Source of the DNA: a virus
Taxonomy: Duplodnaviria > Caudoviricetes
Virus record (IMG/VR): IMGVR_UViG_3300037316_000015
Span: 1 to 57,979 of that record
Reading direction: 5' to 3' (one strand)
Length of the DNA stretch: 57,979 bases
Shown: positions 1 to 57,979 of the stretch, piece after piece
How the letters are laid out: each line of letters opens with the position of its first letter
How positions within the stretch are numbered: the stretch's first letter is position 1
The notes under the pieces: generated by a model
Seen by the model: the letters and a program-made list of their open reading frames with translations, nothing else
Database searches by the model: none
Told to the model about the DNA's origin: nothing
Made by a program: the position numbers and the translations under genes

Positions 1-186
1 TAAGATGGTCTACGACCTGTGCCTCGGGGAGAATCAGGGTGCCAGAGGGACCAACACTGTGCTTCATGTCCTGATTGACGCCACCAGGGTGACCTCGGCC
101 ATTCCACCCACCGAGAAGGTGAGCCGGATCAAGTTATACACCTCAATCATCATTCCGCTGAGGACATGCTCGAAGTCTCTAGTGAG

Positions 187-215
187 GTGAAACGGTCAGG
201 TTGGGCAGCTACAGT
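187..215 (+). promoter_or_regulatory. Putative SigA-type promoter for a leaderless endolysin transcript
   Basis: GTGAAA(187-192)-17 nt-TACAGT(210-215), followed 6 nt later by ATG 222 with no SD sequence. Confidence 0.45.
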
Positions 216-221
216 GCGCCT

Positions 222-923
222 ATGAGGCTCATGTATGACGCAGTCACTCCGACAAACATCGTTCGCAACGCCCCGATGGTTGCTGGGTACATCGACGGTG
301 ACTTCGAGTGGTCACCAGCCGACTGGGCTCTCTTCCCCAACTCCACCAAGGTCCGCATTGCCACCTCGGCGGCCACCAATGACGGTGATGTGCTGGATGT
401 GGAGCGGTTTGACGCATTCCCTGAGCAGGCAGCCGGCTGGGTTGCAATGCGTCGCAAAGCAACCGGTAAGCAGAAGACGGTGTACTGCTCCCTGTCCACC
501 TGGCCGGTTGTCAAAGCGGATTTCATCCCTGGCAACTCGCCACTGTGGTGGATCGCCGCCTACCCAGGTATTGGCCAGGCCCTCTACCAAGGGACCGTGG
601 CTCACCAGTACGCCGATCCAGGTCCGGTCGACATCTCCGTGGTTGACAACTACTGGGACGGGATAGACCCAGCAGGCTCCCAGAACATCCCCTCACAGCC
701 ACTACCATTGCCATACTCACCGCTTCAGGAGGCAACCATGCTCGCCAAGTTCATCCACTGCAAGGACAACCGGATCGCCTGCATCGGGCCCAAGGTCACT
801 ATCCTCACCCCGGCTGAGTGGCAGGTATTCGTCAACTCCGGGGAGACGATCGACCCGCACTACGCCAACATGGACCCGGGACCGTTCAACGCGGTCATTG
901 CGGCACTCGGTGGCACGACATGA
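222..923 (+). CDS. Endolysin, GH25/DUF1906-like glycoside hydrolase with short C-terminal domain
   Basis: LDVE (DxE), VYCS, WWIAAY, HQY and VDIS motifs of GH25-like muramidases; Pro-rich linker; followed by a membrane protein; start moved to ATG 222. Confidence 0.75.
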   Translation: MRLMYDAVTPTNIVRNAPMVAGYIDGDFEWSPADWALFPNSTKVRIATSAATNDGDVLDVERFDAFPEQAAGWVAMRRKATGKQKTVYCSLSTWPVVKADFIPGNSPLWWIAAYPGIGQALYQGTVAHQYADPGPVDISVVDNYWDGIDPAGSQNIPSQPLPLPYSPLQEATMLAKFIHCKDNRIACIGPKVTILTPAEWQVFVNSGETIDPHYANMDPGPFNAVIAALGGTT

Positions 924-1279
924 TCCTTGCCAACCCTGAGGCCAAGGTTGTCGCTGGTGTCGCCGGCACCACGTTCGGTGGGACTCTGAGCGGGTTCATT
1001 GTCTGGGTGCTCGGTATCACCGTCTGGGGCGCCTCCAACAAGGCCGTCTCGCAGTCCCTGGCAGTAGCTGACGTGCCCATCGTCGTCGTGCTGCTGGTGA
1101 CCGTGGTCATCACAGGCTTCTGCACCTATGTTGCTGCCTGGTTGGCCCCACATACAGTCACATCTGCTGACTCAGTGAGCACACCTCTGGAAGCGGTTCT
1201 GACCGGTACTACGCATGTCCTTCCAGCTATCGTTGCCCCAGGTGAGACGATTCCGGTTAACGCACCGCCCGTAACTTGA
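920..1279 (+). CDS. Holin (2 TM)
   Basis: ATGA overlap with the lysin stop; PEAKVVAG start, two hydrophobic helices and AAWLAPHT, typical of r1t-like actinophage holins. Confidence 0.7.
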   Translation: MILANPEAKVVAGVAGTTFGGTLSGFIVWVLGITVWGASNKAVSQSLAVADVPIVVVLLVTVVITGFCTYVAAWLAPHTVTSADSVSTPLEAVLTGTTHVLPAIVAPGETIPVNAPPVT

Positions 1280-1287
1280 GGAGCAAC

Positions 1288-3051
1288 GTGGCCGACACCA
1301 GGTATTCCAGTGCAGCCACCATCGGTGATGACCAGGCCCTTGATGAAGTCCGCCAGCTCGAGAATGGCCCGTTCTACCTGAATGAGCTTGGCAGTACAGG
1401 TCTGAAGCGGGCTGCCGGGTACATCGACGAGGAGTTCCTGCCACAGCTGCGCGGCCGCAAGGCCGTCCAGGTCTACCGGGAGATGGGCGACAATGATGCC
1501 ATCGCCTCGGCAATGCTGTTCTCCATCACCCAGCTGCTCCGAGGGGTGAGCTGGCCAGTAATCCCTGGTGGCAAGGGCCGGGATGATGCCAAGGCAGCCA
1601 AGCTCGTTGAGACGTGCATGGAGGACATGTCGTCATCGTGGGACGACGTGATCCAGGAGATTCTAACCTGTCTGCAGTACGGCTGGAGCTGGCATGAGAT
1701 TGTCTACAAGCGGCGGATGGGCCCTTGGCAGAAGGACCCCCGGCACAAGAGCAAGTACGACGACGGGCTCGTCGGCTGGCGCAAGATGCCTATTCGCTCT
1801 CAAGAGACATTGCTACGTTGGGTCTTCGACGATCAAGGCGATGTCCAGGCGCTGGTCCAGCTGGCGCCACCTGACTACAAGACCAGGGTCGTGCCGATCA
1901 GTCGGTCGCTTCTCTTCCGGTTCGGTCACCACAAGGGCAACCCGGAGGGACGTTCCATCTTCCGCGGTTCCTACCGGTCCTGGTACTACAAGAAGCGCCT
2001 CGAGGAGTTCGAGAGCATCGGGGTAGAGCGGGACCTTGCCGGACTGCCCATGGTGAGCGTGCCTTCTGACTACCTGCGGGCACGTCCTGGCACCGAGCAC
2101 TACAAGATGGTCGAGGCCATGAAGAAGATGGTCCGTTCCATCCGGCGCAACGAGCAGGAGGGGCTGGTCTTCCCAACCTCCTACGACCCTGACACCAAGA
2201 ACCCGCTGTTCAAGTTTGAGCTGCTGACCAGTGGTGGCCAGCGCACATTCGACACCAACGAGCTGATCCAGCGGTACGAGCAGCGCCAGCTCATGACGAT
2301 CCTGGCTGACTGGATCATGGTGGGCCACCAGGAGACTGGCACGTACAACATGCACGTGGACAAGACAGGCATCTTCAAGAGCGCCCTGAATGCCACTGTC
2401 GGCTCGGTAGCCGATGTCTTCAACCGGTACGCCATCCCACGGCTGTTCGCTGCCAACGGGTGGAAGCCTGCCACTCTGCCTAAGATCGAGCCGGCAAACG
2501 TCGACTCCCCCAACCTCACCGAGCTCTCCGGGTTCCTGACCCAGACTGCTGGCCTTGGCTTCACCTGGGGCCCGGATGCCGACATGGAGCGGTTCCTGCG
2601 TGACGCCGCCGGTCTGCCTGCTCTTGGCGCCCAGGACATGGAGAAGCGTCGCCGGATGGCACGGATGGATGAGGCGTCCCAGTTCGCCGAGGCTGAGACT
2701 CGTTACCTGGCTGCGCGCTCTCAGGTGGCTGTTGCACTGGCTGCCGAGCAGCAGATGGCCTCTGGTGAACCGACCATTGAGTCCGCCCAGCTAGGCCAGC
2801 AGGTGGACTCGGCCAACCAGGATGCCCAGATGAGCCAGGCTTCAGGGGCTCAGTCCCTGGCACAGGGTCAGCAAGGGCTTGCTCAAGGCGCCCAGCAGAT
2901 GCAGCTGGCGCAGTCTGGCGAAGGTCGTGCCCAGGAGCAGCACAAGCGGGCTGGTCAGCAACAGCGGTTCGACCAGGCGCAGGCCAAGAAGGAGAACACC
3001 AGGCCCAAGGCCAAGCCGAAGGCGAAGATCAAGGCGAAGGTCAGCCGATGA
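1288..3051 (+). CDS. Portal protein (DUF935/Mu gp29-like)
   Basis: ELGSTGL, YGWSWHEIVYK, GNPEGRSIFRGSYRSWYYKK and GVERDLAGLP motifs; GAGGAG SD before GTG 1288. Confidence 0.9.
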   Translation: MADTRYSSAATIGDDQALDEVRQLENGPFYLNELGSTGLKRAAGYIDEEFLPQLRGRKAVQVYREMGDNDAIASAMLFSITQLLRGVSWPVIPGGKGRDDAKAAKLVETCMEDMSSSWDDVIQEILTCLQYGWSWHEIVYKRRMGPWQKDPRHKSKYDDGLVGWRKMPIRSQETLLRWVFDDQGDVQALVQLAPPDYKTRVVPISRSLLFRFGHHKGNPEGRSIFRGSYRSWYYKKRLEEFESIGVERDLAGLPMVSVPSDYLRARPGTEHYKMVEAMKKMVRSIRRNEQEGLVFPTSYDPDTKNPLFKFELLTSGGQRTFDTNELIQRYEQRQLMTILADWIMVGHQETGTYNMHVDKTGIFKSALNATVGSVADVFNRYAIPRLFAANGWKPATLPKIEPANVDSPNLTELSGFLTQTAGLGFTWGPDADMERFLRDAAGLPALGAQDMEKRRRMARMDEASQFAEAETRYLAARSQVAVALAAEQQMASGEPTIESAQLGQQVDSANQDAQMSQASGAQSLAQGQQGLAQGAQQMQLAQSGEGRAQEQHKRAGQQQRFDQAQAKKENTRPKAKPKAKIKAKVSR

Positions 3052-3344
3052 CATCAGACATTGCCGCGACCATGGCCAGCGCTCGTCAGACAGTGCTTGG
3101 GGTCGTCACTGCTCGGATGTATGACGACATCAACGCCGCGACGTACATGATCGACTCCTTCGTCAAGGAGATGACTGACAACGGTCAGACCTCAGACGAT
3201 GCCTGGGCTCAGATGTTCGCCGCTTCCGTGCTGCTGATCATCCCTCTGGTGGAGTGCCGATCGGCCCACCACAAGATCAGCCTGGATGACTCACTGCGCG
3301 AGATCGGTGTTGTCCTGGCTGAGTTCAGGGATCAGCATGGCTAA
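3048..3344 (+). CDS. Hypothetical protein
   Basis: 98-aa ORF with ATGA overlap with the portal stop. Confidence 0.7.
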   Translation: MTSDIAATMASARQTVLGVVTARMYDDINAATYMIDSFVKEMTDNGQTSDDAWAQMFAASVLLIIPLVECRSAHHKISLDDSLREIGVVLAEFRDQHG

Positions 3345-5064
3345 CCGGCGTGAGGATGCCACCACAGCAGCAGTCGGTGGCACTGGGGTGTTCGCTGCCA
3401 GAGCTCTGTCACACAGTGCACTGTCATCTGCATACGGCTACGACAAGCATGGCAAGCCGATGCCTCGGCCGAGGGTATTCGCAGAGCGCAAGATCCTGAC
3501 CAGGAAGCCGATGCGAGGCAAGGGACGCCTGGGCGCCTCACTGGCCCTGACGACGATGTCTGTGCCACCGGCTGTGGTTGGGTTGAACAACCTGATGCAT
3601 GGGCACAGGTCTGAGGCTTCCAAGAGTGACAGCTCCAAGAGGCCGTCTCTGTGGCGTGATGCCCAGCATGGGGTGAAGTCGTCTTTGCACCAACGCAACA
3701 AGACCATCTCCCAGCACGCCCCGATCAGTCGTCAGGCAGAGAGCTACGGGGTCGGCACCTTGACTGGGTCGGCTGCCGGCGGCTTGACAGGTCTGGCACT
3801 GAAGAAGGTCAGACTGCACGGTGGTGCCAAGGCAGGTCTGATCGGACTGGCCGGGCTCACCACCGGTGTAGCCACTCTGCCGGCTCAGAGCAAGCTCATG
3901 CGGGCCACCAGCCACGGTAAGTACTCGGTCACCCCGACCGGTGTGGCCCGGACCAAGACCAAGCCTGCGCGGCCGTCAACTCGAGCCACAAGGGTGGAGC
4001 GTCGCAACGGCACTGAGGTCCCTAGTCGTCTTGGTAAGTCGGCTTCCTACCCAGGGTCCAACCTGTCTCATGGTCAGAAGCGAGCACTGGTACTGGCCGG
4101 TGGGACGACACCTCTGGTTGGTGACTTCACCGCGGCCGCTACTGCTGGCCGGATGGCACCACCGAACCTGCGCAAGAAGACGGCAGCACTGCAGGCCACT
4201 GGTTCTCTTGGTGGATCGGCTGTAGGTGGCGCAGCTGGTGCCTACGGTGGTGCTGCCCTAGTTCGCCATGTGCCGGCTCTGCACGCCCCGGCCGCTCACA
4301 TCAAGAACACCGTCGACACCGTCAAGCATGGTGTGGCCAGCCGCATTCACCCCAAGCTAGGTGAGGTTGTAGGAAGGCGTCAGGAAGCTGCGCGTAGCGG
4401 TGTCGACACTTCCAGGATCACCAGGCTGGCCGCTCATAGGCATCCAGCGCTAGCCAGGGTAGGACGGGCAGCAGTGCGAGCTCGCAAGCCACTGCTCGGT
4501 GTCGGTGCTGTGGGGGCAACATTGGGCCTGGCAGCAGGGCAGAGCGCCGGCTCCACCATCGGGTCTTCACTTACCTACGGCCATGCACTGAAGCTCGAGG
4601 ACAAGCAGCGTGGCAAGCGGGTGGCCAAGAGCAAGGACACCAGGCATGGCACTCGTATCTCCAAGCTGGCAACAGCCCCAGGGATGAGTGAGCGTGAGCG
4701 TCATAAAGCGGCCAGAGCCAAGGAACAGTCAGCGGTGCTCAGCCAGGTTGGGGGCGGTCTTGGTCTGGCTGCTACTGGCTCTCTGCTTGGCAGCAAGGTG
4801 GTACACAATGCCAAGTTGGCTAGGCATCTGAAGGCAGCCCCAGTGCCGATTATGGCTCTTGGTGGCAGTGTCGGTGCCGTCAATGCGTTCAAGTACGCAG
4901 CCATCCAGCATGCCGAGGCCAAGAAGCTAAGGGCGCCGCAACCAGTTGTAGCGTCCAAGGCTTTCCCTTTGCCTCGTGTCAAAAGCATGAAGGGCGCCTA
5001 CCTGCGTCAGACTAGGACCGCTGCAGGGATCAAGACAGCTACCGTTCGCGGAGGACTGACATGA
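3337..5064 (+). CDS. Basic Gly/Ala-rich multi-helix putative internal head (poly)protein
   Basis: About 575 aa from ATG 3337; K/R/H-rich with several GA-rich hydrophobic segments; ASKS, LGKS, VAKS, ISKL, ASKA sites. Confidence 0.7.
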   Translation: MANRREDATTAAVGGTGVFAARALSHSALSSAYGYDKHGKPMPRPRVFAERKILTRKPMRGKGRLGASLALTTMSVPPAVVGLNNLMHGHRSEASKSDSSKRPSLWRDAQHGVKSSLHQRNKTISQHAPISRQAESYGVGTLTGSAAGGLTGLALKKVRLHGGAKAGLIGLAGLTTGVATLPAQSKLMRATSHGKYSVTPTGVARTKTKPARPSTRATRVERRNGTEVPSRLGKSASYPGSNLSHGQKRALVLAGGTTPLVGDFTAAATAGRMAPPNLRKKTAALQATGSLGGSAVGGAAGAYGGAALVRHVPALHAPAAHIKNTVDTVKHGVASRIHPKLGEVVGRRQEAARSGVDTSRITRLAAHRHPALARVGRAAVRARKPLLGVGAVGATLGLAAGQSAGSTIGSSLTYGHALKLEDKQRGKRVAKSKDTRHGTRISKLATAPGMSERERHKAARAKEQSAVLSQVGGGLGLAATGSLLGSKVVHNAKLARHLKAAPVPIMALGGSVGAVNAFKYAAIQHAEAKKLRAPQPVVASKAFPLPRVKSMKGAYLRQTRTAAGIKTATVRGGLT

Positions 5065-5579
5065 TGTATGGCCGACTGGGCATGACCGGGTCTGCACTTG
5101 GCCGCGGTGACAGTTCTGTGATGAAGATGGACACCACCATGAGTGAGCAGGATGCACACAAGCTGGTGACTCGTCATGGCACCCAGGGCCGGCTACCCAA
5201 GGAGCTCGGCCGTGACGACCGGATGAAGGCCTACGAGGCCAGGTACGTGGCCTCTGGTGGCAAGAAAAGCGAGAAGTGGGGCCACCGTGCCAACCTAGCT
5301 GACATCGGTCGCACTGCTGGGCTGGCAGGTGCCACGGCGTCTGCTGCCGCAATCCTGGCCGGCCGCGGCAAGCGCGTAGGCAGGCTGGCCGCCAAGGTCC
5401 CAGGCATACGTCACATCAAGCCGCATCACCTGGAGACGGCTGCTCTGTCCTCTGCCACTGGTGGTGGGATTTCTGAGCTCTACGGTGGGTATGCTCGCAA
5501 GAAGCGTGCGTCCTACCAAAGCTCCCCAGGAGGGGTTGCGGCCAGTGCACTGACCAGAATGCGTGGTTATACCCCATGA
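5061..5579 (+). CDS. Basic Gly/Ala-rich putative virion protein
   Basis: 172 aa, ATGA-coupled on both sides, two GA-rich helices, VMKM site. Confidence 0.7.
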   Translation: MMYGRLGMTGSALGRGDSSVMKMDTTMSEQDAHKLVTRHGTQGRLPKELGRDDRMKAYEARYVASGGKKSEKWGHRANLADIGRTAGLAGATASAAAILAGRGKRVGRLAAKVPGIRHIKPHHLETAALSSATGGGISELYGGYARKKRASYQSSPGGVAASALTRMRGYTP

Positions 5580-8500
5580 CTCTTGTACCTGTGAGCGGCC
5601 TGCTAGCCACTGTTGTTGACCTTGCCGAGCAGGATCCAGACGCTGCAGACGAGCTGGTTCGTCTTGGGCTGTACGAGTCCATGTCTGACCAGATCGAGGT
5701 GGCCAGGCCAGCTATCGAGGCCGAGGCTGTCGAGATCATCTCCAAGCAGGCAGCTCGGGCTCGCTCCGCTCTGCTGCGTGAGTACGTCGGCAAGGCCCTG
5801 GATGGCAAGCAGCCGGCTGACGCCACCGTGACTGCACAGGGCCTGGCCATCATCGACACGTATGTGGCCAAGGGCATCGGGCGGTCAATGCTGGACTTCG
5901 TCAACAACAAGCGTGACAAGCGTGGTCGGTTCGCTCCGGTTGACTCCCTCGGTCATGGGCTGAACAGAACACCGAAGAGTGAGCTTCAGCCAGACGACAA
6001 GTCACGTCGGGAGACTGCGACCAACCAGGCATCTGAACGGGTCAAGCAAGGGATTGATAGTGGTGCATTGAAGCCTGATGATCTGGTGCAAGTGCACTTC
6101 TCGACCAACCCTGACAAGCACACGAAGACCAAGAGCCTGAAACGAGAGTTCAAGGCCAGCGAGGTCGACGACAAGATCGAGGAGTACCGAGCCGCCGATG
6201 AGGCCGGTCCAGACCCGAAGTACCCCACCGGCATTGCCATGCCTAACAAGCTCCCTGCTGGTGTCCCCATGACTGGCAACAACCGGGCAGCCTATGACGC
6301 CATGGCTGGGTTCACCGGGCCTGAGGCAGCAGGTCGGATCGCTGGCCATATCCCGGCCAGAGGCAGTATTGCCTCAGCCAATGTTGCCGAGAACTGGAAC
6401 AACGCCAGCGATGGCAGTGACCGGCGTTCTTACCGGCGCATCGGGATGATGGGCACCGCGCTGACCAATGCCTCAGGGGACAACTCAACTAGTGCCATGG
6501 TCGGTGGTCTGGCTCAGCTGATCGGTGAGCTCGGGCCTGAGGCAGAAGACGTGCTCTCCCCTGGGTTCACCAGGATTGCCTATCGCTACCGTGGTACCGA
6601 GAAACGCCCTGACTCTGAGATGCTCTCCCAGATGGCTCAGGCGGACAGGACACTGTCAGTGCTGGACCCTGACCTGCCGGCGAAGGCTTCTGCCAAGCGT
6701 GTCGGGGATGCCAGAGTTGCCTCTGAGGACAAGCGTGAGGAACTGCTGGACACGTACAAGCATGACAAGAGCCAGGGGAACAAGGTCGCTGGTGTGATGG
6801 GGTACTACTCCCAGGACCGAGTCTTCAACAGCCTGACCCCAGACCAGCGTTCCATGCGGATTCGCGGAGACATGCTCTCTGCTGACCTGATGGACCGGGT
6901 ACCTGACGCCAAGCTGGCTGACCTGTCGATCAGCTCTGGTCAGACGCCACCGTCTGTCGGGGTCATGCTCGATGCTGAAGGCAAGGTCGTTTCCGAGGCG
7001 ATGGGTTTCAACGGTGACCACTACCTGCCGTTCGACCTGAAGAACCTCAAGGCTCTGCACGGTGGCCAGTACGTTCGTACCCGCACCATGGGTGGTCCCA
7101 CGACCGAGGACATCTACACCGGTCTGATGACAGGGGCTCGACAGCTGCAGGTGGTGTCCAACTCCGGGGTCTACACGGTGGAGTTCGACCCTGACCTTCG
7201 AGGCGGCCGCCGGTACAGCGACAAGGCCAAGAAGATGGTCGAGCGCTACGGCAGGATCCTGGACGCGATCGGGTCAAACGAGCTTTACCGCCAGGATCTT
7301 CCTGCAGCCAGGAAGCAGGAGATCTGGGAACAGGCAATGGACTCTACTGGCTGGGACCCTACCAAGGGTGGCGAGGCGTACCGGGACATGATCAAGGAAG
7401 CCCGTCTGCGTGAGGGCGGTGGTCAGTCACTGACCGGCAGCAGCAAGGTGGCTGTCGAGACAGAGGCCAAGGTTGACGCTCAGATGAAGGCCGAAGACCA
7501 GCAGTCTGGTAATGCCCTGCGAGGCGCCGGCCGAGCCCAGCGCAAGGCTGAGTTGATGCGTGAGCAGATGGCTATCGCTCGAGAGACGGCCGTCGACCAG
7601 TACCAGCTCAACGGTCCTGGTTACCACGATGCCTTGAAGGCGCTCAAGACTGAGTTCCCGTACTACATCCGCAGTGTGAAGTACGAGGAGATCCCCCAGT
7701 TCAACGAGCGCCGCAAGCTCGGGCCGATGACCAGGCGCAACCGGGCCTACAGCAACGACCGTGGCTACACCCCACCCGGGTCCAACCGTGCCAGTGCCGA
7801 GGAGAACGCGTATCGGGGCAAGGAGGCCAAGGCAGGTATCGGTGGTCGTGGCAAATGGAAGCCAAAGGGCGCAGCAGCCGAGGCCACTAACGAAGCTGAT
7901 CAAGAAGTGGACGAGACAACTGGTAGTGCTAGTGCGACACACGCACGTCCTGCACTTGGCGGCCGGGTTGCTGCCACACATCAGTTCGGCGGCGTGCGAA
8001 TGTCTCTGGACAAGGACACCAAGCCGTTGACCGAGATCCTTGGCCCGGGTAAGGCTGCTTCTCGTCAGTTGATGATCCCGTTGACCAAGCTGCTGACGAC
8101 GGTGAAGACCAACTCAAACATGTACGGTCCGAACGGAAGGATCCAGGAACCTGTTGGTGGCGAGACAGTAACCGTGGACAAGGGACCGATGTATGTCATG
8201 AATGCCTGGTCCAAAATGGTTGGTACTGATCGCCCGCAGCAGTTTGCCAACTGGGTTATCGGCAAGGCCACTGACCAGGAGCGTGATGCAGTCATCGAGA
8301 CGCTGAACAGCATCCCAGAAATGGTGTCAAGCATCTCTGACGTGAACGCTCGTGAGCAGGTTTATGCCAACTACGGCGGTGTCGACGGTGTGAAGGAGTC
8401 GGTCAAGGAAGCGGTAGCGCTGACATCACTGGCCAGTCCGTTTGGGCCGGCTGCTGGTGACGAGGCGAAGATGGCCATGGCACTGCCTGCCTCCGGTGAT

Positions 8501-8971
8501 CCAAAGCCTCAGCCATTCCCTGCTGTGCTCCAACTTGGTGACAAGCTGAGCAACTACACGGACTGGGAGTCCAAGGCAGTCAATAGCAAGATTTTGCCTC
8601 AGGTTCAGGGGATGAAGGGCAAGTCCGACGCCGAGATCGGTCAGTGGCTCACCAGTGCGATCGAGGCGCATAAGCAGCTCGAGGAAACTGGCCGGCCTGG
8701 TACCAGTCAGGAACAGCGTGAGCGTGTCCAGGCGATTAGCAACGTGCAGCAAGCATGGGCATTCGTCCGAGCCAAGTCACTGGTTGAGTCACTGGGTGGC
8801 CTCCCAAAAGCGCAGGCCCCTCAGCAGGGGGCAGCCAACCCGTGGTCCCCGCCGGCAGCAGGGGTAGCGGGGTTCAAGTCAGCGTCCCTGGACCAGCCAG
8901 CGTGGACAGTGGGGGATCTGGCGGCAACGTACAGCCGGTCGGAAGTGCTCGCCTACCTGGCACAGGGGTAG
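5576..8971 (+). CDS. Large putative internal head/ejection protein with degenerate JAB/MPN-like domain
   Basis: 1131 aa; ISKQ, VGKA and VAKG followed by KRDKRGRF; central segment resembling JAB-like domains. Confidence 0.7.
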   Translation: MTLVPVSGLLATVVDLAEQDPDAADELVRLGLYESMSDQIEVARPAIEAEAVEIISKQAARARSALLREYVGKALDGKQPADATVTAQGLAIIDTYVAKGIGRSMLDFVNNKRDKRGRFAPVDSLGHGLNRTPKSELQPDDKSRRETATNQASERVKQGIDSGALKPDDLVQVHFSTNPDKHTKTKSLKREFKASEVDDKIEEYRAADEAGPDPKYPTGIAMPNKLPAGVPMTGNNRAAYDAMAGFTGPEAAGRIAGHIPARGSIASANVAENWNNASDGSDRRSYRRIGMMGTALTNASGDNSTSAMVGGLAQLIGELGPEAEDVLSPGFTRIAYRYRGTEKRPDSEMLSQMAQADRTLSVLDPDLPAKASAKRVGDARVASEDKREELLDTYKHDKSQGNKVAGVMGYYSQDRVFNSLTPDQRSMRIRGDMLSADLMDRVPDAKLADLSISSGQTPPSVGVMLDAEGKVVSEAMGFNGDHYLPFDLKNLKALHGGQYVRTRTMGGPTTEDIYTGLMTGARQLQVVSNSGVYTVEFDPDLRGGRRYSDKAKKMVERYGRILDAIGSNELYRQDLPAARKQEIWEQAMDSTGWDPTKGGEAYRDMIKEARLREGGGQSLTGSSKVAVETEAKVDAQMKAEDQQSGNALRGAGRAQRKAELMREQMAIARETAVDQYQLNGPGYHDALKALKTEFPYYIRSVKYEEIPQFNERRKLGPMTRRNRAYSNDRGYTPPGSNRASAEENAYRGKEAKAGIGGRGKWKPKGAAAEATNEADQEVDETTGSASATHARPALGGRVAATHQFGGVRMSLDKDTKPLTEILGPGKAASRQLMIPLTKLLTTVKTNSNMYGPNGRIQEPVGGETVTVDKGPMYVMNAWSKMVGTDRPQQFANWVIGKATDQERDAVIETLNSIPEMVSSISDVNAREQVYANYGGVDGVKESVKEAVALTSLASPFGPAAGDEAKMAMALPASGDPKPQPFPAVLQLGDKLSNYTDWESKAVNSKILPQVQGMKGKSDAEIGQWLTSAIEAHKQLEETGRPGTSQEQRERVQAISNVQQAWAFVRAKSLVESLGGLPKAQAPQQGAANPWSPPAAGVAGFKSASLDQPAWTVGDLAATYSRSEVLAYLAQG

Positions 8972-9705
8972 AGCGCAAGGTCTTCGCTGAGGACCGACTG
9001 GCACCATTGGCCATGGCATTGCGTGACCTGCTCGGTGAGCTGCGTTCATCGGCACCACAAGCGATCACCGAGCCTCAGATGAACGGGCTCAACAAGGACA
9101 TGAAAGAGGCAATCTTCAATGTTGAAGCAACCGGTGACATGGCTCCACTGCATGCTGTACTGGCCAGAGTGGAGACCGGCGCCAAGGCTGCCGGTGATGC
9201 GGGTAAGCCTGTTCTCAACGGTGTTCAGTGGATGCGCGACGACCTAGCAGGGCACCGCCCGGTGAAGAACACTGGTGAGGGTGCACCTGTCGCCCCGCAG
9301 GCACCTGCGGGTCCTCCTGCCAAGTACAGGGCACCGCAGGCCCCATTTATCTCACCGCGGGCCATACGAGAAAAGAACCGGCCTCCGCGGCGCGACATCT
9401 CTGACACTGAGCTCTACCGGCTGGCCAGCGAGCAGAGAGCACGCAAGGTCAACAGACCACGACGGATGCTCAGTCCTGCCAAGCTGGCCGGCGGTCATGG
9501 TATCCAGCTGCACTACGACGACTTCGGATCTGACGATGGTCAGTACCCTGACGTGCAGCGTGATGACATGACTGGCCAGAGTGCTGCTGAGGCTGAGCTG
9601 CCAACGGTGACCAGGAGAACACTGGTTCGTACCGGGACCAGAGCCAACGTTGGTCCATTTGGTCGCAAGGCACCTCTGCGTCGCCGCAGGAAGACCGACG
9701 CATGA
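8803..9705 (+). CDS. -1 frameshift extension of the 1131-aa protein (or independent 287-aa ORF from GTG 8842)
   Basis: The -1 frame opens after TGA 8785-8787; slippery C_CCA_AAA at 8803-8809; ATGA-coupled to the next gene. Confidence 0.65.
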   Translation, partial: PKSAGPSAGGSQPVVPAGSRGSGVQVSVPGPASVDSGGSGGNVQPVGSARLPGTGVERKVFAEDRLAPLAMALRDLLGELRSSAPQAITEPQMNGLNKDMKEAIFNVEATGDMAPLHAVLARVETGAKAAGDAGKPVLNGVQWMRDDLAGHRPVKNTGEGAPVAPQAPAGPPAKYRAPQAPFISPRAIREKNRPPRRDISDTELYRLASEQRARKVNRPRRMLSPAKLAGGHGIQLHYDDFGSDDGQYPDVQRDDMTGQSAAEAELPTVTRRTLVRTGTRANVGPFGRKAPLRRRRKTDA

Positions 9706-12593
9706 CCACCAGATGGTGGGCGCCGACTCGAGCAACGGTGGATCCTGACCAGGTGGTGCTGGCTCTGCTGCAACCAAGTGGTCACGCCAGCGGTGACCTT
9801 GGTGCTACCCTGCTGGCAGTCCACCGGGCCGGGGCGGCAGCAGCCGAGACTGTGTCCAAGTCAGCGGTACCCAGTGAGGTGTCCCTGGTGACGACACTTG
9901 CAGATAACAGGTCCAGACTTGCAGATCTTGTGGTCGACTCGGCTTCTGCCTCAATGGACGCCACCTACGCCGGGCTGTTCGTGCGTGACTTCTTCGATCA
10001 GGCTGAAGAGTCGGTCCTGGCCTCGTACCGGACCATGGTTGCCAAGGGGGTTAGCCCACCACTGGCAGTCAACCGTGCAGCGGCCGTGTACGGTGTCGCC
10101 TCCAGCGGGCTTGGCAAGTACTTGGCAATGGCCTCTGATCCCAAGGCCAACCCGATCGCGCTCACTGATGCTGCCGATCGTGCTCTGCTGGAGTATGTCT
10201 CCAAGATGGTCGGTATCGAGGCAGAGGACACCAAGGAGCCAGTGTCCAAGGCCGAGCCATTGCTGACAGCTCAGGACCAGTGGGACGCGCAAGAGCACCC
10301 ACGAGATGCAGTAGGCCGGTTCGCTGACCTGACCGGTGAGCGCGAGGGGTACCAGGAGCAGGTCACTGAGGTAGACCCAACAGAGTTGGCGATGTTTCGC
10401 TCCATGATGGGTCTTGGCGGCCAGGCTGCACCTGATGTTGGCTCTACCCCAGCAGCACGTAGAGCAGCGCGTGTAGCCCGGGTACGCCGTGCAAATGCAC
10501 TGGTAAAGCCACAGGCTTCTCTGGTGGCTACGAAGCAGGAGTCAGCACAACTAGTTAGTCCCAAGCTGACTTCTGCCCGCTTGAGTAGCGCTGCACTGCG
10601 TAGTGCCACCTTGAAGGCAAGCGCCATCGTTGACCTGGTACAGCCACCAGTGCCAGAGGCAGCAGGCCATGATGACTCGGCCATGGCTATGTACAGCGAT
10701 GAGTCCAGGGAAGGGTTCAAGGAGCTGACTCGTAACATCGAGGTCTATCTGCCGTTTGCAGATGGTCAAGACCTGCGTGGCCAGATGCCTGGAACATCCA
10801 AGCAGAAGGTTCTGCGTCTAGGTCATCTGCTTGACGCTGCGTACAACCACTACAACATCAATGACCCTACGGATCCTGATGCTAATCCTGAGGCCAAGGA
10901 CGCATTCGGCATGGTTGCCAGCACCGAGAAGCTCACTGAGTACGGGGATGACAACGGCGGAAAGTATGGACCTGCAGCCTCAGAGATCACAGAAGATGAG
11001 TATGTTAAAGCTGAACATGAAGGGATGAGTAGGGACAAGTACGTGAAGGAGCTGATCAAGAAAGAAGGAATGGTCGGTGGGGAGCGCAATCCCAAAGAGG
11101 AACCACACGTCCACTTCGCGATAGATCACTCTGACCGCCGTAGCCACGTGCTGGTGCACGTTCAGGACGATCCAATCAGTACTGCTCTCAAGCCGAACAA
11201 CAAGGTCAGGCCAAAGCCGACAGTGGTGCAGTTCACGCTTCCCAAGGTGGTCGCTCGAGTAGATGACGAGCCTGGCCGACACTTCGAGCAACTGACGTTA
11301 GATAAGAACCAGGCCTACCTCAGCGCTGATCTGATTCGTATGTATGACATGGATGAAGAAGTCTTCGTCAATGAATACTTGCTCACCCCGATCAGTGACG
11401 AGGAAGCTGCAGCAATCCAGAAGAAGAGTGGGTTGAGCAAAGCCCTGGACACCATGGAACGAACCAGCTTCGACCAGATGCATCCACGCTCAGAGGATGG
11501 CGAGTTCCGCAGTATCGCAACCAGAGCTCGTCTGGTGCCTACTGCTCCATCTGACATTGGCCGGCGCTGGTCAACACTGGAGCGTTCTGATGAGTCGTTG
11601 AAGGCGCCACTGACAGAGGATCGTGCCAAGCGCCGGGCCAGTCGTGTCAGCAGGGTAAACAGAGTTCAGCAGATGGCTACTCAGTCTCAAGCGCCAATAG
11701 CTTTTGATACTAAAGTCAACCTGACCTCTGCACCGCTAGGCAGCGCCAGGTTGAGCAGTCCAAGGTTGACATCGGCTCAGCTGCAGGCTTCCAAGCTCAG
11801 CGAGATTCTGAGGGACCCGATTGACGACACCAAGATGGTGCTTGATGACAACCATGTCTATCGGGTGATGAACCACGACGAGTTCACCAAGCTGGTCAAG
11901 AAGCACACAGTCAGTGGTGGCATCGCTGGTATTGGCAGCAGCTCGTTGAAGACAACGTTCCTTCACCCTGAAGGCAAGAGCCAGATTCTGTCTCTTAGCG
12001 AGTACGGTCCTGACGAAGTCATGCGGCACATGAACAACACCACCGAGGAACTGGCTGGTGGCAAAGCCGGCCAGTATATGAAGCAGCTGTTTAAGCACAC
12101 GGTACGCAGTGATACCTCAGAGCATGAGTACGAAGACCTCGAGGCGCTTCGCCAGAAGATCGACGCTGAGCTGAGCAAGCGGCCGAATATGGCTTATGCG
12201 ACTGCCGATCCTGAGCCGCCAGAGATGGACTACGGCAGCTCTGGTGTTGGCCAGGATTTGATGGATGACGTGAACCCGATGGATGCACCACAGGCTGCTG
12301 GTGAGTCAGTGACATGGGTTGTGCACGGCAGTACCAGACCAGTTGCTCCGTTGTACCTCATCGAGATGGACCCTTGGAACGGGTGGCCAGATCCTGACGC
12401 TGACCTGACGTTCCTGGGCGATTACAAGGGCCGGGACATCACCTACAAACGACCTGATGATCCGCGTAGCCCTGTTCGAGCAGATGAGCTTAGCTCGTCT
12501 GTTGTGAGCAATGCCATGATCAAGGTCTACAAGGCTGAGTTCAGCCGATATGTGTTCAACCCTGTCAACGAAGATGAGCTGCCGAGGAGCTGA
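9702..12593 (+). CDS. Large putative internal head polyprotein with two duplicated modules
   Basis: 963 aa; VSKA...HPRDAVGRF and LSKA...HPRSEDGEF, each followed by an Arg-rich helix and LxSxx pentapeptide repeats. Confidence 0.7.
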   Translation: MTTRWWAPTRATVDPDQVVLALLQPSGHASGDLGATLLAVHRAGAAAAETVSKSAVPSEVSLVTTLADNRSRLADLVVDSASASMDATYAGLFVRDFFDQAEESVLASYRTMVAKGVSPPLAVNRAAAVYGVASSGLGKYLAMASDPKANPIALTDAADRALLEYVSKMVGIEAEDTKEPVSKAEPLLTAQDQWDAQEHPRDAVGRFADLTGEREGYQEQVTEVDPTELAMFRSMMGLGGQAAPDVGSTPAARRAARVARVRRANALVKPQASLVATKQESAQLVSPKLTSARLSSAALRSATLKASAIVDLVQPPVPEAAGHDDSAMAMYSDESREGFKELTRNIEVYLPFADGQDLRGQMPGTSKQKVLRLGHLLDAAYNHYNINDPTDPDANPEAKDAFGMVASTEKLTEYGDDNGGKYGPAASEITEDEYVKAEHEGMSRDKYVKELIKKEGMVGGERNPKEEPHVHFAIDHSDRRSHVLVHVQDDPISTALKPNNKVRPKPTVVQFTLPKVVARVDDEPGRHFEQLTLDKNQAYLSADLIRMYDMDEEVFVNEYLLTPISDEEAAAIQKKSGLSKALDTMERTSFDQMHPRSEDGEFRSIATRARLVPTAPSDIGRRWSTLERSDESLKAPLTEDRAKRRASRVSRVNRVQQMATQSQAPIAFDTKVNLTSAPLGSARLSSPRLTSAQLQASKLSEILRDPIDDTKMVLDDNHVYRVMNHDEFTKLVKKHTVSGGIAGIGSSSLKTTFLHPEGKSQILSLSEYGPDEVMRHMNNTTEELAGGKAGQYMKQLFKHTVRSDTSEHEYEDLEALRQKIDAELSKRPNMAYATADPEPPEMDYGSSGVGQDLMDDVNPMDAPQAAGESVTWVVHGSTRPVAPLYLIEMDPWNGWPDPDADLTFLGDYKGRDITYKRPDDPRSPVRADELSSSVVSNAMIKVYKAEFSRYVFNPVNEDELPRS

Positions 12594-13690
12594 TGAGCGT
12601 GCCTAACGCTAGCTTGGTACCGACCAGTGGCAGGATGACCCACATGGCAGCCCGATCGGACATCGTTCGTGCCGGGGCAACCCCGGAGTTCGTCACCTTG
12701 TGCAAGACGCTCTACGGTGACCTGATTGACCCTGACGAGATCTGGCACGAGGTGTTCAAGTCCAGCCCTGACCAGGCTGACGTGCATGCCAACACCGGGA
12801 TGTCGACCAAGCAGAAGATTGTCCGCGGGGCGTCTCTGATCGGTACTGCTGCTGGTGCCATCGTGGCCGGCAAGGAACTGGTCAAGGCCCCCGGTGTAGC
12901 CCGCAGGATTCTGCCAGGGCTAGCCCTTGGTGCTGATGGTCTGGCTGGTGGCATCCAGTACAACGACGCTCGCAAGCAGGCAGCACTGGTGCCAACAGGT
13001 AGCCAAGTCGGCAAGAGCGGGTCCACGCCTGCTGGTGACACCATCCCGCCACTGAAGGATGTGGTCACCGGGGCTCTGAAGCAGACCAAGAAGATCGTCG
13101 GGCAGCTGCAGCCCACTGGTGCCGGTGCCACTGTGCCGGCGGCACCGATGGCTTTGGCCGGGCCCAAGAAGCTAGCACCGACACCGCTTGGCAACCAGAG
13201 CTCGGAGTTCTCTGGCGGCAAGAGCGCCGATGACATCGAGTGGTCTGGGACGTTCTCCAAGTTCGACGACGACAAGCACCTGGCCTTCGGCTGGGCCTCG
13301 GTGTCCAAGGTCAACGGTCAGCCGGTGGTCGACGCACAGGGTGACTACATCGACCCGAACGACCTGGAGGATGCGGCATACGAGTACATGCTCAGTTCTC
13401 GGATCGGCGGGGCCATGCACCAAAGGGATGCCTGGGACCGGCCGGTGAAGGTAGCCGACATCGTGGAGTCGATGGTCTTTACCGACGACAAGGTCTCCAA
13501 GATGGGTCTGCCCGATGACTTCAACCGGGGCTGGTGGATCGGAATGAAGATCCACGACGAGAACGAATGGACCTCGGTGCGCAAGGGCCAGGACGGTACC
13601 GGCTTCGGTCGTTGCGGCTTCTCCATCCACGGCAATGGCGTCCGCAAGGACCAGGACATTGATGAGCTGATGGGATACGCGTATGCCTGA
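12593..13690 (+). CDS. Prohead protease, XkdF/Peptidase S78_2-like, with N-terminal extension
   Basis: FSKFDDDKHLAFGWASV, VVDAQGD, LEDAAYEY, AMH, VES, GWWIGMKI, W..VRKG and GFSIHG motifs. Confidence 0.85.
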   Translation: MSVPNASLVPTSGRMTHMAARSDIVRAGATPEFVTLCKTLYGDLIDPDEIWHEVFKSSPDQADVHANTGMSTKQKIVRGASLIGTAAGAIVAGKELVKAPGVARRILPGLALGADGLAGGIQYNDARKQAALVPTGSQVGKSGSTPAGDTIPPLKDVVTGALKQTKKIVGQLQPTGAGATVPAAPMALAGPKKLAPTPLGNQSSEFSGGKSADDIEWSGTFSKFDDDKHLAFGWASVSKVNGQPVVDAQGDYIDPNDLEDAAYEYMLSSRIGGAMHQRDAWDRPVKVADIVESMVFTDDKVSKMGLPDDFNRGWWIGMKIHDENEWTSVRKGQDGTGFGRCGFSIHGNGVRKDQDIDELMGYAYA

Positions 13691-14114
13691 GATGCGTAAC
13701 AGGGTGTTCGCCAAGTCCCTGTACAGCCGTGACCGACACACGTCCGGCACACGTCTGCTGCGAACTGGGGCCGGGCTGGCGCTCGGTGCCTGGGGCATCA
13801 GCCACTCGCCTATGGTTGGGAACGCACTGGCGCGTGGGGTGCGGGCTGCATCAGAGCACCAGAGCCAGGCAGCCATCGACGCAATGCAGGTTGCTCGTTC
13901 TGCCTACGGTGCCATGGCCCGGGGGACCGCTCGAGGAGAACGTCAGGTACGTCAGATCCAGGCAGTGAACCGGTCAGTCGACAAGGTTCCTGTCGCTATT
14001 CGTCCGGCTGTGGCCACCAGTGCTGGCATGCTTCTTCTTGGCGGTGCTTTTCCGGTCCGGCGGACGAGCTACCACCCCGTCAACATCCGCATTCGTACAG
14101 GGGTGAACCGATGA
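13683..14114 (+). CDS. Basic membrane-helix putative virion protein
   Basis: 143 aa; FAKS near the N-terminus; two hydrophobic helices. Confidence 0.65.
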   Translation: MPEMRNRVFAKSLYSRDRHTSGTRLLRTGAGLALGAWGISHSPMVGNALARGVRAASEHQSQAAIDAMQVARSAYGAMARGTARGERQVRQIQAVNRSVDKVPVAIRPAVATSAGMLLLGGAFPVRRTSYHPVNIRIRTGVNR

Positions 14115-14671
14115 GTGGACTCGTCAACGGCGGTCACGGCCGGCGCATCACCGAGGAACCGATCGTCTTCTCCAAGTCCCAGGTGCCAGCTGACACCAAG
14201 CCGAAGTGGACCCACAAGGACACGGCAGCAGTAGCAGGTCTCGGCGCAGTTATGGTCGGATCAGCAGCTGGTGGTGCCATGGTCGGACGAAAGGTGGTCA
14301 ACGCCGCCAGTCGAGCTCGCTTGGTGAAACTTCACAACAAGTCTGTTGTCCACAAAGCCCAGCGCTACTACGACCCCGAGCACCGTCGCCAGCGTCGGTT
14401 CGGGATGACTGAGACAGCACTGGCCATTGGCGGTGGTGCTCTGGCTGCTCATGGCATAGCCGGCAAGGTAGGCATGCGTGCTACGACCAAGATTGCCAGG
14501 CAATCTGTGGAAGAGTCGACCAAAGCCAAGCATGGCCTCGATGTCAGTTCCAAGCTGCTGGCCACCAGTCGTCGCAGTGCTGCCGAGACAGCCGGCGGTG
14601 CAGGCTTGGTAGCCGGTGCCAGTGGCTTGCACTACCACGGCAACCACTCACGCGGGAAGTCCTGGAGGTAA
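14111..14671 (+). CDS. Basic Gly/Ala-rich putative virion protein
   Basis: 186 aa; FSKS and VHKA sites; three GA-rich helices. Confidence 0.65.
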   Translation: MSGLVNGGHGRRITEEPIVFSKSQVPADTKPKWTHKDTAAVAGLGAVMVGSAAGGAMVGRKVVNAASRARLVKLHNKSVVHKAQRYYDPEHRRQRRFGMTETALAIGGGALAAHGIAGKVGMRATTKIARQSVEESTKAKHGLDVSSKLLATSRRSAAETAGGAGLVAGASGLHYHGNHSRGKSWR

Positions 14672-14673
14672 CC

Positions 14674-15519
14674 ATGGCCAAGCCAAAACGCAAGTACCGC
14701 GGCGGTGGTGCCAACTCTGCTCAGTGGGCTAGCAATGAGGTAGCCAAGCCGCGCCGGCCGATTGCACAAGCGCACAAGACACCAGTTGCAGCACCAGTAC
14801 ACACGGCGCCAATAGCACAACCGGCGTACCACGGACTGCCGGATGACGATGCGTCGGTAGCTGCCAGGTTCAGAGCCAATCCAGCTTTGGAAAGAGCACA
14901 TCACGCATCGCCGGTCAAGCACACCAGTTTCTCTGGCACTCGTGCTGGCAAGATCACTAATGGTGTCGCTCTTGGCGGAGCTTTGGCTGGAACTGGGTAT
15001 CTCATTCACCGGCATCGCAAAGCTGCTCGTGCAACCATGGCAATCGAGGCAAGGAAGAAGGCGGAAATGTCGAAGTCTCTGATCAACCCGTTCGAGGAAG
15101 TGGTGGTCTTCGGCAAGGCCTATCCGGTCGCATTGCCGGTGGCACATTCCACCAAGATCCGGGCACTTGTTCCCACAGGTGCTCACGTGGGCCATGGCAA
15201 CAAGCTTGTCGTTGTCCATGGCGGTGGCCCGAAGATCACCCGTCAGCAGTTGCAGACCTATCACGGCCACGGCCGAGGTCTTAGTGAAGGGCCGTTCGGG
15301 AAGTCCCTGTTCCCTTTTGACGGAGCCCAGTCCTCCCCATCAGCAGGCAGTGGGGGCGGTCTGGGCGACTCAACGAACAGTGCTACTTCGCCGGGAAAGC
15401 CCGGGGAGCCGAAGAAACCATTGAAGCCAACGGCTGTCAAAGGCCCGACTTCACCAAGACGAAGCATCCCCAATTCCAACATTCCGGATGCGTCCAGCAA
15501 GGGTTCCCGTATCGCCTAA
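14674..15519 (+). CDS. Basic putative virion protein
   Basis: GGAGG SD; 281 aa; MSKS, FGKA and FGKS sites; one hydrophobic helix. Confidence 0.65.
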   Translation: MAKPKRKYRGGGANSAQWASNEVAKPRRPIAQAHKTPVAAPVHTAPIAQPAYHGLPDDDASVAARFRANPALERAHHASPVKHTSFSGTRAGKITNGVALGGALAGTGYLIHRHRKAARATMAIEARKKAEMSKSLINPFEEVVVFGKAYPVALPVAHSTKIRALVPTGAHVGHGNKLVVVHGGGPKITRQQLQTYHGHGRGLSEGPFGKSLFPFDGAQSSPSAGSGGGLGDSTNSATSPGKPGEPKKPLKPTAVKGPTSPRRSIPNSNIPDASSKGSRIA

Positions 15520-15569
15520 CGGCGTGTCGGTGACTAGATTGACAGACGAGCACTCAAAATGAGGTCAAC

Positions 15570-16784
15570 ATGGGACAGAAGATCAAGCGCCTCTCAGGCC
15601 TCGAGATTGACGAGGTTTCCCTTGTCAACCGCCCAGCGAACCAGCACGGTATCGTTGCGATCGCAAAAAGTCAGGAGAACGTGATGGGCATCCAGGACGC
15701 AGAAGGCAACGAGGTCGAGCTTGACGAGCTGGAGATCGGTGACTACGTCTACGACGACAACGGCACCGAGTACCAGTGGGTCGACACTGGCGGCGACGAT
15801 GGCCAGAACGACGACGGCCAGGGCTACGACGATGGCCAGGGTGTCGACGACGGCTACGATGACGGGTATGGCGAAGTCGGCAAGGCTGGCTCCGCACTGG
15901 CAACGACTCGTTTCGGTAGCAGGACGGCTGCTCGGGTCAGTGGGGTCGCCAGAGCAGCCGGTCAGCGCAACGCAGCTCGTGGCCGTGAGGCTGGAGAGCG
16001 TCTTGGGCGCCGTGGCCGGAGTGCTGGCACCAGGGCTGGTATGACTGCACGTTCTGCTGGCACCAGTGCTCGCAGCGTTGGTGATTCTGCCAAGTTGCAT
16101 GGCATGTATGCGGCTGACGCAGGTCGTGGCGCAGCAGGCAACGCTTACGGCGCAGCGCGTTCCAGTGCCGCTGGCCAGCATGTGATGCAGCACCAGGGCG
16201 CCTACCGTGCCGGTGCTGGCGGCGCAGCTGCTGTCGGTGGCTTCGGTGCAGGCCGCGGTCGACGTGGTTCGGTCAGTCACTCGATGGGTGACGAGGTGCT
16301 GGAGTCACTGTCCAAGTCCTTCAACGACGATGACCGCAACGAGGTCATCGCCAAGGCCATGGACTACGTGCAGTCTGTGTCCGAGCGCAACGAGCAGCTG
16401 GAACAGGTTGTGTCCGACATCGTGCAAGACCGTGATGTCGAGGGGTACTTCGAGCTCGCCAAGAGCTACGACCTTCCAGTGGATCCAGAGCAGATCGCCG
16501 GCATCATGTATCGGGCATCCCAGACGATGCCTGACGAAGATGTGGCGACCATGGACCGGCTTTTCTCCTCGATGGGAGAGGTCAACAAGGCCTACTACGA
16601 CGAGATCGGCTACAGCGGTGACGGCTTCCAAGGCGACGCCCTGTCCCAGATCTACGCTGCAGCCGGCGGGGTCGTGGCCAAGTCCGACTCCGGTCTTACC
16701 CAGGAGCAGGCTGTGACGGCACTGTTCGACGCCAATCCCGCTGCGTACGACGAGTACGAAGCCGAACAGCGCAACTACCGCTGA
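15570..16784 (+). CDS. Scaffolding protein carrying an N-terminal protease-type EVSLVNRPAN strand
   Basis: Position before decoration and capsid genes; acidic helical C-terminus ending EQAVTALFDANPAAYDEY; many x-x-K-S/A sites. Confidence 0.75.
   Translation: MGQKIKRLSGLEIDEVSLVNRPANQHGIVAIAKSQENVMGIQDAEGNEVELDELEIGDYVYDDNGTEYQWVDTGGDDGQNDDGQGYDDGQGVDDGYDDGYGEVGKAGSALATTRFGSRTAARVSGVARAAGQRNAARGREAGERLGRRGRSAGTRAGMTARSAGTSARSVGDSAKLHGMYAADAGRGAAGNAYGAARSSAAGQHVMQHQGAYRAGAGGAAAVGGFGAGRGRRGSVSHSMGDEVLESLSKSFNDDDRNEVIAKAMDYVQSVSERNEQLEQVVSDIVQDRDVEGYFELAKSYDLPVDPEQIAGIMYRASQTMPDEDVATMDRLFSSMGEVNKAYYDEIGYSGDGFQGDALSQIYAAAGGVVAKSDSGLTQEQAVTALFDANPAAYDEYEAEQRNYR
15795..15869 (+). repeat. Coding tandem repeat DDG(Q/Y)
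   Basis: Five gacga(c/t)gg-type units encoding DDGQNDDGQGYDDGQGVDDGYDDGY. Confidence 0.8.
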
Positions 16785-16795
16785 GGAGACATGCA

Positions 16796-17194
16796 ATGGC
16801 CTACGAAGAGACTCTGAAGTCGATCAGCCTGGACGTTGACTCGTCCCTCGGCTTCTACACCGGCGTGCCTGGCCTGCCGGGGTCTACGGACCCGAACTAC
16901 GGCAAGCAGTACTGCTTCGTCAAGATCGTCGATGACCACAAGGTCGGGCTGGCGGTTGCCGCCACTGACCTGGTCATCGGAGTACTGCAGAACAAGCCCC
17001 AGGTCCCGGGTCAGGCAGGCACCATCGGCTTCTTCGGTGTCTCCAACATCATGGTCGCTGGTGCTGTCACCGCTGGTGATCTGCTTGCCCCAGATGGCGA
17101 GGGACACGCCGTCACCGACGCTGTCCACGGCAAGTGGGTAGCCCTGCTCGACGCAACCACTGCCGGTGAACTCGTGCCGGCACTTCGGGTCTGA
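16796..17194 (+). CDS. Capsid decoration/cement protein (DUF2190-like)
   Basis: GAGGAG SD; IGVLQNKP and AGAVTAGD...DGEGHAV; directly before the major capsid gene. Confidence 0.75.
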   Translation: MAYEETLKSISLDVDSSLGFYTGVPGLPGSTDPNYGKQYCFVKIVDDHKVGLAVAATDLVIGVLQNKPQVPGQAGTIGFFGVSNIMVAGAVTAGDLLAPDGEGHAVTDAVHGKWVALLDATTAGELVPALRV

Positions 17195-17218
17195 AAGCCT
17201 GAGAAAGGATAATCAGCC

Positions 17219-18217
17219 ATGCCAAATCCCACTCAGGCGGATATGCATGTCAACGTGCCGCTCACCAACGTGAGTATCGCGTACATGCAGTCAGCCGATT
17301 CCTACATCGCGGACAAGGTCTTCCCGAAGGTCAAGGTCACCAAGCAGTCCGACCTGTTCTGGAAGTACTCCAAGAGCGACTGGCGTCGTACCGATGTCCA
17401 GCGGCGAGCGCCTTCCACCGAGACCCCTGGTGTCGGCTGGACGCAGACCACGGACCAGTACTTCTGCCACGTCTACGGCGTCCACAAGGACATCGACGAC
17501 CAGATCAGGGCCAACGCGGACTCCAACTTCAACCTGGACCGTGACGCCACCGAGTTCGTGACCAACCAGCACCTGCTCAAGCGGGACCTGGACTGGACCG
17601 GCGCATACTTCCACTCCGGGATCTGGGCAACAGACCTCGAGGGTGTGGCGGCCGCACCGACCGGCACCGAGTTCCTGCAGTGGGACCAGGCGTCATCGGA
17701 CCCGATCGGTGACGTGGCCCAGTGGCAGATCGACTTCCGCCAGCTCACTGGCTTCGCCCCGAACATCTGTGTGATGGGTGCCTACGTGATGAAGGCGCTC
17801 AAGCAGCACCCGGACCTGATCGACCGGATCAAGTACACCCAGAAGGGCATCGTGACCGAAGACCTGATCGCGACTCTCTTCGACGTGGACGAGCTGTTCG
17901 TCACCTACGCCACGCAGGCAATTGGCCCGCAGATCCCAGACATGAAGGCCCAGGATGCGATAGCTCAGTTCGAGTTCATCGGTGACCCCAAGGCGGTCCT
18001 GTTCGCCTACGCCCCGAGCTCCCCGTCGTTGCTCACCCCGTCGGCCGGGTACACGTTCACCTGGACCGGCTATCTCGGTGGCAACTCCGAGGGCGTGAAG
18101 GTCAAGAAGTTCCGGATGGAGCACATCGTTTCCGACCGGATCGAGGCCGAGCAGACCTACGACATGCACGTCGTGGCAAAGGACATGGGGCTGTTCGCCA
18201 CTGCGGCGGTGGCCTGA
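17219..18217 (+). CDS. Major capsid protein
   Basis: 332 aa; HVNVPLTNVSIAY..IADKVFPKV, WD..SDPIGD and PSAGYTF; strong codon bias; GAAAGGA SD. Confidence 0.9.
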   Translation: MPNPTQADMHVNVPLTNVSIAYMQSADSYIADKVFPKVKVTKQSDLFWKYSKSDWRRTDVQRRAPSTETPGVGWTQTTDQYFCHVYGVHKDIDDQIRANADSNFNLDRDATEFVTNQHLLKRDLDWTGAYFHSGIWATDLEGVAAAPTGTEFLQWDQASSDPIGDVAQWQIDFRQLTGFAPNICVMGAYVMKALKQHPDLIDRIKYTQKGIVTEDLIATLFDVDELFVTYATQAIGPQIPDMKAQDAIAQFEFIGDPKAVLFAYAPSSPSLLTPSAGYTFTWTGYLGGNSEGVKVKKFRMEHIVSDRIEAEQTYDMHVVAKDMGLFATAAVA

Positions 18218-18804
18218 TGCCTAAGCTCCGGATCCCGACTTCGTTCACAGCGGGACGGCGCATCACCTTCGGCGAAGCACTTGCCGTGGTTGCTACGCCG
18301 GTGCTGACCAAGGGCGCCACTGTTGGTGCTGGTGGTGCCTTCGGAGCCGGGTCTGTGTTCTGGGTGCTGACGGCAGTTGATGCCGATGGCGGGGAGTCGG
18401 TGGCCAGTAACGAGGTCACCGCGGTGCTGGTAGCAGACGGCAGCCAGGTCCTGGACTGGGTTGCCGTGCCGGGTGCCAGCTACAAGCTCTACCGGGGCAC
18501 CGTTGAGGGCTCATGGACCAAGCGTGTTGCTGTCATCGCCGAAGGGGTGACGACCTACACCGACCTTGGCAACCCTGGTACCTCTGCCAACCCGCCGACT
18601 GTGGCCACCACCTCTGGTGAGTCGATCTGGTACAACCTGGGGGATGTCATCCCCAACGCCACGGTCAAGGCCATCAAGCATGTGTCGGCACTGCTGTCCA
18701 GGCGGTGGATCATCCCGAACTGGGACTTCCACTACCGCAAGACACTGTCGACCACGCCGACCCCGACCGACGTGTCGCCGCCTTCTGTGCGTAAGGCCAT
18801 CTGA
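18217..18804 (+). CDS. Fn3/Ig-like virion accessory protein
   Basis: VLTAVDADGGES.ASNEV, W.AVPGASYKLYRGT and TTYTDLG pattern. Confidence 0.6.
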   Translation: MPKLRIPTSFTAGRRITFGEALAVVATPVLTKGATVGAGGAFGAGSVFWVLTAVDADGGESVASNEVTAVLVADGSQVLDWVAVPGASYKLYRGTVEGSWTKRVAVIAEGVTTYTDLGNPGTSANPPTVATTSGESIWYNLGDVIPNATVKAIKHVSALLSRRWIIPNWDFHYRKTLSTTPTPTDVSPPSVRKAI

Positions 18805-19178
18805 TGCCACGGGGTGTCTACGACCGTCCTGTTACCAAGCCCAGGGGACCTGCTCGTCGAGGCAAGAGAGTGGCCATGCCGCCAAGCCAGCCGCCGCCGG
18901 AACCGGTGACCAATGTCTACGTCTGCGGGCCCAAGCCACTGCGCTTCGGTGAGCTCACACTGACCCAGGGTGTCGAGGTCCCTGAGGCTGCGAACTGGCC
19001 CCGGGTCGAGTCATGGGTGAGCAACCACCGGATCAAGGCCCTGGCTGCTGGTGAGAAGTGCGTCTCCTTCTTGGAGTTCACCGGCTCCAGCTACGCTGAG
19101 TGGAAGCAGTCTCAGCAAGATGATCGTGAGCGCGAACGCCAACGTCTGCAGGATGAAGCACAGCCAGCAGAGGAGTGA
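18804..19178 (+). CDS. Hypothetical protein
   Basis: 124 aa, TGATG-coupled. Confidence 0.65.
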   Translation: MPRGVYDRPVTKPRGPARRGKRVAMPPSQPPPEPVTNVYVCGPKPLRFGELTLTQGVEVPEAANWPRVESWVSNHRIKALAAGEKCVSFLEFTGSSYAEWKQSQQDDRERERQRLQDEAQPAEE

Positions 19179-19678
19179 GTCCCATGAGTACACCGACGTG
19201 GACCTACTCTGGTGACCCGACCACTACCCCTCTTGACGAGCTGCGCTTCATCCTGCAGGACACCGACCCGAGCTTCCAGCTGCTGCAGGACGCCGAGCTG
19301 AACTACCTGACTACTGTGTGGATGGAGCGTTACGACTCGCTGACCTTCGTGGCCGCGGTCGGAGCCGAGATCATCTCCAGGAAGTTCGCCGGCATCGTCA
19401 ATGTCTCTGCTGATGGCATCGAGGTCGACACCTCACAGCTGGCCGAGCGTTACCACACGGCCGCCATCCAGCTGCGGGACGAGTACAAGATGGCTCAGGA
19501 CAGCGGCGAGATCGACATCTCCAACCAGATGGTCGGATACCTGCCTGACCCCTCGCTTCGTCCTCTGCGTTTCGGCATCGGCCTAGATGACAACCCAGAG
19601 GCTGGTAACCAGGACTTCGGTGGCTGGTCGTACAACCCGTTCACCATGGCTGACGTGCTGGCCGGGCTGTGGGGCTGA
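19175..19678 (+). CDS. Head-to-tail adaptor
   Basis: WTYSGDP..LDELRFILQDTD..LLQDAEL motif and synteny. Confidence 0.75.
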   Translation: MSPMSTPTWTYSGDPTTTPLDELRFILQDTDPSFQLLQDAELNYLTTVWMERYDSLTFVAAVGAEIISRKFAGIVNVSADGIEVDTSQLAERYHTAAIQLRDEYKMAQDSGEIDISNQMVGYLPDPSLRPLRFGIGLDDNPEAGNQDFGGWSYNPFTMADVLAGLWG

Positions 19679-19679
19679 C

Positions 19680-20141
19680 ATGACCATCGCTTCTCTTAGT
19701 GGCCAGGTAGCGGCCCGTTCTATAGCACTGGCTCAGATGTATGCCCAGGCCATCACCACCGGGACGATGAACTCCACCGTCGAGATACGTCGCCCGGCTG
19801 CTGGTGGGTTCGACGACACCACCAGGGAGTACCAACCGCCCGTTGCCCCACTGATCTACCCAGAAGGGGACGCTATTGGTATTGCCGGGATCACCCCGGC
19901 TGAGGGGTCCACCGAGGTTGACCTGGGTGGCGAGCCGACGTACTACAGCTCGGTGATGATCAAGCTCCCGATGGAGACACCACGTATCCGCATTGATGAC
20001 GTGGTGAAGGTCATCACCAGTCCTGACTCTGGCATCATGAGCAGGTTCTTCCGGGTCGTCGATGTCCCTGCTGGCGGCCGGATCGTCACTGGTGTCAACC
20101 TGCGTGCCGTTGGCATCTCTCCTAGCAAGCAGTGGTCGTAA
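19680..20141 (+). CDS. Head-to-tail stopper (DUF6093-like)
   Basis: MNSTVEIRRP..FDDTT..IY and RIDDVVKVITSPD...RFFRV; synteny. Confidence 0.7.
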   Translation: MTIASLSGQVAARSIALAQMYAQAITTGTMNSTVEIRRPAAGGFDDTTREYQPPVAPLIYPEGDAIGIAGITPAEGSTEVDLGGEPTYYSSVMIKLPMETPRIRIDDVVKVITSPDSGIMSRFFRVVDVPAGGRIVTGVNLRAVGISPSKQWS

Positions 20142-20452
20142 TGGATGTGACTGCAGCAGTCACAGCGCTGACGGCCAGGGCCATATCCATCCGGCTGGCT
20201 GGTGAGTCAATAGACAGCACCCCGCTGATGGCCCTGGCTTCCAGTGCAGTCAGTGCTCTTGGTCACGTCGACATGATGCGACCGGGAGCCACCAGGATGA
20301 AGGCTGTCAAGACGGCCACAGGTGCTCGTATCACCGTGCACAGCAGATATGCTGCCTCCTACTCTCAGGCTCTGTCCCAGAACATGGAGCAGGGTCTGGG
20401 AACCACTCTTGAGCAGGTCCAGCAGTCGATCGTTACGGCGGTGAAGTCATGA
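20141..20452 (+). CDS. Putative neck protein
   Basis: TAATG coupling; synteny between stopper and terminator. Confidence 0.55.
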   Translation: MDVTAAVTALTARAISIRLAGESIDSTPLMALASSAVSALGHVDMMRPGATRMKAVKTATGARITVHSRYAASYSQALSQNMEQGLGTTLEQVQQSIVTAVKS

Positions 20453-20934
20453 GCGACCTGGCGTCCTACCCGCTTGCCAGGGGCCAGCTCACGTCTGCCC
20501 TGGTGGCATACCTGGTCCCGGCGCTTGCCGCCAACACCATCTCTGTGGGACGCGGCATGGCCCCGCCTGATGTTGGCTGGGCAGGCGGTCAGCCTGGGGT
20601 GTCAACCTTCATCGGGTACACCGTGGTCATGACCGGCAAGGCTGTGCTGCTGGAGAAGGAGTCTCTGGGGCGTCCCAGAATGAGCTGGCGTTGCGACTAC
20701 AAGCTGAACAGCTGCGGTGGTAACGAGAGCCATGCAGATGACGTTGCCGACTTCGTACGTACAGCCATGACAGGGCTGCCGGAGTCGTTCACCTTGCGTG
20801 ATGTCCTGTGGAGCAGGCAGAAGACTGACTTCGTCGAACTCGGTGCCACCGCGTACTCCACCGCCGTCGACCCGCCATTTTGGAATGTCATCGACGCCGT
20901 GTCGGTGTGGTTGTCCCGCAGCAGAGAGTCATGA
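20449..20934 (+). CDS. Tail terminator
   Basis: VGRGMAPP..GW..G, YTVV and D..VDPPFW; precedes the major tail gene. Confidence 0.7.
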   Translation: MSDLASYPLARGQLTSALVAYLVPALAANTISVGRGMAPPDVGWAGGQPGVSTFIGYTVVMTGKAVLLEKESLGRPRMSWRCDYKLNSCGGNESHADDVADFVRTAMTGLPESFTLRDVLWSRQKTDFVELGATAYSTAVDPPFWNVIDAVSVWLSRSRES

Positions 20935-20979
20935 TCACCTACCATCATCACTAGCGGAGAGAACTAGGAAAGGCACACC

Positions 20980-21456
20980 ATGTCCACATTGATTCCTAAC
21001 GAGAACTGCTGGATCGGGTTCGCCACTGCCATGCCTGCGTCTGCTGAGCTGCTTCCCACCGAGGCTGAGGTCGCGGCAGCCACCGAGCTGACCGACTTCG
21101 TCATCAGCTTGAATGCCAGTGAGACCGGCAACGTGGTTCCGATTCCTTCGTTGAAGAGTCGCTTCGAGAAGTCCATCCCTGGCACGGTGACCGGTACGTT
21201 CACCGCATCGATGTACCGGGACTCTGTCTCTGCTGACGACACTGCCTGGACCAAGCTGCCGATGGACGCTACCGGCGTCTTCTACATCGCCAGGTTCAAG
21301 GCCGGTGTGCCGGCTGCCGCCGACATCATCGAGGTGTGGCCGATCCGAGTGTCGGCGCGTACCCCTGACCAGCTGACTTCCAACACGGCTCAGACGTTCG
21401 CTCTGACCTGCTCGCTGCCTGAGGTGCCCAACACGGCGGCCGCGGTCAGCGTCTGA
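20980..21456 (+). CDS. Major tail protein
   Basis: PTEAEVAAATELT, V.IPSL.SRFEKSIPG and EVWP motifs; AGGAAAGG SD. Confidence 0.85.
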   Translation: MSTLIPNENCWIGFATAMPASAELLPTEAEVAAATELTDFVISLNASETGNVVPIPSLKSRFEKSIPGTVTGTFTASMYRDSVSADDTAWTKLPMDATGVFYIARFKAGVPAAADIIEVWPIRVSARTPDQLTSNTAQTFALTCSLPEVPNTAAAVSV

Positions 21457-21499
21457 GGTAGTCTGCCCTGATTAGCCATAACCAGCGGAAGGCAATCAG

Positions 21500-21946
21500 A
21501 TGACGGCAGATCTCTCTACCCAGGACGACGTGGTGGCCCAAGTCGCGGCCAAAGGTGTCGAGGTGTCCGGGGAGGCAACGTTCTCCTCATTAGCCAAGAA
21601 GCCGAGACGGGTGCTGAACTTCACCGTGTTCACCTCCGACGATGCCGGCGAGCAGGTGGCCCAGTCGATGCGCTACAAGGCGCTGTCAGGGCGGGAGTAC
21701 GACGACCTGCAGGCTGCCCATCCACCTACCTCGAAGGGGAAGGCTCTGGGCCAGCAGTACAACCTGGACACATTCGCCCCGGCCTTGATCTCTGCGGTGT
21801 CGGTCATCCCGAAGCTGACCTACGACGAGGCCAAGACGATCTACACCTCTGACACCTGGGCCGGTGGTGAGATCACGGCACTGTTCATCAACGCACTGCG
21901 GGTGTGCAACGCCGGCCTGGATGTCCCTTTCAACGAACGAGACTGA
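21500..21946 (+). CDS. Tail assembly chaperone (G)
   Basis: YDDLQAAHPP and NLDTFAPALISA; between major tail and tape measure genes. Confidence 0.85.
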   Translation: MTADLSTQDDVVAQVAAKGVEVSGEATFSSLAKKPRRVLNFTVFTSDDAGEQVAQSMRYKALSGREYDDLQAAHPPTSKGKALGQQYNLDTFAPALISAVSVIPKLTYDEAKTIYTSDTWAGGEITALFINALRVCNAGLDVPFNERD

Positions 21947-22326
21947 GGTACGACCCGACCTTCAATCTCGAGGCCACGTACTGCTACGACCATGGCATCC
22001 CCTACCAGGAGTACCTGGATCGCTGGAGTCAGGTCGATCGGGCCGTGATCACAGCTGTTGCCCTGGAGAAGTCTGCTCGCTGTTCCATGTGCGGGTCGTC
22101 CCAGCAAGAGTGGGACGATGATCCTTACGCCTACGAGGCGGTGCGAGTTACCTGCCCGGGGTGCATGCGTCGTGAGACGATGAACGACGACAGCACAGAG
22201 AATGTGGCAAAGGGTTCGTCGGTCAGGTTGCTACCCAAGGCAGCAGCAGAGCGGATGCGTGCTGAGACAGCACGTAAGGCGGCCGAGGGTACCTTGCGTC
22301 CTAGGCGCCGAAGGAGCAGCTCGTGA
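21925..22326 (+). CDS. Tail assembly chaperone -1 frameshift extension (GT)
   Basis: Slippery C_CCT_TTC at 21925-21931; -1 frame with WSQVDRA and CxxC..CPGC. Confidence 0.8.
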   Translation, partial: PFQRTRLRYDPTFNLEATYCYDHGIPYQEYLDRWSQVDRAVITAVALEKSARCSMCGSSQQEWDDDPYAYEAVRVTCPGCMRRETMNDDSTENVAKGSSVRLLPKAAAERMRAETARKAAEGTLRPRRRRSSS

Positions 22327-25300
22327 GCGCTGACGACATCGTCATCGATGTAGGGATGGACCCTTCGGGGTACCTCTCTGGCGCTCAGCAGATCCAGGCC
22401 GCCAGTGCGGCGATGAGTCAGTCCTTCGGTCAGGTCACCGGCACCTCAGGCACGGTGCGTCGTGCCCTGGACCTGGTGACACCTGGCCGAGTAGGCATCG
22501 CTGCCTGGGGTGCCATGGCAGCCGGCGCAGCCGGTGTGCAGCAGTCACTCGGCGGCCTGCGGGCTACCTCTGTGGTCACCGGTGTCGACCTTGGCAAGCT
22601 CACCGGCACGATGCACGACCTGTCCCAGAACTTCCCTGTTGGCACAGCCGGCGCCCAGGCGCTGGTCACCCAGTTCACCCAGCTTGGGGTGGCTGGCAAG
22701 GGCACCGAGTCTCAGATCGCGGCCCTGTCCAACACGATGATCAACCTTGGTGCTGCCACCACTACTGCTGTGCCAGACATCACCCAGGGGATGGCTGACA
22801 TCTCCCGGGCCACCGGTAACAACTCCCTGGACAACACCAAGATCAGCGCCCTGGGTGACTCCCTGACCAAGGTGGCTGCCACCTCAGGGGCCAGTGCGGA
22901 CTCGATCCTGGCCTTCGGCAAGAACATCGCCCCCATGGCCAACGTCGCCGGCATCGGCGGCGCTGCGGTGCTCGGCATCTCTGGTGCCTTCGCCAGGCTG
23001 GGTGATGACGGTATCGGTGCCAGCACCGCGGTCAACACGATGCTCAACGGGATGAACAAGTCGATCAGGGACGGCACCCCTGACATCGCGGTCTATGCAT
23101 CGGCCATCGGTGACACCACCAAGCAGTTCACCGAGCTCTACAAGACCAACCCGGCCGAGGCTCTCACCCAGGTCACCGAGGCCATTGCCAAGAGTGCCTC
23201 AGGCCCGCGGTTGCTTGAGCAGCTGGGACTGGACAGCACCAGGACGATGAAGTCTCTGACGGCTCTGTCGGCTTCTGGTGGCCTGCGTCCTGCTATTGCT
23301 GCCAGCCTTGGTGCCTACGGGTCAGGGTTGTCTGCTCAGGCCGGTGCCAGTGCCATGGACGGACTGAACAGCTCGGCCTCTGAGCTGTCCTCGACCATGC
23401 AGAACCTTGGGGACGCTCTTGGTACCCCGTTGCTTGGCCCGCTGACTCTGTTCACCAAGGCTCTGACTGTGCCGGCCAAGGCCCTGGAGGGCTTCGCCAG
23501 CAACGCTGTTGTCCAGAAGGCAGCCACGGTGGCCCTGGACGTAGCTGGGATCGGTGCCATTGCTGTTGCCGGTGGGGCCCTGATGAAGGGTGTCCCCTCG
23601 CTGCTGAGCTACTACGGGCTCGGCCGGCAGGCTGTCACGTCCATGCCGGTGTCCGGCTACTCAGCCGGGTTGGCCCAGGGGCGCCAGGACCTGCCAGGGA
23701 GTCGTACCTCGATCAGGGGTGCGGCCGCGCTTCGAGCGATGGGGCCTGAGTATGTCACCGACGAGATGCCGTACGGCAACCTTGGTCTTGGCCCAACTGG
23801 AACGGTAGCCAAGCGTGCTGTCAACCTTGGCCGGATGCGTGGTGCTGCCCAGCTGGCCAGTCAGTCCAAGGCATGGGGTGCTTCCAGTGAGGGTCGGGCC
23901 TTTGCAGCCAGCCCGGAGGGCCAGGTCATCGCCGTCCAGGCCACCCCGGACATCTGGTCCAAGGGAACCAAGGCAACAGCAGCAGAGATCGACGAAGAGA
24001 CTGGTCATACCCTCAAGGCTGCCCAGCCGGCAGTAGCACCAGTGATCACCACCCCTGCTCGAGCGGCTGTCACAGCTGGTGACTACCTGCCGACCCAACA
24101 GGAGCAGTACCTGCTCGCTCGCAATGCCCCAGTGGCGGCACCCATTGAGGCTGACACGCAAGCTGGTATGTCGGGGCTGCGTCGTGGCGGCCTGGCTATC
24201 AAGGGCGCAGCCTTCAACCTGCTCCAGTCCAGCTCGCTGACCACTGCGGCCCAGCTGGACAACGGGCGGCTTCCAGCAGACCAGCGGTCAACTCTGTGGG
24301 GTAACAGGCTGTCCACCGAGGCTCACAATGTGCCAAAGGGCGCACTTGGCCCTGAGATGGCATCGGATCGGGTAGGCCTGTCAGCTGGTACATCTAAGGC
24401 GGTCGACGCCTACCATCTTGCCTCTACAGAGCAGGGCGGCGGGGCTATAGCCGGCTTCCTGCCTGGTCTGAAGGCAATGGGTAACTCGTTTGCCAACGAC
24501 CAGGTGGCTCTGAAGAACCACAGCTCGGAGCTGGACAACGGGACCAAGGCGGTCGGCAACTTCCGTGGCTCTCTGAGTGCCATCGGTACCCAGATCAGGG
24601 CTTCTGGGTCCATGATCAGCCAGATCGGCCAGGATGCCAAGGCTGGGGTTGGTACGGCAGGCAAGCTCGCCGGCTTCGGTGGTTCGATGCTCTCCAGCAT
24701 GGGTCCGATGCTGGCCATTGCCGGGGTTGCCGCAGTCGGTAGCAAGTTGTGGAGTGACCACCAGGACTCTCTTGCTGCTACGGCGGCTACTCAGAACGCT
24801 TTCGGTGCCTCAGATGTCAACGCGACGATCAATGCCTACCGTGAGTCGATTGGCCAGGCACCGCAGAATGTGACAGCTGTGAACTCGGTAGCCGGGGCTG
24901 CACCAATGGTTGCCCAGCCAACAATTGCTTCGGTAACAGGTGCGGTAACGCCAACTGAGCTGGTCTCTGCCAAGACTGGTCACATCCAGACGCACTACTC
25001 AGGCAGCGATCAGTCAATCGTCCACCAGATCGTGCATACCACCCCTGGTGGTTACAACCCGGACACAGCAGAAGCGCTACGGATGGACCTGCTGCGCAAT
25101 GGTGTCAAGCCTGCCGACGTGTCGATGATCATGGGCACAGTAAAAAACCAGGGCAAGATCACCATGCCACCGACAGAAGGACCGACACCGTGGTCGACCT
25201 CAAAAGGAAGTGCACTGCTACCGAGTTCTGCTGGTGCTGACCTGGTTGGTGAGGTCGGGTCAACCACTTCTCTGGTCACTGTCAAAGGTGGTGTCAAAGC

Positions 25301-28300
25301 ACCACAGACTCAACCACTAACGGCTGCTCAACAGGCGACGATTGCCGGTACTGTGCATGGGCTTGGATCCCAGACTGGGGTAGAGACGCAACGCGCTGGG
25401 TCTGTGGCTGCTGCGCAGGGTGAGTACCGCAGTGCCACCCAGATGTACACGAGTGCCAAGGCTGCTGGTGCCAGCCCAGAGGTGCTGGCTGATTTGTCCC
25501 AGAAGCTGTTCTCAACGCTCAACCCATCAGATAAGAATGCCAACGACCAGACACCGATAACTGCAGACGAGGCCACGAAGTTCCTTGGCAAGGGTGGCTC
25601 CGGGATCGCTGGTCTGATCGAGGCCAGGACACCCCAGGGTGCCTTCTCTGCGGCGTTGCGTGGTCAGCAGGCTGCCGGGCTGTCTACTGCTGCTACTGGT
25701 GGTGTCAGTGGTGCCACGCTGCCTGGCAACACGGCCCTGATGCTCACCTCTGCCGGTGACAAGTTCGGGGCTGGTCTGTTCAACCAGAACAACACCACCA
25801 AGTTCGCTGAAGCACTGGCTGCCTCAGTGGTCACCCCAGGCAGTGGTCAGGACACCCAGTCTGTGGTCAACATGGCCATCGCCCAGTACGGCGGTACGCC
25901 GACAGTCAAGGGCGCTACGCCAGCGGCCAGCAACACCGCCAGCGTGGACTCGATGAACAAAACCATCCAGGCCATGAACGTCACTCTTGGCACACTCCCA
26001 GTCGGCAGCCCTGAGGCGGCCGCTCTGACCACAGCCCAGGGCGCACTGCAGGCTCAGGTGGCAGTCAAGACCCAGGACCAGACCCCAGCAGCTGCGTCTC
26101 AGTCGTCACTGCAGGCTTCGCTGGCTGCTGCTCAGACACCGATCGGGCCGACCACCAGCGCCCAGACTGTTGCTGCCCAGAAACAGGGGGTGACCGACAC
26201 CGCAGCTACTGTTGCCGCGGACAAGCAGCGGATGGAAGCCAGGCTCGAGGTCCAGTACCAGTACGACACCCAGGTGGACCGGACCAATGCTGCCTTCCAG
26301 GTCTCCCAGAACATCCAGGAGGCGTCCTACCAGCGTCAGGTCGTCAACACCACGTACTCCTACAACCTGAGTGCGGCCCGGGCCCAGCAAGACTTCAACA
26401 CCCAGCAGACCAACGCCCAGGCTGACTACGACCTGTCCCGGCACAACGAGGTCCGTGACTTCAACATCTCCATGGCCCGCAACGAGGCCGACTACCTGTT
26501 GACGCGCACCAACGCCATCCGTGACTTCAACATCAACGTGGCCAGGATGGTGCAGCAGAGTGCGGCCAACCTGTATGACCCGTACACCAGGATCCAGACC
26601 AAGGCCACCTGGGACATCCAGAACCTGATGTCCAACATGGCCCAGCAGTCACAGGCCCTGGTCAAGCAGAAGGCTCAGCTGGACGCTCTGCGCAAGGAAG
26701 GTGTCACCCAGCAGGTCATCGACGAGCTGAAGCTGGGGGATGTCTCCAACGCCCAGCAGGTCAACCAGATGGTCAGCGACCTGGCCGGCAGCCCATCGGC
26801 TGTCAAGGCACTGAATGCTCAGGGTGCGACCACCTATGCAGCTGCTGGTGCAATGACCACCGATGCCTCAAACGTGGCCTATGTGCAGTCGACCCAGGAC
26901 TTCAACAAGCAGATGAAGGATGCTGCCATTGCCCAGGCCACTGCTACCAAGCGGGCTCAGCAGGACCTGGCCAAGGGTCTGAGTGACCAGCTGGTGGCGT
27001 TCAACATCTCGATCAGCCGTTCGACGGTGGCCTACGACCTGTCTGTCACCCGTGGGCAGGCTGACTTCTCCCACTCACTGTTCCTGATGGCCCAGGAGCA
27101 GGGCATTGCCCAGCAGAATGCTCGAGACGCTCTCGGTGTCTCTCTGGCCAACATGCACACGGACCTGGTGCATGGCGACACCGTCATCAACGGTGACCTG
27201 GCCGACGTGTCAAAGGCTTTCCAGGCCACCATGGCCGGCAAGTCCAAGGCCTACACGAGTCTGCTGGTAAATGACTCAACGGCCTTCTCCAAGAACCTGA
27301 CCACGGTTGCCCTGGCTGCCCAGGCACTCCTGGGGCCACTGGGTATCGCTATCCCCGGGGTCAAGGTCGCTCCAGCATCTCTGGCTACTGGTTCCATGGC
27401 CAACAAGGTGAATGCCCAGAACGGCAGGGCTGAGGGTGGCACCATCGGCGGGTACTCGCCAACCCCCAAGGCCGACAACATCCCGATCTGGGCCACTGCT
27501 GGTGAGTACATGCACCCGGTGGACGCGGTGAACTACTACGGGGTCGACACCATGGAAGCGCTGCGGACCAAGAAGATCCCCAAGGAGGCACTGGCTGGTT
27601 ACTTCGACGGTGGCTGGGTCGGCATGTGGGACTGGGCTCACCCGAGATTGCCTGGTGTCGAGATGACCAGCAACTACCGTCCCGGTGGTACCTCTTACCA
27701 CGCTCAGGGATCGGCCATCGACCTGGCACCGCCGAGCATGCACGTCTTCGACACCATCCTGAACGCATTCGGCAACAGGATCGCCGAGCTTATCTACACA
27801 CCGGCCGGGGACCTGGCAGTCAAGAACGGCAAGGAAGTCGGGATGGGCTTCTACGGTGCAGCCACTGCTGCACAGCACTACAACCACGTCCACTGGGCCA
27901 TGTACCCAGAGCCTGCCGGCACGATGATCGAAGCCAACCCTGCCGGCACCAACCCGATCTCAGGCAGCACGTCTTCAGGTGGCACTGGACTAACTGTCCC
28001 ATCTGGCGGGGTGCTCACTAAGGCCATGCTCTGGGACAAGATGGACCACAAGCGCAAGGGGCTCTACAAGATCCTGCTGGACACCGAGGAGAAGGCCTGG
28101 AACAAGGAGTGGCCTACTGGGATGCCGGTTGGTACCGGTACTGCCAACGCGTCCTTCTCCACCAATGTGACCGGAGCAACCAGTCACAACGCCGACGTGG
28201 CACTGGGCCAGAAGATGGCAGCCGCTCGAGGGTGGGTAGGCCCGCAGTTCAATGCCTTGAACGAGCTGTGGACCAAGGAGAGCGGCTGGCGCTGGAATGC

Positions 28301-28832
28301 CTCCAACGGCAACAGTGGCCCCGACTCCGGCTCGGCTTACGGTATCCCGCAGTCTCTGCCAGGCTCCAAGATGGCCTCCTCTGGTGCTGACTGGCGGACC
28401 AACCCAGCCACTCAGATCGACTGGGGCCTTGGCTACATCGCTGGCCGTTACGTCAACCCTATTGGTGCCTGGGCTCACGAGGTGGCCAACAACTGGTATG
28501 ACAACGGTGGCAAGGTCCAGCCTGGGCAGACCCTGGTCAACAACGGCACCGGTACCACCGAGGCTCTGCTGACCAGTCAGCAGTGGGACATCGCCAAGGC
28601 CATGCTGACCAGGGAGCAGTCCCAGTCCATGTCGACGGCCGCCGGCACTCACATGACGGTCAACCACCACGAGCAGATCACCTATGACCATCGCAATGAC
28701 TTCGGAGGCGCCAAGTTCACGGTGATGAGCAACAACCCTGACGACATGGCTGCCCAGCTCTCCAAGAAGGCCATCGCACAGCGACTGAACCAGACAAGAG
28801 GTGTGGCATGGACGACGCCAGCAACGAGCTAG
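22323..28832 (+). CDS. Tape measure protein with C-terminal Zn-peptidase-like and lytic transglycosylase domains
   Basis: 2169 aa; TP901-like core; SYHAQGSAID..HYNHVH; KESGW..AYGIPQSLPGSKM..NPATQIDWGLGYI. Confidence 0.9.
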   Translation: MSADDIVIDVGMDPSGYLSGAQQIQAASAAMSQSFGQVTGTSGTVRRALDLVTPGRVGIAAWGAMAAGAAGVQQSLGGLRATSVVTGVDLGKLTGTMHDLSQNFPVGTAGAQALVTQFTQLGVAGKGTESQIAALSNTMINLGAATTTAVPDITQGMADISRATGNNSLDNTKISALGDSLTKVAATSGASADSILAFGKNIAPMANVAGIGGAAVLGISGAFARLGDDGIGASTAVNTMLNGMNKSIRDGTPDIAVYASAIGDTTKQFTELYKTNPAEALTQVTEAIAKSASGPRLLEQLGLDSTRTMKSLTALSASGGLRPAIAASLGAYGSGLSAQAGASAMDGLNSSASELSSTMQNLGDALGTPLLGPLTLFTKALTVPAKALEGFASNAVVQKAATVALDVAGIGAIAVAGGALMKGVPSLLSYYGLGRQAVTSMPVSGYSAGLAQGRQDLPGSRTSIRGAAALRAMGPEYVTDEMPYGNLGLGPTGTVAKRAVNLGRMRGAAQLASQSKAWGASSEGRAFAASPEGQVIAVQATPDIWSKGTKATAAEIDEETGHTLKAAQPAVAPVITTPARAAVTAGDYLPTQQEQYLLARNAPVAAPIEADTQAGMSGLRRGGLAIKGAAFNLLQSSSLTTAAQLDNGRLPADQRSTLWGNRLSTEAHNVPKGALGPEMASDRVGLSAGTSKAVDAYHLASTEQGGGAIAGFLPGLKAMGNSFANDQVALKNHSSELDNGTKAVGNFRGSLSAIGTQIRASGSMISQIGQDAKAGVGTAGKLAGFGGSMLSSMGPMLAIAGVAAVGSKLWSDHQDSLAATAATQNAFGASDVNATINAYRESIGQAPQNVTAVNSVAGAAPMVAQPTIASVTGAVTPTELVSAKTGHIQTHYSGSDQSIVHQIVHTTPGGYNPDTAEALRMDLLRNGVKPADVSMIMGTVKNQGKITMPPTEGPTPWSTSKGSALLPSSAGADLVGEVGSTTSLVTVKGGVKAPQTQPLTAAQQATIAGTVHGLGSQTGVETQRAGSVAAAQGEYRSATQMYTSAKAAGASPEVLADLSQKLFSTLNPSDKNANDQTPITADEATKFLGKGGSGIAGLIEARTPQGAFSAALRGQQAAGLSTAATGGVSGATLPGNTALMLTSAGDKFGAGLFNQNNTTKFAEALAASVVTPGSGQDTQSVVNMAIAQYGGTPTVKGATPAASNTASVDSMNKTIQAMNVTLGTLPVGSPEAAALTTAQGALQAQVAVKTQDQTPAAASQSSLQASLAAAQTPIGPTTSAQTVAAQKQGVTDTAATVAADKQRMEARLEVQYQYDTQVDRTNAAFQVSQNIQEASYQRQVVNTTYSYNLSAARAQQDFNTQQTNAQADYDLSRHNEVRDFNISMARNEADYLLTRTNAIRDFNINVARMVQQSAANLYDPYTRIQTKATWDIQNLMSNMAQQSQALVKQKAQLDALRKEGVTQQVIDELKLGDVSNAQQVNQMVSDLAGSPSAVKALNAQGATTYAAAGAMTTDASNVAYVQSTQDFNKQMKDAAIAQATATKRAQQDLAKGLSDQLVAFNISISRSTVAYDLSVTRGQADFSHSLFLMAQEQGIAQQNARDALGVSLANMHTDLVHGDTVINGDLADVSKAFQATMAGKSKAYTSLLVNDSTAFSKNLTTVALAAQALLGPLGIAIPGVKVAPASLATGSMANKVNAQNGRAEGGTIGGYSPTPKADNIPIWATAGEYMHPVDAVNYYGVDTMEALRTKKIPKEALAGYFDGGWVGMWDWAHPRLPGVEMTSNYRPGGTSYHAQGSAIDLAPPSMHVFDTILNAFGNRIAELIYTPAGDLAVKNGKEVGMGFYGAATAAQHYNHVHWAMYPEPAGTMIEANPAGTNPISGSTSSGGTGLTVPSGGVLTKAMLWDKMDHKRKGLYKILLDTEEKAWNKEWPTGMPVGTGTANASFSTNVTGATSHNADVALGQKMAAARGWVGPQFNALNELWTKESGWRWNASNGNSGPDSGSAYGIPQSLPGSKMASSGADWRTNPATQIDWGLGYIAGRYVNPIGAWAHEVANNWYDNGGKVQPGQTLVNNGTGTTEALLTSQQWDIAKAMLTREQSQSMSTAAGTHMTVNHHEQITYDHRNDFGGAKFTVMSNNPDDMAAQLSKKAIAQRLNQTRGVAWTTPATS

Positions 28833-29335
28833 AGGTCGCCGCCCAGATCCAGACGGTGGGTGGGTGGCTTAACCTGCAGGACCCTGCCAACGGTTACGAG
28901 ATCGACGCCACCAGCTTTGCCAACCGTAGCGTCACCCACCGCAAGGTCGAGGCCAACAGCGGCTGGATGGAAGGCACCTTCACCACCAGGAGCGTGAGGG
29001 AGAACATCTCCGAGACGCTGGCCGTGCAGGTGTGGGGTGACACCGAGTCCGATTTCGACACGCGGCTAGGCGTGCTCACGGACGCATTAGAACAGTTGTC
29101 CTACCAGGTCATCGTCAGCTTCGGGGTCAGCCAGCAGATCTGGGACTGCACGGTGGCTGACTACGCGGTGTCGACGACCAAGGAGTTCAAGTTCGCCAAG
29201 TTCGGCATCGTCACGGCGACCGTGCCGCGGCTGCCCACACCGTATGTTCGTCCTATCGTCCCTGGCTCGCTGAGCTTCTGGGTTCTTGGCGACCCGGAGC
29301 TGTCGTTCCTGGGCGAAACAACGATTCTGCTGTAA
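28808..29335 (+). CDS. Minor tail protein (Dit-like)
   Basis: Follows the tape measure gene; beta-rich 175 aa. Confidence 0.65.
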   Translation: MDDASNELEVAAQIQTVGGWLNLQDPANGYEIDATSFANRSVTHRKVEANSGWMEGTFTTRSVRENISETLAVQVWGDTESDFDTRLGVLTDALEQLSYQVIVSFGVSQQIWDCTVADYAVSTTKEFKFAKFGIVTATVPRLPTPYVRPIVPGSLSFWVLGDPELSFLGETTILL

Positions 29336-29345
29336 GGAGCACACC

Positions 29346-29897
29346 ATGTTTGTCGTGCCGCGTACGTGGCCACACAACCTGCTGGTTGACGAGATTGCGA
29401 TGAACGCCGAGCTGCGTGACCAGCTGATCGAGGTGCAGGCCAGGATCCTTGCGCTCGAAGCGGCACAGACCGATGACTCGGCAGCCGTTGCAGCACTGCT
29501 GGCACCGTGGACGGCCTATACCCCGTCACTGACCGCAGCCATCACCAACCCCAGCGTCGGGGCTGGCAGCATCACTGGCAGCTACATCCAGTTCGGCAAG
29601 ACCGTCATCGGTGTCGCCGACATCATCTTCGGTGCCGGCATGAGTGTGGGCAACGGGGCCTACAGCATCAGCCTGCCGAAGCCACCATCTGGCAACGTGT
29701 ACACCGACATCGGTGAGGGCTGGGTCTACGACTTCTCCACCACCACCACCTGGCAGGTGATCCTGCGGGTGACCGGGGTCAACATGAACATGAGCCGTAC
29801 CGCAGCAGGGACGGCTATCTATGTGTCCCAGGCACAACCGACCACCTGGGCTGCGAACGACCACATCCACACTCACTTCAGCTACCAGAGCACCTGA
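29346..29897 (+). CDS. Minor tail protein
   Basis: AAGGAG SD; PRTW..MNAELRDQL, WTAYTP and GSYIQFGKTV..ISLP tail-fibre motifs. Confidence 0.75.
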   Translation: MFVVPRTWPHNLLVDEIAMNAELRDQLIEVQARILALEAAQTDDSAAVAALLAPWTAYTPSLTAAITNPSVGAGSITGSYIQFGKTVIGVADIIFGAGMSVGNGAYSISLPKPPSGNVYTDIGEGWVYDFSTTTTWQVILRVTGVNMNMSRTAAGTAIYVSQAQPTTWAANDHIHTHFSYQST

Positions 29898-30310
29898 TGG
29901 CAAACTTCAGCACCTACGCCAGGATCCAGATGCTGCGTGGCTGCTTCACCCCGGACTGGTTCACCGCCCCCAGTGACCTGCAGCTGGCCTTGACCACCCA
30001 GGTTCCCCTGGTCAACGCCTCGGTGGAGGAGCTCGTGGAGCCGACACAGGGCGGCTATGGCCGGTGTGACTACCAGATGGGGTCGGCCTGGTGGGCTGAG
30101 ACTGGCTTCGGTGAGCTCTACAACCTGGCACCGGTCTACTTCCCCACCGTGCTGAGCAGCTGGGGGACAATGTTCGGGTGGGCCCTGGTAGATATCGTGG
30201 CCAACCAGTGCTGGGTTACCGGCGGCCTGCTCAAACCGTTTATCGCCGACGTAGGAATGACACCTGTTCTGGGGCCCGGGGTTCTTACCATTGGTCTCTA
30301 CGACGACTAG
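29897..30310 (+). CDS. Minor tail protein
   Basis: LALTT..P, E...GGYGR and FPT...WGT pattern. Confidence 0.7.
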   Translation: MANFSTYARIQMLRGCFTPDWFTAPSDLQLALTTQVPLVNASVEELVEPTQGGYGRCDYQMGSAWWAETGFGELYNLAPVYFPTVLSSWGTMFGWALVDIVANQCWVTGGLLKPFIADVGMTPVLGPGVLTIGLYDD

Positions 30311-30319
30311 GAGTACACC

Positions 30320-31201
30320 ATGGCGGGCGCTTACCCGAATGTCCCTGACCACCGGATGGTGTGCGACCTTGACGGCACCGGCTTGTTCAAGATCAGCTCG
30401 GCCAACGCCATCACTGCCTTGCTGCCAGCTGACCAGCAGAGCCTGCAGGACGAGTCGGATGCCTCGTTCGTGGTCATGGATGGGGTGGCCCAGAAGTACG
30501 CGGTCTTGATCTTCCCGGAGAAGCGGGACCTGGCCGGTTACTTCGTGTCTGTGACCGTTCCGAACACAGGTGTGAGCGTCGGACTGGCCACTTCGGTGGA
30601 CACCACCAACGGGGTTGACGGGACCTGGGTCAATTTGGTGGCACCAGCAGCCGTCGTGGCGGGCGTGGCGCCCTTTGGGAGGGTGACCGTCCCTTTCTAT
30701 CGATCTGGGATTACAGCGGCTGTAGCGGCCGGGATCAAGGCCCTGAGGGTATCTGTGGTGCCAACGCTGTCAGCAGATCCATCCTCTCTGGTGGCTGTGC
30801 ACCTGTACGGCACCATTACGGCTGGTCAGGCGCTGGACCGGCTGGCCATCTGGGACCCGGTTCTGGACCAGCCAGTTGGCTCCTCCTACTTCGACTGGGG
30901 CGATGTCCCGCGTTCATCCAGCCAGAGCCTGCTGTTCCGGGTGAAGAACCTGTCAGCAGGGATGACCGCCACCACGGTGGTCTGCAGCCTGGATGCCCTG
31001 ACAGATACGACCCCGTCCGTGCCAGGCCAGCACACCATCTCCAGCGATGGCGGGGTCACCTTCGGTGCCACAGCGCCTCTGTTCAACCTCTCCCCGGGTG
31101 AGATCTCACCGCTGGTTACGCTGCGTCGAGTCACCCCGGTGGACGCGGTGCTGTCCTTGTGGAGTCTTCGGCTCAGTGTGGTAGCCACCTCATGGGTCTG
31201 A
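30320..31201 (+). CDS. Minor tail protein
   Basis: AGGAG SD; TSVDTTNGVDGTW and DWGDVPR..FRVKN. Confidence 0.7.
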   Translation: MAGAYPNVPDHRMVCDLDGTGLFKISSANAITALLPADQQSLQDESDASFVVMDGVAQKYAVLIFPEKRDLAGYFVSVTVPNTGVSVGLATSVDTTNGVDGTWVNLVAPAAVVAGVAPFGRVTVPFYRSGITAAVAAGIKALRVSVVPTLSADPSSLVAVHLYGTITAGQALDRLAIWDPVLDQPVGSSYFDWGDVPRSSSQSLLFRVKNLSAGMTATTVVCSLDALTDTTPSVPGQHTISSDGGVTFGATAPLFNLSPGEISPLVTLRRVTPVDAVLSLWSLRLSVVATSWV

Positions 31202-32796
31202 ACGCCGCTGAGTACATCTACGAGAACACCGGGGTCAACGCTGACAACGGTGCTTTCGAGTACGTTTCCAGTAACGACATCGACACCAGCAGGGATGCCC
31301 ACGAGTACGCACAGATGAATGCCGGGGTGGCTCTGCAGGCACCCATCGGTGGTTTCGAGTACCTGTTCGAGGGTGATGTTGACACCGGGGTAGCAGTACC
31401 GTCGATCTGGTTCGTCCATGCGTCCTCAGGCTTCGCCGGGGACCTCATCACCATCTACGGGATCGGCATGGGGGCTCTGGCTGACACAGACAGCACCCAC
31501 CTGTGGTGGTACCCGGCAGACGGGACAGCAGCTATCGACATGTCCATCGACTCCTGGACTGCCCAGCCAGCCAGTGCTGATGCCTACGATGCGAACCGGC
31601 TGATCAGCTCAGGGCCTGGGGTTGAGGACCCGTTTGCCAACGTCGAGTGCGAGATCTTGGTCGCCTACGTCCCGCTGGTGGTGGCTCCGAGCATCGCAGC
31701 AGGCCCGCGCACCGACCAACTGTGCGTAGTTGATGTCAACGGCTCCTCCAACCTGCTCCCCTGGCAGGTCTACCCAGGGATCGAGATGCCGCTGGCTGTC
31801 ATGCTCGGCAGTCTGCACGGCATGGTGAGCCTGAGCATGGTGTCCGACCCTGAAGCACCGTCGACTGCGATCGAGCAGCCATACGCGGTGATCATCCCCG
31901 AGCCGTACATCATCACCGGCAGCCTGGCTGAGCGTAAGCCACTGTTCGGGGCCTACTCCAAGACCAGTGCTGCGGTCTCAGCCAACTACTCGGCCACTGC
32001 AGGACTGGAGGAGGCACTGGCCACCACGATGCAGGCCGGCACCCCGGGGCACATGCTGGTGGCCGACTCCAGGTGGCTACCTGACGCAGACATGGTTGTC
32101 GCTCGAGACGACCTTGGTAGTGGGCTGACTACCTGGCTGCCGATCCAGGGATCACAGGTGAACTGGCTGGAGCAGTACGCCGACTCAGCCGGCTACGTCG
32201 ACCCCACCTACCAGTACGTGAGCCGCAACGGCCTGGTCAACAAGCCGGCCATGGTCATGGACGGCACGGCCTGGTTGAGGTTGAACACCGACCTGGCTAC
32301 CGGGCCGACCTTCACCGTTGCCATGGTGGTCATGCTGCACGAGTCCAAGTACAACGCCCAGCTGCTCACCAGCTTCAGTGATACCCCGGTGAACGGGGAC
32401 AACCCACTGGCCTTCAGCCAGGAAGGTGACTCCGTCGCGGTGTACATCGGGGCCCACATCGGGGCTGGGGCAACTGCCTATGGTGGGAAGGTGCTGTCCA
32501 AGCCGCTGAGTGGGATGAACCGTCCTGTCATCATTGCGTTCTCCAGCAACGGCACCTACTCCAGCATCGTGGTGGTCGACCACACCCCGAAGAACTGGTA
32601 CGTCAAGCACCCGCCACTGACTGCGGCCAACCTGCGGGTCTACCTGGGGCGGCCACCAGTGCTGCTGCCTCAGTCCAACGAGGGGATCATGAATGGTGAG
32701 ATCCTCGACCTCTCCCTTTGGCACGTCACGATGACCACGGCTCAGCTACTGCAGGTTACTTCCAAGCTGGACGGCATCTACGGGGTGACCGGATGA
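31192..32796 (+). CDS. Minor tail protein with C-terminal LamG/ConA-like domain
   Basis: NKPAMVMDG, FTVAMVV and MNGEILDLSLW..L...YG. Confidence 0.7.
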   Translation: MGLNAAEYIYENTGVNADNGAFEYVSSNDIDTSRDAHEYAQMNAGVALQAPIGGFEYLFEGDVDTGVAVPSIWFVHASSGFAGDLITIYGIGMGALADTDSTHLWWYPADGTAAIDMSIDSWTAQPASADAYDANRLISSGPGVEDPFANVECEILVAYVPLVVAPSIAAGPRTDQLCVVDVNGSSNLLPWQVYPGIEMPLAVMLGSLHGMVSLSMVSDPEAPSTAIEQPYAVIIPEPYIITGSLAERKPLFGAYSKTSAAVSANYSATAGLEEALATTMQAGTPGHMLVADSRWLPDADMVVARDDLGSGLTTWLPIQGSQVNWLEQYADSAGYVDPTYQYVSRNGLVNKPAMVMDGTAWLRLNTDLATGPTFTVAMVVMLHESKYNAQLLTSFSDTPVNGDNPLAFSQEGDSVAVYIGAHIGAGATAYGGKVLSKPLSGMNRPVIIAFSSNGTYSSIVVVDHTPKNWYVKHPPLTAANLRVYLGRPPVLLPQSNEGIMNGEILDLSLWHVTMTTAQLLQVTSKLDGIYGVTG

Positions 32797-35012
32797 GCAG
32801 CCAGAGAGTCATCCGTCCCATCCAGTCCAACGCCGGGATAGCCGGCAACTGGCGGGTAGTGGTGACCAGCCCAGCAGGGCAGGCCAGAGACATCACCATC
32901 TTCCGTGGGCTGCCGGTGACCATCGGTGACTTCTCCTTCGCCGACCCCTTCGGGGCCGACAAGATGTCCCTGACGTTCTCACAGGTGACTATCTTCGACC
33001 GCAAAGGGATCGGCGATCTGGACTGGGCTGTCAAGGGAACCAGCGTAGACGTGATCTGGACTGGGTACCTGCCGGCCAACTATCCGTTCGGGTCGATGAT
33101 CAACGGGGTGTGGATGCCGTCCTGGCGCTGGGAGGGGTACGTCACCACGTTCGGGTGGACCAGTAACTCAGGGTCCAACTCCTTCACCGTTCAGGTCAAG
33201 GGTGCCGGCTTCCAGCTGGACAACTACCTGGCCAAGCCGGAGTACCTGACTCGTCCCATTCCGTACGAGTACGCGATCTCCAGGCAGTTCCTGAAGTACC
33301 CATCGCTGCGACTGGCGCCACTGAAGATCATCTGGCCAAGCTGGTGGACCACCAAGTACCTGCCAGTGGTCGGGGCCCCGGCGTACATGCAGCCTGTCGG
33401 GGTGACCAAGGGGAGCTTCTGGACAGGGCTGCTGACCCGTGCCACAGGGGCCTGGGACCCGACCTTGACCAGCTACATCCAGACCATGCTGACGGCCATG
33501 TACACCAGCCGCGGCCGCTGGACGCTGGACTTCCTCCAGGGCCGGCAGCCAGTGCTGTTCCACCGGGACAAGATCACGGCTGCCGACAACAGCGTGGTGT
33601 ATGTCGACGCCGTCCTGCCGGACAACAACATCGACCTGTCCGAGGACTGGGAACAGTCACTGACCACGGTATTCGGCCAAGGCACATCGCTGTCCGGGGT
33701 GGCCTACACCGGTATGGAGATCTCTGCTGACGGCTCGACCACCACCTACACCCCACTGGCGGCAGCCAAGCAGGTGTACCCGCCTGACTCCACCAATGGC
33801 TGGTTCGACCCGTCCGTGATGGCCAAGGAAGTGTCCATCACCATGCAGACCGGGCTGGATGCTGACCAGGCCGCTCGAGTAGGCCGGGCTCACCAGCAGA
33901 TGTTTGCCGAGCCTGGGCTGGTAGGAACCATCGTCGGTGGGGTCGACCCGATCATGAATGGCCAGCCCATCCCAAGACACCTGGTGCGAGCTGGCATGAC
34001 TATCTGCATCCCCAACATGTTCGGCCACCCTGAGGGCGTGCTGCTGCACATCACCGAGTCCAGCCACAGCTTCGACGTGTCCACCTGGACGGTCGACTCC
34101 AAGTTCCGGGACGCACTGACCGTCAACGAGGTACGGCTGCGCGGCAAGGATGCCTTGTCCATCTCCAGGATGCTTGTGGGCGGCGGCTACACACCACCTG
34201 TCGATGACCAGCTGGTGCCCTGGAACTATGCCACCGGCAGTGGCTACCTGCCGTCCAACTCCTTGCACTCGTCGGTGCGGCTGTTCACCGGTATGCCACC
34301 TACCATGACCTTCCCGTGGGAAGACTGGACCACTGCCCGCCCGCCGTCCAACGCCGGCTGGAACTCCTGCTACCTGCACCTTCCGGCAGCATCACCAAAT
34401 GCTGACAACAACTGGATCACCCAGCACAGCGCTGCCGGGCAGAACCTTGGCGTCCCGATCATGATGAGCCAGGCAGGCACCTCACGGATGCTCCAGATCG
34501 CCGCCTATGACAAGAACGGCAACGTGGCCAAGGTTCCCTTCCATGTGTCCTTCTACACGGTGTCAGGGGTCAACGTGGACTCCATGCCACTGATCCCGGC
34601 CGACCAGGCAGCAATGTTCCCTCCCTATCTGGCTGCCCAGCACTACCCGTACACCAGGGGTGGCTTCGAGACGTTCAATGCTGATGGCACCAAGCCGAAC
34701 CCGGCACTACCGCACCCCACTGACAGTGTTGGGCTGATCAGGGCCTGGGGCAACTTCTATGAGAAGGCCGGCTACTACCCGGGCTCGTACGCAACAGGTG
34801 ACGCACCAACCGGGCTGCTACTGGACGAGACGCCGTGGACCTGGGACATCACCGGGGTCCTTCCGTTCAACTTCTACGACTCCTCCAGTGTCAACATGGC
34901 GCAGGTCGGGGCTGGGATGATCTACATGATGATCTATGCGGATGAGCAAGGCCCTGAGGATCTCTACTTCCTAGGACGCATCTTCCGTGTCGAACCAGGA
35001 CTGGGGAGCTGA
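32793..35012 (+). CDS. Minor tail protein (baseplate hub-like)
   Basis: About 739 aa; DITIFRG, DPFG and WEGYV motifs; ATGA coupling. Confidence 0.75.
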   Translation: MSSQRVIRPIQSNAGIAGNWRVVVTSPAGQARDITIFRGLPVTIGDFSFADPFGADKMSLTFSQVTIFDRKGIGDLDWAVKGTSVDVIWTGYLPANYPFGSMINGVWMPSWRWEGYVTTFGWTSNSGSNSFTVQVKGAGFQLDNYLAKPEYLTRPIPYEYAISRQFLKYPSLRLAPLKIIWPSWWTTKYLPVVGAPAYMQPVGVTKGSFWTGLLTRATGAWDPTLTSYIQTMLTAMYTSRGRWTLDFLQGRQPVLFHRDKITAADNSVVYVDAVLPDNNIDLSEDWEQSLTTVFGQGTSLSGVAYTGMEISADGSTTTYTPLAAAKQVYPPDSTNGWFDPSVMAKEVSITMQTGLDADQAARVGRAHQQMFAEPGLVGTIVGGVDPIMNGQPIPRHLVRAGMTICIPNMFGHPEGVLLHITESSHSFDVSTWTVDSKFRDALTVNEVRLRGKDALSISRMLVGGGYTPPVDDQLVPWNYATGSGYLPSNSLHSSVRLFTGMPPTMTFPWEDWTTARPPSNAGWNSCYLHLPAASPNADNNWITQHSAAGQNLGVPIMMSQAGTSRMLQIAAYDKNGNVAKVPFHVSFYTVSGVNVDSMPLIPADQAAMFPPYLAAQHYPYTRGGFETFNADGTKPNPALPHPTDSVGLIRAWGNFYEKAGYYPGSYATGDAPTGLLLDETPWTWDITGVLPFNFYDSSSVNMAQVGAGMIYMMIYADEQGPEDLYFLGRIFRVEPGLGS

Positions 35013-35013
35013 G

Positions 35014-35394
35014 ATGGGACGCTTTGCACCGGACCGGGTGAGCGGTTGGATGGACACGATCCAGGAGCTGACCCTGTGGATGGGGCTGTGCTTCGAGGAT
35101 GCCTTCTCGGTGTCTGACCCACTCACGGTGGAGATCTCCTCCATGGGCTACCAACGTGAGCCGTCAGCCTGGGTCAGGACAGCCGGCAACGTGTTGACCC
35201 TGGACTCTGACGTGACCATTCATGGTCTGGCGCCCGGGGATGTGGTGGCCTCGGTGGTCGGCTTCGACTCACAGTTCAACGGCTTGATGGTCTTCGGGGA
35301 TCTGCTGCTGCCACCGCTGACCTATGACTCCGGTGGCACCTATGTGCTGCCAGGCGGGGAGTACGTCGTTGGGATTGACATAGCCGGCTCCTAG
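35014..35394 (+). CDS. Minor tail protein
   Basis: DPLTVEISSMGYQR and FDS..NG pattern; last + strand gene. Confidence 0.65.
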   Translation: MGRFAPDRVSGWMDTIQELTLWMGLCFEDAFSVSDPLTVEISSMGYQREPSAWVRTAGNVLTLDSDVTIHGLAPGDVVASVVGFDSQFNGLMVFGDLLLPPLTYDSGGTYVLPGGEYVVGIDIAGS

Positions 35395-35570
35395 CGACGG
35401 CGGTTGGTGTTCCAGCTGTTGTTGAACCCGCCGCGGTTCTCCACCACGATGCAGATGAGGCCGGCGAAGCCAAGGATGATGCAGAGCACCAGGCCGAGCT
35501 TGAAGACTCCGAACAGTCCAAATCCAGCGACGATGATGAAGACGATGCCGATGATGGTCAAGAATCCCAT
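35391..35570 (-). CDS. 59-aa two-TM membrane protein (absent from ORF track)
   Basis: MGFLTIIGIVFIIVAGFGLFGVFKLGLVLCIILGFAGLICIVVENRGGFNNSWNTNRRR; AGGAAAG SD. Confidence 0.75.
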   Translation of the reverse strand: MGFLTIIGIVFIIVAGFGLFGVFKLGLVLCIILGFAGLICIVVENRGGFNNSWNTNRRR

Positions 35571-35636
35571 GGTGTGCTCTTTCCTGTGGGTACGGCTGGC
35601 GGCCTGAGTCTACTCCTGGGCCTGATTTTGGGCATG

Positions 35637-35688
35637 AAAAAGAGACCCTCAGGGGCCCCACCACTTTCGTGGCAGGACCCCGTCAGAC
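35637..35688 (-). terminator. Intrinsic terminator after the Bro-N gene
   Basis: GGGGTCCTGCCAC-GAAA-GTGGTGGGGCCCC hairpin then TCTCTTTTT on the - strand. Confidence 0.7.
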
Positions 35689-36327
35689 CTACTCAGCGTT
35701 GTACTTGTCTACCCAATTCTGGGTGTGCTGGCGCAAATGTTCCGACCACTTTTTCCTCTGCGTTTGATTTTCGGCTACCTCTACTGCTGTGCCAACCAGA
35801 TCGTTCAGGGTGAGATCGCCGTATGTCCCTTCTAGGCCCAGTGTCGCTTGGAGATCACTGATTTCCTCGCCCATGCGTACAACCACATCTCGCAGCTCCT
35901 GGAGCATTGGGTCATTGTTGAACTGGTCACGCATCATCGAAGGCACTACCTCGTCGTAGAGCCAGTCGCAAAGCCGGTCACCGAAGTCGGTGCGTGCTCT
36001 GGTGACCAGCTTGAGCATCCCAGTGAGCGACAGTACGGTACGCCGGCTGCCTTGACGCCGATCACCAATGTTGTTGTGCCTGCCAGGCACTTCTATTTTG
36101 GAACTGTTGTACCAACCCAGTGCATCCGCTGGCAGATCAGGTGTTGCGACCACGAAGTAGTCGACATCACGACGTAATCCATGTTGACGAAGGTGCTTTG
36201 TCTCAAAGTCACGTTGGGTGAAGTCAGACAGTGAGGTGAGCAGGAACGCTGGCTTGATCTCACTGTCCGGGAAGAGCATCTGGAACCCGGTCAGATGGCG
36301 GTGCTCGTCAAATACGTAGTTGATCAT
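35689..36327 (-). CDS. Bro-N-like antirepressor/DNA-binding protein
   Basis: LSLTGMLKLVTRAR..DWLYDEVVPSM Bro-N signature; AAGGAG SD before ATG 36327. Confidence 0.7.
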   Translation of the reverse strand: MINYVFDEHRHLTGFQMLFPDSEIKPAFLLTSLSDFTQRDFETKHLRQHGLRRDVDYFVVATPDLPADALGWYNSSKIEVPGRHNNIGDRRQGSRRTVLSLTGMLKLVTRARTDFGDRLCDWLYDEVVPSMMRDQFNNDPMLQELRDVVVRMGEEISDLQATLGLEGTYGDLTLNDLVGTAVEVAENQTQRKKWSEHLRQHTQNWVDKYNAE

Positions 36328-36341
36328 GTCGTTTCTCCTTG

Positions 36342-36449
36342 GTTGGTTGAGAGATATCCTTGGTTGAGAGATAAAAATAGGCCGCTTCAGGGGCCGGCCA
36401 CCTTTCAGCAGTCGACCCCGTCCACGGTCTCTTTTATCTCTCAACCAAC
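36342..36449. repeat. Direct plus inverted repeat in the Bro-N leader
   Basis: ttggttgagagata at 36343 and 36360; 17-bp inverted pair 36360-36376/36432-36448. Confidence 0.85.
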
Positions 36450-36740
36450 GCTCCACCATGAACTCAGCATTTTCAGGCTGACTATGCTCTCATGATGGTT
36501 TCGACTGATTACATGGACTGCTCAATCGAAGTTGTGCCCACTGGGACCCCCACAAGGCCCCCTGCCTTTTCAGGCAAGGGGCCAAGGGGCTCCATCTCCA
36601 GTGGAGGTCTAGCAAGGCGTGGCCGCGCAGACAAGCTCATGGCAGAGGGTGAGGGATCTGCGTCGTTAGCCCTCCGAGCCTGCCTTCGCTTTAATCACAT
36701 CCGGTCGTCGCAGGTCAGCGTTGACGCTGGCCACGCCATG

Positions 36741-36953
36741 TCATTTGCCTGGTGGATCAAAGTACCCAGGGTCCTGAGTCTGCTTCTCTCTGGTGTCAGC
36801 GATGTTGACATCGATCTCCCGGACCATGTCTGCCGGCCATTGACCAGTCACGCTGGTAGCAACAATGAGCATGGAGCGCCTAGCGATCATTAGCTCATCG
36901 ATCACTTCCTGATAGGAATGCAGACGCGGTGTTTCAGTCATCGAATCGGGCAT
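36741..36953 (-). CDS. Hypothetical protein
   Basis: GGGAGGA SD before MPDSMTET. Confidence 0.6.
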   Translation of the reverse strand: MPDSMTETPRLHSYQEVIDELMIARRSMLIVATSVTGQWPADMVREIDVNIADTREKQTQDPGYFDPPGK

Positions 36954-37197
36954 CAGTAAGTCCTCCCATTGGTCGCCTGATCTGGCCTCCAAGCGGCACT
37001 GGCTGCCGCGTGACACCTAATCCCTGCAGCACTGTTATGCCGCTGGAAATGAACTGGCAGATAGTCATCACCAGTCCAACTGTTTTGCCAACCCCCTTGA
37101 CGTGTCTTGGTAGCTCGATCGTCTGGCTTTTCTCGGCCCTGTTGTAGAGCAACAAGGTCACTGCAGCTGGAGCGATGATGCCTAACAGCACTGTCAT
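36934..37197 (-). CDS. Small membrane protein
   Basis: Two hydrophobic segments; ATGA coupling. Confidence 0.55.
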   Translation of the reverse strand: MTVLLGIIAPAAVTLLLYNRAEKSQTIELPRHVKGVGKTVGLVMTICQFISSGITVLQGLGVTRQPVPLGGQIRRPMGGLTDARFDD

Positions 37198-38039
37198 AAC
37201 CATGGATTGAAGTCCTGTTCATCGTAGATGTATCTGCGGTAATCCCCGGTGGGGATTGAACTTAGGGCTGTTTCAGCACCGACTTTGGATCTCGCCTCCA
37301 ACAGATCCCAGGTGGCCAGTGCTTCCTGGTCAATGGGATTGCTCGCTATGAGGACATGGTCCATCTTCGGGTAACTCAGGTTCGACCCTGTGTAGTAGCC
37401 GTCGACACGATTCCAAAGTCCGTCGGCTTCTAGTTGCTTGGATAGCTGGAGCATCTCGAGCTCTGACTCTTCGTACTCAGCATCAGGGTTGCTCTCGGGG
37501 TCTGGCACTTCGCCGTACTCCTCCATCAGTGAAATGAAAGCGTCCATCTCGTACCAGCTGGACCTGCTGATCCTCTCATTGCAAGCCTCAACCACGCGGC
37601 GCGCAACCAGGGGTGTGCAGGTTTGGGTGGGAATGCCGTCCCACATGCGAAACACGCTGAGCGAGTCTGCGTACCAGGCATATGGCTGGGCAATGTTCGC
37701 GTCGTCGAAGTGACCCGTGAAGGACGGCCAGAATCTCCAATGGCTATGGAGGTCTGCGTCGAGCAGGTCGTACATCGTTTCAACGCCGGGTTGTCGAGCG
37801 AAGTCGGAGGGTGCTATCCCGCCGACAGGATAGGAACGGAGGATTGAAGCGACCATGACCGGTTCATCCCATTGGTCATGTGCCTGCAGGTGCTCACCTG
37901 CGTAGATGTAGCACCCAGGTTCGGGGAGGCACTGGATGACCAGCACCTCCCCGCCATGCTCCAGGGTGTCAACCTGGTCCTGGTCAACAACGATCCCCAG
38001 CGCCCGGACATCATCCAGGCCGTTACGCCAAGGATCCAC
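37194..38039 (-). CDS. Hypothetical acidic protein
   Basis: 281-aa ORF in the operon. Confidence 0.7.
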   Translation of the reverse strand: MDPWRNGLDDVRALGIVVDQDQVDTLEHGGEVLVIQCLPEPGCYIYAGEHLQAHDQWDEPVMVASILRSYPVGGIAPSDFARQPGVETMYDLLDADLHSHWRFWPSFTGHFDDANIAQPYAWYADSLSVFRMWDGIPTQTCTPLVARRVVEACNERISRSSWYEMDAFISLMEEYGEVPDPESNPDAEYEESELEMLQLSKQLEADGLWNRVDGYYTGSNLSYPKMDHVLIASNPIDQEALATWDLLEARSKVGAETALSSIPTGDYRRYIYDEQDFNPWL

Positions 38040-38042
38040 GGC

Positions 38043-39314
38043 TTATACCGTGGCCAGCACTCGCCCGGCAATCTCTTGCCGGACTGCCTTGATCGTTGCT
38101 GCGAGCACCTTCTTCGTGGCCCCGTACTCCCTTCCTGCGGCTATCTCCACGGGACGCCTTGCGTCACGGTTGCGAAGGTTGGAGTCGGACTCAATCTGGT
38201 GAATCCTCTCCTGAAGGGTGAGCCCGTCAATCTTGACCGGCTCGACTACGACCTCGCCGTTGAGTGGTGCAACAGGCTCCTGGACAGCTGACTTGAAGGC
38301 AACCTTCGTACCAACAGGAGCTCCTTGCTTAACCAGCTCAGCCTCTGCTGCTTTGGCAGCCGCCTCAGTTATCGACGGGGTGAGCACCACCGTCTGGGTG
38401 GCCTCGGCGCCATCGATCAACTTCTTGGCTGCCGCGTCCTGCTTGATCTGCTCGGCAGCTGCCTTCTTCTTGGCAGCTGCCTCGTTGTCCTTCTTCACCT
38501 GAGCAGATGTGCGACGAGGCTTGTAGGTCCTATTCGCTGTCTCCGGTGCAGCCTCAGCAACAGTCTCGGCAAGGACTGCCTCATCCTTGACGGCCTTCAG
38601 TGTCGGACGTACGACGCTGTCGGTCTTGCTGATCGGGCCAATGGTCTTCTCAAACCAGTGGTCCAACGACGCGCCGGCCATCAGGACGACACCGAGCGCG
38701 TAGAGGCCAGTCCCGGTCCAGACAACTCCGGACAGGAACGGGATCGGGATGAGCATGGCGGCCTTGATGCCAACGGCAATGGTGCCAGCATGCTTCACAG
38801 CATGCATGCCATTTGAGTTGACATCGACATGCTTGGCGATGTGGTCATCGCTGAACGTCAAACCCTTGACCAGGGTGCGAGCGCCGAAGCCGACAGCCTT
38901 GTCAGCCATCTTGTTGATCCAGCGGCCAGGTGCCCACAGGTGACTCATCACTGAGTGGCCCATGCTGTAGACCTTGCCGATGACCTTCCCAACACCCTTG
39001 AGCGCAAGGCCCACGGTGTTCTTGATGACCTTGCGGCCAAAGCCAGTCGAGACGGCCAGCAAGCCGATCCCGATACCGCCAGTCCAGCCGACCGCACCAC
39101 CGACCAGACGGGCCATGCCCATGGTCCAGGCACCTGCCGGACGGACGTAGTTGCTCATGGCTGAGGTGAGGTGGAGCTTGTCCACCACGGTTGCCCAGGT
39201 GTCCTTGACGAGCAGGACGGGCTTGTTGGCAATCCGGACTGCAGCTTGAAGGAACTGCTCCTTTACCACCACAAGCGGAGGGCCGCTTGCCGTCTCCAGC
39301 ATTGCTGTACTCAC
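38043..39314 (-). CDS. Membrane protein with Ala/Lys-rich C-terminus
   Basis: AAGGAG SD before GTG 39314; several hydrophobic helices. Confidence 0.7.
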   Translation of the reverse strand: MSTAMLETASGPPLVVVKEQFLQAAVRIANKPVLLVKDTWATVVDKLHLTSAMSNYVRPAGAWTMGMARLVGGAVGWTGGIGIGLLAVSTGFGRKVIKNTVGLALKGVGKVIGKVYSMGHSVMSHLWAPGRWINKMADKAVGFGARTLVKGLTFSDDHIAKHVDVNSNGMHAVKHAGTIAVGIKAAMLIPIPFLSGVVWTGTGLYALGVVLMAGASLDHWFEKTIGPISKTDSVVRPTLKAVKDEAVLAETVAEAAPETANRTYKPRRTSAQVKKDNEAAAKKKAAAEQIKQDAAAKKLIDGAEATQTVVLTPSITEAAAKAAEAELVKQGAPVGTKVAFKSAVQEPVAPLNGEVVVEPVKIDGLTLQERIHQIESDSNLRNRDARRPVEIAAGREYGATKKVLAATIKAVRQEIAGRVLATV

Positions 39315-39489
39315 GATCGTCTCCTTAGGAGATGTGAGGAATGCCACTGGCGAGTGCCAGGGGCCGGGTACCACGTCAAAGGAGCGGGCTACAGGATTGC
39401 CGCGGATGTCTTTTACAAGACCTTCACCGATCACCTGTAGCCACGCTCCATTGATTCTTACAGCTGAAAGCATCCCTACCTCCAGACAT

Positions 39490-39524
39490 AACAAAAGCCA
39501 TGCTGCACAGTGCGAACATGGCTT
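39490..39524 (-). terminator. Intrinsic terminator about 65-95 nt downstream of a promoter
   Basis: AAGCCATGTT..AGCATGGCTT hairpin followed by TTGTT. Confidence 0.6.
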
Positions 39525-39591
39525 AGTTCTCGCGAATCTGGTTGTTTCTCCAGCCGCTTTGCGGCGTGGTTATCTCCAGTCGCTAGGTACA

Positions 39592-39620
39592 ACTATACGG
39601 CAGTTTTACCACAGATGCAA
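39592..39620 (-). promoter_or_regulatory. SigA-type promoter
   Basis: TTGCAT-17 nt-TATAGT; spacer contains TGTGGTAAAA. Confidence 0.75.
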
Positions 39621-39623
39621 TGG

Positions 39624-39833
39624 CTACCACATCTGGCGGTTGTAGATCACTACCGATCCATCGAGTTCAAGCACACACCTACGCCAGTCATTGCCGCATA
39701 TCTCGGCTATGGCTTCCAGCACGATTGGGTGCTGGGCACGGAACACTTCGGGGATGTCGTTGTCCTGGTACCACTTGACCAGTTCGTCGACCTCGAGATG
39801 GACCAAGCTGATGAGTGGTGGTCGCCCCCTCAT
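39624..39833 (-). CDS. Hypothetical protein
   Basis: 69-aa ORF following the upstream gene. Confidence 0.55.
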   Translation of the reverse strand: MRGRPPLISLVHLEVDELVKWYQDNDIPEVFRAQHPIVLEAIAEICGNDWRRCVLELDGSVVIYNRQMW

Positions 39834-39842
39834 GGCTGAGCC

Positions 39843-40454
39843 CTACTGGCCCTGGACCAGGCCGGCAGTCCTGATGGCCTTGTGGGCCCAGTCGTAGGAC
39901 TCTTCATCACCGACATTGGCGTCGTCAGCCATGTCCACGATCTCGGCAGTAGCCGAGTCAAGATCATTGTCGAGGAGGTACTGACGGATGATAGCAAGGT
40001 CATTGCTGAGGACCTTTCCAATAGGCGCACCTTGCTGAGTCCGCACGACGAAACTGTGCAAGTTGGCCTTGTCGAAGGTGAGCTTCGGCAAATCATCGTC
40101 ATTCAACAGTCCAGTCATGAAGGCGGTGGTCTTCTCCTTGGCTGCGTCAACCATGTCCTTGGCAGCCCGCTCGGCATCGCTGAGCGGAGCCGTCATGTTC
40201 TTGAAGACCACGAAGCCGAAGGCGACGACCTTCAGTGTGTTCTCCGGGCTGGCCAGCAAGGTGCGCTGGATCCGGTTGCCGACGACCTTGGGGTTCCTGA
40301 CGATGAACTCAACACCCTTCAGGACCGTCTGGACGGTGGCCCGGTACTCGCTATCCCGGTAGTACTCGAAGTCGGCCTTGAGCTGGACAAACTTGCCGAC
40401 CTGAGCGTTGATGTCGTCGTCGAACCTGGACGCTTCGTTGAAATTGAGCTTCAT
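39843..40454 (-). CDS. Hypothetical protein
   Basis: AGGAGGAG SD before MKLNFNE; strong codon bias. Confidence 0.75.
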   Translation of the reverse strand: MKLNFNEASRFDDDINAQVGKFVQLKADFEYYRDSEYRATVQTVLKGVEFIVRNPKVVGNRIQRTLLASPENTLKVVAFGFVVFKNMTAPLSDAERAAKDMVDAAKEKTTAFMTGLLNDDDLPKLTFDKANLHSFVVRTQQGAPIGKVLSNDLAIIRQYLLDNDLDSATAEIVDMADDANVGDEESYDWAHKAIRTAGLVQGQ

Positions 40455-40525
40455 GGTAATGCTCCTCCTGGAGATAGGCAAAGCAATGGCCGGCCCCAAG
40501 TCGGGACCGGCCTAAACGGAGACAC

Positions 40526-40557
40526 AAAAATAGCCACCGGACAGGTGTCCAGCAGCC
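40526..40557 (-). terminator. Intrinsic terminator in leader
   Basis: GGCTGCTGGAC-ACCT-GTCCGGTGGCT then ATTTTT. Confidence 0.65.
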
Positions 40558-40618
40558 TCACATAGGCACCTGAGAGGCTTACCTTTTGGGCATAGCACTC
40601 TCAAACGCTTATGACTCA

Positions 40619-40647
40619 ATTATGCCATGTTTTTACCACAATAGCAA
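40619..40647 (-). promoter_or_regulatory. SigA-type promoter with extended -10
   Basis: TTGCTA-17 nt-CATAAT with TGn; spacer contains TGTGGTAAAA. Confidence 0.75.
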
Positions 40648-40661
40648 GTTATTACCATGCG

Positions 40662-41126
40662 TTACAGGCTGTATGTGGACGAAACCATGTGAACACCGGT
40701 CATAGAGCGCAAAGTCTCCATGATGAGCACAGCACAGGTGTTCTCGATGTCCTCAGGCACCGCTATCTTCAGGTTCATCAATCCCACCCTGGTTCTGGTC
40801 ACCTGCTCGTAGTCGAGCCCGTACATGCCACCGGATCTGATGATGTGATGGCGAACAAGCAGCTTTGGCACCTTGTCGTACATGGAGATGGCGTCATCGC
40901 TGTACTTGTGCCAGAACCTCGGTGGCTCGTTGGTGACCAACACCTCATAGTCCTCAAAAGGCGGCGTGGGAGGCCAGGAATGTACCCCTGGCCCACCCGC
41001 ACGGAGAGTCATCATCGAGTTGTTGGCCAGGTTCATGGACACCTGTGCCGTCCTGTCGATCCGCCCGATCGTGTCCAGGCGGTCGAATATCGCTTCGATC
41101 TCTGATGAACTGCCGCTCGCCGTCAT
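40662..41126 (-). CDS. Hypothetical protein
   Basis: About 154-aa ORF in the operon. Confidence 0.65.
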   Translation of the reverse strand: MTASGSSSEIEAIFDRLDTIGRIDRTAQVSMNLANNSMMTLRAGGPGVHSWPPTPPFEDYEVLVTNEPPRFWHKYSDDAISMYDKVPKLLVRHHIIRSGGMYGLDYEQVTRTRVGLMNLKIAVPEDIENTCAVLIMETLRSMTGVHMVSSTYSL

Positions 41127-41136
41127 GAGGGAATGC

Positions 41137-42171
41137 TTACGACTTAGCCATCTGCAACAGGATCTTGGCACCGCGAGCCTTCAGTGGCTCTTTGTGCAGG
41201 AGCTGCCGGCTGACGTAGGTGTCAGTGCTGAGGTACTCGCGGTTGTGGTCGTTCCACTCTGTGGTGGCCATCAGCAGACCGTACCCGGTCCAGGCGATAC
41301 CCTCGCAGGTCTCACTGCGCAGGATGGTCCTGATGGACTCCCGCGAACCCTGGACGTTCTCTACCTTCTGCTCAGACATGTCATCGCTGACCGGCAGGAA
41401 CCGCTTCAGGTATCTCTCCCGATCGTTGATGTCGGCTTGCCAGCCGGCCAGCTCCTCGGCGAACTTCAGCCACTTGGTACTCTCGCCGCGTAGTAGGGCG
41501 ATGCCGCGGGCAACCTCAGCCAATCGCTCCTCCCAGTTGGCAGTGTGCTTGATGGTGAATCCGTTGCGCTTGCCATCGGTAGCCTCGGCCCAGGAGTGGG
41601 TGTTGGCACACTGCACTCGGACGTTGGTACCGAACCCGCGCAGGCCACCTTGGCCGTCATGCCGGCTGGACATGCACATGTACCGATAGGTCTTGGACGG
41701 GTCCCAGTCCATCTTCAGAGGCTCGTCGAACTTGATCAAGGCCACGATCTGCCGGCCGCCGTACAAGGCCATCAGAGCCTCGAAGGTCACCGGCTCGGGA
41801 TACAGCAGCTCGCCGTCTGGGCCAACCATCTCGTCCTCGTTCAGGCCCATCACAGTGTCGATGACCTCGCCGTAGGCGGCGTTGGTGATGACCTGGTAGG
41901 ACTTCTTCTGGATGGCGAGCTCGACAGTTGGGTCGGTGAACGACTTGTCGTCACGACAGATGGCTTGATAGTTGGCCGACCGCACGGTGGTGTACCCAGT
42001 CTCGTTGGCCTGTGTCCTGTTGACCGGGGCGGTGTAGACCTCCCAGGTAAGACCCGCTTCCTTGCGGGCGTCTTCCCAGTTGGTTGGGGAGTTCTGAAGA
42101 ACGCTGTTCTCCAGCTTGTGCCATGACGGCGTGTTGACCATAAATCCTGACTCGAACTCAGCTGGTGACAT
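41137..42171 (-). CDS. DUF932/DUF945-family protein
   Basis: PSWHKL, AGLTWEV, SRHDGQG, RVQCANT, IKHT and TGYGLLMATTEW motifs. Confidence 0.85.
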   Translation of the reverse strand: MSPAEFESGFMVNTPSWHKLENSVLQNSPTNWEDARKEAGLTWEVYTAPVNRTQANETGYTTVRSANYQAICRDDKSFTDPTVELAIQKKSYQVITNAAYGEVIDTVMGLNEDEMVGPDGELLYPEPVTFEALMALYGGRQIVALIKFDEPLKMDWDPSKTYRYMCMSSRHDGQGGLRGFGTNVRVQCANTHSWAEATDGKRNGFTIKHTANWEERLAEVARGIALLRGESTKWLKFAEELAGWQADINDRERYLKRFLPVSDDMSEQKVENVQGSRESIRTILRSETCEGIAWTGYGLLMATTEWNDHNREYLSTDTYVSRQLLHKEPLKARGAKILLQMAKS

Positions 42172-42694
42172 CTGGTGCTCCTTGCTTGGTTGGTTGGATC
42201 GGGCGTGCGCTTGCTGCTGCTGCTTCCTTGAGTGCATCGAGGAAGCCTTCGTCGTCGACTGGCACTACCAGGGTGCGTGGGCCGCCGGCCGCCAAGGCCT
42301 GTTCGGACTGGAGCCCGACCAGCTTGGACCTGTTCATGATGATGTTCACGATCGCGGTTACTGCCGGAACGCTGCCGCCCTTGGCTTTTGGCCACAGGAA
42401 CAGCTGCATGGCGTCTAGGCGCCCTACCTCAAGGGTCAGCTGGTCGCGCTGGCTTTTCTCGGTGACCAGGGCTGCTCCTTCCTTCAGGTAACGGTCCACG
42501 TCGGCCTTGCAGGCAATAGCAGTGGGGTACTTCTCGGCGATTGCGATCTCTTCCCAGCTGCTACCTTCCAGGCGCTTGATGTGGCACCGGTAGGCGCGCT
42601 CGGCCTCGGTGACTATCTCACCAGGCACGGCAATCGGCTCAGACGCAGAGTTGCGGAAGACCAGGACCTTGCCTTCCTCTACTTCAGAGCTCAT
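42158..42694 (-). CDS. HTH DNA-binding protein, small-terminase-like
   Basis: RLEGSSWEEIA..LEVGRLDAMQ..LWPKA..RSKLVGL pattern. Confidence 0.55.
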   Translation of the reverse strand: MSSEVEEGKVLVFRNSASEPIAVPGEIVTEAERAYRCHIKRLEGSSWEEIAIAEKYPTAIACKADVDRYLKEGAALVTEKSQRDQLTLEVGRLDAMQLFLWPKAKGGSVPAVTAIVNIIMNRSKLVGLQSEQALAAGGPRTLVVPVDDEGFLDALKEAAAASARPIQPTKQGAPDVTS

Positions 42695-43230
42695 GTTGCC
42701 TCCTTGAGCTTGCGCTTCTTCTTCGGCTTGGCCACAGGTGCCAGTATTTCACCACTGGACCTGCCTATGCCGTACAAACCGATGCACATGGCGTCGACCT
42801 CGTCCTGACCACTGCAGATGTCGGACAGGCCCGGGTGGTGCATGGCCAACCAGTCACCGACCTGCAGCTTGTCCAGCCGTCCATTACCACACACCTGAGC
42901 CTTCCAGGTTGACTGGCCGATGATGTTGACCGAACCCCAGAGCATGGCAGCCTGTACGGCGCCAACTGTCTCTGCCATGGCGATGGTGGTGGTCTGGTTG
43001 GACTTGCCGCCGTTGCTCAGAAACGGCTGCTCCACCCACAGATGTATGTCCTTGGCTGGCACATAGAGATACAGGTTGACGATCTCTCGCAACCACTGGG
43101 TCATGGTCCGCAGCTCCTGGTCGCGTTCCCACACACCAGGCTTCTCCAGGTCACAGTGATAGGCGTGGTTGTACATGGGTACCCCGATGGCCAGCCGGCG
43201 GATGCCGATGTCCACGCCTATGTCGATCAT
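42691..43230 (-). CDS. ruvC: RuvC-like Holliday junction resolvase
   Basis: IGVDIG, WVEQP, TWKAQVCGNG..DK and QDEVDAMCI catalytic pattern. Confidence 0.8.
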   Translation of the reverse strand: MIDIGVDIGIRRLAIGVPMYNHAYHCDLEKPGVWERDQELRTMTQWLREIVNLYLYVPAKDIHLWVEQPFLSNGGKSNQTTTIAMAETVGAVQAAMLWGSVNIIGQSTWKAQVCGNGRLDKLQVGDWLAMHHPGLSDICSGQDEVDAMCIGLYGIGRSSGEILAPVAKPKKKRKLKEAT

Positions 43231-43328
43231 GTGATCACCGACTTGATGGCGTCACAGTGCTTCTGGATCAGAGAAGACCATGGTGGGATTGCAGCCTCGA
43301 CAGCCAGCTTCTCTTGGAGATCAGTCAT
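43227..43328 (-). CDS. 33-aa hypothetical protein
   Basis: MTDLQEKLAVEAAIPPWSSLIQKHCDAIKSVIT fills the gap and is ATGA-coupled to the ruvC-like gene. Confidence 0.5.
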   Translation of the reverse strand: MTDLQEKLAVEAAIPPWSSLIQKHCDAIKSVIT

Positions 43329-44121
43329 GACGATCCCCCTGAGAACTGAGTGAGAACTGAGAAACGGTCGTAGCCTTCAGGCACACGTCCCGATATGGGC
43401 ACCGCCGGTAGACCGTGCCCTTCTTGGCCTTGCACAGGTCAAGCACCTCAGGGAGTTCGTCTTCCTCGACGTAGCGCCGGTAGCTGTTCAGCCGGCGGAT
43501 GACCTCCTGCTCGATCTTCAGGTCACGGCTGATCCTGAACTCGTGAAACGTCCCGGAGGACCGGTTCTCGTAGACCACTGAGGCGATGTCGATGTCTGCC
43601 AGCAGGAAGTAGTTGTGCACCTGTAGCAGGTTCTCCCACTTGGGCCACATGTCTACCGAGACGATCCGGTTGTAGATCTGCCAGGCGGCGCTCTTGAGCT
43701 CGAACAATGAGCCATCGGAGAGCAGACCGTCCATCGACCCACCAGAGAGCAGATCAGGCTCGTGGACCCACATCTCTGCTTCTTTGATGTAACCCAGGGT
43801 CAGACCTTCGGTCTGCCACTTCAGGTGGGTCCACGAGCCATGGTCCATCATCTCCTGGTTGTCGATGTCTGGCTGTCTCCCGGGGGCCCCGGCATAGCCG
43901 AAGACCACTCGTCGATGGCACTCCCCCATCGCAGATGGTGAGAACCGTCCAGGCCGCTCGTGCTTGAACTCGCGGCGTAGCACCTTGGCGGAAAAATCAA
44001 TGGCCTCATCGGAGTAGATCTGCTGCTCCTCAGGGGTTTCCAGCCACTGGACGTGTGGAGCTGTAACCACCAGCTTGGAGCCACGCTGTGCCTCTTCATA
44101 AAGTCCTTTTGTCGTTGCCAT
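43321..44121 (-). CDS. Cas4-like PD-(D/E)xK exonuclease
   Basis: FSPSAMGECHR, G...H, GSMDG, ELKS, QVHNY and C-terminal C..CPY..C. Confidence 0.85.
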   Translation of the reverse strand: MATTKGLYEEAQRGSKLVVTAPHVQWLETPEEQQIYSDEAIDFSAKVLRREFKHERPGRFSPSAMGECHRRVVFGYAGAPGRQPDIDNQEMMDHGSWTHLKWQTEGLTLGYIKEAEMWVHEPDLLSGGSMDGLLSDGSLFELKSAAWQIYNRIVSVDMWPKWENLLQVHNYFLLADIDIASVVYENRSSGTFHEFRISRDLKIEQEVIRRLNSYRRYVEEDELPEVLDLCKAKKGTVYRRCPYRDVCLKATTVSQFSLSSQGDRHD

Positions 44122-44149
44122 GGGTTCACTCCTTGGTTGGTTGGTTGCC

Positions 44150-44296
44150 TCACCTGTTGCGGTTGGCATCGGTGCATGGCACGCACCTGCAGCCGGCGTT
44201 GTAGCTGGTTCGGTTGCCATGCTTGCGGTCAGGCAGGACAACCCCGTCAGTTGTTCGTTTCGGTCGTCCCCTGGTGACCTGTGATGGCTGGGTCAT
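44150..44296 (-). CDS. 48-aa Zn-binding protein with RGRP motif
   Basis: GAAGGA SD; RGRPK and HG...Y..GCRC..C. Confidence 0.6.
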   Translation of the reverse strand: MTQPSQVTRGRPKRTTDGVVLPDRKHGNRTSYNAGCRCVPCTDANRNR

Positions 44297-46949
44297 AGTC
44301 GTGGTCCTTCCAGTCGATGTGGTCCAGTACCTTGCTCTTCTCGAGGTGACCAATGATGCCGCCACACTCGTCTGGCCACTTGCCAAGGGCCAGCAGTTTC
44401 GCACCACTGACCTTACGTGGCAGAACTCTTTCCGCAAGGTCATTCAGAGAGTCGTATGGCGCCTTGGTCGCCAGCTCGGTGGCAGCTACCAGACCGACAC
44501 CGTTGACTGACAGGAACCCCTTGCGAATCGCATGGCCCTCCTTGCTGTAGGTGATCCCTGAGGAGTTGATCTCTGGTGGCTTGACGGTGATGCCACTGAC
44601 GCGGGCAGATGCCACGTACAGCAGCTCCTTCTTGTGGTTGCCGTACGCGGTCAGGATCCCTGTCCAGAACGACACCGGGTGGTGCTTCTTCATCCATGCT
44701 GTGCGGTAGGCCGTGACGCCGTAGGAGGCAGCGTGTGCCTTGTTGAAGGAGTACTCGGCATATGAGGCCAGGGACTCGGTGAACCAGTCCAGGTCGCCGT
44801 CTGTCCAGCCCCGCTCGTTGGCCATCTCCTTGATCCGTGGCATCATCTCCTCGATAACCACGCTGGCGCCGGCTGAGTAGTCGTTGGACGCCTTGACTGC
44901 GTCCAGCATCTCCTCGAGCTCAGCGGTGACCATGCCAAGGTTCTCGCACACGTCCATGACCTGCTCCTGGTAGAGCATGACCCCGAGTGTCTCCTTGGTG
45001 GGCCCTGAGATGTCCGGGTGCCTCCTGGGGATCTCCTGCATCCCATTGCGACGCTCCCGGTAGTCGGAGGTGGCCATCGACCCCATCGTGGCCGGCCGGA
45101 ACAGAGCCTGGATCGCAATGACATCCTCGATCTTTCGTGGGGCGATCTGCTTGCAGCCATAGTTCATGGCCTTGCCCTCGAGCTGGAAGACACCCATGTT
45201 GTTGCCCTTGGCGATCTGAGCAAAGGTGGCCCGGTCGTTCAGCGGGATGGTGTCGAAGTCGACCCCACTCAGCTCCTGGGCAACCCTGATGGCAGTGCGG
45301 GTACGCAGACCCAGCAGGTCCAGCTTGAGGAAGCCAAGCAGCTCGACGTGCTTCTTTCCGTAGGCCGTGACCAGCTTCTTGCTGCTGGCAATCCAAGCCA
45401 TCGGCAGCTGGGACACCAGGTCCTCGTTGGGCGCCACGATGTAGCCGGCGGCATGCCTGCCATAGCCAGAGAGCAGCTCAAGGTCAGCCAGGGCTAGCAG
45501 CTCGTCACGGTCAGCACGAGGGATGTTGTTCCAGCTGCGAACTGGGGTGCCCTTCTTGTTCATCGTGGAGTAGTAGCGCACCTTCAGACTGCCTCGGCCG
45601 CTGTCTTCCTCCTCGTCCTCGTCCAGGGAGTACTTCATGTGGCTGCCGATGCCACGCACACTCCACAGGCTCTGGATGAAACCCACCACCTCGTCACGTC
45701 GGTCGTGCTCGATGTCGATGTCGACATCAGGTGGCTTGATCCGGCTCGAGCTCATGAACCGCTCGAAGCGCAGACCGAAGGCGATCGGGTCCAGTTGGGT
45801 GATGTCCAGCAGCCAGAGCACCAGGCAGCCACTGGCCGACCCGCGAGTGTGGAAAGAGATGCCACTCTCCCGCATGAAGGAACACACCTTCTTGACCAGC
45901 AGTGGGTACGGTGCCATGCCCTGGACTCTGAACACGTCGAACTCCTTGCGCACCTGGGCAAGGTAGACCGGGTTCTTGTCCAGGCCCCTGTCCTTCAACA
46001 CAGCCATAGCCATGGACTCCATGACTTCCTGCGGGTCACGACCTGGGGTCACGTCGGGGATCTTCAGGGAGAAGTTCTCCAGCTCAGGCAGACGCAGGTA
46101 GGCACGCTCGGCCAGCTCGGACAGGCCCTCCATGCCGGCGGCCAGGTACTTAGGCTCGAAGTACGGCCGCATTCCATCTTCATCCGTCATGAAGTACCCG
46201 CCACCGGGAAACATCGCCTCGTCTGGGTCATCCGAGAATGAGACCAGGCGCTTGAGTGACTCGTGCAGGTGCTTGTCGGCCTCGTTGACGTAGTGGGAGT
46301 CACGGGTGACCACACACGGCAGACCAGCGGCCTGGGCAACATCCCAGATGCCAGCAATCAGCTCGTCATCGGTGAAGTCAAGATCCGAGTGGTGTTCGTC
46401 GATGCCATGGTTCTGCATCTCCACGTACACCCGGGGGAACCAGCCAGCCAGGGTCTCAGCGACCTTCCTGGCAGCCGCTGGGCCCTGTCGCATGAGCACC
46501 TGGGGCAGAACACCGAAGTAGCACCCAGTGGCCACAGCCAGCCCTGCTGTGGCCCCGTCAGCGGCCATTGCAGCGAAGTCTGCAAAGTCGATCAGCGGCT
46601 TGTAGTAGAACCGGTGTGAGGTCAAGGTGGCGATGTGGCACAGGTTGCGGTACCCGGCCTCGTCGTAGGCCACCATGGTCAGGTGCATCGAGTCACCGCG
46701 GGCCGCGTACTCGGTGTCAGGGACCACATAGAGCTCGATGCCAGGCAGAGGCTCGATGCCGAACTTACGGCAGGCCTTGTACAGCGCAATGGCACCTGGC
46801 ATGCCGCCGTGGTCGGTCAGCCCGAGAGCCGGGTAGTTAAGCTCGTTGGCCCGCTCGACCATGGCCTCCACTGTGGGCAGCGCATCGTTGAACGAGTACT
46901 TGGAGTGGGAATGCATTGACCAGTAGGGCCGAGGGGCTACGATTGCCAT
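44247..46949 (-). CDS. dnaE: DNA polymerase III alpha subunit-like
   Basis: PHP HSHSKYS/TDHG/DSHY; RGSASG; PPDVDID; HAAG; KLDLLGL; YQEQ; FNKAHA. Confidence 0.97.
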   Translation of the reverse strand: MAIVAPRPYWSMHSHSKYSFNDALPTVEAMVERANELNYPALGLTDHGGMPGAIALYKACRKFGIEPLPGIELYVVPDTEYAARGDSMHLTMVAYDEAGYRNLCHIATLTSHRFYYKPLIDFADFAAMAADGATAGLAVATGCYFGVLPQVLMRQGPAAARKVAETLAGWFPRVYVEMQNHGIDEHHSDLDFTDDELIAGIWDVAQAAGLPCVVTRDSHYVNEADKHLHESLKRLVSFSDDPDEAMFPGGGYFMTDEDGMRPYFEPKYLAAGMEGLSELAERAYLRLPELENFSLKIPDVTPGRDPQEVMESMAMAVLKDRGLDKNPVYLAQVRKEFDVFRVQGMAPYPLLVKKVCSFMRESGISFHTRGSASGCLVLWLLDITQLDPIAFGLRFERFMSSSRIKPPDVDIDIEHDRRDEVVGFIQSLWSVRGIGSHMKYSLDEDEEEDSGRGSLKVRYYSTMNKKGTPVRSWNNIPRADRDELLALADLELLSGYGRHAAGYIVAPNEDLVSQLPMAWIASSKKLVTAYGKKHVELLGFLKLDLLGLRTRTAIRVAQELSGVDFDTIPLNDRATFAQIAKGNNMGVFQLEGKAMNYGCKQIAPRKIEDVIAIQALFRPATMGSMATSDYRERRNGMQEIPRRHPDISGPTKETLGVMLYQEQVMDVCENLGMVTAELEEMLDAVKASNDYSAGASVVIEEMMPRIKEMANERGWTDGDLDWFTESLASYAEYSFNKAHAASYGVTAYRTAWMKKHHPVSFWTGILTAYGNHKKELLYVASARVSGITVKPPEINSSGITYSKEGHAIRKGFLSVNGVGLVAATELATKAPYDSLNDLAERVLPRKVSGAKLLALGKWPDECGGIIGHLEKSKVLDHIDWKDHDYDPAITGHQGTTETNN

Positions 46950-46986
46950 GTTGTTCTCCTTGGTTGGTGGGCATGTGGGTGCACGA

Positions 46987-47019
46987 AGGGCGGGCAGGTA
47001 TGGGTTCCCTGCCCGCCCT
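46987..47019 (-). terminator. GC-rich hairpin between the SSB-like gene and dnaE
   Basis: 12-bp stem agggcgggcagg/cctgcccgccct; weak U tail. Confidence 0.5.
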
Positions 47020-47041
47020 CACCATGCAGTGGTGTTGCTAC

Positions 47042-48022
47042 CTACTCCTGAACTGGCTTCGAGTGAGACACAGCCAGCTTGGTCAGCACCGCCCGGTTGG
47101 CCCGGGTCGGATACTCAACCTCCATCGCATCGAGCCAGAGTCTGATCGTCGGTGTCTCAGCCGACTGGATCTGTACGATGGTCGGGCTCTCACCCCAGGT
47201 GGCCCAGACAGCAGAGCCAGGGTTGTCAACCGGCGGCGTCGTTGCTCCCAACGGGTCTGCTGTTGGGGTAGCCGGCTCCTCCTTGGCCTTGGGCTGGATC
47301 TTGTTGGACTTCGGGGCTATCTTGTTGGACTTGGCAGCCGGCTGTTCAGCGTCTGCCTTAGCACCCTTGCCCTTGGGCACGATGCGCCCACCGGTCTTGA
47401 TCGGTGCAGTCTCAGCCGGCTCAGTGACACCAGCAGAGGACTCGCCATCGGGAGAGTAGAACTGCCTCCCCTTCTCAGCCAGTGCCTCCAGGACGCTGGG
47501 GATGTCGTGGTACTCCAGGTCGGCAAAGTCGATGAGGTAGTCACCATCCTCGGCGGCCTCGGGGTCGTACTTTGACTCCAGCCCGGAACCGATGTGGTGG
47601 ATGACGTAGTCACGCTTGGACAGGGGCTGACCCTCGGGGCCACTTGGGTGACGTGACTCCCGACCCTGGAGCAGCTCGAACAAGGTGGAACCCATCGTGT
47701 AGATCCGCATCTCACCGGCCTCGTCCAGTGCGTTCATGAACCAGGCACGAGAGCGCTTGCGCACCTTCGCGTCCGGGTCGTTGCAAGGCCCACAGACCTC
47801 GTCGTGTGGCTGGACACAGGGCAGGTAGCCCACGCCCTTGACGTAGTGCAGCAGCTCGGAAGGCCATGCCTCCGTGCCATACACCTCAACGATCGCAGTG
47901 CCCTTGAGCTTCTTGCCCACCGATGGGCAGAACCGCACCCGGGTGGATCCTTCCTTGAACTTGCGGATGAAGACCACCGAGTCGTCATAGACGGGTGGGT
48001 CGACCAAGTCACCAAGTGCCAT
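47042..48022 (-). CDS. ssDNA-binding protein (gp32-like)
   Basis: IRKFKEGSTRVRF, H..C..C..C, KRDYVI..GSGLESKYD; low-complexity C-terminus; adjacent to dnaE. Confidence 0.6.
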   Translation of the reverse strand: MALGDLVDPPVYDDSVVFIRKFKEGSTRVRFCPSVGKKLKGTAIVEVYGTEAWPSELLHYVKGVGYLPCVQPHDEVCGPCNDPDAKVRKRSRAWFMNALDEAGEMRIYTMGSTLFELLQGRESRHPSGPEGQPLSKRDYVIHHIGSGLESKYDPEAAEDGDYLIDFADLEYHDIPSVLEALAEKGRQFYSPDGESSAGVTEPAETAPIKTGGRIVPKGKGAKADAEQPAAKSNKIAPKSNKIQPKAKEEPATPTADPLGATTPPVDNPGSAVWATWGESPTIVQIQSAETPTIRLWLDAMEVEYPTRANRAVLTKLAVSHSKPVQE

Positions 48023-48052
48023 GTTGCTGTCCTGCTTTCTGTGGTTGGTATC

Positions 48053-48433
48053 TCACCGCGGCACGATTGGTGCGCGGCGTCTTGCGGCTGAACGCTGTCT
48101 GAGGCGCTCTTCCATGTCATCGGCCAGCTCCAGGACGCGGGTGTTGACCACGAGCTGGATGCGCTCGTTGGCCTCGCTCTCGTCCTCACCAGGAAACAGC
48201 TGAGTGGTGGCCTCGTAGGTGAACCAGGTGTCTGAGTCACCGAGCTTGATCTCCACCGTGGCCTTGGCGGTGACCGTGTTGCCGTCGTACAGCAATGGTG
48301 TCTCCCCTTGTGGCACATCGGTTGGCTGCTCCTGCTGTGTGGGCTCGAGGCCAAGTGCCTCAGCCAGTGCCGGATCACGGCGTCCGCGGCGTAGCGGGAT
48401 CACCGAGTCCGTGTTGAACCCTTCAGATGCCAT
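48053..48433 (-). CDS. Hypothetical protein
   Basis: CAACCAACCAAGGAG before MASEGFN. Confidence 0.7.
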   Translation of the reverse strand: MASEGFNTDSVIPLRRGRRDPALAEALGLEPTQQEQPTDVPQGETPLLYDGNTVTAKATVEIKLGDSDTWFTYEATTQLFPGEDESEANERIQLVVNTRVLELADDMEERLRQRSAARRRAPIVPR

Positions 48434-48728
48434 GCTCGATCTCCTTGGTTGGTTGTTGTCCTGATGCGACATGGCGTGAGAGCCAGTCGTCGACATCGTC
48501 CATGACTGTGCGATGCGGGACGTTGTAGAGCCCCTTGATCACCTCAACCTTCGATGCGTCGTAGACGACGGTACGGGTGTACCGCCCACGCTTTGTCTTC
48601 ATGCCGACGTAGCCGGCCTTGTTCAGGGCCTTCAGCGTCTGGTGTGGGGTACGGCCGAGCTCACGGGCAAACTGGGCCAGTGAGATCCATCGGTGTTCGT
48701 CGACTGGCTTGTACTTCGGCTCAGCCAT
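48423..48728 (-). CDS. HTH DNA-binding protein
   Basis: WISLAQFARELGRTPHQTLKAL HTH pattern. Confidence 0.6.
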   Translation of the reverse strand: MAEPKYKPVDEHRWISLAQFARELGRTPHQTLKALNKAGYVGMKTKRGRYTRTVVYDASKVEVIKGLYNVPHRTVMDDVDDWLSRHVASGQQPTKEIEHGI

Positions 48729-49206
48729 CGTCGCGGTCTGGGTCTGCGTAACCGACGTAGGCCGTGCCCTTCTCCTTGTGAGCCGAATCGAGCAGCTGGG
48801 CATCGGTGATCCGGCCGGCGTTGCAGGCCCGCTTGAATGCCTCAGCCACCACCTTGCGCGGTGCCACCTCGTCGAGGACTTCCTCAGAGAGCTCACCAGC
48901 CTCGACCATGGCCTCAAGGACTGCCACGTCCACGATCAGTGGCTCGGGGCTGATGGCGTAGGCGTAGTGCTTGCGACCGAAGCTGTCCAGGAAGTACCTG
49001 GGGCCATGCTCCTGCAGGATGCGCACGATGCCGTCACGGATGGCCAGATACTGACGTTCCACCTGTGGGTCCTTGCGTCTGGCCTCGGTCAGTGTCTTCA
49101 GCTGTGACAGCTTGTCCTCGAGGTCGGCGCTGGCAGCGCTAGCTGTCTCTTCCAGGCGTTCGAGTGCGGTTGGTGCGTCGGGATCGAACTCGTCGTGATC
49201 AGGCAT
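48721..49206 (-). CDS. Hypothetical protein
   Basis: 161 aa, coiled-coil-like N-terminus. Confidence 0.7.
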   Translation of the reverse strand: MPDHDEFDPDAPTALERLEETASAASADLEDKLSQLKTLTEARRKDPQVERQYLAIRDGIVRILQEHGPRYFLDSFGRKHYAYAISPEPLIVDVAVLEAMVEAGELSEEVLDEVAPRKVVAEAFKRACNAGRITDAQLLDSAHKEKGTAYVGYADPDRDDG

Positions 49207-49224
49207 TGGTCTGCCGATTGTCGT

Positions 49225-50100
49225 TCATTTGTCCTCCAGTTGTCGTTGGTACTCGTGCTGCATTTGGTTAGTGTTTTCTTCCCAGTCCGGGCGTACATCG
49301 CCACGGTACCCACTGGCAGCGACAGCTTCCAGCAGGTTGAACAGCCGCACACCAGGTGTGCACGCGGCTGGGTCACTGCCACTCCAGGCCACTGAAGCAA
49401 CCATGTAGGTCCCTTCAAGATCAGCCAGAGCCCTGGTAGTTGCCTTGGTGCCTGCCTCATCCATGTCGAACCCAGTCAGCACCACCTTTGGAGCACACCT
49501 TGCAATGAGCTCATACTGTGGCCGGTGCAACCCTGAACCATAGACAGCTAGGGCAGGGCAACCTGTCTCCCAGCATGAGCTTGCATCTGCTGCCCCTTCA
49601 ACCACGACCAGCACATCGCGTACTGGCTGGTAGTGCCCACCCATACCGAACATCGACGATGCTGCCGACCAGTGCCTTGGGTAGACGTACCTGGGCCCAT
49701 CCTCAGGCTCGAGCTTGCGTCTGCCCACACCAGCCAGCAGGCCGCCGGCAGTGTGCACCGGGAAGGTGGCATCACCACTGAACGGGTCACTGCCCAGTCC
49801 CATGGCCCAGCACACCCAGTTCGGGAACCTGGTGAGCCAGTACCCAGGATCTGAGTACAGGTCAAGGAACACATCATCGTAGATGCGTGGCAGGGCCTCT
49901 GGCTCCATCATGATGCGAAGCTCGTCGACCTTGGGCACACGCTTGGAGTCCACGTTGCCGTGAGCCCCACAGGCGAAGCAGCACCAGACCATCTTGATCA
50001 CGTTCACCGATGCTGAGGCCATGTGGTCGTCGTGCTCGGTGCAACGAAATGGTCGCTCGATACCCTGACCGGTGGTCATGGCCTCTGTGAGGGTGTTCAT
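49225..50100 (-). CDS. DNA primase (CHC2 Zn finger plus TOPRIM)
   Basis: C..HDD..AS..CFACG; VVVEGAAD; FDMDEAG; SDP. Confidence 0.9.
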   Translation of the reverse strand: MNTLTEAMTTGQGIERPFRCTEHDDHMASASVNVIKMVWCCFACGAHGNVDSKRVPKVDELRIMMEPEALPRIYDDVFLDLYSDPGYWLTRFPNWVCWAMGLGSDPFSGDATFPVHTAGGLLAGVGRRKLEPEDGPRYVYPRHWSAASSMFGMGGHYQPVRDVLVVVEGAADASSCWETGCPALAVYGSGLHRPQYELIARCAPKVVLTGFDMDEAGTKATTRALADLEGTYMVASVAWSGSDPAACTPGVRLFNLLEAVAASGYRGDVRPDWEENTNQMQHEYQRQLEDK

Positions 50101-50516
50101 TCGACGAATACCGTTGGCATGATGCCCTGGCAGAAGCGTCGTTCAATGTCCGGCGACCAGTCCTTCTCACACTTGAAGCAGCCAATGCCCTCAACGGTCA
50201 GCAGGTTCTCGGCGTCCAGGTGGACCTGGGTGTTCGCACCTGGATCATAGACGGCAGCCGGGTTAATGACCTGGTACATAGCCGCAATGATCCACATGTG
50301 CTTACCGCGGCCTGGGTCGACCAAGGTGGCACTCCACTTGTCCTTGGCCTCGAACTGAATGGGCTTACTCACGTGCTTGACGTGGTAGGTGACGCCGTGA
50401 CCGGTGTCGGCGCACGGGCAGGGCACCCAGTCGTCGGCATCGTTGGACCAGGCATCTCCGTGACAGTTGGTGTGCTTGCCTTGCTCACAATCCGGACAAT
50501 CTCGCTGTTTACTCAT
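50097..50516 (-). CDS. Cys-rich hypothetical protein
   Basis: CPDC..H..C..CPC..H and CFKCE..C. Confidence 0.65.
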   Translation of the reverse strand: MSKQRDCPDCEQGKHTNCHGDAWSNDADDWVPCPCADTGHGVTYHVKHVSKPIQFEAKDKWSATLVDPGRGKHMWIIAAMYQVINPAAVYDPGANTQVHLDAENLLTVEGIGCFKCEKDWSPDIERRFCQGIMPTVFVE

Positions 50517-50752
50517 GGCTCGATCACCGCCAGGTCAGTGCGGTTGGTGAACCTGGACAAGGTGATTGACACATTGTGAGAAGTGGCGATCTTCTGGGCA
50601 ATTGGCCGCAGAGCCTGAATGCGCTCGAGGTCACTGCCAAGCATTGGCATCATGACACCGTCAGCACTCATGTGGATGAGCAACCCGGGTATACCCTCAG
50701 CGTCCTTCATGGTGAAGATCCACAGTGAGTCGATGCTCGTTGGCCTGCTCAT
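50513..50752 (-). CDS. Hypothetical protein
   Basis: ATGA-coupled; MPMLGSD..I.LSRFTNR. Confidence 0.65.
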   Translation of the reverse strand: MSRPTSIDSLWIFTMKDAEGIPGLLIHMSADGVMMPMLGSDLERIQALRPIAQKIATSHNVSITLSRFTNRTDLAVIEP

Positions 50753-50988
50753 CCCTGGAAGCCCTCCTTCCTGGCCCATGGCTTCTCACCACTGTCCTGC
50801 CAGACCCTCAAAGTGGACTCAGCCTGGGCCCTGGTGGCGAAGTAGCTGGACTCCCTGGCATAGGGGCCACAGTTGTCACACCAGGTCCCCAGGTAGAAGC
50901 CGGCGTTGCTCTTGAGTACCTCTGTCTTCAGTGGCTTCTTGCAGTCGGCACACTGGGTGAATGCCTGTGCCTCGTCTCCGATGACCAT
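50749..50988 (-). CDS. Zn-ribbon hypothetical protein
   Basis: CADC..SNAGFYLGTWCDNCGPYARES.YF. Confidence 0.7.
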   Translation of the reverse strand: MVIGDEAQAFTQCADCKKPLKTEVLKSNAGFYLGTWCDNCGPYARESSYFATRAQAESTLRVWQDSGEKPWARKEGFQG

Positions 50989-51191
50989 TACAGTTGCCAC
51001 CTCTTCTTCCATGCGAGGCAGATCTTGCACTGGGGGATACGCAGGTGTGGTTTCTTTGCCACAGCCTTGGTGTGCGATGTGTCCAGCTGCTTACCGCAGA
51101 CCGAGACGTACTTGTTCGGGTCGTGGTTCATGGTCATGTTCCTGATGTGCTCACGATGACCATTCCAGGTCAGCATCCACACGACTTCCAT
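50988..51191 (-). CDS. Small Cys/His protein
   Basis: CAACCAAAGGAG SD; H..SVCG..CKIC. Confidence 0.6.
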   Translation of the reverse strand: MEVVWMLTWNGHREHIRNMTMNHDPNKYVSVCGKQLDTSHTKAVAKKPHLRIPQCKICLAWKKRWQL

Positions 51192-51265
51192 GTACTTCTC
51201 CTTTGGTTGATGACATGCCAAAGGCCACCCTCGTCTTTTACAGTCAGGTGGCCTCTGGTGCCATT

Positions 51266-51296
51266 GATTTTATACCACATCGTTATCTGTGAGCAA
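51266..51296 (-). promoter_or_regulatory. Putative promoter
   Basis: TTGCTC-18 nt-TAAAAT, containing TGTGGTATAAAA. Confidence 0.5.
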
Positions 51297-52557
51297 TATC
51301 ATCACACTGCAAAGAAATGCGATCGGCTACCGCCTGGCTGATCTCCTCGAACCTGTTCGCCTTGACATCAAAGCGGCTGAACCAGTCCAGTGTCGGCCCG
51401 TTGCGGATCTTCTGCCCGCTGTTGGTCATCACCAGGTCGTTCAGCCGTTTGGACATGATCACCACGTCAGCATCTTGACCAAGAGCATCACTTTGAGCCA
51501 GGTCTGATGCCTTCGGTGGCTTGTTACCGGTAGTCTCACCAGCTCGCTTGACCTGAGCCGAGGCAATGATCGGCGTACCAGTGGCCAGCGTTGTCTCCCT
51601 GAAGATGTTGGAGACGGTGGCCTGTACCCGCCAGTCCTCGATGGCACGGTGACCATCGGCACTGATCATCAGCCCTGCGTGGTCCACCAGCACCAGGTCA
51701 TAACGCTGACATGACTCAGCCACCGCACCAGTGGTGTTGATCCTTCCATGTGAGGGGTCAAGGATCTCCAAGGTGCCACCGTTGATGGACATGTCGTCCT
51801 TGATGTGGTCCAGTGCCCTCTTGTGCTCGGTGAGGTCGTCACTGCGCAGCAGAGCAAGGATGTCTGAGTTGTTGGTCATTAGCTGGTGGCTGCGTCGTGC
51901 TACCTGCCAGGCAGGCATCTCCAGTGCATGGAAGCAGACGTGGTAGCCACGCTTGGCTGCCTCCACCGCGTACATGAGCATCATCCAGGTCTTGCCCTGA
52001 CCAAGGCGAGCACCAATAACCCAGAACTCACCCGGGCCAATGCCACCATCGGTGGCACGCATCAGGGACGGGAACGGCACACCTATGTGGCTGGTGGAGA
52101 ACCCGGTGGTGATGGTGGAGTGGTCGAACACGTCCGTTGGTTCCAAGGCCGCGGTCTGTGGCCTCTTGAGCTTGTCCAGCGCCCCGTAGGCGCCAGGTAG
52201 ATCCTCGGCGTTCAAGGCATTCAGGCTTGAGTGGATCTGGGCTCTCAGGCCCCTGCGGCCGGCTGCGTTGCGTACCTGGTCGGCTGCCCAGTGGACATTG
52301 ACATCAGGGGTGTACTCGAACTCGGGGAAGTACTTGGTCAGCATGACCATGGGTGGTGCCTTATTGCTGTGATGCTGGTAGTCCATGCACCACTTCCACA
52401 GCTTGCCCCAGCCGGTGATGTCTGCCGAGTCGATGCGCTGTGCTTCCGGGGTGAACGATCCTTGGTCGAGATAGGCCGAAATCAGTAGTGCCTCAGGGTT
52501 GAGTGGGTTCTCTGGTGTGTCGTCGCCAGCTCCTCGCAACGGGTGCTTGATGTTCAT
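51283..52557 (-). CDS. dnaB: DnaB-like replicative helicase
   Basis: GARLGQGKT Walker A; LEM; VLVDH; SAQVKR; DLAQSDALGQDADVV; KIRNG. Confidence 0.92.
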   Translation of the reverse strand: MNIKHPLRGAGDDTPENPLNPEALLISAYLDQGSFTPEAQRIDSADITGWGKLWKWCMDYQHHSNKAPPMVMLTKYFPEFEYTPDVNVHWAADQVRNAAGRRGLRAQIHSSLNALNAEDLPGAYGALDKLKRPQTAALEPTDVFDHSTITTGFSTSHIGVPFPSLMRATDGGIGPGEFWVIGARLGQGKTWMMLMYAVEAAKRGYHVCFHALEMPAWQVARRSHQLMTNNSDILALLRSDDLTEHKRALDHIKDDMSINGGTLEILDPSHGRINTTGAVAESCQRYDLVLVDHAGLMISADGHRAIEDWRVQATVSNIFRETTLATGTPIIASAQVKRAGETTGNKPPKASDLAQSDALGQDADVVIMSKRLNDLVMTNSGQKIRNGPTLDWFSRFDVKANRFEEISQAVADRISLQCDDIAHR

Positions 52558-52667
52558 ATTTCGTCTCCAAATCCGTCCGGAACACGGGGTGAGAAAGCGA
52601 CGGTACGCCGCCCATGGATGACTCCCACGAGCGGCGCACCGACTGGATGCTTTATCTCACAACTGGT

Positions 52668-53021
52668 CTACTCAGGCAGGCTGGTGTCCTGAACAGGCCG
52701 TTCCGGTGGCGTCCTGACGGTGAAGTCGAGGTCGTCGATCGAACCGATGTGAGACGGTGGTGTGGGCCTGTCTGTGAGCACCAGACACGGGAACACGTAG
52801 TCCTGCGCATCATCACTACACGCGATGCAAAACGTGCCCCAGAGCCCGTTTTGCATCGGTGCCAGGGAGTAGACATGCTTGTTCTCCTTGGCTGTGTTGG
52901 TGGCGATGGCACCCAGATGCTGGTTGGCAACACCCAGCTGGACAGTGACCTCGGTGAGGGCTGATGCCAGGATAAGCAACGGGTTGCCCTGAGGCTGACC
53001 CAACAGTCTGATCTCACCCAT
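52668..53021 (-). CDS. Hypothetical protein
   Basis: GGAGG SD; CIAC...FPC motif. Confidence 0.65.
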   Translation of the reverse strand: MGEIRLLGQPQGNPLLILASALTEVTVQLGVANQHLGAIATNTAKENKHVYSLAPMQNGLWGTFCIACSDDAQDYVFPCLVLTDRPTPPSHIGSIDDLDFTVRTPPERPVQDTSLPE

Positions 53022-53523
53022 CTTGTCCCTCCTCCTTCTTGGATTGCAGCGAGAAGATGTCCCCGCCGGTGTCGAACACGCTGAACAGATCCTGCAGGTG
53101 CTGAGCCCGGGCAATCGGGTGATGATGCTCCCGATCACGAGGTTCTTCTGTATCGAAGTCAGCCATGCACTCCAGGATGTCGAAGCAGTCAGCCAAGGTG
53201 ATGGAAGGACTCACCCGTGCCTGCTGTACATCCGGGACCCCAGGCACATCCTGCTCGTATACCACAGACTCACCGATGGCCTGATCGAGCAAGGCCATGG
53301 CCAGTCTGCTGCGCACCGTGTTGACGTGGTGGTCAACACCCCAGTCCACCAGTACGTGGTAAGCACCGATGGCATGGGATGGGTGCATGGCAATGATGTA
53401 CACCAGCTTCTTGTCCCTATGCGATGGCCAGGTGACATCCTGGTTCAGGTAGCTGATGTAGTCGATGGCGTCCCAGTCCATCATCTGTGAGCGCAGAGCC
53501 GGTGGTGGCTGATGTGCCACCAT
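53014..53523 (-). CDS. Hypothetical protein
   Basis: YLNQDVTW...MHPSHA motif; TGATG-coupled. Confidence 0.65.
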   Translation of the reverse strand: MVAHQPPPALRSQMMDWDAIDYISYLNQDVTWPSHRDKKLVYIIAMHPSHAIGAYHVLVDWGVDHHVNTVRSRLAMALLDQAIGESVVYEQDVPGVPDVQQARVSPSITLADCFDILECMADFDTEEPRDREHHHPIARAQHLQDLFSVFDTGGDIFSLQSKKEEGQDG

Positions 53524-54410
53524 CAGCAGTCCACATCCTCAAGCTCGTCGTCATCGGCATGAGCATCGGCGTCGATCTCGGCGATAGCATTGGCATAATT
53601 TCGCCGAGACATCTGGCAGTCCGTGCACATGCACCGATCAGATGGGCTCCAGCCGATGTCCTCGAAGAAGAAGTCCACCTGGGCATTGGTCAGCTGCGTA
53701 CCGTTGGCGGTGTAGTAGGCCACGATCTTCTCGATGTCGTCCATGGAGTTGTCAGCCCTGAAGAGCTCCAGGATGTCCCACTTCAGGCCCAGGGCCACCC
53801 TTGCCGCGTACTCCACCGAGCACAGGTCATGAGTGGCCTCGGTGAAGCCACGAGTGGCCAGGCAGCCCTTCAGAGTCGTTGGCAGATAGGCCCAGGTCTT
53901 GTCGTAGGGCACCGGCGGCGGCTCAGGTGACTTGCGCACCAGGATGGTGTCGGTCCAGCTGCCAATGTCGTAGACAAATCCGGGGACGCTCATGCCGTCC
54001 TTCTTGACAAGGCCCTGTCTGCCGTCGAGCTGAGTCTTCTTGATCGCCTCACCATCGATGACCCAGTCCACATGGGTGAGCTCGTTGACCCAGCCGGCGA
54101 AGCACATGGACGTACCACACACCGGGTTCTTCTCATCCTGCTCGAAGGCAGACAGGGCCTTGACCTGACGCTGAGCCTCGGCCGTGGGCGGGTCGAACAT
54201 GAGTGTGCGCCATGATGTCTGGCGCCACAGTGCCCGGTGGGTGTGGATGATCTCCAGCACAGCCTGTGCCAGCTCGGCGTTGAAGCCGTTATCCAGTGGC
54301 TTGTAGGCCTTCATGGGCAGCTTGAACACCGAGGCTGTCCAGGTGGCAATGCCGTTGGTGGTCTCGACTCCGGACATGCCGTCCTTGGTGGTGATGGTGC
54401 GGTTTGTCAT
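53523..54410 (-). CDS. Hypothetical protein with WxQxSW / CGTSMCxAGW motif (paralog 1)
   Basis: LWRQTSWR and PVCGTSMCFAGW. Confidence 0.75.
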   Translation of the reverse strand: MTNRTITTKDGMSGVETTNGIATWTASVFKLPMKAYKPLDNGFNAELAQAVLEIIHTHRALWRQTSWRTLMFDPPTAEAQRQVKALSAFEQDEKNPVCGTSMCFAGWVNELTHVDWVIDGEAIKKTQLDGRQGLVKKDGMSVPGFVYDIGSWTDTILVRKSPEPPPVPYDKTWAYLPTTLKGCLATRGFTEATHDLCSVEYAARVALGLKWDILELFRADNSMDDIEKIVAYYTANGTQLTNAQVDFFFEDIGWSPSDRCMCTDCQMSRRNYANAIAEIDADAHADDDELEDVDC

Positions 54411-55321
54411 AGTGATGCTCCGTTCCTGGTTGATGTTCCGTCGTTGACGGCGTACGTGACAGTGTCACTTGGGGTGGCTGCCAAGGCCTCGTCGTAGAGC
54501 TGGTTCTCCAGTGTGCGTCTAATCACTGACCCCCTGGATTGGCTGTAATCCGCCCCGTGGGCGATGTAGTAGTCGGCACACTTGCTCAGCATCTTCACTG
54601 AGTTGGAGCCGTCGAACATGCGTAGCGGGTCGCTGCAGATGCCCAGTGCCATCTTTGCGTAGGTGGACACGTTGATGACGGCGTGACTGGCTACCGAGAA
54701 GCCACGCTTGGCTGAGATGATCTGCAGCTCCTCACCGAGCTCATCCCAGAAGTAGGCGCTGGTGTAGTCAGCAGTGCCATTCCAGGTGTTCCCGTAGTCC
54801 AGTGAGGACTTGTCGTGGTCCACCCGATCCATGAACCAGCCCCTGGGCACCCAGACAAGCTCAGAGAGCTCTGAGACGTTGCTGGTCACACTCATCTCAT
54901 CCTTGGTGATCATCTTCATCACCGTGCCGTCCACAACCCAGTCAGCACCTGAGAGCTCACTGGCCCAGCCGGCCATGCACATGGAAGTACCACACACCGG
55001 TGGTTTGACCTCCAGCTCGGCCACGTCTGTGTTGAAGGCCAGCAAGGCTTTCACCTCCTGTGCTACAAGGTGGTAGTCACCAGTAGGCTCCTGGGGGTCC
55101 CAGATCTCGATGCTCCTCCAGGAGCCTTGGTCCCACAGGGTAGGGCTGGCCTTGATGGAATCCATCACATCTTCCATGAGCTCCTTGTTGACCCCGTTGT
55201 CCAGGAAGGTGTCGTAGGCCTTGATCGGGTGCCTAAGCACCTGTGAGGTCCAGGTTGTCGTCCCGTTGGTGTTGGTGATGATGGTGTCGTGCTGCTCGTT
55301 GATCGTCTGGGTCTTGCGCAT
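54407..55321 (-). CDS. Hypothetical protein with WxQxSW / CGTSMCxAGW motif (paralog 2)
   Basis: LWDQGSWR and PVCGTSMCMAGW; start at MRKTQTI. Confidence 0.75.
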   Translation of the reverse strand: MRKTQTINEQHDTIITNTNGTTTWTSQVLRHPIKAYDTFLDNGVNKELMEDVMDSIKASPTLWDQGSWRSIEIWDPQEPTGDYHLVAQEVKALLAFNTDVAELEVKPPVCGTSMCMAGWASELSGADWVVDGTVMKMITKDEMSVTSNVSELSELVWVPRGWFMDRVDHDKSSLDYGNTWNGTADYTSAYFWDELGEELQIISAKRGFSVASHAVINVSTYAKMALGICSDPLRMFDGSNSVKMLSKCADYYIAHGADYSQSRGSVIRRTLENQLYDEALAATPSDTVTYAVNDGTSTRNGASL

Positions 55322-55389
55322 GGTGTTCCCATCCAAAGGTTGGTGCTTACCAGTGCCAAGAAGTCCTTGACACCGTCGGTACACTTGAG

Positions 55390-55795
55390 CTCAAGCTGAC
55401 GAAGGAAGTGCCTAGGTAGTCCTAGATCCCCTATCAGCCTGGCCTCCACTGGCCTCAATGAAGCATTGGAGCATTGAAGCAGAGGCAGTGGAGTAAGCAT
55501 AAGGATCGCGGTGCGATCCCTATGAAGGTCCGGGCAATGAAAACAGCCCCTGTTGAGCACCGGGATGAAGACATGGTGATTCCAGAAGCTGATTGATGAA
55601 TAATACCAGAGCGTGGTGGCTGAAGAGAACCCTTGAACGCCAAGGACTTAGCAGCATATGACGCGCACAGCGCGTACAGGGGGAAATGTGGTCAAATGCG
55701 TGTGGGGCACCATGTCCTCTCCCACTGGCGGAGTCGCTAATCGCTTTCAGGGGTTGAACGCCCCTTCCCAGATGTCAATGCACCTGTCCGGCCCT
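55390..55795 (+). ncRNA. Candidate large structured non-coding RNA (about 400 nt)
   Basis: More than 10 complementary stems, G-U wobbles favouring the + strand, purine-rich linkers, a 9-bp long-range pairing, and no credible CDS. Confidence 0.6.
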
Positions 55796-55805
55796 TACAT
55801 CAGTG

Positions 55806-55878
55806 CTCCCCAGGTAGGAGTCGAACCTACGAGCTCGTGCCTCAGAAGCATGATGGGCCACCCACGACCCACTGGGGA
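55806..55878 (-). tRNA. tRNA-Gln(CTG), slightly atypical
   Basis: TCCCCAG/CTGGGGA acceptor (U1-A72, G73); anticodon loop TTCTGAG; GTAGG-TTCGACT-CCTAC T arm; no encoded CCA. Confidence 0.8.
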
Positions 55879-55903
55879 ACTTCAAGCGTGACATGCCTGG
55901 GCC

Positions 55904-56056
55904 TTAGAACACCCCGGTTCCACTCATGATGACGAGCATGGTGTACCACCAGAAGGCCCACTTGCCCCAGTGCTTGAGACGCTCTTTCCAGGAGCCGTTC
56001 CACGGGTTGGTACGCCAGTAGGCAAGCATCCAGAGCACGTTCAGCACCCAGATCAC
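55904..56056 (-). CDS. 50-aa Trp-rich membrane microprotein (absent from ORF track)
   Basis: GTGA coupling; VIWVLNVLWMLAYWRTNPWNGSWKERLKHWGKWAFWWYTMLVIMSGTGVF. Confidence 0.65.
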   Translation of the reverse strand: MIWVLNVLWMLAYWRTNPWNGSWKERLKHWGKWAFWWYTMLVIMSGTGVF

Positions 56057-56391
56057 GGTGGGTCTTCCTTCAGCCAGGGCTGGTCAAAGCCAAGGCCATA
56101 CTTGGTCTTGACATAGTCCATGCCTATCTGGATATCAGTACGCGGCGCCCTTGCTGTCGGGTTGTCTGCCGACTCATGGGTCTTCAGGTAGTCCCCGACC
56201 TGGAGATTGCCAGGGGTGATCTTGACGATCTTGTGCCTGAAGATGAACTGCTGCTCGCCCCACTTGTTGACTGTTACGTCCTCCAGGTAGTCCATACCGC
56301 CGTAGGTCGATCTGCCGTCGAGCACTATCTGCTTGATGGCCCAGAGGACTACTCGGTCCTTGACGTACTTCTTGATGAATGATCTGAGCAT
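56053..56391 (-). CDS. Hypothetical protein
   Basis: GGAGGAG SD before MLRSFIKK. Confidence 0.65.
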   Translation of the reverse strand: MLRSFIKKYVKDRVVLWAIKQIVLDGRSTYGGMDYLEDVTVNKWGEQQFIFRHKIVKITPGNLQVGDYLKTHESADNPTARAPRTDIQIGMDYVKTKYGLGFDQPWLKEDPP

Positions 56392-56555
56392 GGTGTCTCC
56401 TCCAGCTTGTGTATGAGCCAGCCGTCGATCCACTGGTCGTGCTGCCCAGGGCGCCAGGTCAGCCCAGAGTCAGGGCGTTCCTGGAAGTGGTGGTACCGAA
56501 ATGGCGTACCCCGCCATGGGCCGTCGTCTATCTGCTCGTATGGCTTTGCAGCCAT
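56349..56555 (-). CDS. Hypothetical protein
   Basis: TGATG coupling; MAAKPYEQIDDGPW. Confidence 0.55.
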   Translation of the reverse strand: MAAKPYEQIDDGPWRGTPFRYHHFQERPDSGLTWRPGQHDQWIDGWLIHKLEETPCSDHSSRSTSRTE

Positions 56556-57463
56556 CAGTGAGCCTGTAGATAGTCCTGGATGTCGCCCCACCGGTTGGCG
56601 ACATGGACCACGTCGTTCCTGATCTCCTGCTCGTGGGCAGAGGAAGCCCGCCAGGTAGCCACGTCCAGCTCGCCCCAGATGGTGTCCTTGACCAGTGAGT
56701 CGAGCACGGACGGCTCCAAGGCGTCCAGCTCCCAGGACTGGTTGCCGTACGCGGAGATGTACCCAGCAGAGCGGCTGTCGGTGACCTTGGCCGGGTTGGG
56801 CGGCGGGTTGTACAGGTCGATCTGGTCCCGGTTCAGCGCTATCCTTCGTACGTCAACGCTGGATCTGGAGAACAGCGACAGCCGGTCGGTGATGTCTCGG
56901 GTCATGTCGATCCCCGAGGGGTCATGGTCACCAAGGTGCAGGATGATCACTTCCTTGCCTTCGTCCAGGTAGCCCACGATTCGCTGGCCGGCAGCCCACA
57001 TCTCGGACTGGGAGACGTAGCCCTTGCAGGCGAAGGACGCACAGCGGTAGGAGAAGGCCGCCCTGGAGATGATCCCAGCTAAGGCTTCCTTCTCTACCCA
57101 GACCTCGATACGGACGCCCTGGGCTTCCCACAGGTCCTCGAAGTACTGCTCGGCTGATCGTTGGATGAGCTGCTCTGGGCTCTCGTTGTGGCCGGACAGG
57201 TCGCCGCGGACGTTGCGAGTCCTGTCGGTGATGTAGTCCCAGTCCAGCATCCCGGCCAGGCGTGCGTCCGAGATGATGGAGCCGAGCTTCTTGTAGGACT
57301 TCTGCTGGTTGGGCAGCATGTCCCGGGATACGAACTGGTAGTAGAGCTGGCGCAGTGTCAGGTCGTAGCCCTGCCGGCGGTAGTCGGCGCAGATATTGAT
57401 GGCCGTGTCGATAATGGCCAGTGCGTCGGCGCCGAACTCCTTGGGCTGGTAGAGGATTCTCAT
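56555..57463 (-). CDS. TopoVI-A/Spo11-like winged helix plus Toprim protein (DUF2399-like)
   Basis: LTLRQLYYQ, EVWVEKEAL, GDHDPSG, RIALN and WELDAL. Confidence 0.8.
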   Translation of the reverse strand: MRILYQPKEFGADALAIIDTAINICADYRRQGYDLTLRQLYYQFVSRDMLPNQQKSYKKLGSIISDARLAGMLDWDYITDRTRNVRGDLSGHNESPEQLIQRSAEQYFEDLWEAQGVRIEVWVEKEALAGIISRAAFSYRCASFACKGYVSQSEMWAAGQRIVGYLDEGKEVIILHLGDHDPSGIDMTRDITDRLSLFSRSSVDVRRIALNRDQIDLYNPPPNPAKVTDSRSAGYISAYGNQSWELDALEPSVLDSLVKDTIWGELDVATWRASSAHEQEIRNDVVHVANRWGDIQDYLQAH

Positions 57464-57726
57464 TTGACCTCCCCGGCAGCCAACATGTGCCTGTAGACGA
57501 GCAGGTTCATTGTGACGGCGGCCCCGGTGAGCAGGTTCAGGGCTTCGGTCATGTCGGGGAATCTCTTGTCGTTCTCCACAACGAGTGCGTCGCAGATCTT
57601 CTCCATCGCCTCGACTAGGTCGTTGTTGGCAGGGAACCCCGGGTCGGCCATCTTGGCTTCGTCGTCGACCGGCAGGTTGATGCCGTAGCGCTCGTTGTTC
57701 CTTGGTCCACTTCTACTGGCTTCCAT
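57460..57726 (-). CDS. Hypothetical protein
   Basis: GAAGGA SD; ATGA coupling. Confidence 0.6.
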   Translation of the reverse strand: MEASRSGPRNNERYGINLPVDDEAKMADPGFPANNDLVEAMEKICDALVVENDKRFPDMTEALNLLTGAAVTMNLLVYRHMLAAGEVK

Positions 57727-57871
57727 GGGTGTCCTTCCTTGCTCGATCGATGATGTCGACCAGGTCCTGGGTCAGGATCATGTCCTGGACTGACTTGTCC
57801 CACCACTGCATGAAGTAGTGCCGGTCAACGGTGAGGTTGTCCAGCTCACGCAGCAGCTCATTGAGGGTCAC
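57713..57871 (-). CDS. Hypothetical protein
   Basis: AAGGAGG SD before GTG 57871. Confidence 0.6.
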   Translation of the reverse strand: MTLNELLRELDNLTVDRHYFMQWWDKSVQDMILTQDLVDIIDRARKDTHGSQ

Positions 57872-57978
57872 TTGTCCTCCTTGGCTGCTTCGATGACCAG
57901 ATCCAGCACGTCCTGGGCCAGGATGAAGCTCCTGCGACGGTGCGTACCAGCGATGGACGAATCGGTCACGGTAAACCA
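57868..57978 (-). CDS. 3' end of a CDS truncated by the window edge
   Basis: Open frame ...SFILAQDVLDLVIEAAKEDK*, GTGA-coupled; resembles ILTQDLVDIIDRARKD of the next ORF. Confidence 0.5.
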   Translation of the reverse strand, partial: WFTVTDSSIAGTHRRRSFILAQDVLDLVIEAAKEDK

Positions 57979-57979
57979 C

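Follow-up and report, generated by a model that had tools for sequence, protein, structure and literature searches.

The question raised by this locus is why so many proteins encoded between the portal and capsid genes of a phage carry the same short lysine motif, and what that motif does. The window, the whole stretch of DNA that was analysed (57,979 nucleotides), is part of an uncultured siphophage genome. In its head module the genes run portal, about 10 kb of putative internal proteins, XkdF-type protease, basic proteins, acidic scaffold, decoration protein and major capsid protein, and this gene order is maintained in approximately 129 uncultured relatives; the genomes are siphophage-type, ~58-70 kb in size, with a lambda-gpE-type capsid protein. 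Distant relatives retain the succession from portal through basic protein, 1131-aa family, 963-aa family, protease and basic proteins to scaffold. The upstream border of the block is the portal gene (1276..3051, + strand as all features below; Pfam Portal_Mu, 88 bits; phrog_113, E 1e-76), and the downstream border is formed by the genes of the decoration protein (16796-17194) and the lambda-gpE-type major capsid protein (17219-18217), a phrog_673/phrog_1005 pair (E 1e-84). Against its PHROG profile the capsid protein aligns from position 2-3 on. Judging from sequence, we put the chances slightly above even that the motif is that of the prohead protease, with the scaffold diced and the cargo trimmed at ends and linkers rather than cut into 20-30 peptides. 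The large, very basic portal-to-capsid proteins share the scaffold's short lysine motif, which makes it probable that they are packed into the head and trimmed by its protease. The support consists of gene order, motif statistics, conservation, fusions and predicted disorder.

A preliminary description of this DNA had listed 26 such sites. All 26 positions are AAG or AAA lysine codons, in frame in long + strand ORFs and within the tetrapeptides named. Ten small overlapping ORFs were removed from the greedy ORF call ahead of counting; the block then comprised 10 ORFs (4524 aa) and the rest of the proteome 54 ORFs (14267 aa). Expected counts were obtained from within-protein shuffles, and 20-aa local shuffles yielded the same expectations. 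Enrichment was upheld for the strict pattern [VILFM]xK[SA], which stood in the title of that description and was fixed before any test: the block contained 25 sites against 11.5 ± 3.1 expected (z = 4.3; reached by 0/1000 shuffles), and the rest of the proteome 22 against 23.5. It failed for the looser pattern proposed there as the test, [VILFMA]xK[SAG], with 33 sites in the block against a shuffle expectation of 27.4 ± 4.8 (z = 1.2, not significant). The raw density of the looser pattern differs between the block (33; 7.3 per 1000 aa) and the rest (56; 3.9 per 1000 aa) because of composition, the block being richer in K, A, and G. The site list of the preliminary description itself requires this looser pattern. 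When 20 residues were tried at the K position, K was the sole strong outlier. No single position stood out at P3 or P1' around all block lysines.

The signal is uneven across ORFs: the scaffold-like ORF has 7 sites vs. 0.42 expected and the remaining nine block ORFs 18 vs. 11 (z = 2.3; p = 0.03 with 20-aa local shuffles). Without the scaffold, S and N at the K position score as high as K, which speaks against a protease motif. Tighter patterns and a scoring matrix (PSSM) were picked after inspection of the data; the matrix was trained only on relatives' scaffolds and tested on non-homologous proteins. In the nine block ORFs other than the scaffold it scored 14 sites where 1.9 were expected; outside block and tape measure, the proteome gave 5 for an expectation of 5.35. 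The tape measure protein of the window scored 6 vs. 1.0, which counts against the protease-motif reading, as a head protease should not meet the tape measure; this excess was absent in two relatives (2 vs. 1.1 and 0 vs. 1.2). In two complete relatives the block without scaffold gave 21 vs. 10.0 and 23 vs. 10.1. Two further results weigh against the protease-motif reading: sites are enriched in relative G002 outside the block as well (49 vs. 29), and a high-scoring site is missing from 19 of 40 basic ORFs within relatives' blocks. The motif was not in excess in the window's portal (1 strict site, 1.3 expected), nor in its decoration and capsid genes (0 and 1 strict sites).

The acidic 404-aa scaffold-like protein (15570..16784) is encoded directly upstream of the decoration and capsid genes. 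Its strict sites are K33, 105, 249, 262, 298, 340, and 371, and the fragment charges reveal a basic insert between K105 and K249. Sites had been described as lying often at compositional boundaries, and this stands for K105 and K249 and for K210 of the protease. Of 27 aligned sequences, between 9 and 27 bear the motif in the columns that the scaffold sites occupy, so that the motif, checked in homologs, is conserved; motif columns also arise at non-homologous places in subsets of the sequences. Scaffolds of 26 relatives contained 196 sites vs. 19.8 in within-protein shuffles, about ten times expectation, and the control families in relatives gave 48 vs. 54 (portal), 12 vs. 11.7 (capsid), and 2 vs. 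7.3 (decoration); family-level z-scores are inflated by relatedness (portal: R at +8). Among 380 lysines in these scaffolds, A or S comes next in 213 and I, V, L, or F occupies P3 in 269; R in place of the K shows no enrichment (9 vs. 14). Relatives' scaffolds carry 8-12 copies each, compared to 7 in the window. The protein at the scaffold position has 10 copies in KPP23 (ORF085), 8 in Laroye (gp24), 9 in Ottawa (gp98), and 12 in ValentiniPuff (gp54), and the latter three, actinophage proteins, show profile homology at 54, 33, and 29 bits, respectively.

The 365-aa protease precursor (12593..13690) consists of an N-terminal extension with a Gly/Ala-rich segment, followed by an XkdF-type serine protease domain (aa 220-348, nt 13250-13636; Pfam Peptidase_S78_2, 48.7 bits, cut-off 24) in which H276, S293, S344, and H346 are invariant (n = 30 sequences). 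K210 (GGK/S, the slash marking the candidate cut; 13220..13222) is a candidate self-processing site approximately 10 residues upstream of the domain, where a basic extension switches to an acidic domain. Of 31 relatives, 17 have a strict motif in this column, and KPP23 ORF084 has FEK103/S at the equivalent place. In six relatives the protease is fused to a basic tail of 276-611 aa, each with a hydrophobic-x-K no more than 5-7 residues from the domain end. Two observations argue against a protease motif here: the residue after K at fusion junctions and header modules is often other than S or A, and the most conserved motif columns of the protease family (25/31 and 19/31), absent from the window protein, lie inside a helix of the catalytic domain, so that conserved motif columns can be structural.

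The 1131-aa protein (5576..8971) belongs to a conserved orphan family with 68 metagenomic homologs, none of which (0/68) has a Pfam domain. It comprises an N-terminal helical hairpin, a disordered linker with a header-like motif, a conserved core, and a disordered C-terminal tail; the AF2 model (mean pLDDT 78) is disordered at 101-132 and 1077-1112. Sites fall in the first 120 aa in 23 of 25 family members and in the last 120 aa in 21 of 25. The core has 12 sites in 21,065 middle residues, an approximately fourfold depletion, and lysines as a whole are evenly spread. The candidate N-terminal processing sites are K73 (VGK/A), whose column has the strict motif in 14/25 sequences, and K99 (VAK/G), at least 90% conserved (n = 65 sequences); together they span 5792..5872. 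In the AF2 model K99 ends the helix 84-99 right ahead of disordered 101-132, and K1078 borders the other disordered stretch. A degenerate header motif of xKRDxxGRF type (5906..5932; regex match aa 111-119) follows 12 residues past K99, with R113 and G117 nearly invariant in the family.

The 963-aa protein (9702..12593; 18 homologs in related loci) has an N-terminal helical domain and then two units, each made up of a site, a header, an Arg-rich stretch, and a Ser/Ala/Leu repeat; the linker unit is duplicated internally (E 6e-9). AF2 models residues 29-176 confidently as a domain, the remainder with low confidence. Module 1 (10248..10322) contains VSK183/A and then HPRDAVGRF (aa 199-207); K183, in disordered 177-197 just past the N-terminal domain, is invariant in 19/19 sequences, and H199, R201, G205, and F207 are conserved. 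Module 2 (11439..11507) contains LSK580/A, within the low-confidence stretch 577-584, and then HPRSEDGEF (aa 594-602), of which R596, G600, and F602 are invariant. R replaces K580 in L006, where another K site sits nearer the header. Throughout the family, sites lie 6-22 residues upstream of a short HPRDxxGRF-like header: 31 of 51 headers have a strict site at most 25 residues upstream, and 0 of 51 in a downstream control window. Such headers are also found in giant polyvalent phage proteins. A header profile search matched 1314 representative proteins; 14 matches were scanned, with ART-PolyVal in 8 and MuF in 3, one MuF being fused to a Mu-type portal. Up to 20 header copies occur in proteins with ART-PolyVal, Kinase-PolyVal, InPase, and MuF domains.

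The smaller basic proteins differ among themselves. The Arg-rich 143-aa protein (13683..14114; pI 12) has 1 PSSM site vs. 0.01 expected, a candidate 11-residue N-terminal propeptide (FAK11/S), and K11 aligns with internal K354/A of a 488-aa fused protein in L006. The basic 186-aa protein (14111..14671), with two Gly/Ala-rich segments, has 2 PSSM sites vs. 0.14, and its candidate sites K22 and K82 are both retained in L006. The basic 281-aa protein (14674..15519; candidate sites K134, K148, and K210) has 2 PSSM sites vs. 0.15 and no alignable homolog in L006. The motif is not enriched in the very basic 592-aa protein (3337..5064; pI 11.8; ~7 Gly/Ala-rich hydrophobic segments by hydropathy), with 2 sites vs. 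2.2 expected; the closest relative, L006, retains K251, K448, and K558 and not K113 and K131. The basic 172-aa protein (5061..5579; pI 10.6; one Gly/Ala-rich segment) has 0 strict sites vs. 0.6, and its counterpart in L010 is fused to a 592-like protein. The listed sites ASKS 3622, VMKM 5124, and ISKL 4663 are compatible with chance, the last lacking S or A at P1'.

We propose that the prohead protease of this lineage would recognise the tetrapeptide hydrophobic-(S/A/G)-K, then S/A; the view that this acts like a selected short linear motif tied to a head protease and scaffold module is supported indirectly. After shell assembly the scaffold would be diced into peptides small enough to exit the prohead, as the 7 copies in the window and 8-12 in relatives suggest. 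The protease domain would release itself from its basic N-terminal extension, and in the fused relatives also from the basic C-terminal tail. The 1131-aa, 963-aa, and small basic proteins may co-assemble within the prohead and be trimmed only at accessible ends and linkers, their folded cores being kept motif-free: the 1131-aa protein would lose its N-terminal helical hairpin and C-terminal tail, the 963-aa protein would be separated into its N-terminal domain and two header-led units, and two small basic proteins would lose N-terminal propeptides of 11 and 22 residues. The header may be a separate, widespread element of head-carried polyvalent proteins, probably serving in docking, not cleavage, where it stands downstream of linker sites. 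Processing of protease and scaffold would be textbook, ordinary head maturation. The earlier proposal of 13 kb of precursors included these two proteins, which have the strongest signal, and its first 2.3 kb (592-aa and 172-aa ORFs) lacks enrichment. Nor do 20-30 mature peptides follow: the excess beyond the scaffold is only ~7 to 12 sites, which makes end trimming and separation of a few modules likely. The payload had also been called one not usually recognised in siphoviruses; MuF-linked polyvalent proteins are already described in PMC5512222.

We regard it as unlikely that only scaffold and protease use the motif, the large and basic proteins being non-structural or unpackaged, encoded in a known portal-scaffold insertion hotspot, and their matches mostly chance. 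Annotations of aldolase, RNase, and RNA ligase mark plainly non-structural genes in the portal-scaffold interval of cultured relatives, so that position alone is no proof of packaging, and in Laroye, Ottawa, and ValentiniPuff many genes there are small or enzymatic and non-structural. The modest strict-motif excess without scaffold and the two ORFs without any excess fit as well. However, block gene order is maintained in distant relatives, the excess with the scaffold-trained matrix is repeated in two whole genomes, basic tails are fused in six relatives to a protease that must be inside the prohead, and the 963-aa and 1131-aa header is common to MuF and portal-fused polyvalent proteins.

A shade less probable is a real motif that serves for binding and not for cleavage, recurring as a contact or at helix ends; through it scaffold, protease, and some internal proteins would attach to the inner capsid surface or to one another, and the proteins would remain uncut or be cut elsewhere. 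The two conserved columns inside the protease helix, many sites at predicted helix ends (e.g. K73, K99, and K897 of the 1131-aa protein), the high-scoring tape measure, and the variable residue after K at junctions would suit it. A generic helical or amphipathic pattern would accept R, E, or Q, however, and only K is enriched, tenfold in scaffolds; sites match gene-fusion junctions and the protease domain start, and their depletion in the 1131-aa core fits avoidance of cutting better than binding. That the pattern is a by-product of Lys/Ala/Ser/Gly-rich composition and of a motif chosen after looking is very improbable, despite the looser pattern, the featureless P3 and P1', and the post hoc patterns and matrix, given the pre-fixed definition (z = 4.3, whole-protein shuffles), the local shuffles, a matrix from other genomes' scaffolds tested on non-homologous proteins, the excess in two further genomes, and end-clustering in the 1131-aa family that cannot arise from composition; for the scaffold it is largely refuted already.

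The protease-motif reading has parallels in known systems. In HK97-type maturation, and in Listeria phage A511, the capsid protein is cut between Lys and Ser, and its own delta domain or N-terminus serves as substrate. The window's candidate cut is likewise after Lys, before a small residue, but its capsid protein has no site excess, and cutting would act on internal proteins and on a scaffold that is a separate protein. T4, a myovirus, encodes basic internal proteins and Alt in its head module with short N-terminal propeptides cut by the gp21 prohead protease, which cuts after Glu; its scaffold core is diced at the same motif. The window resembles T4 in its head-module basic proteins, with predicted propeptides of 11 and 22 residues, and in one motif shared by internal proteins and scaffold. 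It differs in an XkdF-type protease with a candidate cut after Lys, and in far larger proteins (1131 and 963 aa) unrelated in sequence. T4 propeptides target proteins into the prohead core (PMC10052503).

In the giant phages phiKZ and SPN3US, as described in PMC10052503 and PMC7411985, ejection and inner-body proteins are processed by prohead protease gp245, which cuts itself; many head proteins have one short protease motif and many stay uncut, and N-terminal propeptides are 20-24 or 111-254 residues, the long ones cut repeatedly. One short motif in many head proteins, propeptides, and protease self-cutting are shared, as candidates, by the window. Those phages are myophages of 240 kb whose head has T=27 and whose motif ends in Glu; the window's candidate motif ends in Lys and its sites also lie at C-terminal tails and internal linkers. 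The P1 Dar proteins (DarA, Hdf, DarB, DdrB) are large, anti-defence, and head-loaded, some being processed before or during loading (PMC5512222, PMC12810830, PMC9024508); head loading and processing are likewise proposed for the large window proteins, although P1 is a myophage and the families are unrelated. Polyvalent proteins of phages and conjugative elements (Iyer, Burroughs, Anand, de Souza, and Aravind 2017; PMC5512222) are large and multi-module, with genes adjoining portal and MuF and predicted head travel, and processing by their own metallopeptidase domains, as in P1 DdrB, is proposed there. The 963-aa and 1131-aa proteins are similarly large, multi-module, near the portal, and share a header, but have no recognisable polyvalent or enzymatic Pfam domain and no MuF domain. 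The terms 'linker', 'HPR', 'short motif', and 'conserved motif' are absent from the main text of PMC5512222.

Some gene starts in the block merit comment. The 592-aa length assumes a start at the first ATG (3286); the alignment with relatives begins only at residue 18-20, and the ATG at 3337, giving 575 aa, is the more likely start. A basic 287-aa ORF called from its first GTG (8842..9705) overlaps the 1131-aa gene by 130 nt in another frame, and its true start is probably near 8971, past the stop of that gene. It has no strict site and no family, and relatives have at its position a 282-aa ORF without detectable similarity. The small acidic 98-aa protein (3048..3344), without a family match, is kept after the portal in relatives, where an acidic ORF of 84-96 aa occupies this position in L006, L015, L020, and L030.

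At 57,979 bp, with an estimated completeness of 74% and a G+C content of ~60%, the IMG/VR record holds a Mu-type portal gene (1276-3051, + strand), followed on the same strand by genes for an acidic protein of 98 aa and two basic ones, of 592 aa (very basic, pI 11.8) and 172 aa. The 1131-aa and 963-aa genes come next on the + strand with a 287-aa ORF between them, ahead of a 365-aa ORF (+) that has its match to the XkdF-type serine protease family in residues 220-348. Between this protease ORF and an acidic 404-aa scaffold-like protein (15570-16784, +; pI 4.5) lie three genes (+) for basic proteins 143, 186 and 281 aa long. Downstream of the scaffold-like gene, also on the + strand, are a decoration protein (phrog_673) and a lambda-gpE-type major capsid protein (phrog_1005), and past the capsid gene a tail tube protein and then a 2169-aa tape measure protein. 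The replication module is encoded on the opposite strand, and no terminase was found on the window fragment. The ORFs between the portal and the decoration gene (~3337..16784, +) are referred to below as the block. The ORFs for the proposed internal proteins all share one strand between the portal and scaffold genes, and their stop and start codons overlap. In searches of the block ORFs against Pfam and NCBIfam the protease domain was the only family match, NCBIfam otherwise giving chance-level hits. Upstream of the portal, a 240-aa ORF (201-923, +) had a sub-threshold match to Glyco_hydro_25 (lysozyme; E 0.0016; 19 bits, below the cut-off of 27).

The preliminary description had listed 26 lysine positions in the block as candidate cleavage sites, and all 26 are in-frame Lys codons with the tetrapeptides as given. 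ORFs were called greedily and ten small overlapping ones were removed, leaving 10 ORFs (4524 aa) in the block and 54 ORFs (14,267 aa) in the rest. Expected counts were taken from within-protein shuffles and, in some tests, from 20-aa local shuffles. Counts of [VILFMA]xK[SAG], the test that the description had proposed, showed no significant excess (block 33 vs. 27.4 ± 4.8 expected; rest 56 vs. 50.2), and the roughly twofold higher density of this loose pattern in the block was due to composition. The narrower definition in its title, [VILFM]xK[SA] (the strict motif, with the candidate cut after K), held up: the block contained 25 sites where 11.5 ± 3.1 were expected (z = 4.3, reached by none of 1000 shuffles), compared with 22 vs. 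23.5 in the rest. When all 20 residues were tried at the K position of the strict motif frame, K alone was a strong outlier in the block. Singly, P3 and P1' around all block lysines displayed no remarkable preference, so that the signal is one of co-occurrence. The scaffold-like protein carried seven of the 25 sites (0.42 expected). The nine other block ORFs together had 18 vs. 11 (z = 2.3; p = 0.03 by 20-aa local shuffles), with S and N at the K position as high as K, and the 592-aa and 172-aa ORFs had no excess (2 vs. 2.2 and 0 vs. 0.6, respectively). The proposal that some 13 kb is cut into 20-30 peptides was thus overstated, since the scaffold holds about one third of the sites, the excess elsewhere is ~7-12, and the first 2.3 kb has no signal of its own.

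Related loci were collected from IMG/VR. A single-sequence scan returned five pattern matches, none of which was confirmed, and an alignment-based scan gave 129 related places; 80 loci were retained from these. They share a conserved gene order, from the portal through a small acidic protein, a large basic one (400-1050 aa, pI ~11.5), the 1131 family, a ~282-aa ORF and the 963 family to the protease, and then on to basic proteins, the acidic scaffold-like protein (pI ~4.2), decoration and capsid. The 1131-aa protein had 68 metagenomic homologs. Megablast of 1276-18217 against GenBank phages gave no match, and neither the 1131-aa nor the 963-aa protein had a tblastn match in 50,697 GenBank phage records, which indicates a clade with no cultured member. 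A search of 185,579 species genomes matched only a contig of a Microlunatus MAG and a short fragment from Acidobacteria, and no prophage copies were seen in that set. The host is probably actinobacterial.

Strict sites were most strongly enriched in the scaffold family (196 vs. 19.8 in 26 sequences, within-protein shuffles), followed by the protease family (165 vs. 52 in 37), the 963 family (67 vs. 33 in 18) and the 1131 family (192 vs. 124 in 50). Portal (48 vs. 54 in 45 sequences), capsid (12 vs. 11.7 in 14) and decoration families (2 vs. 7.3 in 21) displayed no excess. Family-level z-scores are inflated by kinship among the sequences, and site positions were therefore examined. In the scaffold alignment the motif occupied two columns in 27/27 sequences and other columns in 9-25, some columns being gained in subsets only. 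Of 380 lysines in the relatives' scaffolds, 213 were followed by A or S, 269 had I, V, L or F at P3, and 234 had A, S or G at P2. Arginine at the K position was not enriched in scaffolds (9 vs. 14), which argues against a generic helical pattern as the source of these sequence matches. In cultured phages, the protein at the same position carried strict sites at an equal density: 10 in KPP23 ORF085, 8 in Laroye gp24, 9 in Ottawa gp98 and 12 in ValentiniPuff gp54. A scaffold-family profile matched the three actinophage proteins at 54, 33 and 29 bits and did not match KPP23 ORF085. The scaffold-like ORF itself sits directly ahead of the decoration and major capsid genes, is acidic and lacks a catalytic family; PHROGs added two weak matches among the block ORFs, both on this ORF and both to families of unknown function, and its Laroye, Ottawa and ValentiniPuff homologs are annotated 'hypothetical protein'. 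At its N-terminus (15600-15670, +), before the first K site, is a peptide of the E-x-S-x-V-D/N-x-P-A-N type, which every one of the 27 aligned relatives shares with the same-position proteins of Laroye, Ottawa, ValentiniPuff and KPP23. Binding to protease or capsid may be the role of this peptide.

We consider it somewhat probable, and the most economical explanation, that the tetrapeptide is the site of the XkdF-type prohead protease and that internal-protein cargo is processed at it. An unlikely alternative is that scaffold and protease alone use the motif. The modest strict-motif excess in the nine other block ORFs would suit this alternative, and a scoring matrix trained on the relatives' scaffolds points the other way. 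The matrix was built from all lysine contexts of these scaffolds only (P5-P2 and P1'-P2'; threshold ≥4 bits) and was compared with 20-aa local shuffles. It found 14 sites in the nine non-scaffold block ORFs where 1.9 were expected, and 5 vs. 5.35 in everything outside the block and the tape measure. By protein, the counts were 3 vs. 0.56 (1131-aa), 3 vs. 0.36 (963-aa), 1 vs. 0.01 (143-aa), 2 vs. 0.14 (186-aa) and 2 vs. 0.15 (281-aa), while the 592-aa, 172-aa and protease ORFs were not individually significant. In the basic in-block ORFs of 21 loci, strict sites numbered 103 vs. 62 and matrix sites 25 vs. 12.8, with no high-scoring site in 19 of the 40.

The tape measure protein (22323-28832, +) had six matrix sites (K290, 386, 497, 1631, 1657 and 2092) where ~1.0 (0.95) was expected, and this excess weighs against the protease-site reading. 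As a check, two complete relatives with terminal repeats (70,449 and 69,238 bp) were examined. Their tape measures did not repeat the excess (2 vs. 1.1 and 0 vs. 1.2). Strict sites were again enriched in their scaffolds (9 vs. 0.94; 8 vs. 0.90) and in the block minus the scaffold (21 vs. 10.0; 23 vs. 10.1); the rest of the proteome was enriched in one (49 vs. 29) and not in the other (31 vs. 25). In the complete relative G002, a basic 226-aa protein (35382-36062, +; pI 10.4) just past the capsid gene has five strict K sites and is one contributor to the enrichment seen outside the block of this relative. The 195-aa ORF of the window (18217-18804) lies in the equivalent position.

The protease match was to Pfam Peptidase_S78_2 (48.7 bits against a cut-off of 24), with residues 220-348 covering profile positions 4-121 of 126. 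H276, S293, S344 and H346 were invariant in 30 sequences and are Ser and His residues that could form an active site; a comparison with PDB sequences found nothing. A second alternative, that the motif is a contact motif and is not cleaved, is also improbable in our view. In its favour, the two top motif columns of the protease family (25 and 19 of 31 sequences) lie within a catalytic-domain helix and are absent from the window protein, so that not every conserved match is a cut site. On the other side, a third column (17/31) falls 8-10 residues ahead of the domain, at GGK210/S in the window and FEK103/S in KPP23 ORF084 (slash after the lysine), which is the place expected for a putative self-release of the protease domain.

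In six relatives the protease gene runs on into a basic tail (276-611 aa; pI 10.5-11.3) of Gly/Ala-zipper kind, like the separate downstream proteins of the window. All six fusions have hydrophobic-x-K within 5-7 residues of the protease-domain end, the next residue being M, A, M, R, A and V. The closest relative has a 488-aa fused protein whose internal site K354/A aligns with the site of the candidate 11-residue propeptide in the 143-aa protein. This relative also keeps K251, K448 and K558 of the 592-aa protein and K53, K115 and K183 of the 963-aa protein, and does not keep K113, K131 and K580. Because the protease must sit inside the prohead and is fused to basic tails, the basic proteins would be head-internal, and the gene fusions are the best evidence for this in the present analysis. 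Gly/Ala-rich, mildly hydrophobic 'zipper' segments with basic flanks occur at 3337-5579, 12800-12900 and 13683-14671 (+): about seven in the 592-aa protein, one each in the 172-aa protein, the N-terminal extension of the protease and the 143-aa protein, and two in the 186-aa protein.

Strict sites per tenth of length in the 1131 family (25 sequences) numbered 46, 1, 0, 2, 0, 0, 0, 4, 5 and 28, with all lysines evenly spread. A site was present in the first 120 residues of 23/25 sequences and in the last 120 of 21/25; the middle had 12 sites in 21,065 residues, about one quarter of expectation. Chance, to which the null result for the loose pattern would lend itself, is a very improbable source of this placement and of the strict-motif count in the block. 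In the AF2 model of the 1131-aa protein (65-sequence alignment; mean pLDDT 78) the N-terminus (9-99) forms a helical hairpin, and a confident multi-domain body lies between two disordered stretches, 101-132 directly following K99 and 1077-1112 directly following K1078. K183 is invariant in the 963 family (19/19 sequences) and lies, in an AF2 model that is poor elsewhere (mean pLDDT 55), in a disordered stretch just beyond a confident helical domain (29-176); K580 is in a low-confidence stretch. The block ORFs thus carry the scaffold's motif at candidate N-terminal propeptides or linkers, next to disordered stretches, which does not hold for the 592-aa and 172-aa ORFs alone.

The core of the 1131-aa protein (6500-7750, +; ~aa 310-560 and 680-700) holds ~40 residues invariant in 65 homologs, with no known family; its appearance is that of an enzyme or of a module for tight binding. 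Foldseek of the model against PDB gave matches too weak to name a fold (deaminase, E 0.19; JAB/AMSH, E ~1.5); a VIA second look and wide search matched the N-terminal helical hairpin only (Z ≤7.5), BFVD returned only uncharacterised homologs from uncultured phages, and the profile matched designed helical bundles among PDB sequences (E 0.24). ESM Atlas was uninformative for the 963-aa protein (best score 0.77). Longer proteins with the 1131-aa core in fused form were also looked for and not found, which is weak evidence. The 1131-aa family was also considered as MuF (Phage_Mu_F) and rejected, hhalign against three MuF proteins giving a probability of 0.2; Pfam found no MuF domain in the block ORFs. 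As for the several effector domains expected of polyvalent proteins, neither large protein matched a Pfam, PHROG or NCBIfam family; their AF2 models have several folded parts, with weak fold matches.

In the 963-aa protein the linker sites are followed, 15 and 13 residues on, by an HPRDxxGRF-like peptide (the header), and a degenerate copy lies 12 residues past K99 of the 1131-aa protein. Across the loci and the window, 31/51 headers had a strict K site within 25 residues upstream, compared with 0/51 in a downstream control window. The linker unit of the 963-aa protein (header, Arg-rich stretch and Ser/Ala/Leu five-residue repeats) is an internal duplication (E 6e-9). Its parts at 10400-10620 and 11620-11810 (+) each consist of an Arg-rich stretch and then four or five of these repeats, and aa 260-306 and 669-701 had chance-level NCBIfam matches to pentapeptide-repeat proteins.

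A header profile from 42 module segments (E 0.001 or better) matched 1314 representative proteins of up to 7334 aa, with up to 20 matched stretches each. Pfam scans of 14 header proteins found ART-PolyVal in eight, MuF in three (one fused to a Mu-type portal), InPase in two and no domain in one; Kinase-PolyVal, ADP-ribosyltransferase and Zeta-toxin were further domains. By these matches the header is a general feature of head-associated polyvalent proteins. Among the best 150 of the 1314 representatives, an upstream strict K site was present at 109/618 headers, compared with 31/618 in the control window. The coupling of header and K site is stronger in the window's lineage than in polyvalent proteins generally, as expected if the K site reflects that lineage's protease. 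Tentatively, a K site, 6-22 residues and the header may form a cut-and-dock cassette, although we think this rather doubtful. In this lineage, prohead-protease cuts would fall immediately ahead of each header, the header would hold cargo modules inside the prohead, and pieces of true polyproteins (including fused and split gene variants) would be delivered separately to the host, with the basic Gly/Ala-zipper proteins as a second delivered class acting on DNA or membrane.

Under the processing explanation, the XkdF-type prohead protease would dice the scaffold at the tetrapeptide and release itself, and the internal-protein set would be trimmed at ends and linkers, leaving motif-free cores. 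Such trimming would work like that of T4 internal proteins and of phiKZ-type ejection proteins (SPN3US; excerpts of PMC10052503). According to those excerpts, the SPN3US head has short and long N-terminal propeptides, several cuts within propeptides, a self-cutting protease and many uncut head proteins. The proposed cargo overlaps the polyvalent-protein concept (main text of Iyer et al. 2017, PMC5512222), and the header peptide is common to the window's large proteins and bona fide polyvalent proteins. Head-cargo processing by prohead protease and the polyvalent class are already known. Searches of an open-access library on prohead-protease sites, XkdF, HPRD or HPRG motifs, polyvalent proteins, YuA proteomics and tape-measure processing gave no description of the motif or the header. 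A candidate Lys-specific XkdF-protease motif, motif-header coupling, fused/split gene variants and the families were likewise not found in that library, for PMC5512222 in its main text. By titles and abstracts, the publications found there on XkdF, protease and capsid were genome reports.

If the explanation is true, this would be the first candidate specificity for XkdF-type head proteases, and it can be checked in cultured phages with the same scaffold and protease (Arthrobacter phages Laroye and Ottawa, Microbacterium phage ValentiniPuff and Pseudomonas phage KPP23). Mid-sized siphophages would then be able to carry several thousand residues of internal protein, processed as in T4 or giant phiKZ-like phages. 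A widespread polyvalent header would be tied to head maturation, and the loading and splitting of giant proteins would become testable. The 1131-aa, 963-aa and basic Gly/Ala-zipper families are candidates for early-acting or anti-defence cargo.

Distant from the block, the replication module on the - strand includes a DnaE-type Pol III alpha subunit (44247-46949; PHP, NTPase, finger and HhH domains), a Toprim primase (49225-50100) and a DnaB-type helicase (51283-52557). An Rfam scan gave no match, and a single tRNA-Gln (CTG) is located at 55805-55878 (-). In Laroye, Ottawa and ValentiniPuff, which have capsid and scaffold genes in common with the window, the interval from the portal/MuF-protease to the scaffold holds many genes that are small or encode enzymes, with aldolase, RNase, RNA ligase and VRR-Nuc as annotations. 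In these cultured relatives the portal-scaffold interval is an insertion hotspot for non-structural genes.

Follow-up and report, generated by a model that had tools for sequence, protein, structure and literature searches.

Results

The window analysed here, a 57,979-nt stretch of an uncultivated virus contig, contains a prohead protease gene located in a head-assembly module, near a capsid gene of the XkdG/lambda-E type whose product is matched by 193 phage records (Table 1). The protease ORF matches PF14550 (Peptidase_S78_2, XkdF-like prohead protease) with E 9.4e-13 and 48.7 bits (cut-off 24) over profile positions 4-121 of 126, and the same stretch scores 51.2 bits in a search of the genome; PF04586 (Peptidase_S78) gave no match to this ORF at E up to 0.1. 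The catalytic motifs named in the initial annotation are both where it placed them: the histidine of GGAMH is His276 (codon 13418-13420), the serine of GFSIHG is Ser344 (codon 13622-13624), and both are invariant in an alignment of 40 sequences (A1). Downstream of GFSIHG the ORF continues for exactly 18 residues, NGVRKDQDIDELMGYAYA, and then stops, in good agreement with the earlier estimate of about 20 residues; an EVSLVxxPA segment is absent, as had been claimed, and so is any scaffold-like C-terminal half. Most relatives' protease ORFs end 0-4 residues beyond the end of the domain model. The N-terminal part is clade-specific, with conserved helices at about residues 20-65 followed by a Gly/Ala-rich linker of low confidence.

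Table 1. Coordinates of the protease-scaffold region and its features.
Feature	Position (nt)	Strand	Basis
Protease gene, 365 aa	12593..13690	+	ORF; PF14550; 40 homologues of same build; AF2 model
Protease core domain, residues 220-348	13250..13636	+	PF14550 match; terminates just past serine strand
Three intervening ORFs (13683-14114, 14111-14671, 14674-15519)	13683..15519	+	ORF calls
Long-form Shine-Dalgarno core GAGG, weak, 5-nt spacer	15561..15564	+	Sequence
Scaffold gene, long form, 404 aa	15570..16784	+	ORF; precedes cement-like and major capsid genes; 29 homologues
Hairpin segment, scaffold residues 1-33, MGQKIKRLSGLEIDEVSLVNRPANQHGIVAIAK, ends at conserved Lys33	15570..15668	+	31-sequence conservation
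Nested start: AGGAG 15673-15677, 6-nt spacer, ATG 15684-15686 (Met39)	15673..15686	+	Sequence
Predicted short-form scaffold, 366 aa, without hairpin	15684..16784	+	Inferred from nested start
Cement/decoration-like gene	16796..17194	+	PHROG 673, E 8.5e-10; weak Pfam Phage_cement_2 match
Major capsid gene, lambda-E type	17219..18217	+	PHROG 1005, E 1.2e-84; Pfam Phage_cap_E

The best structural neighbour of the protease model is T4 gp21 (5jbl_A, Z 7.2, rmsd 4.0, 106 residues aligned), with model residues 209-347 aligned to residues 2-143 of the 165-residue chain. Ser344 falls in the gp21 region that holds the catalytic serine; the alignment extends just three residues past the serine of the protease, and the gp21 chain runs on past the point where the protease core ends. 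In the AF2 monomer no strand is formed at 334-355, where the pLDDT drops from 76 to 51. The core may nonetheless fold alone, because even in the absence of the hairpin the remaining strands, and so most of the barrel, are present in the monomer model.

The segment absent from the protease is found at the N-terminus of the scaffold. EVSLV begins at 15612 and IAK|S lies at 15660-15671, and both these coordinates and the distance of 1.9 kb given in the initial annotation were reproduced, the protease stop and the scaffold start being separated by 1879 nt that hold three ORFs. These ORFs are basic, with Gly/Ala-rich stretches, have no family match in Pfam or PHROG, and have counterparts at the same place in two related loci (L004 and L005); they may encode internal head proteins. 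A six-frame regex search of the whole window gave a single match to the full motif, which lies within the scaffold gene; an extra match of a looser regex at 56381 is spurious, as it lacks the PA[N/Q/H] part. An HMM of the segment (38 positions, with this phage's own copy among its input sequences) scores 71.2 bits on the scaffold copy, the next best score among 1156 stop-to-stop ORFs being 2.0 bits, and it has no match in the protease ORF. Within the scaffold, conservation is highest in the hairpin, 18 of whose 33 positions are invariant across the 31 rows of the scaffold alignment (A2), Lys33 among them. Glu12, Asp14, Glu15 and Ser17, all on the hairpin strand, are conserved. In other clades, however, Glu15, an acidic residue two positions ahead of the conserved serine, gives way to His, Thr or Lys, which speaks against its being catalytic throughout.

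In single-chain relatives the same segment is part of the protease polypeptide, in the two arrangements that the initial annotation had given as known. In HK97 gp4, Ser114 is followed by E141-ISVCTFPANEQAGIAAMK159|S, which lies 27 residues past the serine and within the Pfam S78 envelope (19-160), and in psiM2 ORF12 the segment lies 24 residues past the serine. The XkdF-like proteins that were checked, Bacillus phage B83 gp09 and its relatives Enterococcus EG-TP1 gp54 and Lactococcus 28201 gp33 (PHROG 3017), start with ...ITHVSYVDKAANKKQFFFTK|S ahead of the protease domain. Four cis-type phages have the capsid gene next and no separate scaffold. The hairpin can be aligned without gaps to the segments that XkdF-like, psiM2 and other phages carry in cis. 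For so short a segment the sequence links are weak one by one: positions 128-161 of the 165-position Pfam S78 profile align with scaffold residues 5-37 at E 0.14 and 12.8 bits (cut-off 21), with 3 of the 31 full-length scaffold homologues matched at E up to 10; hhalign gives a single match, of scaffold residues 12-35 to residues 253-276 of a psiM2-like protein (E 0.033, probability 1.5%); and the segment HMM matches HK97 gp4 at 141-161 (5.6 bits). These three independent comparisons agree on one register. The analysis supports the view that the protease lacks a segment that belongs to the fold in its single-chain relatives, and that the scaffold N-terminus carries it.

Far from being a peculiarity of one phage, the split is the usual arrangement throughout a very large phage clade. 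The protease ORF contains the segment in none of 80 related IMG/VR loci, and in 70 of them the segment stands near the start of a downstream ORF on the same strand, 91-4028 nt away (24.6-78.6 bits, with the next best ORF at 7.6 bits); in the other ten merely 214-3578 nt of downstream DNA are present. The motif occurs in cis in 0 of 172 homologous proteins; one loose regex match, EVTGLGVAA in P0141, was rejected as it lacks PA and the remaining motif. Four isolated or deposited phages show the split, distantly related ones among them. In Rhizobium RHph_Y52 the protease and scaffold genes overlap by 4 nt, in Arthrobacter LiSara four genes lie between gp18 (LigT plus PF14550) and the scaffold gp23, and the gut phage MT835491 has a stand-alone protease of 156 aa. 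IMG/VR holds at least 531 relatives, and a representative search returned 2742 family members, not all of which are split. Our literature search found no paper describing a protease/scaffold split.

A nested start signal lies just past the hairpin. Met39 is invariant in all 31 homologues, and a Shine-Dalgarno sequence with ATG is present at this place in 50 of 56 distinct related scaffold genes versus 36 of 823 control windows; psiM2-like cis proteins have a nested start at the same place. Serving as a start, Met39 would yield a scaffold without the hairpin, in which case the long form alone could carry protease. The conservation of the start directly beyond the hairpin points to tethering and control of stoichiometry, as in fusions with nested scaffold genes.

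Prediction of the complex between the protease and the scaffold N-terminus gave an ipSAE of 0.67 (0.65, 0.69 and 0.67 in the runs), against 0.01 for the best of three controls. Of 157 solved complexes, 116 attain this mark, as do 2 of 215 mismatched pairs; these counts are only rough here because custom alignments went into the prediction. The runs have at least 59% of contacts in common, and the pLDDT of the partner is about 49-54. Scaffold residues 3-22 form the predicted interface and run antiparallel to the catalytic-serine strand, with protease residue 344 contacting 16/17, 346 contacting 13/14, 348 contacting 12 and 350 contacting 9. The interface extends to the His276 loop (271-277) and comprises 142-145 confident contacts touching most core elements; residues 23-45, including Lys33, are placed with low confidence. 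When a psiM2-like protein of the cis type was modelled with AF2, the hairpin region had a pLDDT of 27-40, too poor to place its packing in cis. The complex prediction supports docking of the hairpin on the protease. The initial annotation had expected such a prediction to show completion of the barrel: the hairpin does dock by the serine strand, but the monomer had already formed most of the barrel. Its broader proposal of trans-complementation is partly supported, as the segment is absent from the protease, present on the scaffold and predicted to dock, while the barrel is largely formed in the monomer model. The further idea that the protease would become active only on co-assembly with the scaffold, as an assembly checkpoint, is hypothetical, and the two chains could already pair in the cytoplasm ahead of assembly.

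Discussion

Prohead proteases need to enter the procapsid and to remain silent until the procapsid is complete. Known solutions are a covalent fusion to the scaffold, as in herpesviruses, lambda, P2 and psiM2-type phages, or a targeting tail, as in HK97. Dividing the protease fold between two genes, that of the enzyme and that of the scaffold, would add a third, in which one small hairpin would provide targeting, copy number through the two scaffold starts, and possibly activation.

We consider it likely that the locus encodes a two-chain version of the protease-scaffold fusion, in which the hairpin tethers the protease and probably completes its barrel, and the nested start limits the number of copies. 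The upstream gene would encode an HK97/XkdF-type (assemblin-fold) prohead serine protease core through the strand that bears Ser344, and the next element of the fold, a beta-hairpin of about 33 residues (EVSLVxxPAN, a hydrophobic strand and a terminal Lys), would be encoded at the N-terminus of the long-form scaffold. Antiparallel pairing of hairpin and serine strand would tether the protease, plus any N-terminal fusion, non-covalently to a scaffold molecule, and the tethered protease would thereby be built into the procapsid. The hairpin would probably also complete the barrel beside the active site. The nested start is the stronger one; with both starts in use, as we infer, scaffold without the hairpin would also be made, and the hairpin would probably hook the protease onto a minority of scaffold molecules. 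Later, a cut on the C-terminal side of the conserved Lys33 (five residues short of Met39) may free the protease-hairpin pair from the scaffold.

New here is that a known protease-scaffold fusion is broken into two chains; the nested Met39 start is new for this window. The closest likeness is to the psiM2/psiM100 ORF12 type, which shares the PF14550 family, the hairpin motif VVTVSIVDRPAVPKARYLSIK, a helical scaffold-like tail, a nested Shine-Dalgarno sequence and ATG just past the hairpin, and an XkdG/E-type capsid gene. Theirs is one polypeptide with the xVSxVDxPAN...K hairpin on the protease chain, whereas here the serine strand and the hairpin are in different genes, 1.9 kb and three ORFs apart. 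What the XkdF-like proteins have in common with the locus here is the PF14550 core, His and Ser included, the hairpin with K|S after it, and a scaffold-like portion, which forms their C-terminal half; their hairpin, however, is N-terminal in the same chain, a permuted order, and they have no separate scaffold gene. In HK97 gp4 (PF04586) His65, Ser114 and the segment correspond, the latter in register with EVSLVNRPANQHGIVAIAK33|S, and the scaffold N-terminus here corresponds to roughly the last 34 positions of the S78 profile; gp4 is, however, a single chain, and the protease ORF here falls below the S78 model. We know of no scaffold protein in HK97, where the delta domain of the capsid protein does the scaffold's job.

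Fusions with a nested scaffold gene are found in herpesvirus UL26/UL26.5, lambda C/Nu3, P2 gpO and Mu I/Z. In these systems a minority of protease-bearing and a majority of plain scaffold molecules have one common C-terminal assembly domain, and a cut is made between the covalently joined protease and the scaffold. The nested start signal at Met39 fits the same logic, but here the genes are separate, 1879 nt apart, and a strand inserted non-covalently would provide the connection. A peptide of a second viral protein also adds a beta-strand to the protease in HCV NS3/NS4A, flavivirus NS2B-NS3 and the adenovirus protease with pVIc, the latter peptide deriving from the capsid precursor pVI inside the particle; it activates or localises the enzyme, and activation has been shown. 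Their folds and families are unrelated to ours, and here activation by the peptide would be an extrapolation from a predicted docking.

A simpler role for the scaffold N-terminus would be that of a docking or cleavage tag, on a core that is complete and active alone: the N-terminus would bind the enzyme by beta-augmentation, recruit it or just serve as its first substrate, and be cut off at Lys33, contributing to neither fold nor catalysis. The barrel formed largely without the hairpin in the monomer model agrees with this, as do the invariance of Lys33 in the 31 sequences, the variability of Glu15 across clades, and the resemblance of the N-terminal XkdF-like segment, followed by K|S, to a removable pro-peptide. 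We nevertheless think it unlikely, as the segment lies 24-27 residues past the serine strand in HK97 gp4 and psiM2 ORF12, in gp4 inside the curated Pfam protease domain, and T4 gp21 extends past the point where the core here ends. In addition, it is residues 9-17 that face the serine strand in the predicted register, rather than Lys33, and the interface is large, reaching most of the core.

The hairpin might instead act as an inhibitory pro-segment that occupies or blocks the active site, the tethered protease remaining silent until cut, as in T4 gp21. According to PMC9958956, the N-terminal region of pre-active gp21 obstructs the catalytic centre and is taken off when the enzyme cleaves itself, and the predicted interface does contact Ser344 and the His276 loop. 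Yet the gp21 blocker has nine residues and, as described there (a comparison by reading, not by alignment), no likeness to the motif (PMC9958956). The segment in HK97 gp4 and psiM2 is moreover at the position of the next strand, not at the N-terminus, and its presence in one gene and absence from the other, strictly complementary in 70 of 80 loci, suits a needed part better than a brake; we regard a pro-segment as improbable. Least credible of all is a sequencing or assembly error, a frameshift, a decaying gene or a chance motif match. Apart from the origin of the sequence in an uncultivated virus contig we found no positive support for it, and it is contradicted by the conservation data: the genes are separated by three conserved ORFs over 1879 nt, the layout recurs in the 70 loci and the four isolated or deposited phages, the segment is the most conserved part of the scaffold, and the HMM scores are cleanly apart (>=24.6 vs <=7.6 bits).

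A stronger form of the two-chain reading is that the protease is a true zymogen, which would cut nothing until the hairpin inserts beside Ser344 and finishes the active-site region, with the scaffold as obligatory cofactor. We hold this to be conceivable but on balance doubtful. If it were true, the assembly partner and substrate would double as the enzyme's cofactor, and with the Lys33 cut every long-form scaffold would give rise to a free two-chain protease. Such a built-in, stoichiometrically limited activation switch would be common to hundreds of phage lineages, and would also bring the variable enzymes at the protease N-terminus (ParB-like, LigT-like) into the head.

Cultured phages of the clade infect Arthrobacter, Rhizobium and Roseobacter, and the hairpin together with the core is a small split-protein pair of natural origin. 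The split also bears on the annotation of proteases and scaffolds in the clade. The real protease of LiSara, gp18, has been deposited under the name 'aldolase class I', the proteins of the Rhizobium and Lactococcus phages carry the label 'DNA methyltransferase', and the scaffold genes are unnamed.

The protease and its missing strand in the head module

The head module of this uncultivated virus record of 57,979 nt is on the + strand (see table). The protease matches Pfam PF14550 (XkdF-like prohead serine protease) with residues 220-348 (48.7 bits, cut-off 24) and ends just 18 residues beyond GFSIHG. By domain it belongs to PF14550, but it lacks the single-chain layout of XkdF and ORF12. The protein at the scaffold position starts with MGQKIKRLSGLEIDEVSLVNRPANQHGIVAIAKS. 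The initial annotation had described a protease split across two genes, with its missing strand on the scaffold, and this description is correct, as are its coordinates for the His and Ser codons and for EVSLV; the full hairpin motif occurs only once in a six-frame translation of the window.

Features of the head module around the split protease
Feature	Position	Strand	Assignment or basis
963-aa ORF	9702-12593	+	without family match
Protease, 365-aa ORF	12593-13690	+	Pfam PF14550
Catalytic His codon	13418	+	GGAMH motif
Catalytic Ser codon	13622	+	GFSIHG motif
Three ORFs	13683-14114, 14111-14671, 14674-15519	+	without family match
Scaffold position, 404-aa ORF	15570-16784	+	position in head module
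EVSLV of the hairpin	15612	+	motif
Cement-like gene	16796-17194	+	family assignment
Major capsid gene, lambda-E type	17219-18217	+	family assignment

A promoter and terminator scan of 12400-17300 gave no promoter-like site and three terminator-like sites (2.4 expected), with no signal at the split. Against the phage collection, neither a near-identity DNA search with 12593-16784 nor tblastn with the scaffold found a match. We also considered whether 'SPDQADVHA', a conserved N-terminal stretch of the protease protein, could be a cryptic cis strand, but the segment HMM has no match in the ORF and AlphaFold2 (AF2) gives helices there. Separately, the loop ahead of the catalytic serine (13583-13621) is longer in the window (RKGQDGTGFGRCGFSIHG) than the KGxRTGFSIHG of most homologues, and the related locus L004 carries a different insertion (GEAGGGRGGFSIHG) at the same spot.

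The hairpin segment in single-chain relatives

The alignments indicate that relatives have the piece missing from the protease as a genuine element of their fold. The segment is about 33 residues long, with a basic start, a hydrophobic strand, xVSxVDxPAN, a second hydrophobic strand, and a Lys, and it comes in three layouts among the sequences compared. In the XkdF-like proteins of Bacillus phage B83, Enterococcus phage EG-TP1, and Lactococcus phage 28201 it is N-terminal in cis (KITHVSYVDKAANKKQFFFTK|S), followed by the protease core and then a scaffold-like half. In psiM2 ORF12 and its IMG/VR relatives it lies 24 residues past the serine strand (GFSITAV...VVTVSIVDRPAVPKARYLSIK) and precedes a helical tail; similarly, in HK97 gp4 it lies 27 residues past Ser114 (E141-ISVCTFPANEQAGIAAMK159|S), within the Pfam S78 envelope 19-160. 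In the trans layout of the window it opens a separate gene. All compared segments align without internal gaps, and their length varies by a few N-terminal residues only.

The sequence statistics for so short a segment are weak, yet the register agrees. The sole Pfam match of scaffold residues 1-60, which scores below the cut-off, is to positions 128-161 of the 165 in the S78 profile (E 0.14), and at E up to 10 an S78 match is seen for 3 of the 31 full-length scaffold homologues. The sole hhalign match of the scaffold to a psiM2-like profile pairs residues 12-35 with 253-276 (E 0.033, probability 1.5%). A segment HMM built with gp4 left out aligns gp4 141-161 at 5.6 bits and ranks it 72nd of 9443 sequences, after 70 true scaffold matches and one other ORF.

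Glu15 of the segment is conserved in the window clade, HK97, and the Rhizobium and Arthrobacter phages. It was considered as a third catalytic residue by analogy with SPN3US gp245, which has an Asp 25 residues after the Ser (PMC5694885), and was rejected because other clades have His, Thr, or Lys there.

Spread of the split

Judged by sequence, the split is the usual arrangement across a large clade. In the representative library, 2742 relatives of the protease core score at E up to 0.001 and 327 at E up to 1e-30, and the cis motif is present in 0 of the 172 protease homologues examined; a single loose regular-expression match among them departs from the motif. From at least 531 relatives in IMG/VR, 80 loci, including the contigs L004 and L005, were examined. 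The segment is inside the protease ORF in none of these. In 70 it lies early in a same-strand ORF located 91-4028 nt past the protease stop, with about 215-350 residues behind it, and in the remaining 10 the sequence ends 214-3578 nt past the protease. The 70 positives comprise 51 distinct segments. The first 33 positions are the best-conserved part of the scaffold, since 18 of them are invariant in 31 close homologues. A word-based search with scaffold residues 1-45 reached the close clade only (29 proteins, none with a Pfam domain).

The split is also common to distant phages with the same capsid type, and the part fused ahead of the core differs by clade. In the window this part (12593-13250) consists of conserved helices (residues about 20-65, pLDDT 82-92) and a Gly/Ala-rich linker; the coordinates compared with it are 3722-4459 in locus L003 and 3590-4711 in locus L001. 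In Rhizobium phage RHph_Y52, gp060 has a ParB-like domain and a protease core ending GFSIGGSGELIPA, and the gene overlaps by 4 nt with gp059, which starts ...LKEISGVTVPAQSGALVTIMK|S. In Arthrobacter phage LiSara, gp18 combines a LigT-like 2',5' RNA ligase domain with PF14550, and gp23, four genes later, starts ...VVETSGVDHPAHLHEGWVVCK|S. The public annotations of these proteases, 'DNA methyltransferase/prohead protease' for the Rhizobium phages and 'aldolase class I' for gp18, look misleading. Gut phage MT835491 has a bare 156-aa protease and a scaffold starting ...KITKVDFVDDGANPEAHIRLFK|S, and gp54 of Microbacterium phage ValentiniPuff also has the segment. Full-text literature searches outside subscription journals turned up no account of a prohead protease separated from its final strand.

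Two different protease-scaffold modules lie about 67 kb apart on one viral contig, an arrangement seen in two separate contigs: loci L019 and L024 on IMG/VR contig 3300027749_000047 (135,953 nt), and L020 and L025 on contig 3300028392_000043. Such pairs could reflect either the joining of two phage genomes during assembly or a concatemer of related phages.

Predicted structure of the protease and its complex with the hairpin

The AF2 model of the whole protease (40-row alignment, mean pLDDT 61) has strands at 218-225, 230-236, 288-296, and 313-320, and none at 334-355, where pLDDT drops from 76 to 51. A sequence search of PDB chains with the protease returned nothing at E up to 1, and Foldseek with the full-length monomer model returned nothing from the PDB at E up to 0.001; HCMV protease was at rank 48 of the Foldseek list (probability 0.15). 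An exhaustive structural comparison (VIA) placed the T4 prohead protease gp21 at the top (5jbl_A; Z 7.2, rmsd 4.0, 106 aligned), ahead of a runner-up at Z 5.1; as a Z of 7 is middling on this scale, we take it solely as consistent with the Pfam assignment. The alignment pairs model residues 209-347 with residues 2-143 of the 165-residue gp21 chain, and thus stops three residues past the serine while gp21 continues.

In a complex prediction, the pairing of protease 205-365 and scaffold 1-45 had a score of 0.67 (runs 0.65, 0.69, and 0.67) versus 0.01 for the best of three controls, and the segment was docked antiparallel to the serine strand. Of 157 solved complexes, 116 attain the mark for this score, as do 2 of 215 mismatched pairs; these counts hold just roughly here because our own alignments were used. 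The runs have at least 59% of contacts in common, with a partner pLDDT of at least 49. Confident contacts link scaffold 3-22 to protease 338-356, 246-265, 271-277, and parts of other strands and helices, and the predicted register pairs protease residue 344 with scaffold 16/17, 346 with 13/14, 348 with 12, and 350 with 9. This modelled geometry is that expected if the segment is the strand after the serine strand, in a hairpin as in gp4 and psiM2 ORF12. Since the PDB sequence search, Foldseek, and the exhaustive comparison found no solved structure of the protease family, it is improbable that the predictor had learned a similar complex, although the result is still a prediction. In the AF2 model of a psiM2-like cis protein (A3, only 4 rows over the hairpin; mean pLDDT 53) the packing of the hairpin in cis is not visible, as pLDDT is 27-40 there.

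A predicted nested start in the scaffold gene

Met39 of the scaffold is invariant in the 31 homologues, and AGGAG at 15673-15677 precedes its ATG (15684) with 6 nt between them; ahead of the long-form ATG (15570) there is GAGG only. Counting as a nested start an ATG or GTG that has an SD core of 5 nt or more at 4-10 nt spacing and lies no more than 15 codons past the conserved Lys, we found one in 50 of 56 distinct related scaffold genes (ATG in 36, GTG in 14), and in 36 of 823 sixteen-codon control windows elsewhere in the same ORFs. Most have the form AGGAGG, 5 nt, ATG, and the residues encoded there vary (PEEEEM, QEDAM, YEEGTM). The conserved SD and start at Met39 thus point to two products of the scaffold gene, most likely a hairpin-bearing long form and a plain scaffold from Met39. 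The psiM2-like single-chain genes L092 (1501-2556), L094 (1339-2586), and L095 (1324-2586) have GGAGG or GAGG, 7 nt, and ATG directly after the hairpin, which suggests that they also give a nested scaffold product.

A possible role for the hairpin on the scaffold

What would the hairpin do on the scaffold? We think it probable that it is a tether across the split fold that joins the scaffold to the protease. In the simplest reading, the clade would go back to a single protease-hairpin-scaffold protein like psiM2 ORF12, whose gene was later divided between the serine strand and the hairpin. In the Rhizobium phages the two genes still overlap, whereas in the window three others now separate them. 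By inserting beside the serine strand, the hairpin of the long-form scaffold would restore a protease-scaffold unit that co-assembles via the scaffold C-terminal domain, with the bulk scaffold supplied by the nested start. The clade-specific N-terminal parts (ParB-like, LigT-like, or helical and Gly/Ala-rich) would ride along into the head, and cleavage behind Lys33 would set the enzyme free. Lys33 is invariant in the window clade and aligned with K159|S of gp4, and the HK97 protease cuts after Lys.

The segment could instead be a docking or cleavage tag for a self-sufficient protease core, which we consider unlikely. Less probable still is an inhibitory pro-segment, of the kind reported for T4 gp21 (PMC9958956). 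The built-in 'assembly checkpoint' put forward in the initial annotation is not implied by the data, because the two chains could pair before assembly. The window system can be seen as one form of protease-scaffold fusion that carries a nested scaffold gene, and we likened its working to the strand-completed viral proteases, namely NS3/NS4A, NS2B-NS3, and the adenovirus protease with pVIc.

Neighboring genes

The three ORFs between protease and scaffold encode basic proteins of 143, 186, and 281 aa with Gly/Ala-rich hydrophobic stretches and have no Pfam or PHROG family match. Counterparts occupy the same place in L004 and L005, and the 281-aa protein and its counterparts there have a common conserved motif, K-SLINPFEEVVVFGKAYP...ALVPTGAH. 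A possible role for all three is as internal or ejection proteins that the protease cleaves. The 963-aa ORF is at the MuF/head-morphogenesis position and has an apparent internal duplication, recognized by eye in the translation, of residues near 195-330 and 590-700, with two RRAxRVxRVxR...SARLSS...LxAS copies and two EHPRxxxGxF motifs.
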